Positions 1 through 64,000 of a stretch of 64,000 nucleotides of DNA are shown here, piece after piece. The notes under the pieces are model-generated. The model ran no database searches. It was not told where the DNA came from and saw nothing but the letters and a program-made list of their open reading frames with translations. The stretch lies in the NCBI GenBank assembly GCA_050613775.1, contig JBODTK010000152.1, positions 248,001 to 312,000 on the forward strand, in the 5' to 3' direction. Numbering within the stretch: the stretch's first letter is position 1; each line of letters starts with the position of its first letter. This DNA comes from Neocallimastix sp. 'constans' (lineage: Eukaryota). The position numbers and the translations under genes were made by a program.

Positions 1-2494
1 AATTATTTAATAATATATTTTATAAAAATAGAGGAAATCATATTTCCAAAATAATAAATTTAATATTTAAAAAATATTTAAAATGAAATCCAAGTACATG
101 TAATATTTAAATATATTACATATCGTTATTTCAACTATAAAATTCAAAATTTTATAGTTGAAATAACTTTAATAATAAATATATATATCTACTAAAAAGT
201 TAATTGAATATAAATATTTATTAGTAATAGTATTACTAAACCTTTTAATTTTATTAAAATATATTGTAATAATAATGAATAAAAGAAATTCTTTGAAATA
301 ATGATTATATTTTGATATTATATAATTATAATACTATATATAATAATAATATTAATAGTATATTCAATATTATAAAATAAGTACATACTAACATATATGA
401 ATTATAAAAGAAATTGTATTTTCGAAATAACAATTTTAATACTTAATAATCCAAAATTAATAATATCAAAATACAAATTAATAATAATCATTCATTTTAT
501 ATTATAAGACTTAACCATAAACCATATTTTAGATCATTATTATAATAAATATTCAAATATTTTATAATTAAAATTATTTTATTAATATATATTATTTGGT
601 TATCTTTATATTTTATAATTCTAAATATGTCTTTATAATTATAAATTAAAATAATAATTATAATTATAAAAACTTAAACGGAATAATTAAATCAATTCAG
701 TTAAATAATTTTTCTATATATATATATATAAAAAGTATCATTAAGTTTGAATAATAATTATATTTATAATTATAATTAAAAAGGAATAATTAAACTGATA
801 AACTTATATATTATTTTTAAATAAAAGAAAAAAAAAGCATATCCCTAAATTTTGAATAACTATATTTATTAAAATCTATTAAAAAAAAAAACTGCTTTTC
901 TTTTTTTTTTATTAGTTTATAAAACTAATTATTATATACTAAAACAATTAAATTATTTTTTTTATTTTCTTTAACAATTTCTAAAAATTATACAATTGAA
1001 TAATAATGAATAATAATGAATAAAATTTTAAAAAAAAAAGTTATTGAAATATCACACTTTTAAAAATTTTTATAATTAAGATATATTAATATTTTATTAT
1101 GTAATCTTATTAAAAAGATTTTGTCAGAATATAATCAATATGAAATAATAATTAATATTGAAAATATATATATTAAATAAAAATTTTTAATAAAAAAAAT
1201 ATATATATAAATATATCGAATTTATTTATGTTACAATTACTGTTGATTATCTTTATATATATATTAGTATTACAATTGTCCTATGGTAAAGTTAAACCAA
1301 TAATTGGTAAGAAAAAATATAAATTATATTATTTTAATTCAAAGGTGGATTTTTTTCCTCTTCATAATAAATATAAACTTTATTTAATTAATAAAAAAGA
1401 CAAAAATAATTATTAAATTTTAAATTATGAGTAATTTACTAAAAAAAAAAATAATTAATTAAAAATTAATACAATCTAAATAAACAAATACGGTTAATTA
1501 ATTTATATATAGTATACATATATTAGAGTATATTCTCTAAATAAGAATAAGTATAAAAATTTTTTCATCTTTTTTTTTAGATCCTCAAATAAAAAAAACA
1601 TATTAAAATTTTACATCTATTTTTTAAAAAATATATGTATAATAAAAATAATAAATAACAAATTTAAAAATAAAATAAAATAAAAATTACTAAAAACTTT
1701 AATTTACTAATAATCATTTATTAAATTTATATATTAATTTTTTTTTTAATATGTACCTAAAACATATTAATATTTAAAAAATAATTTGATATTTTATTAT
1801 TTATTAATTCCATCTAAATGTTATATACATTTGCTTATATTTTAATTATTTATAATAATATTTTACATTTTAAATTATTATACCATCAAACTCTTTATGA
1901 CCACTTTTTTTCTGAATAAGCTTTATATAATTAATTCATAATTAATAAATATTATAATAATTGAATATTATTATCATAAAATATAATTATTTATTATTTT
2001 ATATAATCAAATAATTAATAAGTTATTTATTGATTTATTAGTTGTTTTTTTTTTTATTTATTAATTATTAATTATTAATTATTAGTTAATAATGATTAAT
2101 TTTGATTAAAGTTTTTTTATTTTATTTTTTTTTTATTTTTTGTAATAAAATTACTTAAATTTTTACCTATAATAATAATTAGTTTATAATATTAAAATTT
2201 TGATATTTAATTAATTTATTACTATTATTTATTACTATTATGTATTAGTTATAATTTATTATTTATTATTTATTATTTATTAATATTTATTATTTATTAA
2301 TATTTATTATAATTATTATTTATTATGTCTTATTATTTATTATTTATTATTATTATTATTATTATTGATTATTTGTTATAACCAAAAAGATTGTTCTAAT
2401 ACATTGAAAAGAATAAAATAAAATAAAATATTTAATTGATTGGCTTAAAATTTTAATTTTTTCTATTAAAAAACAGAAAAATAATAATAGGTAT

Positions 2495-2593
2495 TATTAT
2501 TATTACTTTTATTATTATTATTATTATTATAATTATTAACATTATTATTATTATTATAATTATTAACATTATTATTATTATTATAATTATTAA

Positions 2594-2647
<54 letters not shown>

Positions 2648-2648
2648 A
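2495..2648. repeat. (TTA)n microsatellite with interspersed AATTATTAACA units
   Basis: Directly visible; explains the spurious poly-Asn ORF 2466-2657. Confidence 0.9.
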
Positions 2649-3061
2649 ATTATACACTAAAATCGGTTAAAAAAAAAAAAAAAGGAATAGAAAGAATTAA
2701 TATGTATGTAACTTCATTCTAACTTCATCCCTTAAAATATTTGTAATTACAAATGAAATCAATACTTATTATTATTAACAATATATTAATAATAAATAAA
2801 TAAATTATACACAAAAAAATTTTTTTTAATAATTTGAAGGGAATCTATTAATGAATCATCCATTAAAGTGAGATGATCATGTGATATTTTTCATCAATAA
2901 ATCTCTTTTTTCAATTACTAATCTTAAAGAGGCTTAAAAAATAATATATAATTATTATTATTTCACCAACATTAATAATGTATTAATTTGATACAACATC
3001 CCTTACAATAATATTTTATTACTTTTTTTTTTAAACTCTACGGATCAGATCAAATTTTCCA

Positions 3062-3063
3062 TT

Positions 3064-3130
<67 letters not shown>

Positions 3131-3151
3131 TTTGTTTGTTTGTTTGTTTGT

Positions 3152-3230
<79 letters not shown>

Positions 3231-3282
3231 TTTGTTTATTTATTTGTTTGTTTGTTTGTTTGTTTGTTTGTTTGTTTGTTTA
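3062..3282. repeat. compound (TTTA)n/(TTTG)n microsatellite
   Basis: Directly visible tetranucleotide tracts. Confidence 0.9.
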
Positions 3283-4530
3283 TATATAATCCCCTTTAAA
3301 AGCAATAAAAAATAATAAAAAATCATTTCTTTACTAATAAAATAATTGTAATTCTATATCATTTTTCACTTCAAAAACAAATTCATTCGTAATTACATTT
3401 AAATTAACATGTAAAGAACAAAATACTACTATTCAATTTTTTCAAAATAAAATAAAATAAAATACACTTTTCATTACACTTTTCTTAATATATCTTTATA
3501 ATTTAAACCTTCACAAAATTGCTCAAATATTTTTAAATATTTATATTCTTAATTTATTTATTAATATCATATAACAATATAAATATTCACTTTATTGTTG
3601 TAATTATTATTTTTATTATTTTTAATTCCTCAACTTAATCTCTTTTTTTTTTTAGAAAAATATTATCCTTTGAATTTATCCCTTTTATTAATTAAGAATA
3701 TTCCACCACTTTCACAACTATTTTAATTACCATAAATGTTAATAATAATTATTAGTAATTACTAATTACTTTTAAATAGCAATTAATTATCTATATAATT
3801 TAATTATTATAAACATGTAAATTATTCTTTTTATAAATTGATTATTTTTTTTTTTTAAATTAAAAGTAAACATAATTAGTTATAATAGTTTAATAATAAT
3901 AATATTAGTAACCTATTTTTTCTTTATAATAGTTTATTAATTATAATTTTTATTATTTTTATTATTATTTAAATATAATTATTGCATAATGATAAAATTT
4001 TAAAAATATCAAAAGTTTTTTTTTTTTTTTCAATAAGAATAAAATTAATTTAATTTTTTACAAAGATTCATTTAAAAAAATTAATAATAAAAAATAAAAA
4101 AAATAAGATGGATCTAAATCTAATAGATTTAATTTCATCTTAAATTTAATATATTTTACAATATATTATAATATATATTTAATATATTATTTTCAATAAA
4201 TAAAGTTCATCAAAAAAATTTAAATACAACAAATAAATTATATATTAAATAAATTTTATAATATATTGCACTATAAAAAAAATTAATTCTATATTAAATT
4301 TATTATATTTATTTTTAAAATATTTCAAAAGTATATAAATCCAAAAAAATTGTTCTTTTTTTTTTTTAATTTCTAATACATAGTCTATTAAATAAATATA
4401 ATACATTTTAAAAAAATTAGTACAATAAATATTTATTAAACTGAATAATAAATTTATATAAAAGAACTTATTTTTATTCTATATTTATCATTGTAACTCA
4501 AGTTTTATTTAAATAATATATATAATCAAA

Positions 4531-5775
4531 ATGTCTACTGCTTCATCTCCATACGCTAGAATTTCTGATATGTTAAGTAACATTTCAAACTTCAATGTTA
4601 TTGATACCACTTTAAGAGAAGGTGAACAATTTGCTAATGCTTTCTTCAATACTGAACAAAAATTAAAAATTGCCAAGGCTTTAGATGATTTTGGTGTTGA
4701 ATACCTTGAATTAACATCACCAGTTGCTTCTGAACAATCAAGAGAAGATAATGAAAAGATTTGCCAATTAGGTTTAAAATGTAAGAAATTAGCACACATT
4801 CGTTGTCACATGGATGATGCTAAGGTTGGTGTTGAAACTAGTGTTGATGGTTTAAGTGTAGTCATTGGTACTTCTTCTTACTTACGTAAATTTTCACACG
4901 GTAAGGATATGGATGCTATTTACAAGGTTGCCGGAGAAGTTATTACTTTCATTAAATCTAAAGGTAAGGAAGTTCGTTTCTCATCTGAAGATTCATTCCG
5001 TTCCGATTTAGTTGATTTACTTAAACTTTACCGTCATGTCGATAGACTTGGAGTTAACCGTGTTGGTGTTGCTGATACAGTTGGTTGTGCTAATCCACGT
5101 CAAGTTTATGAATTAATTAGAACTTTAAGAGGTGTTGTTAATTGTGATATTGAATGTCACTTTCATAATGATACTGGTTGTGCTATTGCTAATGCTTACT
5201 GTGCTTTAGAAGCTGGAGCTACTCACATTGATACTTGTATTTTAGGTATTGGTGAACGTAATGGTATTACACCATTAGGTGGTTTTGCAGCTCGTATGTA
5301 TGTTGCTGATAAGATGTATGTTACCAACAAATACAATCTTCATATGCTTCGTGATATTGAAAATATGGTAGCCGATTTCGTTGAAATTCAAATTCCATTC
5401 AACAATTACATTACTGGTTACTGTGCCTTCACTCACAAGGCCGGTATTCACACTAAGGCTATTCTTAATAACCCAACCACTTATGAAATTTTACGTCCAG
5501 AAGATTTTGGTATGACACGTTATGTCTCTATTGGTCACCGTCTTACTGGTTGGAATGCAGTTAAATCTAGATGTGAACAACTTGATTTACATTTATCTGA
5601 TGCAGAAATTAAAGAAATTACTAAAAAGATTAAGGAATTAGCAGATATTAAACCATTAGGTATTGAAGAAGTTGATTCATTATTACGTGTCTACAATAAG
5701 AAATTAGATAGTACTAGTCATGAAGATATTCATGCTGCTGCTGATGCCGCTGGTGCAGAAATTAAGCATGAATAA
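4531..5775 (+). CDS. LYS21: homocitrate synthase (alpha-aminoadipate lysine pathway), copy 1, intronless, 414 aa
   Basis: [15 protein letters not shown] (DRE-TIM motif), [31 protein letters not shown] and HRLTGWNA match fungal Lys20/Lys21/Lys4. Confidence 0.96.
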
Positions 5776-6271
5776 ATTAATTAAAATCATCTGTTATTAA
5801 AAAAATATATATTTTTATTTTATTTTTAATATTGAATTATTATTATAATAATAATTCTATTTCATATAGATTTTTATTACATTAGATATCCCATAAATTA
5901 TATAATATTTAAATATTTTTTTAAAAAAAAAAAAAAAAAAAAAAGATACGAATTTATAATTTATATTAATTATTTGTAATATATATTTATATATTTAACA
6001 GCGCATAATATTTTCATTAAATAAACAAAAAAAAAAAAAAAAGAAAAAAAAATTAATAAATAAATAAAAAAAAATAACTATCTATAAATAAATAATTTAT
6101 ATTTTTTATTATTTTTTTGTTTTAAAAAGTATATATGAGTGGATAAATTTATTAATATAAATATTTATATTTTTTGGTTATTTTTATTATTAATTTTAAT
6201 AGATTTTAATAGATTTTATTTATTCCTTTTGAGAATTATTCATTTTATTTCAGATTTATATATAATAATTA

Positions 6272-6309
<38 letters not shown>

Positions 6310-6456
6310 AAATTAAAAATAAAATTAAAATAAATAAATTATAAAAATATTTGTGTTAAAAGGTATAACGTATAATGATTTATTCTTTTTTCTTTGTAGA
6401 TTTAAAATTATGAAATTGCAAAATTTTTTATAAATTTTAAATTAATATGTTCTTAT

Positions 6457-6490
<34 letters not shown>

Positions 6491-6559
6491 CGTTTGTTTG
6501 TTTGTTTTTTGTTTTTTACCTAATAAATTCCAAATTTGAAAGTTTTCTTAATAAATCAT

Positions 6560-7452
6560 CTCATCAGTGGTTCGCTAAAAACTTAACGGGTCTTGATTTT
6601 ACATGAGCTCGGGATGGTAGATCCATCTTTCTTTATTGGTAGTAACAAATTACCTAAAACTAACAAACATACTTATCTTGGTATTCCTTTTGATGAATCG
6701 TTATCATTGAAATCTGTACAATCCAAATTTAACAGTAATTTAAATGTCAAATTAAATTCGTACATTCGATTTCTTATTAATAAATCTATTCCTCTCCCAT
6801 TGAAGAAATATGTTTTAATTTCGTTTATTCTTATCTTGATTTATATTATGCTCCTCTCTTTGGCTCAAATAAGATCAGATTCTCTTAAGCTCAAAAAATT
6901 ATTAATAGAGGACTTTATTGGAGTTATGGATTTAAATCTCGTAATTCTTATGTTAGTCTCTATGATATTACTTGTGAATTGAAAATACTTCCTCTTTCAG
7001 CTGTCTGTGCTATATCTCAATTACGCTGCTTTAGAAAATGGAAAAACTTATCATGCATTATTAATCATCTCACTAATAACTAATAATATTCCTACTATGT
7101 CACATTACTCATGGACTAAAGAATCAAGGACTATGGATAAGAAATTAAATGGTAAGAAAACAAGTGAAATAAAAAATTTTATTATGAAAGAGATGTCTTC
7201 AAACCCTCAAAAGCTAAAAAAGCAATTATTTACAAGGAGAATGATTTTTGATTTATTTCATAAATCAAAAGCTTAACATTTCAACGTGATGTTATCATTG
7301 AGGAATGGGAAAAGTTAGAGTTTATTGCTTCTAACGCACTTTTATAATTTTATAATATATAATATTTTATTTCATGTATTTTATTTGTTATTTTTTCATT
7401 TAAATCATGTAATTTTATTATTATTATAAATTAAATAAAGCTATTCTCTAAG

Positions 7453-7503
<51 letters not shown>
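6560..7503 (+). mobile_element. degenerate, internally deleted non-LTR retrotransposon (LINE) 3' portion with poly(A) tail
   Basis: HTYLGIPF (RT C-terminal YxYLG motif) in a frameshifted ORF. The 3' end AATAAAGCTATTCTCTAAGTCT+A(n) is shared with the element ending at 8673, and 7283-7420 aligns to 8318-8445. Confidence 0.75.
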
Positions 7504-7506
<3 letters not shown>

Positions 7507-7966
7507 AATAGTATTTTTGAGCACTTTTATTTTTTATTTTTTTTCTTTTATTTTTATTTTTAATTTCAAATGTACTATTTACCTACATGTTTTTTTTATA
7601 ATAAAATTAATAAATTTATGGAAATATATTCTCTTCTCTATCTAAAAGAAAAAAAAGTTTTTTACCCAATGATATGGATGATTTTTCCAGGTCCATTTAT
7701 GGAAAAGGAACATTTTATTTACCTTTACATTTTAGTTAATACATGATTATTCTTCAGAAAATTATTACATTATACAGAGCTTTATTAAACAAATAGAAAA
7801 TTGATAATTCAAAAGTTTAAAAAAAAAAAAAAAAAAGGTTATTCCTTATAACAAAATATATAAGTGGTTTATTTTACTTTCATAATTAAGTATAATATTT
7901 ATTTTTTTATTAATTATTTTTTCTATTCATAAAAAAAAAATCTATCGTATTGAAATAACTATCAGG

Positions 7967-8673
7967 GATAATATTTATTATTTTATATTGAGTGCTCTTC
8001 TTGGCGGGCGCTCAATATATGAAAAAATTAAAGTTAATGATGGGGAATAAAGATAATTAGTTGACAATATTTTTAAACAAAGTTCAACTTCGTTTACTGT
8101 TCCGTATTTTGTGGGGATTGCGGAGTTTCTAACAAATGTAATACCATTAATTTGTCGATCTTTTAGATTGATGATGAAATGGGATTCTGTCGAATTTACC
8201 GTTGCTAAGAGCGTCGGCATCGAAATGATATAGGCATGAATTTTCAACTCACGGTGAAAGAATTGATACAGATTCGGTTGATAACAATAATACCGAAATT
8301 ATTACTCGCAATAATGGACGTGGTGTCATCATCGATGAATGGGAAAAGTTAGAAACTTTTACTTCTTACACACTTTTATAATTACATAATATTGCATTTC
8401 ATGTAGTTTATTTTTTATTTTTCATTTAAATCATGCAATTTTATTTGCTTAATTTTTTTCAGATAGTCAATTCAAACCTAATCCATAAGAATATGGGGTT
8501 CATTACATATAGACTTTTTTCTGAATTTATTTATGCACTTTATTTTTGAATATTACTTTTTATATTACAGTATTTTTTAAAAAATTATTATGTCTTAATT
8601 GGACAAATAATATTTTATTATAAATTGAATAAAGTTATTCTCAAAGTCTAAAAAAAAAAAAAAAAAAAAAAAA
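7967..8673 (+). mobile_element. 5'-truncated LINE copy (ORF C-terminus, 3' UTR, poly(A)) nested inside another LINE
   Basis: Flanked by the 14-bp direct repeat AAATAACTATCAGG (7953-7966 and 8674-8687) and ends in poly(A). 8448-8630 aligns with the LINE 3' UTR at 10495-10680. The + frame reads SALLGGRS...PYFVGIAEFL with stops. Confidence 0.8.
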
Positions 8674-9271
8674 AAATAACTATCAGGACATCTCTCTTTA
8701 TCAATAATTGATTAAAAATTATAGCAAAAATCATATCAAATAGAATCTCTAAATATAGAATTGATGAAGGATTTATAAGACCTGAACAATATGAATTTCG
8801 TAATCGAGAATGATGTATAAGTCTTTATACTTCATTAAGAATTATATGTCAGAGACGAAAATTTGAAAATAAAGATACTTATCTTGCTTTTTTGGATCTT
8901 AAAAAAGCGTATGATTCTGTTTCCCATATTTAATGTCTTAATGAAAATTCATCACTTAGGTATTAGAGGTAAGTGTTATAATTTAATTGAAAAGTTAATA
9001 CTTATCTTCCAAGGCTTGTGTAAAGGTTGATAGACAATTATCAGAATAATTTAGTATTGAGAAAGGTGTTAGTCACGATTGTTCCCTCTCTCTCACTAAT
9101 TTTATTTAACTTGTTCATTAATGATATTTTTAATAATTGTGATAAATATGGAATCTATTGGTGATAAACACTGTTATGGAGGTCTCTTTGAAGATGGCTT
9201 TGTGTTATGTGCTCCAACAAGGTTTCAACTTTAAGAAATTGTTAATATGACAAATTAGATAAATTTTCCGT

Positions 9272-9308
<37 letters not shown>

Positions 9309-9775
9309 GTTGTAAACTTTTACTGGGATAAAGATATTGCAGAAAAATAAATCAAGACCAAAGCTTATAATAAAAATAAATTTGAGAAAACTAGAGATTA
9401 CTTAACGCTCAACTTTAAGTATCCTGAATATAATATTGGTTTCCGATGGGTACATACTTTGTGCCAGATGTAGATATAAATTCAATGCTCGTGTTGCCAA
9501 AGCTGCCAAAATAATTGAAGATGACTGTCCAGAAAAGTGTCCTTGTTGTTTAAAGAAAAAATAGTAATCCTCGATTGGAACAATGATTTTCTAAATGCTA
9601 TCTTTTCCGTGAATTTCGAATGAAATATTTTAAGGATATTGAAATTCTTTATGAAAAATTTTTATATAGTTTCAAAATATTGACCAGTATCAAATACTAA
9701 TAGTAATGCAAACACTGTTATCACAGATATGAAGAATGTAGAATCAAGTACAGATTCCGAAAGTAGTAACGAAGC

Positions 9776-10054
<279 letters not shown>

Positions 10055-10684
10055 TAGAAATAATATTGTTAATAATAGAAATATTAGTAATAGTGAAAAT
10101 AAAAATATTAATATTAGTGATAGTGAAAATACTATTATCGTTACTAATAATATAGTGAATAGTTCAATTGGTGAAAATTGTGCTAATTTAAGTTATTTTC
10201 TGAATAATGAGTGTTCAAATATATATGTGATGTAGTACTGATTATATGACTTCCTTCTTGGTGTAAGAGATCCAGACACTATTGACTTAAATTATAAAAA
10301 GAAATGAGATATTTTTTGTTTAATAACTAAATCCTTTATAGTGATTATTCAAAAACGCCATTCTTGGTGTAATCTGCAGCTCTCTTTAAAAGAAATTATT
10401 TCCTCTAGAAAGGTTACTATTCCGAAAGTATAAGCACAAACTAACCAGGAGTGTCAACACTGAAAATGCATTAAGAAAGACTAGTAGGGCCAATGCCTAA
10501 TTTTTTTCAGATAGTCAGTTCAAACCCTAATCCATAAGGAGATATGGTTCATTACATATAGACTTTTTTCTGAATTTATTTATACACTTTATTTTTGAAT
10601 ATTACTTTTTATTTCACATTATTAATTAATATATTATTATGTCTTAATTAGATAAATAATATTCTATTTTATTAATTGAGTGTT

Positions 10685-10716
<32 letters not shown>

Positions 10717-12269
10717 AAGATATTTATGTTGTTAATAAATGAATAAATAAATAAAGTCAACAGTTAAAAAATATTTATTTATATATGTATACATATATAT
10801 ATATAATAAATATATTTTAATATTTATTTATTAAATAGTTTTATTAAACTTATGGTGAATTGGATTTATATAAACAAAAAATTAATTTTATATTTTTATT
10901 ATATAAATTTTCATAATAAAAGGAATATTAAATATGAATTATTTACAATAGATATCATTCAAACACTTGTTATTAATATTTTAATAGTGAATAAATTCAA
11001 ATGCATTATTATTATTATTATTTTTTTTTTATTTTTATTATTATAATTATTATTATTTTTAATGTTATTTTTATTGTTATTTTTATATGAATTATTATTT
11101 ATAATAGTAAATGATAATATAAATTTAAATCTAACCTTTATTATCTATTACTATTTTAAATATTAAGGGTTAAATTTAATTTATAAATTTGGGCGGGTGT
11201 GGGGCATTTCGCCAAATTGCATTTCCCCAAGTTGCATTTCGCCAAATTGAAAATTATTAAATAAATAAATAAATCAATAAAAAAAATTAAATATTATTAA
11301 TATCGCATAAAAACAATTTTAAAAAAAATATTTTGAATTAATATTTATTTATTTATTCATTTATTTATATCAATACTCTACTTGTCGAAATGCAACTTGG
11401 GGAAATGCAACATTTTAATACTACGCCACTTGTCGAAATACAACCTGGCGAAATGCAGTTTGAAATGCAACTCTCCCAATTTGGGCATTTCGTAATGTGG
11501 TGTATTTTGTATGTGGCTTTTTATAATAATAAAATAATTAATAATCAAATAAATAATAATCAAAATAAATAATAATCAAATAAATAATAAATATTCTTTT
11601 TTTATATATATAATTTATTAATATTTAAATATAAAAATAATTTTTTCTAATTATTTTTTAATAGAATATATTGTTATTTCTTTTGAAATAGTTATTTAAT
11701 AATATTTAATTGAAAAAATATATTTTTATTTCTTTTAAAATAATAATTATTTATATATTTGTTTATGATTATATAGAATAAAAATGTATGGTTTTATTTA
11801 AATAATTATATACGCCATATTGCGAAATGCACTAGATTCATAAATTTTTGAAAGTATTATACATATATATATATTTTTTGGGAGGGGAGTGTGCATTTCG
11901 AAAATTTTTATTACATAAATTTGTATTTTGTTGTATGGCTTAAATATTTTGAGTTTTAAGCCACTTAAATTTATTAAAATTTCAATGAATAATAATAATT
12001 AATTAAATAAATAAAATTACAATTCTCAAAATTTTCCAAACATGTAATCTTACGTGGGGCGTATATCTAATTGTATCATAAATTTGTGGCTTTTTTCTAC
12101 ATTTTTTAAAAGCCATATATTCACAATATGGCGTGAATAATAATTGTGGTGATATTTTATGACATAAATTTATAAGCCACTAAGAATTTGGCGAAATTCA
12201 ATTGGACAAAATTTAACTTTTGGCGAAATACAACACTTCAATAAATAATAATTAGGTTAGATATTTCTA

Positions 12270-12612
12270 TTTAACATTAAAAAATAAAATAAAAATAAGA
12301 AATAAGAAAACTTTTTTTTTAAACATTGAAAAATAAAATAAAAATAAATAAGCATTTTATTTTTTAATGCTTAAGAAATAAAAAAAAAATAAGAAATAAG
12401 AAAACTTTTTTTTTAAACATTAAAAAATAAAATAAAAATAATAAGAAAACTTTTTTTTTAAACATTAAAAAATAAAATAAAAATAATAAGAAAACTTTTT
12501 TTTTAAACATTAAAAAATAAAATAAAAATAATAAGAAAACTTTTTTTTTAAACATTAAAAAATAAAATAAAAATAATAAGAAAACTTTTTTTTTAAACAT
12601 TAAAAAATAAAA
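12270..12612. repeat. 45-bp tandem repeat (~7 copies) in the MULE left arm
   Basis: Unit AAACATTAAAAAATAAAATAAAAATAATAAGAAAACTTTTTTTTT. Confidence 0.9.
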
Positions 12613-12827
12613 TAAAATAAAAAATAAAAAAAAAAAAAAATTAAAAATAAATAAATAAAATAGTAAATATAGAAATAATAAATAATTAATAATTAAATAA
12701 TTATTTGAATAGTTATATAATTAATTAAAAAAAGGTTTATTATTTTAAATATTAAAAAAAAAAAAAAGTTTCAAAGCATTTAAAAATATATATATTAAAA
12801 TATTTTATTGAAAAATTTTAATTATCA

Positions 12828-14284
12828 ATGGAAGACAATATAAAAATTGAAATAATAAGTGAAACAAATCGAGGAAATGAACAAATTATTATTAATAAAA
12901 AACACAAATTTAATTTTTCATTTCAAAGGAAAGATAAATCAAAAATTTATAGATGCACTGAAATATAAGACTTTAAATAAATGTAAATCTTTAATTATTT
13001 TAAATGATAAAAAGGAGGTTTTAAAATATAAAAGTTTACATAACCATCTCGAAAAAGAAATTGATGTGTCTATATCAGTAGCAAAGCATAAAATTAAGGA
13101 AGAAATTAAGAAAAATTCAATTCCTATGGATATAAAACCTAAACATATATTTAATGCCGTTTCTCAAGAAATGGGACTTATATGTCCCGAATATAGTACA
13201 ATTAGATCCCAAATAATAAGAAATATAAATAAACAATTTCCTCCAAACATAAAAAGTTTTGATGATATTCCCATTGAATCAAAATATTATAAAACGAAAA
13301 GAAATGAAAATTTTATGATATTTAAAAATACTGATCTAATAATCTTTCAATCACCATTCCAAGCATATTTATTTTCGAATTATCATAAAAATATATTTGC
13401 GGACGGTACATTTTATGTAGCACCGAAATTTAGTTATCAGTTATTTATAACAAGAACTTATGTTGGGGAATTTAATATGTTTTACACTACTTCCATTTCT
13501 ACATTAAAAAATAAAAAACAATCTACATATGAAACATTATTTAATGAATTAAAAAAAAATGTAAATAAATTTAGGAGTAATACATTAATTACTACAATTA
13601 ATTTTCATTGTGATTTTGAACAAGGTATATCTAATACCGCAAAAAAAGTTTTTCCCAATATAAATATTAAATATTGTGTTTGGCATTACAAAAGATCATT
13701 AGAAAAACAAAAAAAAATATATTATGTTATCATGAAGTGAAGAATAATAATGATGTATATATTTATTATAAAGCTATTTCGAACTTATCGTTTATAAACC
13801 CTAACTATATATTTGATATTTATATTATAATAAAAAGAATTTGTCAAAAAAAAAAGTATAATAATTTTCTGCAATTTTTAGAATATTTTAATAAAAATTA
13901 TTTACTTAAGTATAATGGTAATAATTGGAATTATTATGAAAATATAGAGCATTTAACAAACAATGCATCAGAATCTTATCATAGCTACTTAAATAATATA
14001 TTTCCAAATAAACCTTTATTTTATAAATTAATATATATATTAAAAGAAGAAGAAAACTTATCTTATAATGATTATCAAAGGAGAACTAAAGGAAATTGGA
14101 AAAAAAGCAAAAAATATTTAGTGCAACTGATGAAATTAAAATTTTAATTGAAAATTATAAAGGTAAGGAAATAAATTTATTTTATAATGGATGCAACAGA
14201 AATGAATTAATTAAATTATGGAAAGAATGTTTAATTGATTTAAACGATATAAATATTAATTTAAAATCAATAATCTTAATTTAA
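12828..14284 (+). pseudogene. MULE transposase (FLYWCH-type zinc finger + DDE domain) with three frameshifts
   Basis: ATG at 12828 gives MEDNIKIE..SETNRG...IYRCTE / YKTLNKCKS...HNH. Catalytic motifs IFADGTF, HCDFEQG, CVWH and TNNASESYHSYLN. Shifts near 12960, 13710 and 14100, all in A runs. Confidence 0.88.
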
Positions 14285-14410
14285 AAAAATGCTAGAAAAA
14301 TACAAATTTATTTACCTATTGTGTTTATTTAATAATCTTAATAGAAATTATCTTTTAGTTATTTTTATTAAGTAATTTATAACTAAAACCGATTTATTTG
14401 ATACTAGTTA

Positions 14411-14585
14411 AAATTTTATTAATATCAATATCAATATTATATAATTATAAATTTTATTAATATCAATATCAATATTATATAATTAAAAATTTTATTAATA
14501 TCAATATCAATATTATATAATTATAAATTTTATTAATATCAATATCAATATTATATTATTATAAATTTTATTAATATCAATATAC
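14411..14585. repeat. 38-bp tandem repeat (~4.5 copies)
   Basis: Unit AAATTTTATTAATATCAATATCAATATTATATAATTAT. Confidence 0.85.
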
Positions 14586-15004
14586 TTTTCAAAATTAATT
14601 ATGTTATTAAAAATATTAAATTCAATAAAAGATTTTTATTATTTTATTAAAATTATAATTGTTATTATTATATTTTAATAATAATTGATTCATATTGATC
14701 AAACATTATAAATATTACTATGCAAATAATTAATTATTTTAATAGGATCAATTATTCAACTCTTATTGTTTTAATTTTTAATTCTTATATCATTTAAATT
14801 AATATATATATATCGTTTATGAAAATATGAATTATAAATAATTAAAATTATTTACTTTTCATTTAAATTTTTTTATTTACTGTAATAAAATATAATAATT
14901 AAAAGACAAACGTTATTATAACTAAATTTTTTTTTTTAGAAAAATAAATGAAAAAAAATTAAAATATATAAGATTCCTATATATATAAAATAATTATTAT
15001 ATCT

Positions 15005-17112
15005 TATTTTATTTTATTTTATTTTATTTTATTCAATCTGTACTTTATACTTATATTCTACTATTTTATTTTATTTTATTTTATTTTATTCAATCTGTAC
15101 TTTATACTTATATTCTACTATTTTATTTTATTTTATTTTATTTTATTTTATTTTATTTTATTTTATTTTATTTTATTTTATTTTATTTTATTTTATTTTA
15201 TTTTATTTTATTTTATTTTATTTTATTTTATTTTATTTTATTTTATTTTATTTTATTTTATTTTATTTTATTTTATTTTATTTTATTTTATTTTATTTTA
15301 TTTTATTTTATTTTATTTTATTTTATTTTATTTTATTTTATTTTATTTTATTTTATTTTATTTTATTTTATTTTATTCAATCTGTACTTCATATTTATAT
15401 TTCAACTATTTATTTTATTTTATTTTATTTTATTTTATTCAATCTGTACTTTATACTTATATTCTACTATTTTATTTTATTTTATTTTATTCAATCTGTA
15501 CTTTATATTTAATATTCTACTATTTTATTTTATTTTATTTTATTCAATCTGTACTTTATACTTATATTCTACTATTTTATTTTATTTTATTTTATTCAAT
15601 TTGTACTTTATACTTATATTCTACTATTTTATTTTATTTTATTTTATTCAATCTGTACTTTATACTTATATTCTACTATTTTATTTTATTCAATCTGTAC
15701 TTTATACTTATATTCTACTATTTTATTTTATTTTATTTTATTCAATTTGTACTTTATACTTATATTCTACTATTTTATTTTATTTTATTTTATTCAATCT
15801 GTACTTTATACTTATATTCTACTATTTTATTTTATTCAATCTGTACTTTATACTTATATTCTACTATTTTATTTTATTTTATTTTATTCAATCTGTACTT
15901 TATACTTATATTCTACTATTTTATTTTATTTTATTTTATTCAATCTGTACTTTATATTTAATATTCTACTATTTTATTTTATTTTATTTTATTCAATCTG
16001 TACTTTATACTTATATTCTACTATTTTATTTTATTTTATTTTATTCAATCTGTACTTTATACTTATATTCTACTATTTTATTTTATTTTATTTTATTCAA
16101 TCTGTACTTTATACTTATATTCTACTATTTTATTTTATTTTATTTTATTCAATCTGTACTTTATACTTATATTCTACTATTTTATTTTATTTTATTTTAT
16201 TCAATCTGTACTTTATACTTATATTCTACTATTTTATTTTATTTTATTTTATTCAATCTGTACTTTATACTTATATTCTACTATTTTATTTTATTTTATT
16301 TTATTCAATCTGTACTTTATACTTATATTCTACTATTTTATTTTATTTTATTTTATTCAATCTGTACTTTATACTTATATTCTACTATTTTATTTTATTT
16401 TATTTTATTCAATCTGTACTTTATACTTATATTCTACTATTTTATTTTATTTTATTTTATTTTATTTTATTTTATTTTATTCAATCTGTACTTCATATTT
16501 ATATTTCAACTATTTATTTTATTTTATTTTATTTTATTTTATTTTATTCAATCTGTACTTCATATTTATATTTCAACTATTTATTTTATTTTATTTTATT
16601 TTATTTTATTTTATTTTATTTTATTTTATTCAATCTGTACTTCATATTTATATTTCAACTATTTATTTTATTTTATTTTATTTTATTTTATTTTATTTTA
16701 TTTTATTTTATTTTATTTTATTTTATTTTATTTTATTTTATTTTATTTTATTCAATCTGTACTTATATTTATGCTTTTTATTTTATTTTATTTTATTTCA
16801 TTTTATTTTATTTTATTCAATCTGTACTTCATATTTATATTTCAACTATTTATTTTATTTTATTTTATTTTATTTTATTTTATTTTATTTTATTCAATCT
16901 GTACTTCATATTTATATTTCAACTATTTATTTTATTTTATTTTATTTTATTTTATTTTATTTTATTTTATTTTATTCAATCTGTACTTCATATTTATATT
17001 TCAACTATTTATTTTATTTTATTTTATTTTATTTTATTCAATCTGTACTTATATTTATGCTTTTTATTTTATTTTATTTTATTTCATTTTATTTTATTTT
17101 ATTCAATCTGTA
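15005..17112. repeat. compound minisatellite: ~32-bp TTCAATCTGTACTT... core alternating with (TTTTA)n, about 30 cores
   Basis: Cores TCAATCTGTACTTTATACTTATATTCTACTA and TCAATCTGTACTTCATATTTATATTTCAACTA; 52-bp period in 15994-16410. Confidence 0.95.
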
Positions 17113-18240
17113 TTTTCTGTTGATAATATAAACAAGGTATTAATGTATTAATAATAATTAATAATATTTAAAATAAAATAAAAAAAATATAATTATTTTA
17201 TATATGTAGTAATTATATATATATATATATATTTTTATTTAATTCTCTAAAAAAAAATTTTTAGTCATAATAAACATCTTAATTATTTTTATTATTATTT
17301 AAAAATTTATTTATTCATTTATAATTTATTTATTTATTTATTTATTTATTACATTACAATACGCCATGTTTTCCAAAATGCACTACAACAAAATACAAAT
17401 TTATGTAATAAAAATTTTCGAAATGACACACCCCCTTTTTGGGAGAGTTGTATTTCCCTAAGTGGCGTATTTAGGAGAGTTGCATTTCCCAAAATTGCAT
17501 TTCGCTAGGTTGCATTTCGAAAAGTGGATTATTGAATAAATAAAACAAATATTAATTCAAAATAATTTTTTTTAAAGTTGTTTTTATTCAATATTAATAA
17601 TATTTAATTTTATTTATTGATTTAATTGTTTATTTAATAATTTTCAATATGGCGAAATGCAACCTGATGAAATACAACACTCTCATATTTTTTTCTTTAT
17701 CTATATTTTTATTGGAAAGTTACACTTTAAATAGTAGGGGATTAAATAATGTAATATTGGATTGGTTATATTTCATTTTTCTAAATGACATACTGATATA
17801 AATAAATGAATAAATGAATAAATTAATCAAAAATAAAAAAATAAAGAAATAAAAAAAAAAAGAAATTAATATATAAAAATCGCCTGGTTGAATATAATAT
17901 ATATAATGTATAATTAAAAAAATTTTTTGAATAAAAAAAATTAAAAAAAAATTTTTTATAAAATTATAATAAGGCAAAAGCTGATATAAATTGTTACTAA
18001 TAACAAATTATAACATATTTTTATTTTTATTTTTATTTTTTTTTATAATTTTTATTATTTAAGAATAATTTCGTATTTATATAATACGTATTTTTTTTTT
18101 TTTTTTTTTTTTTAAAGTGATGACTTTGGATAGAATTAAAAATTTTAAAATATTATATTTTTAAAATAGTATTAAAATTTTTTTTCCTTTTTTTTTTTTA
18201 AAGTAAAAATATTTTATAACTATTATATAGCACTAACGTT

Positions 18241-18278
<38 letters not shown>

Positions 18279-18314
18279 TAAAAATATTTTATAACTATTA
18301 TATAGCACTACGTT

Positions 18315-18356
<42 letters not shown>

Positions 18357-18719
18357 TTATACGAGAGTATAAGGTAAAATTATTATTAAATCATTAAATT
18401 GTATTAAAATTAAAGTTAGTTTATATAAATATTATTTTTTTTTTTTATTTTTTATTTTATTTTATTTCAATTTATATTATTTAAAATTATTATAAATTTA
18501 CATTATATATATTATTACTTACATTTGATAAACAACTTTACAATACAAAATATTTCTTATTATATTCATAAGTATTTAGAGATTACAATAATTATGTAGT
18601 ATTTTTATATACATAAGGATATAATAAATAAATAAATAAATATATTAATTAATTAATTGATAAAAAATATAAGTTTCTATATATAAAAACATATAAATCT
18701 TGTAGAATTTGTAAAAAAA

Positions 18720-18750
<31 letters not shown>

Positions 18751-18922
18751 AAAAAAATAGAAAAAAAAAGAAAAGAAAAAATTAAATGGATAATTACTTC
18801 TCTATAGTATGTGTCCTTATAATGAATAAAAAAAAAAAAAAATTAATGAATTATGAAAAATAAGAATTGAATATTTTTATAAATAATTTAAATATAATTT
18901 TTTTTTTTTTTTTTTAATAAAT

Positions 18923-20176
18923 TTAATTGGAAACTTTTTGTTTAATTTCATCACCAGCGGCATTAGCAGCAGCGGTCATATTTTCATAATTGGATGATTC
19001 AATGTAGGTATGATAAACACGTAATAATGAATCAACTTCTTCAATACCTAATGGTTTAATATCTGCTAATTCCTTAATCTTTCTAGTAATTTCTTTAATT
19101 TCTGCATCAGATAAATGTAAATCAAGTTGTTCACATCTAGATTTAACTGCATTCCAACCAGTAAGACGGTGACCAATAGAGACATAACGTGTCATACCAA
19201 AATCTTCTGGACGTAAAATTTCATAAGTGGTTGGATTATTAAGAATAGCCTTTGCATGAATACCTGCCTTGTGAGTGAAGGCACAGTAACCAGTAATGTA
19301 ATTGTTGAATGGAATTTGAATTTCAACGAAATCGGCTACCATATTTTCAATATCACGAAGCATATGAAGATTATATTTATCTGTAACGTAAGTTTTATCA
19401 GCAACATACATACGAGCAGTAAAACCACCTAATGGTGTAATACCATTACGTTCACCAATACCTAAAATACAAGTATCAATGTGAGTAGCTCCAGCTTCTA
19501 AAGCACAGTAAGCATTAGCAATAGCACAACCAGTATCATTATGGAAGTGACATTCAATATCACAATTAACAACACCTCTTAAAGTTCTAATTAATTCATA
19601 AACTTGACGTGGATGAGCACAACCAACTGTATCAGCAACACCAACACGGTTAACACCAAGTTTGTCAACATGACGGTAAAGTTTAAGTAAATCAACTAAA
19701 TCGGAACGGAATGAATCTTCAGATGAGAAACGAACTTCCTTACCTTTAGATTTAATGAAAGTAACAACTTCTTCAGCTACTTGATAAATAGTTTCCATAC
19801 TTTTACCATGAGAAAACTTACGTAAGTAAGAAGAAGTACCAATGACAACACTTAAACCATCAACACTAGTTTCAACACCAACCTTAGCATCATCCATGTG
19901 ACAACGAATGTGTGCTAATTTCTTACATTTTAAACCTAATTGGCAAATCTTTTCATTATCTTCTCTTGATTGTTCAGAAGCAACTGGTGAAGTTAATTCA
20001 ATATATTCAACACCAAAATCATCTAAAGCCTTGGCAATTTTTAATTTTTGTTCAGTATTGAAGAAAGCATTAGCAAATTGTTCACCTTCTCTTAAAGTGG
20101 TATCAATAACATTGAAATTTGAAATGTTACTTAATAAATCAGTAATTCTAGCGTATGGGGAAGAAGCAGTAGACAT
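18923..20176 (-). CDS. LYS21: homocitrate synthase, copy 2, intronless, 417 aa
   Basis: Same motifs as 4531-5775; retains the canonical HKAGIHAKA. Confidence 0.96.
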
Positions 20177-20876
20177 TATTCAATTTACTAAAAAAAAAAA
20201 AAAAAAATTAATAAATAAGATATAATAAAAAAAAGATAGAAAATAAAAAAAAAATAATAAAAAAATTAAAAAAAGACAAATTTAGTATATGTATTGATTA
20301 AAAAAAAAAAGTATTAAAAAAACAATTAATATATATAAAATAATATAATATTTTAATATTTTTTTTTTTTTTTAATTCGTTGGAGAATAAAAATGTATAT
20401 TCTTTATTTTTATTTTTTATTATATAATAATATTTATAAAAAAAAAATTGTTTTTTAATAAATTATAATAATAAATTATTATTATTGTTAGTAATATTAA
20501 TACAGAATAAAAAAAAAAAAAAAAAGAAATATTAAAATTTTTGAAAATATTTTTTTTTGTCTTTTTATATTATTTTAACAAAATATTAATATATTTTTAT
20601 TTTTTTATTTTTTTAATTATTTCATTTTAAAATTAAGTATAATTAAATATATTAATATATGATGTAATATATGTATTTTTATAAAAAAAATATAAAGATA
20701 AGCTTAATTTTTGTTATGGAGTTTTTATAATTTTTTTTTTATATATATGACAAAAAAAAAAAAAAAAAGAAACATATAATTAATGAATACTAATATATGA
20801 ACTAATTGATCATAAATTTAATTGTTTAAATATAATATAAACTTTTATATTACCATGTTTTTTTATATAATTATTT

Positions 20877-20919
<43 letters not shown>

Positions 20920-21005
20920 AAGGTAGTGGATAAATTATTTAATATCACAAAAATACAAGAAGATATAAATATTTATAATTTATTTTATAATAAAGATATT
21001 CAAAT

Positions 21006-21052
<47 letters not shown>

Positions 21053-23259
21053 TGATAAAATAAAATGTATGAAAAATAAACGTATAAGCATTATTACTCT
21101 ACTTTATTATTATTATTATGTTTTTTTTATTTTTTTTTTTAAAAAAAAAGCATTATTTTATTGATTATTGGTGTTTTTTATTGATAATCATGAAAGATAA
21201 AATAATTAATAATACTTTAATTTCTTGATTAATATATATATTTATATATATTTTATTCTTTTTCCTTATTTACTTTTTAACTATTAATTTTTTTTTTTTT
21301 TTTTTTGATAAAAATAATGATAGATAATACAAAATTTGATAAAAATATTTTCTTATCAAAAAAATTTTTTTATCAATTTTTTTAATATAAATTATTATTA
21401 TATAATTTAATATTATTTATAAATTAGTAGAAAAAAATAAATAAATGATCAAATATTTAAATAGTATATATATGGAATTATTTTAATAGTTTTATAAATA
21501 TGAATATAATTAAATTTTTTTATTAATATTATAATTTTCTTATATAAGAACATAAGAATAGTAATTATATATAATTACAAAGTTATTAATTATAATAATA
21601 ATAATAATTAATAATAATACTATATAATTATTTATTCATATATATATATTTTTAATATTTATTATAATAGTTCATATTATATTTCATATTTTTAATTTGT
21701 TGGCATTGATAAAGTTTCTATTATTCTCTAATAAAATTCTTGATTTAATCAATCATAAATAGAAATAATAAATAAAATTTTAAATTATCTTTATGTGTTA
21801 ACTTTTTAATAAGATATTTTTAATTTAATATCAAAATAAAAATAATAAATATTATATTAATAGTAATGTTATATATCGAATAGATGAATTAATAGCAAAA
21901 AAGAATAAAAGAAGGAAAAAAGAAAAATTAGAAATATAAATAAATATTGATGATATAAATTTAATATTAAAAAAATATATATATATACTTTTAAATATTG
22001 TAAAGATTTCATTTATACAAAAAAAAAAAAATAGTTAAAAAATTAATTATATGATTATATGTATTTATATATATATATAATATTATTTTGTTTTTATTTT
22101 TATTTTTTTTAAATATATTAATATTAGTAATAACAATTTTTCTATGGGTGTGAATGAAATCAACAGTAGAAAAAATCCATATAATTAAATTATATACTCA
22201 ATCATATATATATTAATATATAGTTTAAAAAGTATTTTAAGTGTGTGATATTAATCTATTAAAAAATAAAAGGATATATATATATACACATATGTATGAT
22301 TTGATAGTATATAAATACTTTTTTTATTTTTATTTTTATTTTTAATTATTATTATTTTTAAAGGAAATACATGTAAAAATTATTGTTAACAATTTCTAAA
22401 TTAAAGATTTCCATTTCTTAGACCATAAAATACTTAAAAAATTGTGGGATTGACATAAAATTAAACAGATTAATATTTAATTTCTTATATATATATCTTT
22501 TACTTTTATTTTAATATATATATTTTATAGTAAAGTAAACAAAAAAAAGTTTAAAAAGAAATTTTACTTTATATTTTATAATTTATTTTATTTTTTTTTT
22601 CTAAATTTTTTATTATTGTTATTTATTTTAATTTTTTTTTTTTTTTTAAAAAAAAAAGAACGTTAAACAACTTTTGAAAATAAATAAATGTTGAAATGTA
22701 TGTAATACTATTTATTAATGCTTTCTATTATTATTTATTGTTTTATTTTTTATTAGTATTTTTTTAAATACTAATAATTATTAGTTTATATATATATATA
22801 TATTATTTGGTATATTTGTTTAAATATTTTTTTTATAATACAAATTAAATAATTAATAAATAAATATTAAAATATCTTTATTATTTATATTATTTTTAAT
22901 TATTATTTTTAATTATAATTTATTTTTTATTATTATGATTATTATTATTATTTTTATTTATTATTATTTTTATTATTATAATTATTATTTTTATTTATTA
23001 TTTATTTATTATTATTTTATTTTGGTGATTTGATAATTATATTTCTTATTAATTTTGATATTTTTGTTATAATAATGTTATTAATTATTTATTATGTCCA
23101 TTTAATACTAATGATTTATTATTTTTTATTATTAATTATAAAATATTTATTAATGAATAGTAGTTTGTTACAATTCGGTCTTTACAGTTAGGTCAAGATG
23201 TCAAATTAAATATTTAAATATTAAAAATAATTATAAACTTATTCAAGAATTGAAACAGG

Positions 23260-23336
23260 GAGAGTTACATTTCGCCAAGTGGCGTGTCATTAAATGCAAT
23301 TTTTACTAATGCGCCATTTGGCGAAATGCAACTCTC
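23260..23336. mobile_element. 77-bp palindromic mini-MITE related to the MULE TIR
   Basis: GAGAGTTACATTTCGCCAAGTGGCGT (23260-23285) pairs with GCGCCATTTGGCGAAATGCAACTCTC (23311-23336) at 23/26; same motif as the TIRs at 11191/17684. Confidence 0.7.
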
Positions 23337-25173
23337 ACTATTATTTGTAATATTTAATTATAAAAAATATAATAATCAATATTTTAATATTATTTATTAT
23401 TATTTTTTTTAATACTTTCATATAGCCAGATTCCTCAAAAAAATATAACAGATGAAAATGATAATTATGCTATTTCATAATAGTTTATTATTTATAAATA
23501 GGATATATTAAAATAACATATAGGTTTATTTTTATAAGCCTCTTTTATATAGTTAATATGAAAGAACGTATTTAATGTATTGAAATATGTATGTATGATC
23601 CATCAAATGTATTTTATAATATAAATATCATTATGTATTCTTAAAAATAAGCTTGCTTCAAAATAAATAAAGTTTGTAAATAAACAAATATTGAGATTTT
23701 TATCAAAAACATTTAATTATGAATTTTTAATTAAAACTTTATTTAAAATTTTATTAATATAAAATATATATTATATATAATAATTATTGCTATAATTCTA
23801 CCAAGGATTAATAAAAAAGATTTAAAATTATGTATATACAAAATAATTAATTAATGAAATATTAAAATTTAATATTTAAGATATAAAATAAAATAACAAG
23901 ATTTGATATTATTTTTATTAAATATAAGATAATAATAACATAAGATATTTAAAACAAATAAAACATTATATTAGCTAATGTTAAAACCTATATAATTAAT
24001 TGTCTTTCTCGTTTTTATCCCGGGGTTAGTACTCGAGACCTACATACATAAAATTTCTGGATTGACCTCGTGACTACCTCCTAAATTTATAAGGTGGGAT
24101 TTTCATCCTCCCAGGGTGTTTTTCCTTATAAATAAAGCTGGGGCTTGTTCACCATGATAAATATTTCTATTGTTAGACTATTAATTGCTAGTACAAAGAG
24201 TACTTGATCTATGAGAGGATTAATGTAGTTGTTCCTTCCTTGATGATGGTTCAAGAGATCACTGAAAAGAAGTTCGTTGTATTAATCGGAGTCTATTTGG
24301 AATGCCTTTCATATTAGCCTTGTTTTAGAGAGAGGTCCGCATTGACGCCGAAACGGTATCGCAAAAAATCCAATGAGAGTCTGATACGTTTAAGGGAGAG
24401 ACTTGAGGCCCTATTGTCCTCTTATTTCGTTAATCCCAATATAGAGATATATGTATATATATATATATAATTAATTATTAATAAAATAGTATGGGTTTAT
24501 ATTATTACTATGAATAAATTAATTTATGAAATTAATTTATTATTACTAATGATGTAACTTGATTATTTAATGGATATACTGAATATTATAGGTTAACTCT
24601 AGTTAATAATATTTTATGAATCAGAAATATTCTTAAATAACAAATTAGAATTAATTAATTAATAAACAAGTAAATATTTATTTTATAACTTTTTGCCAAT
24701 AATAAATTAATATTTATTTAATACTAATATTTTCTTTTTTACTAAAATTTTTTATTTATTTATGAGGACTTATTTTTTCATAATACATAATTTAATATTA
24801 AGAGCTAAAACTATTTAAGACTAAAATAATATTTAAAACAAATATTTATATTTATGGTTTATATTATTATTTTTTATTTATTATTAATATGATTTGAACG
24901 ATATTGACTCGAAGAGTCAAAGAGCATAATACTTGATATTTATATTCAAGAAATAATTATTCTAATACATGATTCGTTAAAAGTAAATATACAAATATAA
25001 TTTACTTAAATAATTTTAATTAAATAAATGATTATTAATTATTAAATAAATATAATTAAATGAATAAATGAATAAATATATTATAAATTAAATAAATTAA
25101 TTTTTTATTTTCCTAAAAAGATAATAAGTAGAAGTCGAACCAGTGTAGGTATCATTGAGTAGCCTTGGCAAGT

Positions 25174-26174
25174 TATAACGATGCTGATATGATACGGGGT
25201 GTCACTAAATACCTTGTATTTCCTATTAAATACTCTTATTAATATTACAATAAAAATTATTATTAAATCTTATTATTAAAATCTTTTATTAATATCAAAT
25301 ATAATAAAAATTATTATTAAATATTCTTATAAATTTCTTTTATTATTATCAAATATAATAAAAATTATTATTATATATTCTTATTAAAACCTTTTATTAA
25401 TATCAAATATAATAAAAATTATTATTAAATATTCTAATAAAAATCTTTTATTAATATCAAATAAAATAAAAATATTATTAAATATTCTTATTAAAAATTA
25501 AATATAATTTAAATCATTATTAAATCTTATTTTTTTTTTTATTAAGTATAATAAAAACTATTTCAATAAATATTTGATATAAAATACAGAATTATAAGTC
25601 TCTGTATAATATTTTCTAAACCTTTGAAATAAATTATGAATAAAACAAAAATCAAAACTAAATTAAATACTTATTAAAATAAAAATGAACCAAAATACAG
25701 AAATTCATCAATAACAAAAATGAACCAAAATACAGAAAACATTAATTCTGTATAATTTTCTCTCTAAAGACAATATCAAGAGGAAGCTACCGCCGGGAAG
25801 CCTTCGTGATACAAGCTCCAAATTTAATTTTTATAGTTTAATTTAATAAATGTTAATTTTTTTAACAATATAAATAGTATTAAAAATAATTTAAAATAAT
25901 AGTAAAAAGTTAAAAATAAAATAGTTAGAATAATTTTTTTTTAAGAATATAATAAAGATAAATAAAATGTATTAAAATAAAAAGTATAAAAAGAAGAATA
26001 AATTTCTTTCTTTTTAATACTTGGAACAAATGATTTTAAATTTAAATTTAAAAAAAGAATATTTTAAAAATTAATTTTTGTTTCCAAATTTATTTTATCT
26101 TTATGTGTTAATATTTATTTTTTGTTTTGAATATCTTAGTATTTCAACCCCAGCCCGTATCAGATATCGTTACA
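25174..26174. mobile_element. probable solo LTR or non-autonomous TIR element (~1 kb)
   Basis: Ends TATAACGATGCTGATATGATACGGGG ... CCCGTATCAGATATCGTTACA form imperfect inverted repeats of the TGTAAC..GTTACA type. Internal ~50-bp tandem repeats at 25240-25500. No TSD recognised. Confidence 0.5.
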
Positions 26175-26329
26175 AATAAAAATAAAAGTATTGATTTATA
26201 TATTAATTTAGGAATTTAAACTAAAAATACTATTTTTCAAAAATTTCTCCTATAAACAAAGTATTATTAAAGACTTTGATTGAAAAATTAGTTATTTGAT
26301 TTTTATTAACGTCTTATGTTAAAATATCT

Positions 26330-28560
26330 GATATATTTTCTTTAGATTTAATACTATATAAAATTACTTCTTTTCTTTCATTGAAGTGGTGATAGCTTAC
26401 TCTAACATGTCAAAGTTTCATACTAATGTAACAATTTTTAGTGGAAAATAAAGATGTTCTATTGCCTCGGTTTAAGTTTATTACAAATTTCTTTTTGAAT
26501 ATTTCATTAAGCATGCTTTTTTTTTTATCCATAAACCATTTGCTATAGCTTCAAAAAGAGAAATATATTTTCTTCTGCCGTAGATCTTGCTACTGATTGC
26601 GGTTGTTGTCTTGACATTCAAGTGATTGGTCCTGAAGCTAAGAAAAAGACATTTCCTGAGGTTGATTTACTAATTAATGAATTTCTTGAAAAATCGGAAT
26701 CTGTACAACCAACTAATTCTCCTCTTCTTTTATATAAAATATAATAATTTTTAGTTTTATTTAAATATTTGAGAATATTAATTACCTTCTTCTAATATGA
26801 TACTGTAAGATTTGAATTTTTTTTCTTGATACTTTGCTAACGGAGGATATTACCTGGTCTTGTTGATTTAGATATATGTAAAGAACAGTTAACTACATTT
26901 TGATAGATAGTCTTATCAAATAGTATTTTGTTAATTAATTTTACATCATCATCAGTATATGGAGTAGAAATCTTTTTGATTTTCTTTAACATTAAATTTT
27001 TTTAAACATTTTCAATGTAATTTTCTTTGGAGATTATATATTTATTTCTTCCGAAACATTCTTCTTTTTATTATTAAATATAATTAATAACAATATCCGA
27101 AACTTTGTTAACCCAATAGGTCGACACTATAAATATCCAAGTAATAAAGAAATAAAGAAAATTTGTTTTATTAATTATTAAAAATATTAAATAGAGCAAA
27201 TAACTATAACTAAGATATTACTTATATATTGAATATATAAAAATAAAATCATTTTGTTGATGAAATCACCTATATTTATACTTTTTTTGGAAAAACAATT
27301 TCTTCATTAAAAAAGTATAAAAATTTCAAGAAAAATATTTTAATCGATGAAAATGAATTATATGATCAAAATAATTAAATAATTTATAAAATTAGAATTT
27401 TCTAATAATTTTTAGCTAAATACATATAACCGAGAAATTCTAGTAATTTCTACAATTACTATTCAAATAGAAAAATGTAGAAATTAAATATATATTAAAT
27501 AATTAAAATATAAATTTTTTGTAAAATGCTCCGAGGTTGGAGTCATATCCATGAATCATAAATCATGGCCAAGGTAATTGACCACTAGACCTTGGTTTTA
27601 ATTTCTAAAATTTTAAGGTTAGTTATATCTTAAAATATTTAATCTTAAAATATAATTGATTTCTTCGCATTTGGATGTTTTAAATTTTAAATTTATTATT
27701 AATAATACTAATAATTTAATAAATTTCTTTTTTAATATCTGTAATTTACATTTCATCTGCATACAATGTTATTAGACACTTTACATTATTTTTATTGTCC
27801 CATTTAACGAATAAATATTAATCACATCTTAATTGATATAATCTTTTTTTCAATTAAAAATTTGCTGATTGATTGATTCCATTTGTGACCAGCTTGTTTC
27901 AAACCGTATAATACCTTATTTAATTTATATTAACCTTTGCTAAAATTTTCTTCTGGGAGTGTTGAAGAAGAAAGCTAAAATAATAATTTGCATATTCTAT
28001 TTGATTATATCCTTTTATTATCCTTTTTTTTTTTAATGAATATCCATCTTGGACTTAGTGATTTAATCCTTTCTGGAGGTTTTGAAATGAATGTTATTGC
28101 ACTATTTTTTTTTTTAGATTCTGGAGTTCAATAGTTATTGTTTTAATCCACTTCTCATTTCTTTGAAGGAAATGACTTCGTAATAATTCTTTGAATTATG
28201 CTTTATAATATTGGTGATTTTCTTTGTTTTACAAACTTTATATGTAATATTCTCAGGTGGAATATCAGATCTTTTAACTTTAATTTTTATTTTTTGTTCT
28301 TTATTATCATTATTATTTATTTTCTTTCAAATATGGATCTATATAGTAGTAAGTTTTACATCCTAAAGCTTGTAACATATAAATACTTATATGTTTTTTT
28401 TTTTTTTTTATATAAATTAGAAGTTCATCATGTATTTTGAAATCTTGGAGATAATATTATAAATGTAGTTAGCAGTTTTGATAGCATTTTCACAGAAGTT
28501 TTCACTTAGTCTTGTGTTTGACTTAGCAATACTTTTATTGAATTCTCTAAAAGCGTCATT
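26330..28560 (-). mobile_element. decayed Ty1/copia pol remnant (RT + RNase H)
   Basis: Minus strand reads NKVLYGLKQAGHKW (~27880-27920) and GELVGCTDSDFS...KSTSGNVFFLASGPIT*MSRQQ..SVARSTAE (~26570-26720). Many stops; apparently interrupted at ~27060-27740. The upper boundary is approximate. Confidence 0.8.
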
Positions 28561-30518
28561 AAATAATACATTTAAATATTATAAATTATTAATGAATAAT
28601 TAAATAAATAAATAAAATAATAAATAAATAAATTGAATAATAAATGAATAAATAGAATAATGAATAAGTAAATAATATTATAATACTAAAAATAATAAAT
28701 ATAATAGAAATATAATAAATATAAAAATTAAAAGTATTAATTATATTGAATTATTTATATATAAAATAGATATATATAAATAATACTAATAATAGAATTA
28801 AATTATATTTATTTAATTATTCATAAACTTTGAAAATTTAAAAATATATTTTTATAATATATAAATAAATAAAAATTTATAAAAATAAAAAAATCTCAAT
28901 ATATATATATATATATAAAACAATAAATAAATAAAAATAGGAATTTAATGGATATATTCTACAATTATTCTACAAAAAAAATATTAAGCGTCTAATTTTT
29001 ATATAAAAATAGGTACAATTATTTCTTATTTTTATAATCATTTTATTCATCATTATATTTATCTATTTAAAGAAATAATTATTAAATAGAAAAAGTACTT
29101 TTTTATTTATTATATTTATACATGATACTATTATATTTTATTATTAATTATATTTATTTATTATTTAATTACTATATATTTTTTTATTTATTATTTATTT
29201 ATTATTATTTATTATTTATTTATTTTTTTTTGTTTATAAATAATAATAATAATAATAATTAATAATTTTTAAATAATAAAATTGTGTGAATGTATATTAA
29301 TAAGTCAATATAAATAAAAATAATAATAAAAACAATAATTATAGTAATTATAAATTTATGAATGTTATAAATAAAATTTATTATTTATTTATTAATTAAA
29401 TAAAAATAAATATACTTATGAATACGTTAATTCAATTAATTATATTTATTATTTATTTAATAATATAAGGTTTATTTATTTAATTGACAATAAATATACT
29501 TTATTATATGTCTTATTATATAAATTAAATCTATTAAATTTATTTAATTATATATGGTTTATTTATTTAATTATGACAAATTTTTAATACATATATTAAT
29601 TTATTTCATTTATTTAGTTTCATATTTTATATTTATTTAGTTAATTAATTTTAATTTTTATTTTATTTATTTTCTATTTATTATTTATTAATTATTAATT
29701 ATTTATTTATTACTAATTTATTATATATTTATTTATTTTTATATATTATACGTTTATTTAATTATTTTGTATTAATATTATCTATTATATTTATTTATTA
29801 ATTATGACTTATATTTATTTATTAATATATATTGATATTTATTTATTTATTTATATTTATAAAATTATTTAAATTAAATTAATTTATTTTTTTATTCATT
29901 AATTAAATTATTTATTTATTTATTTGTCAATTTATTACTAAATTATTATGGATTGTTATAAAATAAATAAAAAAAAAATAATATAAAAATTATAAATCTT
30001 CTATTAGAAAAAAAAAAAAAAAACTTAAAATATAACAAACAACAATAATAAAAAAAAATAAAAATAAAAAAAATAAATTGTTGTGAAAATATTAGATAAT
30101 AAAAAAAAAAAAATAGATATTTATTAATATTTTTAATTTATGTTTTGTTTTTTTTTTTTCAAGAAAATTCAAATTTTATTATCTCTTTTGACTAATTCAT
30201 AATAATATATTAAAGATAGTATCACATTTCAATTGATAATTTTATTATATTTTATAAAAATATATATAGATAATTAGATATTAAATTATATATTAGAGGA
30301 TATTATTTATAAACAAATTAGTATTTATTTTTAAAGAGATTAAAGGTATTTTTATTTTTCTTATCATTTTTTTTATTAAATATAATAGGTACAGAAATAT
30401 TAAAATATATTTTTTATAAAATAGAAAGATTTTCTATATATATGATATAAATATATTAAAAAAAGATATATTATTTAGTAATAAATAATAAGTAATAAAT
30501 TATAATTGAAATATTGAA

Positions 30519-30555
<37 letters not shown>

Positions 30556-30773
30556 TTTTTAATATTTAAGAAAAAAATAAATCTGAATAATATTATTATT
30601 TATAATCTAAGGGATAATTATTTGTACTTAATTGATAAATATATATATATATTAAAAGATATTAATACTATTTTATATTAATATATATTTTTCTTTTTTA
30701 TTTCATAAATTTTTAAATAACAAAAATAATATTAAAACAATATATATATAAAAAAGAAAATAATAAAAAGAAA

Positions 30774-32189
30774 ATGGCTGAAAATATAAATGTTAACAAC
30801 CCTAGCCAATATTTTGTTGGCGCATATGTTTATAAGAATGACGAATATGGTTTAGGTTCTGATATACCAAATCAAATTCAAGTTATTGAAAATTTTTGTA
30901 AAATGAAGAATCTTAATATTGTTGATTATTATATTGATAACAATAATGATGACAAGCTAGAAGTGTTAGAAAGAACAGGAATAAAAAGATTACTCAATGA
31001 CGTTAATACAGATAAATTAAATATGATTATTGTTAAGGATTTAGATTCCTTTAGCACGGACTACAAAAAGGTTAAGAAAATCATTCAAACTTTATTGGCC
31101 AACCCTAAAAACAAATTTATTGCTATTGAAAATGATATTGTCATTGGTAATAATTCCGAAAAAGAATTTAATGAAAAATTAAAGTCAAAAATTAACAGTA
31201 GACGTAAGTATAAAATGGGTGGTCGTCTTAAACCAAATGTTGTTTTAAAGAAAATTTACAGTGCTCCACATACCAATAATGTTATATGTAGACCACCTTT
31301 TGGTTATTTATTAAAGGCTAACACGAAAAATGAATTTATTATCGATAGACCTGCTGCTGATATTGTTGTTGAAATATTTGCTAAAATTATAGAAGGTTAT
31401 TCATATCAAAAAATTGCTAATAGTTTTAATGAAAGAGGTATATTAACTGTTTCACAGTATGCTGAAAAAATGGGAAGAAATCCAAGAAAAATAAGTACAC
31501 AATGGAACACCTCTACTATATACCAAATAGCTACCAATGAAATATATTTAGGTCATTTGGTTAAATCAAACTTTGGAAGACCAACCTATAAGTCAAAGCT
31601 TCAAAGAAAATCTGAAAAAGTTGTTTATTATAATGCACATGAACCAATCATTGATGAACAAACCTTTAAATTAGCTCAAAATATTACTCATGGAAGAACA
31701 AAGAGTTCTACTCAAAAGGCTGTTAATAGTAGAAGAGCTCCATTTGGTTATGATATTGATATAAATAATAATAATAAATTTGTTATTGATCCAGAAGCAG
31801 CAGCTGTTGTAAGAACCATTTTTAATAGAATTATCCAAGGATTCTTCTATTATCAAATAGCGGATGAATTTAATTCTACTGGTGTATTAACCATTTCTCA
31901 ATATGAAAGTAAAAAAGGAAAAAAGCAAAGAAAAATTAGTACAAAATGGAATACCTCTACTATATATAAATTAGTAAGAAATGAAGTTTATCTTGGACAC
32001 ATTGTAAAGATAAAGAAAGTAGTCGATGAGTTAGATGGTTCTGTCAAAAAAGAAAAAATTATTATTCGCAATACACATGAACCTATTATAACAGAAGAAG
32101 TTTTTAAATTAGTTCAAAAAATTATACGTAGTAAGCATGTTGCTAGTATTACTGATAGCGAAACTGATAAATCAGAAAATTCAATTTAA
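30774..32189 (+). CDS. large serine recombinase-derived protein, 471 aa: catalytically degenerate resolvase domain + 2 tandem recombinase (PF07508-like) domains
   Basis: N-terminal GAYVYKN...IPNQIQVIENFCK..NLNIVDYYID...ERTGIKRLLND...IIVKDLDSFST follows the resolvase pattern. Two copies of PFGY...IID..AA.(I/V)V..IF...G..Y..IA..FN..G.LT...WNTSTIY....NE.YLGH...HEPII.E..FKL.Q at ~31290-31680 and ~31734-32117. Confidence 0.88.
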   Translation: MAENINVNNPSQYFVGAYVYKNDEYGLGSDIPNQIQVIENFCKMKNLNIVDYYIDNNNDDKLEVLERTGIKRLLNDVNTDKLNMIIVKDLDSFSTDYKKVKKIIQTLLANPKNKFIAIENDIVIGNNSEKEFNEKLKSKINSRRKYKMGGRLKPNVVLKKIYSAPHTNNVICRPPFGYLLKANTKNEFIIDRPAADIVVEIFAKIIEGYSYQKIANSFNERGILTVSQYAEKMGRNPRKISTQWNTSTIYQIATNEIYLGHLVKSNFGRPTYKSKLQRKSEKVVYYNAHEPIIDEQTFKLAQNITHGRTKSSTQKAVNSRRAPFGYDIDINNNNKFVIDPEAAAVVRTIFNRIIQGFFYYQIADEFNSTGVLTISQYESKKGKKQRKISTKWNTSTIYKLVRNEVYLGHIVKIKKVVDELDGSVKKEKIIIRNTHEPIITEEVFKLVQKIIRSKHVASITDSETDKSENSI

Positions 32190-32851
32190 ATTATGATGAT
32201 TTTTATCATAATTAATATACAAATTTTACCTTTATATATATATTTTTTTTTTATATTTATTTATTCTTCCTAGTTTTATTATTAAAATCTTTTTTTATTA
32301 AAAATTTTCAAATTCATTTATTTGTTTTAATTCAATTTTCTTATTTCAATTTTTTTTTTTTTTTTTTTTTCAAAAAAAAAATTTATTTTTATAATATGAA
32401 TATATATAATAATTATGAATATAATTATTATTACTATTATTATAATTATTTTATTAAATAGAATCAAATTTATAATATTAAATTATCATTAGATAAAAAA
32501 AGATTAATAAATTTTTTTTCTGATATTTATAATAATAATATTTATATTTATTTCTGAATATTATTATTATGAATATTTATATTTATTTTTATTCTAATTA
32601 TTTAGTTTATTCATTTTTCTTTTTCTTTTTCTTTTTTAGTATTCCTTTATATATTAAGTATTAAAATTAAATTAATAATTTTTTAATATTATATGAAAAT
32701 ATTTGATAATAAGTATTTACGAAAAAAATTTTTACTAACCAAGGCAAATAAAATATATATATATATAGTATTAATTTAAAAGTAAGTTACAAGAAATTGT
32801 TATTTATAAAAGTAAAAAATAAATAAAAAAGTATATATATATCGAAAAATT

Positions 32852-32913
<62 letters not shown>

Positions 32914-33209
32914 TTAAAGTATTTTATTTATTGATATGGAAAATGCTATGAACTTAACTTTTTCTTCTTTATATTAATTATTAAAATTTATTTATAAAGT
33001 TTTATTTTTATTATATATTTCTTTAAATTTTTTTTTTAAGATTTATATGTATAATAAATTTTAAAATAAGGATAAATTAAAAATTAAGCTTTTTTTTCTC
33101 TTTTTTCTTTTTTTAATAAATTAAAATTTTCAATTAGGGTTAAAATTATTTTATTTATTTTATTTTTTTTAATTAAAAAATTTTAATATGTAATATTTAT
33201 TATTTATAA

Positions 33210-33352
33210 TTTATTATTTATTATTTATTATTTATTATTTATTATTTATTATTTATTATTTATTATTTATTATTTATTATTTATTATTTATTATTTATTA
33301 TTTATTATTTATTATTTATTATTTATTATTTATTATTTATTATTTATTATTT
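33210..33352. repeat. (TTTATTA)n heptanucleotide tract
   Basis: Directly visible between the two recombinase-derived genes. Confidence 0.85.
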
Positions 33353-34002
33353 ATAGTTCATTATTTATTATTTATTTTATTATTTATTATTTTTTTATCA
33401 ATTATTAGTTAATATTTAATATTTAATTAATTGATTATTATTTATTATATATTATTATATATTTATTATATATTATTATGTAGCATTTTTTTATTTTTAT
33501 AATAAAACTATTTTATATATAAATTTTATAATATATAATTTGTACAATTAATTTAAATAATTAGTTATTCAAATTGAAAATATTATAAAAATTTTTTTTG
33601 AAAGTTAATTATTGTGATAGCTAATTAAATAATTATTTTTAATTATTTTTAATAGAAAAATAATTTATTCATTGATAGTTATTCTAATTAACATTTAATT
33701 AGAATATTATTATTAATTATCAACAGTATATTATTATTTTGTCATTATTTGTCTTTTTTTTTTATGTACTTTCTTATTTCTATTTTATCAATTTTTTTTT
33801 TGACTGTAAATATACAAAGTTTGAAGATATTGTAAAGAATTATATTTAAATAAAATAAAGTAATTAATAATTAATTAATAATTACACAATAAATTAATGT
33901 ACTAATTATTAAATTTTTATTAAAATATAATTAAAATTTTTTTTATTATTATTATTATTTTTTTTTTTTTTATATTATATTATATTGTTTTTTCATATAA
34001 CT

Positions 34003-37000
34003 ATGTCTGATATTAAATACAATTTTTTTTTTCAAAATATTAATAGTTTAATTAGTAATAAAATTGGTATTTATATTTCTAATTTAAATAATTCAGGAAA
34101 GACATTAAAAGAAATTCAAGATATATTAGAAAATTTTTGTAAGGATAAAAATTTATGTATTAAACATGTTTATATTGACTATGAAGGAAAGTCCAAATTA
34201 AATTTACTTAAAAATGATTTAGCTAATAAAATTATAGATTTAGTAATTACTTATGATAATATTGCTTTAGGTAGTAATTATGAAGAAATTGAACATTTTA
34301 TTTATGATTCAATTTTAAATAATAATGCAAAATACATAGCAATTAATAATAAGTTTGAAATAAATAATAAGAATTTCAAATTTCAAATCCCTATTTTAAA
34401 AAAATTGTATAGTCATTATGAAATTGAAAATAAAAAACTAGTACAGAAAAAAATGGTTTTAACTCCACCATTTGGCTATATAAGAGATGAAAATAACCCG
34501 AGGCATTTTATTATGGAAATTGAATCTTATAATATTATTTTAAAAATATATGAAAGGATTTCAGATGGATGGTCATTACAACAAATAGTGGATTATTTAA
34601 ATTCAAAAAATGCCTTAACTGTAAATCAACATAAACTAAAATATAAAGGCGATTATGACATTAATAATATTTTAAATGATAATAGTTATTGGACTCCTTT
34701 AGATATCAAAAATATAATAAATGATAAACGATATATGAATAAAATTGATACAAATTTTGAAAGTTTTAATGGTGTTAAATATGAACCTATTATTAATGAA
34801 AAAAGTTTCCATTATGTACAGAAATCATTTCGATATATTGTTGATGATTATGAATGTTGGTTTAATAATTTAGAAACAACAGTTAATAAAACAATTCCTT
34901 ATGGATATAAAATAACTTCAGATGATCCACAAAGATTAGCTCTTGATAGTAATACTTCATTTGTTGTAAAGCATATTTTCTATAAAATAGTGGATGGTTA
35001 CACTTCTTATGAAATTGCTGAACATTTAAATAAGGCCGGTGTTCCATCTATATCACAATATAAATTATCTGTTGGTGCAAAAATTTCAAAACCATCTTAT
35101 AAATGGTCTAACAAAGATGTTTTATCCATAATAAATAATAAAATTTATACTTGTCAAAAAATTGATAATAGTTCATTTTCATTAAATGGATTAAACATTA
35201 GAATAATTGAACCATTAATAGATAAATCCCTATTTAGTATAGTTCAAATTATATTAAATAATAATAAAAATGATAAGTTTAAATATTATGAAAATTGTCA
35301 CATGGATAGTAATGAGTTTATCTATGGATATATAAAGGATCCATATAATCCAAATAATTTTATTTTAGATTATGAAGCAGCAAAAATAGTGAAATATATA
35401 TTTTATTCTAAAGTGAATGGTAGTACTGATAAAGAGATAATTGATAATTTGAATTTAAGAGGAATTCCTACAATATCAAAATATGAAAAAAATAATAATT
35501 TTTCATTTTCCTTTATAGATCATAAAAATTGGACTGAAAATGATATTAAATTAATTATTAATAATACTTTATATTTAGGGTCAAACTCAAAAATAAATCG
35601 CATTAATAGCAGTACTTCAATATTTAAAAATGTTGAACCATTAATTGATGAGGTAATTTTCAAAATTATTCATCCAGAATATCAAAATAACAAAGTATAC
35701 CCAATGCCTTCAAAAAATAATAATGATTATATATTAGATAAGTATTATATTCCTTTTGGTTATACAGTTGATTTTAAATCAATAAAAATATTAATTAAAG
35801 AAAAAAGAGAAGCGGGAATCATTAAAGATATTTTTAATTATAAAATTAAGGGTAAAACTTCACAACAAATCTCTGATTTATTGAATTCTTATCAGATATT
35901 TTTTACATATCGATATTTAATCAATACAGGTTTAAATTATAAGTTATGCGAAAAAAATTCATTATGGTTTGTAAGTATTGTAGATAATATTTTAACAAAT
36001 GAGATATATAAAGGTATATCATTAAAATCAGATGTAGATTATAATTTCTTTAAGAGTTCAGAAACTATTATTGATGATGTTATATTTGATAGAGTTATTA
36101 AGGAGATAGAAAGTGAATCTATAAAAGGCAAAGATAAATTTGAAAATAATAATAACCCACAAGTCAAAATTATTAATAAATTTAATAAACATAATACTTG
36201 TGATAAGGATAAGAATGATAATGGCATATTGGAAAAAATTAATTTTGATTTAGATAAGGAGATATCTCAATTGGAGGAAGATTTCCAGAAAATAAATTTT
36301 ATTGATAGTAAAGAAAAGTTAAGCGAGTATCATAAAATATTAAACGAAACAATTTATTCAAAAACAGAAATTAAAAATAAAAATGAAAGCTCACTGGAAA
36401 ATGGAAAAGATAATAGAACAGAATTTATTTCCAAAGAGAGAGGTGATAATAATGAAATAAATATCTTTAATTCAATAGAAAATGAAAAGAGTAATGGTAT
36501 TCAAAGTAATTATATGAATAGCATTGATAGCACAGAAATAAATATTTCTAATTCATATGAAACTTTAGTTAATGATAATTCCACCATTGATGAAATAAAT
36601 ATGCCTAAAATACATAATTTATATGAAATTTTAAGTGATGATAATTCTACTACTATTAATGAAATAAATACACCAAACATGACTAATTCATATGAAACAC
36701 TTTTTAATAATAATTCTACCATTAATGAAATAAATATATCTAATTTACCTAATTTAGATAAAATTTTAGTTAATAGCAATTCTACTATTAATAAAATGAA
36801 TGATGTTATTAATGATTCCAAAAGTGAAGAAATTATAAAATGGGATAGTATTAATGAAAATAAATCGAAGAACTTGGATAATTATAACAATTTAAATATT
36901 GTTATTGATAAAAATATTTCTCAAGATAAATTAAAAATTAATAGTATTTATCAATATCATTCAGATAAAAATAATATGGTTTCTTTATGTCATACATCAA

Positions 37001-38463
37001 ATATCATTAATAATTCAATTATTAATGACCAGGCAGGTAGAAATAATGTCATTAACAATAAAATATGCAATGAATATAATATAGATGATGATGAAAACAA
37101 TGTTAGGAATAATTTAATAAGTGATAATAATAATAATTCTGATAAATTTATAAAAGAAGAACAAATAATTACTGACAAGGAATTATTAAATAGTAATGAA
37201 GGTAGTTATGAAGATAATAAAGATTCTTATGATTTTTATAATCATATTAACCCACCACCATATGGATATAAGTATACTGATAATTATAGTAATAAACTAA
37301 GTGTTGATAAGGAGGCTGCTTCAATTGTTAAAGATATATTTCAAAAATCATTTCAAGGTTATTCTAAACAAAAAATTGTTGATTATTTAAATTCAAAAGA
37401 AGTATTATCTATATATCTATATCGTAAAAAAAAAGGTTTAGAAAAAAAATCCAGAGTAAGAGCCAAAAAATGGAATATTAGTTCTATTAACAACATTTTA
37501 TCAGATATTACATATATTGGTCATACAAAGATGGATAGTGCTCAAAATAACAATACTGTTGAATATAATACGCATGAAGCAATTATAAAAGAAAGCATTT
37601 TCAATATTGTTAATTCAACTAAATCCAGAAAATCAATAGCACCTTATGGTTATAAATATGATTTTAATGATCCTCAAAAGTTAGTAATTCAGGAGGAAAC
37701 GGCATCCATTGTTAGATTAATATTTCAATGGACTACTTTAGGTAAAACATTTATTCATATTGTTGAAAAATTAAATCTTAGAAAAGCAGTAACGTTAACA
37801 GAAGATAAAATTAGTAAAGGAGGAAATGTAGGCTCTTCAAAAAATCGTTGGAATGAAGCTCATATTTCAACAATTTTACATGACGAAACTTATATGGGTC
37901 ATACAGTAGGTGAAGAAATTACATATAACACACATGAGCCAATTATTAGTGAAGATAAATTTAATGAAGCACATTATATTTTAGAGAAACGTAAACGGGA
38001 TAACCGTATTGCTATGTGTAATAGTAATAAATATAAATTTTCAACACCATTACCTCCATATGGATATACCTATTTTAATAAAAGTTTAATTATTAATGAA
38101 GAATCAGCTAAAATTGTAAAAAAAATTTTTTCAGAAATAATTTCTGGTAAATCAATTAGATCTATTGCAAATCAGCTTAATGATAATAATGTTATGACAA
38201 TTGCTCAGTATCATTATCATTATTGTAATAAATATAATAAGAAATGGGATTGTTGGGGTTTGCCCACGATTAGAAGTATAGTGACAGATTTAACCTATCT
38301 TGGTCATACTACATTTTACAGAGAAAGAAAAATTAAAGCACCCTCATCATCATCTAAAAAAAATAAAAATGAGAAAATTTTATGCATTGGAAAACGAAAT
38401 ACACATAAAGCTATAATCGATGAAGAAACTTTCAAGTTAGCCCAATTATTTATAAAAAGATAA
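34003..38463 (+). CDS. large serine recombinase-derived protein, ~1486 aa: degenerate resolvase domain + 7 recombinase domains (4 + Asn-rich linker + 3)
   Basis: ATG at 34003 (MSDIKY). N-terminal IGIYIS...ENFCKDKNLCIKHVYID...DLVITYDNIALGSNY. Seven (P)xGY...W...I.N/D..Y...(H)EPII-type modules start at ~34462, 34894, 35320, 35749, 37252, 37639 and 38053. Uninterrupted 4.5-kb ORF. Confidence 0.88.
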   Translation: MSDIKYNFFFQNINSLISNKIGIYISNLNNSGKTLKEIQDILENFCKDKNLCIKHVYIDYEGKSKLNLLKNDLANKIIDLVITYDNIALGSNYEEIEHFIYDSILNNNAKYIAINNKFEINNKNFKFQIPILKKLYSHYEIENKKLVQKKMVLTPPFGYIRDENNPRHFIMEIESYNIILKIYERISDGWSLQQIVDYLNSKNALTVNQHKLKYKGDYDINNILNDNSYWTPLDIKNIINDKRYMNKIDTNFESFNGVKYEPIINEKSFHYVQKSFRYIVDDYECWFNNLETTVNKTIPYGYKITSDDPQRLALDSNTSFVVKHIFYKIVDGYTSYEIAEHLNKAGVPSISQYKLSVGAKISKPSYKWSNKDVLSIINNKIYTCQKIDNSSFSLNGLNIRIIEPLIDKSLFSIVQIILNNNKNDKFKYYENCHMDSNEFIYGYIKDPYNPNNFILDYEAAKIVKYIFYSKVNGSTDKEIIDNLNLRGIPTISKYEKNNNFSFSFIDHKNWTENDIKLIINNTLYLGSNSKINRINSSTSIFKNVEPLIDEVIFKIIHPEYQNNKVYPMPSKNNNDYILDKYYIPFGYTVDFKSIKILIKEKREAGIIKDIFNYKIKGKTSQQISDLLNSYQIFFTYRYLINTGLNYKLCEKNSLWFVSIVDNILTNEIYKGISLKSDVDYNFFKSSETIIDDVIFDRVIKEIESESIKGKDKFENNNNPQVKIINKFNKHNTCDKDKNDNGILEKINFDLDKEISQLEEDFQKINFIDSKEKLSEYHKILNETIYSKTEIKNKNESSLENGKDNRTEFISKERGDNNEINIFNSIENEKSNGIQSNYMNSIDSTEINISNSYETLVNDNSTIDEINMPKIHNLYEILSDDNSTTINEINTPNMTNSYETLFNNNSTINEINISNLPNLDKILVNSNSTINKMNDVINDSKSEEIIKWDSINENKSKNLDNYNNLNIVIDKNISQDKLKINSIYQYHSDKNNMVSLCHTSNIINNSIINDQAGRNNVINNKICNEYNIDDDENNVRNNLISDNNNNSDKFIKEEQIITDKELLNSNEGSYEDNKDSYDFYNHINPPPYGYKYTDNYSNKLSVDKEAASIVKDIFQKSFQGYSKQKIVDYLNSKEVLSIYLYRKKKGLEKKSRVRAKKWNISSINNILSDITYIGHTKMDSAQNNNTVEYNTHEAIIKESIFNIVNSTKSRKSIAPYGYKYDFNDPQKLVIQEETASIVRLIFQWTTLGKTFIHIVEKLNLRKAVTLTEDKISKGGNVGSSKNRWNEAHISTILHDETYMGHTVGEEITYNTHEPIISEDKFNEAHYILEKRKRDNRIAMCNSNKYKFSTPLPPYGYTYFNKSLIINEESAKIVKKIFSEIISGKSIRSIANQLNDNNVMTIAQYHYHYCNKYNKKWDCWGLPTIRSIVTDLTYLGHTTFYRERKIKAPSSSSKKNKNEKILCIGKRNTHKAIIDEETFKLAQLFIKR

Positions 38464-39074
38464 TGCCTTAAAATTAACTACATGTTTTAATTAATTAACA
38501 TTTAATATATTTTCAATTATTTGAAATTTAATAATATATTATATAGAATATTTTTAAATATAAAAAGCATCTTTCATTAAACAAAAATTTATCTAAATAT
38601 TATCAATTATAACATCTTTCATTAAATAAAATTTTATTTAAATGTTATTAATTATAACATCTCTCATTAAATTAAATTTTATTTGAATATTATCAAATAT
38701 TACATTTATGTCTAAACTTTTTTTTTTTTTTTTTTTTTAATATTTATTAAATACACTAAAAATATAAATTATATAAATAACATTTCATATTTTTATTTTA
38801 TTTTTTTATTTACTTTTTTTATCTTTTTTAATATACTATATACATGCTTTTTAATAAATTAATTTCTATTTTTTAAATACTTTACATAAAATTATTTTTA
38901 ATACTATAGTAATTGTATCTTTATATATATATAGATATATATATTTATTTTTGTTTTTGTTTTTTTGTTTTTGTTTTAATACTAATAAATATAATTAATT
39001 TATATTAGCTTATATAATAAACTTAGAATTCAAATTCTCATTTTTTTTTAACTATAAATTATTAAAAATTAAAT

Positions 39075-39641
39075 TTATTGAATTTGAATAATACGTTTTT
39101 GACTTTTTGGAGTTTCCATCTTTTTAAATAAAACTTCTAAAACACCATTTTCCATCTTGGCTTGAATATTATTAAGATCGGCATCTTCAGGAATACTAAA
39201 TGATCTTTCAAATTTACCATAACTACATTCCATCATATGGAACTTCTTATTTTTCTTATTCTTATTATCTTGTCCTTCCTTCTTTTCTCCTTCTTTTGCT
39301 TCTTCACCTTCTTTATTCTTTTCTTTGTCATCACTATCTTTGAAAGATTCTCTTTCTCCAGATATAGTGAATGTACGATCATCAGATATTTCCATCTTGA
39401 CTTGATCCTTTTTCATACCTGGTAAATCAGCATGAATATAATAATTGTTTTCATCTTCACTAAGATTTATTTTTGGAGAGAAATCAATTAATGAATTCTT
39501 TTCTAATGAACTCTTTGAATTATGACGACGATTATTGTAAAAAGCAGGTTGATAAAATGGAAAAGCTGGAATTAAAGGATGATTGAAGAATTCATCTTCA
39601 AAATCATTAAAGAATGGATCGCTATGATGATATAAAGACAT
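39075..39641 (-). CDS. small heat shock protein (HSP20/alpha-crystallin family), 188 aa
   Basis: FSPKINLSEDENNYYIHADLPGMKKDQV...TISGER...ECSYGKFERSFSIP...IQAKMENGVLEV. Confidence 0.95.
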   Translation of the reverse strand: MSLYHHSDPFFNDFEDEFFNHPLIPAFPFYQPAFYNNRRHNSKSSLEKNSLIDFSPKINLSEDENNYYIHADLPGMKKDQVKMEISDDRTFTISGERESFKDSDDKEKNKEGEEAKEGEKKEGQDNKNKKNKKFHMMECSYGKFERSFSIPEDADLNNIQAKMENGVLEVLFKKMETPKSQKRIIQIQ

Positions 39642-39889
39642 TTTTAATTTTGTAATAGTTCTTTTATTTTTATTTTATTTTTTAAAATATAAAGCGCTTT
39701 CTTTTTTTTTTTTTTTAAGTTTTTAATTAATATATATAAGTATCAAATATATAATAAAATTATGAAATTAAAATTTTTAGTAGAGAAAATATGAGGTATT
39801 TATATACAAATCAAATTTGAAAAAATATTAAATATTTTTCCAAATTTTTTTTCTTAGAAAAAAAAAAAAGATATAGTTATTAAAAAATT

Positions 39890-39923
<34 letters not shown>

Positions 39924-40007
39924 GGCATTTTTTGAATATATTTTTAATAATAATATGATATTATTACATTATTAATATTTTAATACATTTTTCTAAAATT
40001 TTCTACA

Positions 40008-53534: not shown

Positions 53535-56500
53535 GAATGATTAGTATCGATAGTATTAATAATTATTTTATTAGTATTAACTATATATTTATTATTATCA
53601 CTAATTGTATTAATATTTTCTGTATTTGAATCATTTATTTTATTATTTATTATTGTTGCAATATTATCCTCATTCGTCTTATATTTTTCATTAAAAATAT
53701 TAATATTTTCATTATTGTTTAGTATTTTCTTGTTTATTTCAACCTTATCACTTTTTTCATCATTTTTATGGTTTTCAGATTTATTACCTTTTTCATCATT
53801 TTTAATTTCATTATTTTCATTATTTTCATTATTTTTATTATTTTCATTATTTTTATCATTTGTATTGTTTTCATCATTTTTATTGTTTTCATTATTTTTA
53901 TTATCTTCATCATTTTTATTATCTTCACCATTTTTATATTCTTCAACGTCGTTTTTATATTCTTCAACATCATTTTTCTTAGTACTGGTATCTAGTGCTT
54001 TAATAAAATCACGTTGTAGTTGAATTAAATCTAAAGATTCATCATTTTCATCTAACCTTTTGAAAATAATAATATTCATCTTTTCTTTTGACTTTGATTT
54101 AGTAATTTTTCTAACTTTATCATCATCATTTATTTTTTTTGGTCTAGATGATAAATTATTATTAATTAATACTGTATTAGATATTGTATTAGATGAGTTG
54201 ATATCAACATTAGAATTTTTTTCTGTATTGTATGAATTGTTAGCATTAATATTATATGAATTATTAGTATTAGTATTATTTGTATTTGATTGAACTATAT
54301 TCTTATTATTTAATATATTAATCGTATTAGGTGATGAATTAATAGAATGTACTACTGTTGTATTTGTATTTGTATATGTATTTATAATTGGTGTTGTTGA
54401 TGTTGTTGGTGTTTGAGCTGTTACTGTTGAAAATGAATTTTTTGGATTTTGGGTATTGATTGAATTAATATTAGAAACAATTAAAGGTGAGACTGGTGAT
54501 AAATTTCTAGTAGTTGGATTGATTTTATTATTATTAGTTGAATTTATTGTCACAGTGTTATTAGATAGAGTATTTGGAAGTGGAAGTGGAGCATTTAATG
54601 GTAAGTTAACCATGTTAGAATTTGTTATTTTAGGTACTAATGTCAATAACGGTTGACTAGATGATATAGAAGGAGGTGATGATATGGGTAAAGGTAAATA
54701 CTGTGAATTTATAGGACGTACTAAAGTATTAGACGGAGATGGGATAGACTGAGGTAAAGAATAATTTGATAAATTAATATTTGATTGTGCATTTACAGGA
54801 TGTTGATTGATAATTGAATTCTGAGTTATAGGTGGGTGATTTCCTACATGTGTTGTTGTATTCAATAAATTAATATTTGATTGTGTATTGACAGGTTGTT
54901 GATTAATAATTGAATTTTGAGTTATGGGTAGGTAATTTCCTACATGTGTTGTTGTATTCAATATAGATGAAGAATTATTTCTTATTGATGACGTAATTGG
55001 ATTAATAATATTATTGAAAGATGATGTTAATATATAATTACTTTGAGAAGAATTATTAATTACAGGGATTCTATTATTTAAAGGATGAACTGTATTCATT
55101 AATGTTGGATTAAAATTTTTTAATGGATCTTGGTTTATTTGGGTTAAATTATTACCCGTTTCGATAGAATTTTTGTTTAATATATTAATGTTTATTAATG
55201 TATTTTGATTTAATTGTGTTATATTATTAGCTGGAGCTATAGGACTTATGTTTGTTACTGGTGTAATATTATTAATTACAGGTGAATTTATTGATGATAC
55301 AACAAGAGGGCTAGTAATAGCAGGTTGAATAGTATTTGAAATATATTTTTTGTTAGTATTGGTAAACGAAGTTTGAACATTATTTAATATATATGATTTT
55401 TTATTATTATTTGTAATGGAAGGTTGGACAGTATTTAATGTAGTGGTGGTTATGATATTTATATTTGCATTTGTATATGCATTTGTAGATAAATTTATTT
55501 CGTTATTAGGGTGAATATCTGTATTTTTAGCATTATATGAAATAGTATTAATGTTAGAAGTATTAATTATTGTTGTTGTATGAGAATTAGGTGTTGTAAT
55601 AGTATTAGTTTTTGGTTGTGTTGCCATTTTATCCGAGTTAGAAGAAGATGAATTTATTATAGTAGTTGAATTGATATTTGAATTTGGTAAAGAGATTATT
55701 TTTGTTGAAGCAATAGCTCTACTATTAGCAGTTGTTGCTGATACAATAGGATTATTGTGAGAAGGACTAAAATTTGATAAATAAATATTTTCATTGGTAA
55801 CCGAAGAGGCATTTGTAATTGTAGATTTTTGAGTATTATTACTAATTACTTGTGTAATTTTTGGTTCAGAAGATGAATTAATTTCACTTGTTAAATTAAC
55901 ATTACTTTTATTAATTAAATCAAATTTGCTACTATTATTACTAGTACTTTCATGATTATTATTGTTTAATATAGATGTTGATTTATCATTACTATTAGAT
56001 GTTGCTGTTGCTGTTAAGTGCGAGTTAACTATATCTTTTGAAAAGGGTGTGGTTAGATTAGAATTAGAATTTAATGAACTATTGATAATTTTATTTTTTG
56101 TTTTAATTGGATATTCGTTATAGAATTTAAATATTTCTGGAAATTCTGCTTTGAATTTTCCGTATTTTTTAGCTTTTTCTTTATATTTCGTTTGAAGATC
56201 CTCAATTTCGTTAGGATCAGAAGTTTTATTCATATTTTGAATAATAGCTTTCAATGATTTAATTGCTTCAACATAGTCAAAGAATGTAGGATAATACGGA
56301 TTAGTACGTTTTTCTTTTGATGAATTCGAATAAATTATTTTAGTTTTTGTTGTTGTTTCTCCTGCTCTTTTTTCATTATTATCATTATTATTGTTATTAA
56401 GAGTATTGTTATTATTAACATTACTAAAATTATTATTTTTATTATCATTATTTATAATATTGTCAATATTTGAAGCATTTTTTGAATTTTCTATATAATT

Positions 56501-56723
56501 ATTATTAATTAATTTTATTTTTTTGGCTTGATGATTCTGATTATTGTATGAAATATCAGGTGTATGTAAAGGTGAATCTATTTTTTTTTTCTTTAATTCT
56601 AATATATATATATATATATATAATATTTCATATACATATTAATTTTTAATAATTAATTCTAAAAAAAAAAAAAAAAAAAAAAAACAAATTTTAAGTATAT
56701 ATTCATTACAAACCTTTTTCCAT
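51368..56723 (-). CDS. large low-complexity (Asn/Ser/Thr/Pro, Glu/Lys) protein of unknown function, ~1746 aa
   Basis: The frame of ORF 51368-56254 stays open up to an AG acceptor at 56599. A candidate micro-exon ATGGAAAAAG|GT lies at 56723-56714. The C-terminal ~170 aa look globular; family not recognised. Confidence 0.7.
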
Positions 56724-57216
56724 ATTGAATTTATTATGTTTAATTATACATATATTTGGAGTATAATTTAAATTTATACTATATACTGTGTAGTATGTGT
56801 GTAAATGGAAATTTAATAGATATTAAGTTTTATGAAAATAATTCTAATTAATTATGAAAATTATATTAATAAATATTAAAATATTGATAGTAAAAAATTA
56901 AAAATGATTTTTTTTTTTCTCTAAATAAATTTTTAGAAATGCATTTTATTTAATTTTTATTTTATATACTTTAAAATTAAATATTTTTTATATGATAGAT
57001 TTTATTTAAAAATTAAAAACGAAATAAAATGTTATATTTTCATAAAAATTTTATAATATATTAAAAAAGATTTTGATTATAAAATATATTAATTTTACAA
57101 TTAAAATTTTTATTTTAATAATTTTGAACAATTTAATGTGAATTTCATATCGAATTTCTGAATTCATGTCATTTTATTATATATAAGCTATTAAAATAAT
57201 TATAATAATAACTGAA

Positions 57217-57254
<38 letters not shown>

Positions 57255-57491
57255 AGTAAAAATTAATATTATAATAAATACTGTATTTAAAATATAGAAA
57301 ATATATAATCCATAAACCAATTTTTTATATATAGATAAAACATAAAAATAAAAGATTATTTATTATTTACTAGTGTTTTTCTAAATTTTGCTATGTAATA
57401 ATTTAAAATCTTTATGTCCAAATTTTGATTTTAATTTATTAATTTTCTACTACAAAATTTATTAAATATCTATTAATTTATTTGAATTTTT

Positions 57492-57812
<321 letters not shown>

Positions 57813-58152
57813 TGTTAGCTTTATTAAATTTAGATCTATAATAATATTCCTTATGGAATATGGTATACAAGGGAAATAAGTGTATGATCTATCTTTCGGC
57901 TTTAAATAAGTAATAAAGTCACATGTTACAACATGCGTTTTCCATAACATAAAATAAATTAAAAATTAATTAAATAAATATTAAAAGATAATTAACATAG
58001 ATTTATACAAGACGATAGATCATAATACATTTAAGTAATCATTAAATATAAATAAATAAATACACATAAATATAAATAAATACTATAAATAAATAAATTA
58101 AATATATAGTTAAATTATGAGTGCAGTCAACACTCCCCCTCAAATAATATTT

Positions 58153-60366
58153 TTAGATAAAAATGTTGTTTGTAAATTTTTGTATCTTTGGTCCATTTGA
58201 GTCCTTGGTTAATATGTCCGCTAGCATGTTTTCAGTATCAATATATTCTAATTTTACTTTCTTCTTTGCAATATTGTCCCTGTTGAAATGATATCTTATA
58301 CTTATATGCTTTAATTTTGTATTTATTTCTCCGTTCTCCATTATTTTCTTACTTGCTTGATTATCTGTATAGATTTTAACAGTTATCCATTTGTTTAAAA
58401 TTTCTTTTATTATATTTCTAATCCATAATATTTTCTTTATATTTTCGGAAGTGCTTATGTACTCTGCTTCAGCAGTAGACGTAGCAACACTTGTTTGTTT
58501 CTTGGACAACCAGCATATCGGACTTGTTCCCATAAGTATTATTCCTCCTGAGGTAGATTTTCTATCTTCCAAACAGCCGGCAAAGTCAGAGTCGGTATAT
58601 GCAACAAGCTCCCCCTTTCCATTATATTCTATCTTAAATTCTTTGGTACTATTAATATATTTTAGAATATTTATTATTTTGTTCCAATCCGATATAGTTG
58701 GATTTTCACATTTTCTTGAAGCTTTATTTACAGCGAAAGCTATGTCAGGTCTAGTACATTTCGAAAGGTATATTAAGGAACCTATTGCGCTTTTGTAGAT
58801 TGTTTTATCGAAAGGTTTATTGTTTTCTGATATTTTATTATCACCAGTACATGGTGTTTTTCTTTTCTTTGTATTATCAATATTAAATTTATATAACATA
58901 TTATTTATAAAATTTTTTTGTGAAATAATATATGAATTATTTTCTTTCTTTACTTCAATTCCTAATATGTATTCAATTGGATCACATTTAGATATTTTAA
59001 ATTTTGATTTTATTTTATTTATTATTTGTTTAATGTATTCGTTTTCTCCAGCGATGACCATGTCGTCCACGTATAAGCCGATAATGCATTTTGTTATATT
59101 ATTTTTTGTAAATTTGAAAATACATTGTTCGGATTTAATTTGAATGAACTCATTTTTTATTAGGAATTTTCTAATGGTATTATACCATTGTCTACCAGAT
59201 TGCTTAAGGCCATACAAAGCTTTGTTGAGCTTCCAATATCCCCGCCCAAAGCGCGTATCGCCTTTAGGAATAGTAGTATAAATATCTTTATCAAGCGGAG
59301 CATTAAGGTAAGCGGCCTTTATATCTAGCTGGAAAATATTCCACTTAAGAGCAGCAGAAATAGCGAATATTAATTTAAGACCATCAATGTTTAGAGTAGG
59401 AGAATAAGTTAATTCATAATCGATTCCCCATTTTTGTTTAAATCCACGAGCAACTAAACGAGCTTTATATTTATAAATATTATTATTTGAATCACGTTTA
59501 GTGTTGAAAACCCATTTTGTGGTAATGATGTTTTTGTTTTTAGGTACATTTTTAACAAAAGTCATAATATTATTAGAATAAAGGTTATTAAGTTCATCAT
59601 TAATAGCCTCAATCCAGTTATTTTTGTCTTCACTGTTTATTGCTTCTTCATATGTATTAGGAATGTGACAAAATATAGAAGCAATAATAATGTCGTTGAT
59701 TTGGTCTAGTTTTCTACGAGAACTAATATTAGTAGGTGCAGTCTCTTTATATTTTGGACTAAGTGGTCTTTTATGGATATTGCCATATTCTGTATTGGCT
59801 ACAATGTCATCCATAATTTCATCTTTATTAAAATCAATAACACTTGATGCATCTATAAGAGATTTATGGGCATAATTTTCTTTGTTTACTATATTATTGT
59901 TGCTAAATTTATTATTTATTTCGTTATTATTAGTAAGTGAAATTTCGTCTGATTTTTGAGAAATTTGGTTGGTTGAAGAATCGGTAATTAAAGGTAAATT
60001 CTGATTAATATTATATGGAAGAGTTATATTTTTAAGATTTTCCATTACCATATTTTTATTATCTGAAGGAATATTATTGATATCTATTGTAGGAGTGGAG
60101 AAATTATAGTTTTTCTTCATAGAGTCGCTGGATTTTGAATTTTGTTGAATTAATTTATTATTTTTCGATAAAAAATTTTTATTAATAAAATTTTGATCAT
60201 TTTTTGGAAAATTTTTGATATTCATTGATTTATTTGAATTATTAATAGATTTATGTGAATCATTATTGTTGTCATATGTAATATGTGATTCATTAGTGTT
60301 ATTTGAAATTATTGAATTATTTGAAAATTTTTTGATATGATATGAATATGATTTTGCTTCAGCCAA
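58153..60366 (-). CDS. copia Pol C-terminal part: reverse transcriptase + RNase H
   Basis: YKARLVARGF, QLDIKAAYLNA, LNKALYGLKQSGRQW, LYVDDM, YTDSDFAG, STAEAEY and ADILTK. Confidence 0.93.
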   Translation of the reverse strand: MAEAKSYSYHIKKFSNNSIISNNTNESHITYDNNNDSHKSINNSNKSMNIKNFPKNDQNFINKNFLSKNNKLIQQNSKSSDSMKKNYNFSTPTIDINNIPSDNKNMVMENLKNITLPYNINQNLPLITDSSTNQISQKSDEISLTNNNEINNKFSNNNIVNKENYAHKSLIDASSVIDFNKDEIMDDIVANTEYGNIHKRPLSPKYKETAPTNISSRRKLDQINDIIIASIFCHIPNTYEEAINSEDKNNWIEAINDELNNLYSNNIMTFVKNVPKNKNIITTKWVFNTKRDSNNNIYKYKARLVARGFKQKWGIDYELTYSPTLNIDGLKLIFAISAALKWNIFQLDIKAAYLNAPLDKDIYTTIPKGDTRFGRGYWKLNKALYGLKQSGRQWYNTIRKFLIKNEFIQIKSEQCIFKFTKNNITKCIIGLYVDDMVIAGENEYIKQIINKIKSKFKISKCDPIEYILGIEVKKENNSYIISQKNFINNMLYKFNIDNTKKRKTPCTGDNKISENNKPFDKTIYKSAIGSLIYLSKCTRPDIAFAVNKASRKCENPTISDWNKIINILKYINSTKEFKIEYNGKGELVAYTDSDFAGCLEDRKSTSGGIILMGTSPICWLSKKQTSVATSTAEAEYISTSENIKKILWIRNIIKEILNKWITVKIYTDNQASKKIMENGEINTKLKHISIRYHFNRDNIAKKKVKLEYIDTENMLADILTKDSNGPKIQKFTNNIFI

Positions 60367-60388
60367 TAGATTTTCTTGAATTTTTTCA

Positions 60389-63300
60389 TCATTTTTTGAA
60401 AAATTTTTTATTATTAAAATTTTTTTTCATATTATTATTATTTATTGTAAAATTCTGTAAATTTTGGCTTGATTTTTCATTATTTAAAAATATTTTATTT
60501 TTATCAAAATTTTCAAATTCGGTTATTTTTTCTTTTCCTTTGTTCCTGCTGGAAGTTGAGGCGGCGTAAGCAGGATCTTCTGGTTTATATTTTTCAATAA
60601 TGTTAGAATTAAAATTGGTATTCTTAGTATTATTTCTAAACTTTTTATTATAATTTTTATTTATTATTTCTAAATTTCTATTTATCTCATTCAAATAATT
60701 ATTTTCAGAATTATTTTTGTCAACATTGTTGAAATTGAATTTCAATTTAAATTCACAATTATTTTTATTTTTAATTTCAGGATTAATTTTAGAATTAATT
60801 TCAACATCTTTATTTAAATTATGGTTATTTTTCTGGTTTATATCTTTATTATCAAATTCTTGATTTTCTTCATTTAACGATATATTATTGACATGCTTAT
60901 TTTTAATGTAATTACTTTTATGTTCTGTATTAGTAGTCCTTTCATTATTAATATTTTCATTTAAACTGTTTTCTTCATTTAAGATGTTTCTTCCATTAAA
61001 ATTATTTTCATTGTTCATATTATTATCTTCATTTATATTATTATCTTCATTTATAATATTATCTTCTGGATTCATATCTTTTCTATTGTTGTCTTTCATA
61101 AATGAGAAGTAAGAGTCTTTATAATTGCTTGTTTCGTATTTGTGTTTACTAGGCTCTTCTTCAACGAATTCTACATCGTTAGTATAATGTATTTTATTAT
61201 TTTCAATATCCATGATAATATATGAATATTTTTTATCATCAAATCCCAAGAATACGCCCTTCTTAGCATTTGGTAAAAATTTTGATTTGTGTTGTGTATC
61301 ATCCCTGTAATAACACACACAACCAAAGGTTTTTAAATGTTTTAACTCTACCTTTTTGTTGTAAAATACTTCATTGGGTATTAAAAATTTATTTCCTGAA
61401 TGGGGAATTAAGTTATATATGTAGCATGCCTGTTTTATGGCGAAATTCCAAAAGTTTTCTGATAATTCTGCCCAATATAGAAGAGTTTTAGCTGAATTTC
61501 TAAGAGTTCTGTTTATTCTTTCAGCTTTTCCATTAACTTCAGGACAACCTGGGGGAGAATAGGTTTTTTCTATTCCATTTTCTTTACAGTATTTATTAAC
61601 TGTTTTATTTTTAAATTCCTTTCCTCCATCTGATTTAAATATTTTAATATTATATTCTTCAAATTGGTTATTTAAGTACTTGAAGAATTCCACAATTAAT
61701 TCGGGAGCTTCGGCTTTAGATTTTAAAGTATATATCCATACTTTTCTTGAGAATTCATCCATGAATGTAATAAAGTATTTTTTATTATTGATAGATGAAT
61801 TGTATGGACCTGAAATGTCTGAATGTATTATTTCTAATATTTTCGTAGCTTTTGGTGTTTTTCCTCCGTGTGATTTCCTTGACATTTTAGCTACTTTACA
61901 TTCTATGCATTTAGGAGTTTTTATTTGGTGTAAACTTAGATATTTGTTTATGTTTTCTAGGTAATAATGACCTAGTCTTCTATGCCAAATTTCAAGGCTT
62001 TTTTCATCAACTTCGTTTAAAGCCATAATATTTTTATCCTTTTCTTCAAAGTTTTTATTAATCTTGTAAGTATTTACTAAGAATTGATTATCATTTGTAG
62101 AATAATAAGTTCCTATATATACATTATTTGGACCCCATAAGTTAAATCTACCACGTGTATAATCATCAGTGTCAATAATGACTCTATATCCAATTTTGGC
62201 CAGTTCTATTCCACTAATAAGATTTTTAGTTGCAGATTTTGAATATAATACCCTGTCTAGTCGTACATATATTCCATTAATGTAACATTCGTAAGTACCA
62301 TATCCTTCGAAGCTACACATTGTCCCATTGGCACATCTTAACTTTATTTTGCAGTGAATAAAATTATTTAGCAAATTAAAATCATTAGTTATATGTTCTC
62401 CAGCACCAGTATCATATAACCATTCACTAGTCTTATCATTTTCTTCATAATAATTGATGTTGTTTACATATAATTCCTCTTTTTTATTAGGAATTGTTAT
62501 TTCCTTTGGAATAATAAAACTATCATTCACGTATTCAATTAATCCAGAAAATTTAACCTTATTGTTAATGTTTATTTCTTCTTGTTTTTCTATCAGTGTC
62601 CTTGCGTCTTCAAAATCAAAATTATCGTCATAACTACTGGCACTGTCTGGATCAGAAATTTTACTTATTAAATGTAAAGACTTCTTTGGATGATCATTTA
62701 ATGTGGTCTTTACTTGAAGCTTTTCTTGCCTCCCTTTATTATGATTTGACTTCGTCTTCATATTATATATGCAGTTTCTGGTAGAGTGTCCTTTAACTTC
62801 ACAAATGTGACAATATGATTTATTATTATTGTCTTTGTTACTATTATCTTTATTATTATTGTTATATTGGTTACCATTTTGCTTTCCTCTTTTCTTAGAG
62901 TTAGAGCTTTTGTTATTATGGTTGTTGTGTTCATTTTTCTTTGAGGAATTACTAGTTCTTCTTCCTCTACTGATAAAATCTAGATCCATTGGATCATCTT
63001 TTTCAATGGTTTTGTTATCTTCCCAATTTTCTAGGTAAGATTTTGCATAAATAAAACTTTTGAGATTATTAATATATACATTAGGGTCACTATTCAAATT
63101 AATTTGAATGATATTTTTATAATCATCCGGTAGTACGTTATAGAGATATTTTAATTTTTCCTTATCAGTGATCTCCACATGTTGTTCTTCCATATCATCG
63201 AAAGTTTCTTTCATAAGTTCTAGCTTTTCGATGATTTGATTTCTATCTCTGGCTTTAATACTTCTTAATCTTTTAAGCCAGTATTCCATATCAGCATTTG

Positions 63301-63778
63301 AATTTCCATATTTTGATTTGAGTCTTTCCATTATACGGAAACCATTATTAAGTCTGCTGATTTCTCTTAAAACAGAATCATCGACATTCTTACTGATCAT
63401 GAGTATCATGTCAGCATCGATCCTTTCTGCTTCCTCAACTAATCTGATATGAATAAGAGGATTACCAAAAAAGTTAGTTAGCTGAGTATTAATATCAACA
63501 TTATTGTTTCGATTAACCTCAGCATTATTGTTTCGAATAGGTTCGGCAGGAGCTTGCGGTAACATTTTGGTAATTAATTTAGTAATTACCTTGTTGATAA
63601 CATCGTTGACATTGGGGTTGTAATCAAAACCTACATCATTAAGTTTTCCAACGACGTCGACTTCCATGAATTCCTTAATACCTTGACGTTTAGCGGCATT
63701 GTCAATAAGGAATTTCCACTCATTAAAGTTGGATTTTCCATGGAGGCGTTGGTCCTTAGCTAAGTTAAAGTCTTGCAT
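60389..63778 (-). CDS. copia Gag-protease-integrase
   Basis: CCHC knuckle CHICEVKGHSTRNC, protease WLYDTGA, WHRRLGH..CIEC, integrase IHSDISGP / KSDGGKEF / NGKAER, GVFLGF. Confidence 0.95.
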   Translation of the reverse strand: MQDFNLAKDQRLHGKSNFNEWKFLIDNAAKRQGIKEFMEVDVVGKLNDVGFDYNPNVNDVINKVITKLITKMLPQAPAEPIRNNNAEVNRNNNVDINTQLTNFFGNPLIHIRLVEEAERIDADMILMISKNVDDSVLREISRLNNGFRIMERLKSKYGNSNADMEYWLKRLRSIKARDRNQIIEKLELMKETFDDMEEQHVEITDKEKLKYLYNVLPDDYKNIIQINLNSDPNVYINNLKSFIYAKSYLENWEDNKTIEKDDPMDLDFISRGRRTSNSSKKNEHNNHNNKSSNSKKRGKQNGNQYNNNNKDNSNKDNNNKSYCHICEVKGHSTRNCIYNMKTKSNHNKGRQEKLQVKTTLNDHPKKSLHLISKISDPDSASSYDDNFDFEDARTLIEKQEEININNKVKFSGLIEYVNDSFIIPKEITIPNKKEELYVNNINYYEENDKTSEWLYDTGAGEHITNDFNLLNNFIHCKIKLRCANGTMCSFEGYGTYECYINGIYVRLDRVLYSKSATKNLISGIELAKIGYRVIIDTDDYTRGRFNLWGPNNVYIGTYYSTNDNQFLVNTYKINKNFEEKDKNIMALNEVDEKSLEIWHRRLGHYYLENINKYLSLHQIKTPKCIECKVAKMSRKSHGGKTPKATKILEIIHSDISGPYNSSINNKKYFITFMDEFSRKVWIYTLKSKAEAPELIVEFFKYLNNQFEEYNIKIFKSDGGKEFKNKTVNKYCKENGIEKTYSPPGCPEVNGKAERINRTLRNSAKTLLYWAELSENFWNFAIKQACYIYNLIPHSGNKFLIPNEVFYNKKVELKHLKTFGCVCYYRDDTQHKSKFLPNAKKGVFLGFDDKKYSYIIMDIENNKIHYTNDVEFVEEEPSKHKYETSNYKDSYFSFMKDNNRKDMNPEDNIINEDNNINEDNNMNNENNFNGRNILNEENSLNENINNERTTNTEHKSNYIKNKHVNNISLNEENQEFDNKDINQKNNHNLNKDVEINSKINPEIKNKNNCEFKLKFNFNNVDKNNSENNYLNEINRNLEIINKNYNKKFRNNTKNTNFNSNIIEKYKPEDPAYAASTSSRNKGKEKITEFENFDKNKIFLNNEKSSQNLQNFTINNNNMKKNFNNKKFFKK

Positions 63779-63839
63779 GATTTCGGAGCGGTGAAGCGAA
63801 TTAATTAAGTACTTTTAATAATAAATAATATGAGTCAAC

Positions 63840-63853
63840 TGAGACTCTTAATC
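63840..63853 (-). promoter_or_regulatory. copia primer-binding site complementary to the tRNA-Lys(CUU) anticodon arm
   Basis: + strand TGAGACTCTTAATC directly abuts the 5' LTR and matches, from memory, eukaryotic tRNA-Lys(CTT) positions ~27-40 (stem TGAGA, loop CT-CTT-AA). Confidence 0.75.
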
Positions 63854-64000
63854 TGTTAGCTTTATTAAATTTAGATCTATAATAATATTCCTTATGGAAT
63901 ATGGTATACAAGGGAAATAAGTGTATGATCTATCTTTCAGCTTTAAATAAGTAATAAAGTCACATGTTACAACATGCGTTTTCCATAACATAAAATAAAT

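What the first reader, a model, noticed from the sequence alone, without database searches (positions are those of the whole stretch)
30774..38463. Tandem pair of catalytically dead, domain-multiplied large serine recombinases in a fungal genome: candidate domesticated DNA-binding system
Seen: two adjacent, co-oriented, intronless, intact ORFs. Each has an N-terminal resolvase-like domain followed by repeated recombinase domains (2 and 7 copies). Shared idiosyncratic blocks (ENFCKMKNLNI/ENFCKDKNLCI, KFIAIEN/KYIAINN, VLKKIYS/ILKKLYS) mark them as paralogues. Established: large serine recombinases (phiC31, Bxb1, TnpX, Ccr type) are prokaryotic, with one catalytic domain, one recombinase domain and a zinc ribbon/coiled coil. 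Anaerobic gut fungi are known to have acquired many genes from rumen bacteria. The motif style (IIVKDL.., LG.NY, TYKSK, NTHEPII) recalls clostridial TnpX-like enzymes. Inference: one horizontal acquisition, then loss of catalysis, gene duplication and array expansion, giving a modular sequence-specific DNA binder (regulator, chromatin/centromere factor or anti-mobile-element factor). This would parallel the tyrosine-recombinase/Crypton-derived Gcr1/Ndc10 proteins. I do not know of a described serine-recombinase equivalent, but cannot verify novelty here.
Basis: partly seen in the sequence, partly recalled or inferred. Interest (0 to 1): 0.92.

Follow-up and report, generated by a model that had tools for sequence, protein, structure and literature searches.

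The report
Gut-fungus domesticated serine recombinase DNA binders
Anaerobic gut fungi carry a gene derived from a bacterial DNA-cutting recombinase that has lost its cutting residues but kept two almost unchanged DNA-gripping domains across genera, so it likely serves the fungus as a sequence-specific DNA-binding protein, and next to it sits a fast-diverged likely sister gene with seven such domains, so far seen only in Neocallimastix.

Summary
Two intact, intronless ORFs carry 2 and 7 recombinase domains (RD, PF07508) and no zinc ribbon. ORF1 is a real host gene: full-length orthologues at 79-94% include Neocallimastix, Pecoramyces and Piromyces. All three catalytic arginines are lost in 26 of 26 orthologues. 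The RDs stay 89-94% identical (dN/dS 0.04-0.06) while the dead catalytic domain drifts to 62-74%. The RD1 recognition helix is invariant in 26 of 26. Best reading: a large serine recombinase acquired from gut bacteria and domesticated as a sequence-specific DNA binder. Binding and cellular role are untested. ORF2 orthologues were not found outside its Neocallimastix cluster, so a conserved pair with variable repeat number is not shown. The 'idiosyncratic blocks' are weak evidence, although a tree supports paralogy (98/97). Catalytic-domain-plus-RD-array proteins also occur, rarely, in bacteria, on separate branches. The domain was tabulated as gut-fungus-specific in one 2019 supplement but not discussed; no description of the gene was found.

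The parts
30774..32189 (+). ORF1, 471 aa: dead serine-recombinase catalytic domain + helix E + two recombinase domains; conserved across anaerobic gut fungi
30810..31148 (+). ORF1 degenerate catalytic (resolvase-like) domain, aa 13-125; Y-x-R-x-S reads Y-V-Y-K-N, D-L-S-R-x-G-R reads D-L-D-S-F-S-T
   Evidence: 62-74% identical to three distant orthologues
31149..31286 (+). ORF1 helix E region, aa 126-171 (dimer and minor-groove helix in serine recombinases; that role is inferred here)
31287..31697 (+). ORF1 recombinase domain 1, aa 172-308; recognition helix WNTSTIYQ (W244) and basic hairpin SNFGRPTYKS[KR]
   Evidence: both motifs in 26 of 26 orthologues
31731..32135 (+). ORF1 recombinase domain 2, aa 320-454; recognition helix WNTSTIYK (W392); 49% identical to RD1
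   Evidence: 23 of 26 identical helix, 3 with T>V
34003..38463 (+). ORF2, 1486 aa: degenerate N-terminal domain + 4 recombinase domains + Asn-rich acidic linker + 3 recombinase domains
34045..34452 (+). ORF2 highly degenerate resolvase-like domain (aa 15-150), no catalytic Arg or Ser
   Evidence: (pairwise to ORF1); no PF00239 hit
34459..36117 (+). ORF2 recombinase repeats 1-4 (aa 153-279, 296-421, 437-563, 581-705); most diverged, three of four near neutral or acidic
36118..37248 (+). ORF2 low-complexity linker, 377 aa, 21% Asn, net acidic
37249..38460 (+). ORF2 recombinase repeats 5-7 (aa 1083-1210, 1211-1330, 1349-1486); repeats 5 and 7 basic (pI 9.7)

Best explanation
ORF1 is a gut-fungal host gene descended from a bacterial large serine recombinase that has lost its catalytic arginines and its zinc-ribbon/coiled-coil and doubled its recombinase domain, and it likely works as a sequence-specific DNA-binding protein, most likely a transcription or chromatin regulator. 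Shown: the ancestry, the catalytic loss, conservation in at least three genera, and selection concentrated on the two recombinase domains and their recognition helices. Inferred: (1) acquisition from a gut Firmicute-type element before these genera split; (2) the second recombinase domain replaced the lost zinc ribbon as the outer DNA grip, so each subunit would read two copies of a similar short motif over about 25 bp; (3) the dead catalytic domain and helix E are kept as a dimerisation module, so a dimer would cover a two-fold site of about 50 bp. ORF2 is probably a tandem paralogue whose array grew to seven diverged domains. It is intact and appears in RNA-library assemblies, but was found only in its Neocallimastix cluster, so its function is less certain.
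For: Six clusters of full-length orthologues at 79-94%, then a gap to bacterial-type recombinases at 25-32% (6 and 114 of the 120 listed). Named members: Neocallimastix sp. 'constans', Pecoramyces, and Piromyces finnis on a 1.96-Mb contig; three of the six clusters are unnamed. Catalytic Arg positions: 0 of 26 orthologues keep any of the three, against 112 and 113 of 114 bacterial hits keeping the two motifs. Identity to three distant orthologues: RD1 89-94%, RD2 89-93%, catalytic domain 62-74%. Nei-Gojobori dN/dS on two homologous contigs: RDs 0.039 and 0.064, catalytic domain 0.069 and 0.309. The W-N-T-S helix aligns with SPbeta integrase W-N-Q-Y, whose Y237 is inserted in the major groove (PMC11722253 passage). 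That helix is invariant in RD1 in 26 of 26 and in RD2 in 23 of 26, and the RD1-RD2 spacing is the same in 26 of 26. In LI integrase the RD covers 13 bp and loss of the zinc domain impairs binding (PMC3783163 passages), which gives a reason for a second RD. Both ORF1 RDs are basic (pI 9.6, 9.8). GC3 is 0.16 and 0.12, like the neighbours at 0.15-0.18. ORF1's two RDs form their own clade (SH-aLRT 98; 99/87), and the ORF2 N-terminal part is sister to ORF1 (98/97). Twenty-two runs hold the stretch, 12 on record as RNA; contigs from 4 of 4 laid runs match ORF2 without differences or a credible intron.
Against: No binding, localisation or target data. The RD alone reads only about 3 bp directly in LI integrase, so specificity may be low. 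The donor is unresolved: deep branches are open, and the bootstrap had not settled. ORF1 and ORF2 are both long branches and ORF2 has an unusual composition, so their grouping may be partly artefact. In RD-only trees the ORF2 repeats scatter; a single origin is neither rejected nor shown (AU p 0.28). In local-score ranking from ORF1, ORF2 ranks only 122-226 of about 373. No ORF2 orthologue was found in other genera. RNA-library contigs can contain DNA, and no silent control stretch or ORF1 stretch was laid. dN/dS rests on two pairwise comparisons with dS 0.5-0.9.
Confidence: 0.7

Rival explanations
1. A structural chromosome or genome-defence factor rather than a gene regulator. ORF1 would bind a repeated element (centromere, telomere-adjacent or satellite DNA, or mobile-element ends) much as Ndc10 or CENP-B do, and ORF2's diverged array would track fast-changing repeats. 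This refines the role and shares the DNA-binding mechanism of the best explanation.
For: Two near-identical recognition helices at fixed spacing suit repeated motifs. ORF2 is long-branched (1.63) and lineage-restricted, as expected of a protein tracking fast-evolving DNA. Precedent: Cbf2/Ndc10 and CENP-B (PMC3212892 passages).
Against: About 90% conservation of ORF1 RDs across genera fits conserved regulatory sites better than fast-evolving repeats. No target known; no whole genome was available for a motif search.
Confidence: 0.2
2. ORF1 is domesticated but does something other than sequence-specific DNA binding: non-specific nucleoid-like DNA binding, RNA binding or a protein scaffold.
For: The zinc domain, which carries much of the specificity and affinity in LI integrase, is absent. 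The whole RD, not only the helix, is conserved (115 of 137 columns invariant in 22 rows).
Against: The helix, the basic hairpin and the inter-domain spacing are fixed. The same helix is a programmable specificity element in Bxb1 (bioRxiv 10.1101/2024.05.09.593242 passages).
Confidence: 0.15
3. ORF2 is a young, relaxed or decaying duplicate with little function; only ORF1 matters.
For: No orthologue outside its Neocallimastix cluster. Repeats are 24-38% identical to each other, and four of seven are neutral or acidic. A nested origin beside the Neocallimastix ORF1 is not rejected (AU p 0.077).
Against: A 4.46-kb frame stays open at 22% GC. All seven repeats keep the fold core (10 invariant columns across nine repeats). 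It is present in RNA-library contigs of four studies. The best tree places it outside the ORF1 crown (100/100).
Confidence: 0.3
4. The genes are an active recombinase or part of a mobile element, or bacterial contamination.
For: The Ser position is retained in 13 of 26 orthologues. Public annotations call it a recombinase.
Against: All three catalytic Arg positions are lost in 26 of 26, and Ser varies to N or W. There is no zinc ribbon or coiled coil. Codon GC matches the host and the neighbours are fungal genes. Orthologues occur in several fungal genera. No terminal repeats framing the pair were among the repeats listed (only the 20 largest direct families and 25 longest inverted pairs were shown). 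Viral and plasmid relatives are only 22-35% identical in the rows shown.
Confidence: 0.03

Closest known systems
Large serine recombinases of Firmicutes (TnpX/TndX-like, DUF4368-bearing multi-targeting clade; structures of SPbeta, LI/A118, Bxb1 and phiC31 integrases)
   Same: Resolvase-like domain + helix E + recombinase domain in the same order. Best solved sequence match is the TnpX catalytic domain (E 7e-4); best fold matches are serine integrases. Most listed bacterial hits carry PF14287/DUF4368, which marks the multi-targeting clade including TndX-like enzymes (PMC10083194 passage).
   Different: Catalytic arginines lost; no zinc ribbon, coiled coil or DUF4368; recombinase domain multiplied (2 and 7); eukaryotic chromosomal gene under purifying selection.
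Crypton (tyrosine recombinase)-derived host proteins Gcr1, Msn1, Hot1, Cbf2/Ndc10, DUF3504 genes; DDE-derived CENP-B and Daysleeper
   Same: A recombinase or transposase that lost its catalytic residues and was kept as a conserved host gene acting on DNA (PMC3212892 passages). This is what it likely works like.
   Different: Different enzyme superfamily (serine, not tyrosine or DDE). The source is a bacterial element by inferred horizontal transfer, not a eukaryotic transposon. The retained module is the LSR recombinase domain in tandem. Function is not shown.
Unnamed bacterial-type serine recombinases with recombinase-domain arrays (P0158, P0160, P0254, P0237, P0159 [Gracilibacteraceae MAG], P0161)
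   Same: Resolvase domain followed by 2-5 PF07508 domains and no PF13408 hit.
   Different: P0158, P0160, P0254 and P0237 keep Y-x-R-x-S; P0159 and P0161 lack the Ser. They lie on branches separate from the fungal genes, so the arrays probably arose independently. They are rare (clusters of 1-5 members for the four looked up).
Modular repeat DNA binders (C2H2 zinc-finger arrays; TALE/PPR-type repeats, recalled)
   Same: Tandem small domains, each with a variable recognition helix; the Bxb1 RD helix is reported to behave like a zinc-finger helix.
   Different: Repeat of about 130 aa with an unrelated fold; a recognition code is not shown for ORF2.

Membership tests
Large serine recombinase (active enzyme) | N-terminal resolvase-fold domain (PF00239) | tested here: met
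   ORF1 29.2 bits over cut-off 23.3, fold match; ORF2 only by pairwise similarity
Large serine recombinase (active enzyme) | Catalytic Y-x-R-x-S and D-x-x-R-x-x-R residues | tested here: not met
   0 of 26 orthologues keep any of the three Arg; Ser in 13 of 26
Large serine recombinase (active enzyme) | One recombinase domain (PF07508) | tested here: not met
   Domain present but in 2 and 7 copies; 114 of 114 bacterial hits have one
Large serine recombinase (active enzyme) | Zinc ribbon with coiled coil (PF13408) | tested here: not met
   No hit at E<=1 in either ORF; ORF1 ends 17 aa after RD2 and ORF2 ends with repeat 7
Large serine recombinase (active enzyme) | Lies in a mobile element with att sites or termini | tested here: inconclusive
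   No framing repeats among those listed (truncated list); att sites cannot be excluded by this scan; conservation across genera argues against mobility
Domesticated mobile-element gene | Catalytically dead yet intact and under purifying selection | tested here: met
   ORF1 dN/dS 0.05 and 0.16 overall, 0.04-0.06 in RDs; ORF2 not testable for lack of an orthologue
Domesticated mobile-element gene | Orthologous across host lineages | tested here: met
   ORF1 in Neocallimastix, Pecoramyces, Piromyces; not shown for ORF2
Domesticated mobile-element gene | Single-copy and syntenic | not testable with these tools
   No genome held; homologous contigs L001 and L002 are under 2 kb
Domesticated mobile-element gene | Expressed | tested here: inconclusive
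   12 runs on record as RNA hold the stretch; ORF2 covered in 4 of 4 laid runs; contigs only, no silent control laid
Sequence-specific DNA-binding protein | Binds a defined DNA motif | not testable with these tools
   Inferred from the conserved recognition helix
Crypton-derived Gcr1/Ndc10 group | Tyrosine-recombinase fold and GCR1_C domain | tested here: not met
   No such Pfam hit; analogy only

The most novel reading that the evidence does not exclude
Anaerobic gut fungi have built a new class of eukaryotic transcription or chromatin factor from a bacterial large serine recombinase. ORF1 is a phylum-wide dimeric factor reading a conserved site with tandem recombinase domains. ORF2 is a natural seven-module array in which each domain reads its own few bases through a different recognition helix, that is, a zinc-finger-like modular DNA-recognition scaffold made of recombinase domains.
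Probability: 0.25. Interest if true: 0.92.

Novelty: new variant of a known kind. Interest (0 to 1): 0.76.

Why it matters
Domestication of tyrosine recombinases and DDE transposases into host DNA-binding proteins is established. No such case for large serine recombinases in a eukaryote turned up in the searches made here. ORF1 would be a lineage-specific DNA-binding factor of bacterial origin in fungi whose known horizontal gains are discussed mainly as metabolic, and it is small, intronless and easy to test by DAP-seq. It would offer a handle on gene regulation or chromosome biology in anaerobic fungi, which lack genetic tools. Natural recombinase-domain arrays, in fungi and in rare catalytically intact bacterial enzymes, also bear on how serine-integrase specificity can be built without the zinc ribbon.

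Tried and rejected
Contamination or chimera: rejected. 'Idiosyncratic blocks' as proof of paralogy: mostly rejected. Descent of the fungal arrays from the bacterial array proteins: not supported in the trees. Search for ORF2 orthologues: (817-2601 aa, candidates capped, Asn-rich linker may crowd them) gave only its own cluster and one bacterial LSR. One search (50% representatives, repeats 5-7) gave no fungal array, but ORF2's own cluster was not listed either, so orthologues above 50% identity could hide there. One search (under 817 aa) gave only ORF1 and bacterial-type hits. Absence is therefore suggestive, not shown. Synteny: the metagenome scan gave 2 loci, both under 2 kb. A genome scan for the bacterial array protein P0160 gave one ordinary three-recombinase cassette in a Butyrivibrio MAG, not an array. 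Viral scan: 8 distant loci, 22-35%. Alignment of three 5' flanks showed no convincing conserved motif in AT-rich sequence. The four 'joints' have only 21 letters on one side and were treated as spurious. The ORF1 model is unreliable for RD2 (pLDDT under 50; alignment lacked depth there). ESM Atlas returned only bacterial and phage recombinase clusters. Earlier findings of this scan: none. Literature searches found no description of the gene. Text searches of bioRxiv 10.1101/487215 (main text; supplements not seen), PMC11291939 (text and 2 supplements), PMC10978972 (11 supplements) and PMC6883316 (text) found no mention. Subscription papers were not searchable.
Full report
Observation. The window is very AT-rich and holds fungal-type genes: HSP20, homocitrate synthase, a CRAL-TRIO gene, a MULE remnant and a copia element. 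Two stop-free ORFs lie at 30774-32189 (471 aa) and 34003-38463 (1486 aa). Pfam gives PF00239 plus two PF07508 for ORF1, seven PF07508 for ORF2, and no PF13408 for either. ORF2's N-terminus aligns with ORF1's (32% over 94 aa, E 2e-9). AlphaFold models match serine integrases best: ORF1 E 5e-15, ORF2 repeats 5-7 E 4e-5.

Host gene, not contaminant. A search with ORF1 listed 120 proteins: six full-length clusters at 79-94% identity, then 114 bacterial-type recombinases at 25-32%. A fragment in ORF2's cluster is labelled Neocallimastix lanati. GC3 of the two ORFs (0.16, 0.12) is close to the neighbours (0.15-0.18). Neocallimastigomycota are dated to 66 +/- 10 Mya in PMC6712302 (passages), so ORF1 was probably fixed near the base of the sampled group.

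Catalysis. Read without gaps from the conserved Tyr, the Y-x-R-x-S motif has Y, S or C in place of Arg in 26 of 26 orthologue sequences; the Ser position is S in 13, N in 7 and W in 6. Both Arg of D-L-S-R-x-G-R are replaced in 26 of 26. Of 114 bacterial hits, 112 and 113 keep the two motifs. These 26 are the near-complete sequences among those fetched (shorter fragments were left out) and many are near-identical, so they are not independent. That these residues are required for serine-recombinase chemistry is established knowledge, recalled rather than tested.

Selection points at DNA binding. Against three distant orthologues the catalytic domain is 62-74% identical, RD1 89-94% and RD2 89-93%. 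dN/dS against L001 and L002 is 0.039 and 0.064 for the RDs and 0.069 and 0.309 for the catalytic domain. A profile of the nine repeats aligns their W-N-x-x helix with SPbeta integrase W-N-Q-Y; Y237 of that helix enters the major groove (PMC11722253 passage). In ORF1 the helix is WNTSTIYQ in 26 of 26 RD1 and WNTSTIYK in 23 of 26 RD2. The basic hairpin and the RD1-RD2 spacing are fixed in 26 of 26. In LI integrase the RD contacts 13 bp but reads only 3 bp directly, and deleting the zinc domain impairs binding (PMC3783163 passages). In Bxb1 the same helix is a reprogrammable specificity element (bioRxiv 10.1101/2024.05.09.593242 passages). Inference: a second RD took the place of the zinc ribbon. 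Serine recombinases generally bind their sites as inactive dimers, so the retained dead domain may dimerise; this could not be tested.

ORF2. Its repeats are 24-38% identical to each other and 27-37% to ORF1's; each has a different helix, and only repeats 2, 5 and 7 are basic. Contigs from two RNA-labelled and two RNA-guessed runs match it without differences; the longest pieces are 2141, 2261 and 2505 bases, with no credible intron. The best runs hold 0.72 of the sampled words of the 7.9-kb stretch, close to its coding share of 0.74 (my arithmetic). That is consistent with transcripts, but no silent control was laid. Public gene models hold ORF2 in pieces (310, 308 and 1053 aa). Three searches found no orthologue outside its own cluster, each with a blind spot listed under Tried and rejected.

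Origins. In a 193-domain RD tree ORF1's two RDs form one clade (SH-aLRT 98) while ORF2's repeats scatter without support. In a 66-row tree ORF1 joins ORF2 repeats 1-3, with one bacterial long branch, at 91/76. Holding all 11 fungal domains together is not rejected (AU p 0.28). In a 44-row tree of catalytic domain + RD1, ORF2 is sister to the ORF1 clade at 98/97; both are long branches and the bootstrap had not settled. Nesting ORF2 beside the Neocallimastix ORF1 is not rejected (p 0.077). So one acquisition followed by duplication is likely, the age of ORF2 is open, and no donor is resolved beyond recombinases of gut-Firmicute type. Bacterial rows were chosen by similarity to the queries and thinned at 50% identity.

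The architecture in bacteria. Of 151 proteins examined have one RD, 20 two, and 5 three to five. Many two-RD cases look like fused or misassembled ordinary recombinases. Six have a resolvase domain, 2-5 RDs and no zinc-ribbon hit (P0158, P0159, P0160, P0161, P0237, P0254), four of them with the catalytic motif intact; one is from a Gracilibacteraceae MAG. They branch apart from the fungal genes. The array is thus rare rather than unique, and probably convergent.

Prior knowledge. Table S1 of PMC6712302 lists 'Recombinase' among 40 Pfam domains unique to these fungi relative to chytrids (supplement row); the main text never mentions it. Six searches and text searches of four further papers found no description. 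Subscription literature and bioRxiv supplements were not seen. The functional precedent is Crypton-derived Gcr1 and Ndc10, and CENP-B (PMC3212892 passages).

Verdict. Real. ORF1 is a well-supported domesticated, catalytically dead large serine recombinase, likely a sequence-specific DNA binder (0.7). ORF2 is a probable paralogue of uncertain range and role. A two-gene 'system' is not shown. New variant of a known kind; interest 0.76.

Noticed in passing
proteins P0158, P0160, P0254, P0237, P0159, P0161: Bacterial-type serine recombinases with 2-5 tandem recombinase domains and no zinc ribbon; four keep the catalytic motif, and two (one from a Gracilibacteraceae MAG) lack the Ser. At least two separate clades. 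Genomic context unknown; worth a look of their own.
   Followed up: partly
window 39075-39641 (-) and about 41700-42268 (+): Divergent, inverted pair of near-identical HSP20 genes (96% over 482 nt) just downstream of ORF2; a short degenerate HSP20-like remnant appears by eye near 40690-40760.
   Followed up: no
window 4513-5775 (+) and 18923-20179 (-): Two convergent, single-ORF homocitrate-synthase genes (PF00682 + PF22617), probably a local inverted duplication.
   Followed up: no
window 12859-14147 (+): MULE transposase remnant in two frames.
   Followed up: no
window 58153-63814 (-); relic near 26400-27000 (-): Copia-type retrotransposon with gag-integrase and RT in separate ORFs; short copia-like pieces (judged by eye) upstream of ORF1.
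   Followed up: no
window 42825-45000 and about 15000-17100: Strongly strand-skewed T-rich satellite: (TATTT)n runs broken by a recurring short unit at the first place; the second shows a similar skew.
   Followed up: no
window 25246-25515: 54-nt tandem repeat, about 5 units.
   Followed up: no
window 51368-56638 (-): 1756-codon Asn-rich open frame without a Pfam hit, with a folded-looking C-terminal part.
   Followed up: no
window 45287-47779 (-): CRAL-TRIO (Sec14-like) gene in at least two pieces, presumably exons.
   Followed up: no
L003 883-5845: Butyrivibrio MAG cassette of three tandem intact large serine recombinases followed by a 697-aa protein with a GTPase-like motif (judged by eye).
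   Followed up: no
P0134, P0135, P0137: Public gene models hold ORF2 only in pieces (1053, 310 and 308 aa), which may hide orthologues in annotated genomes.
   Followed up: partly
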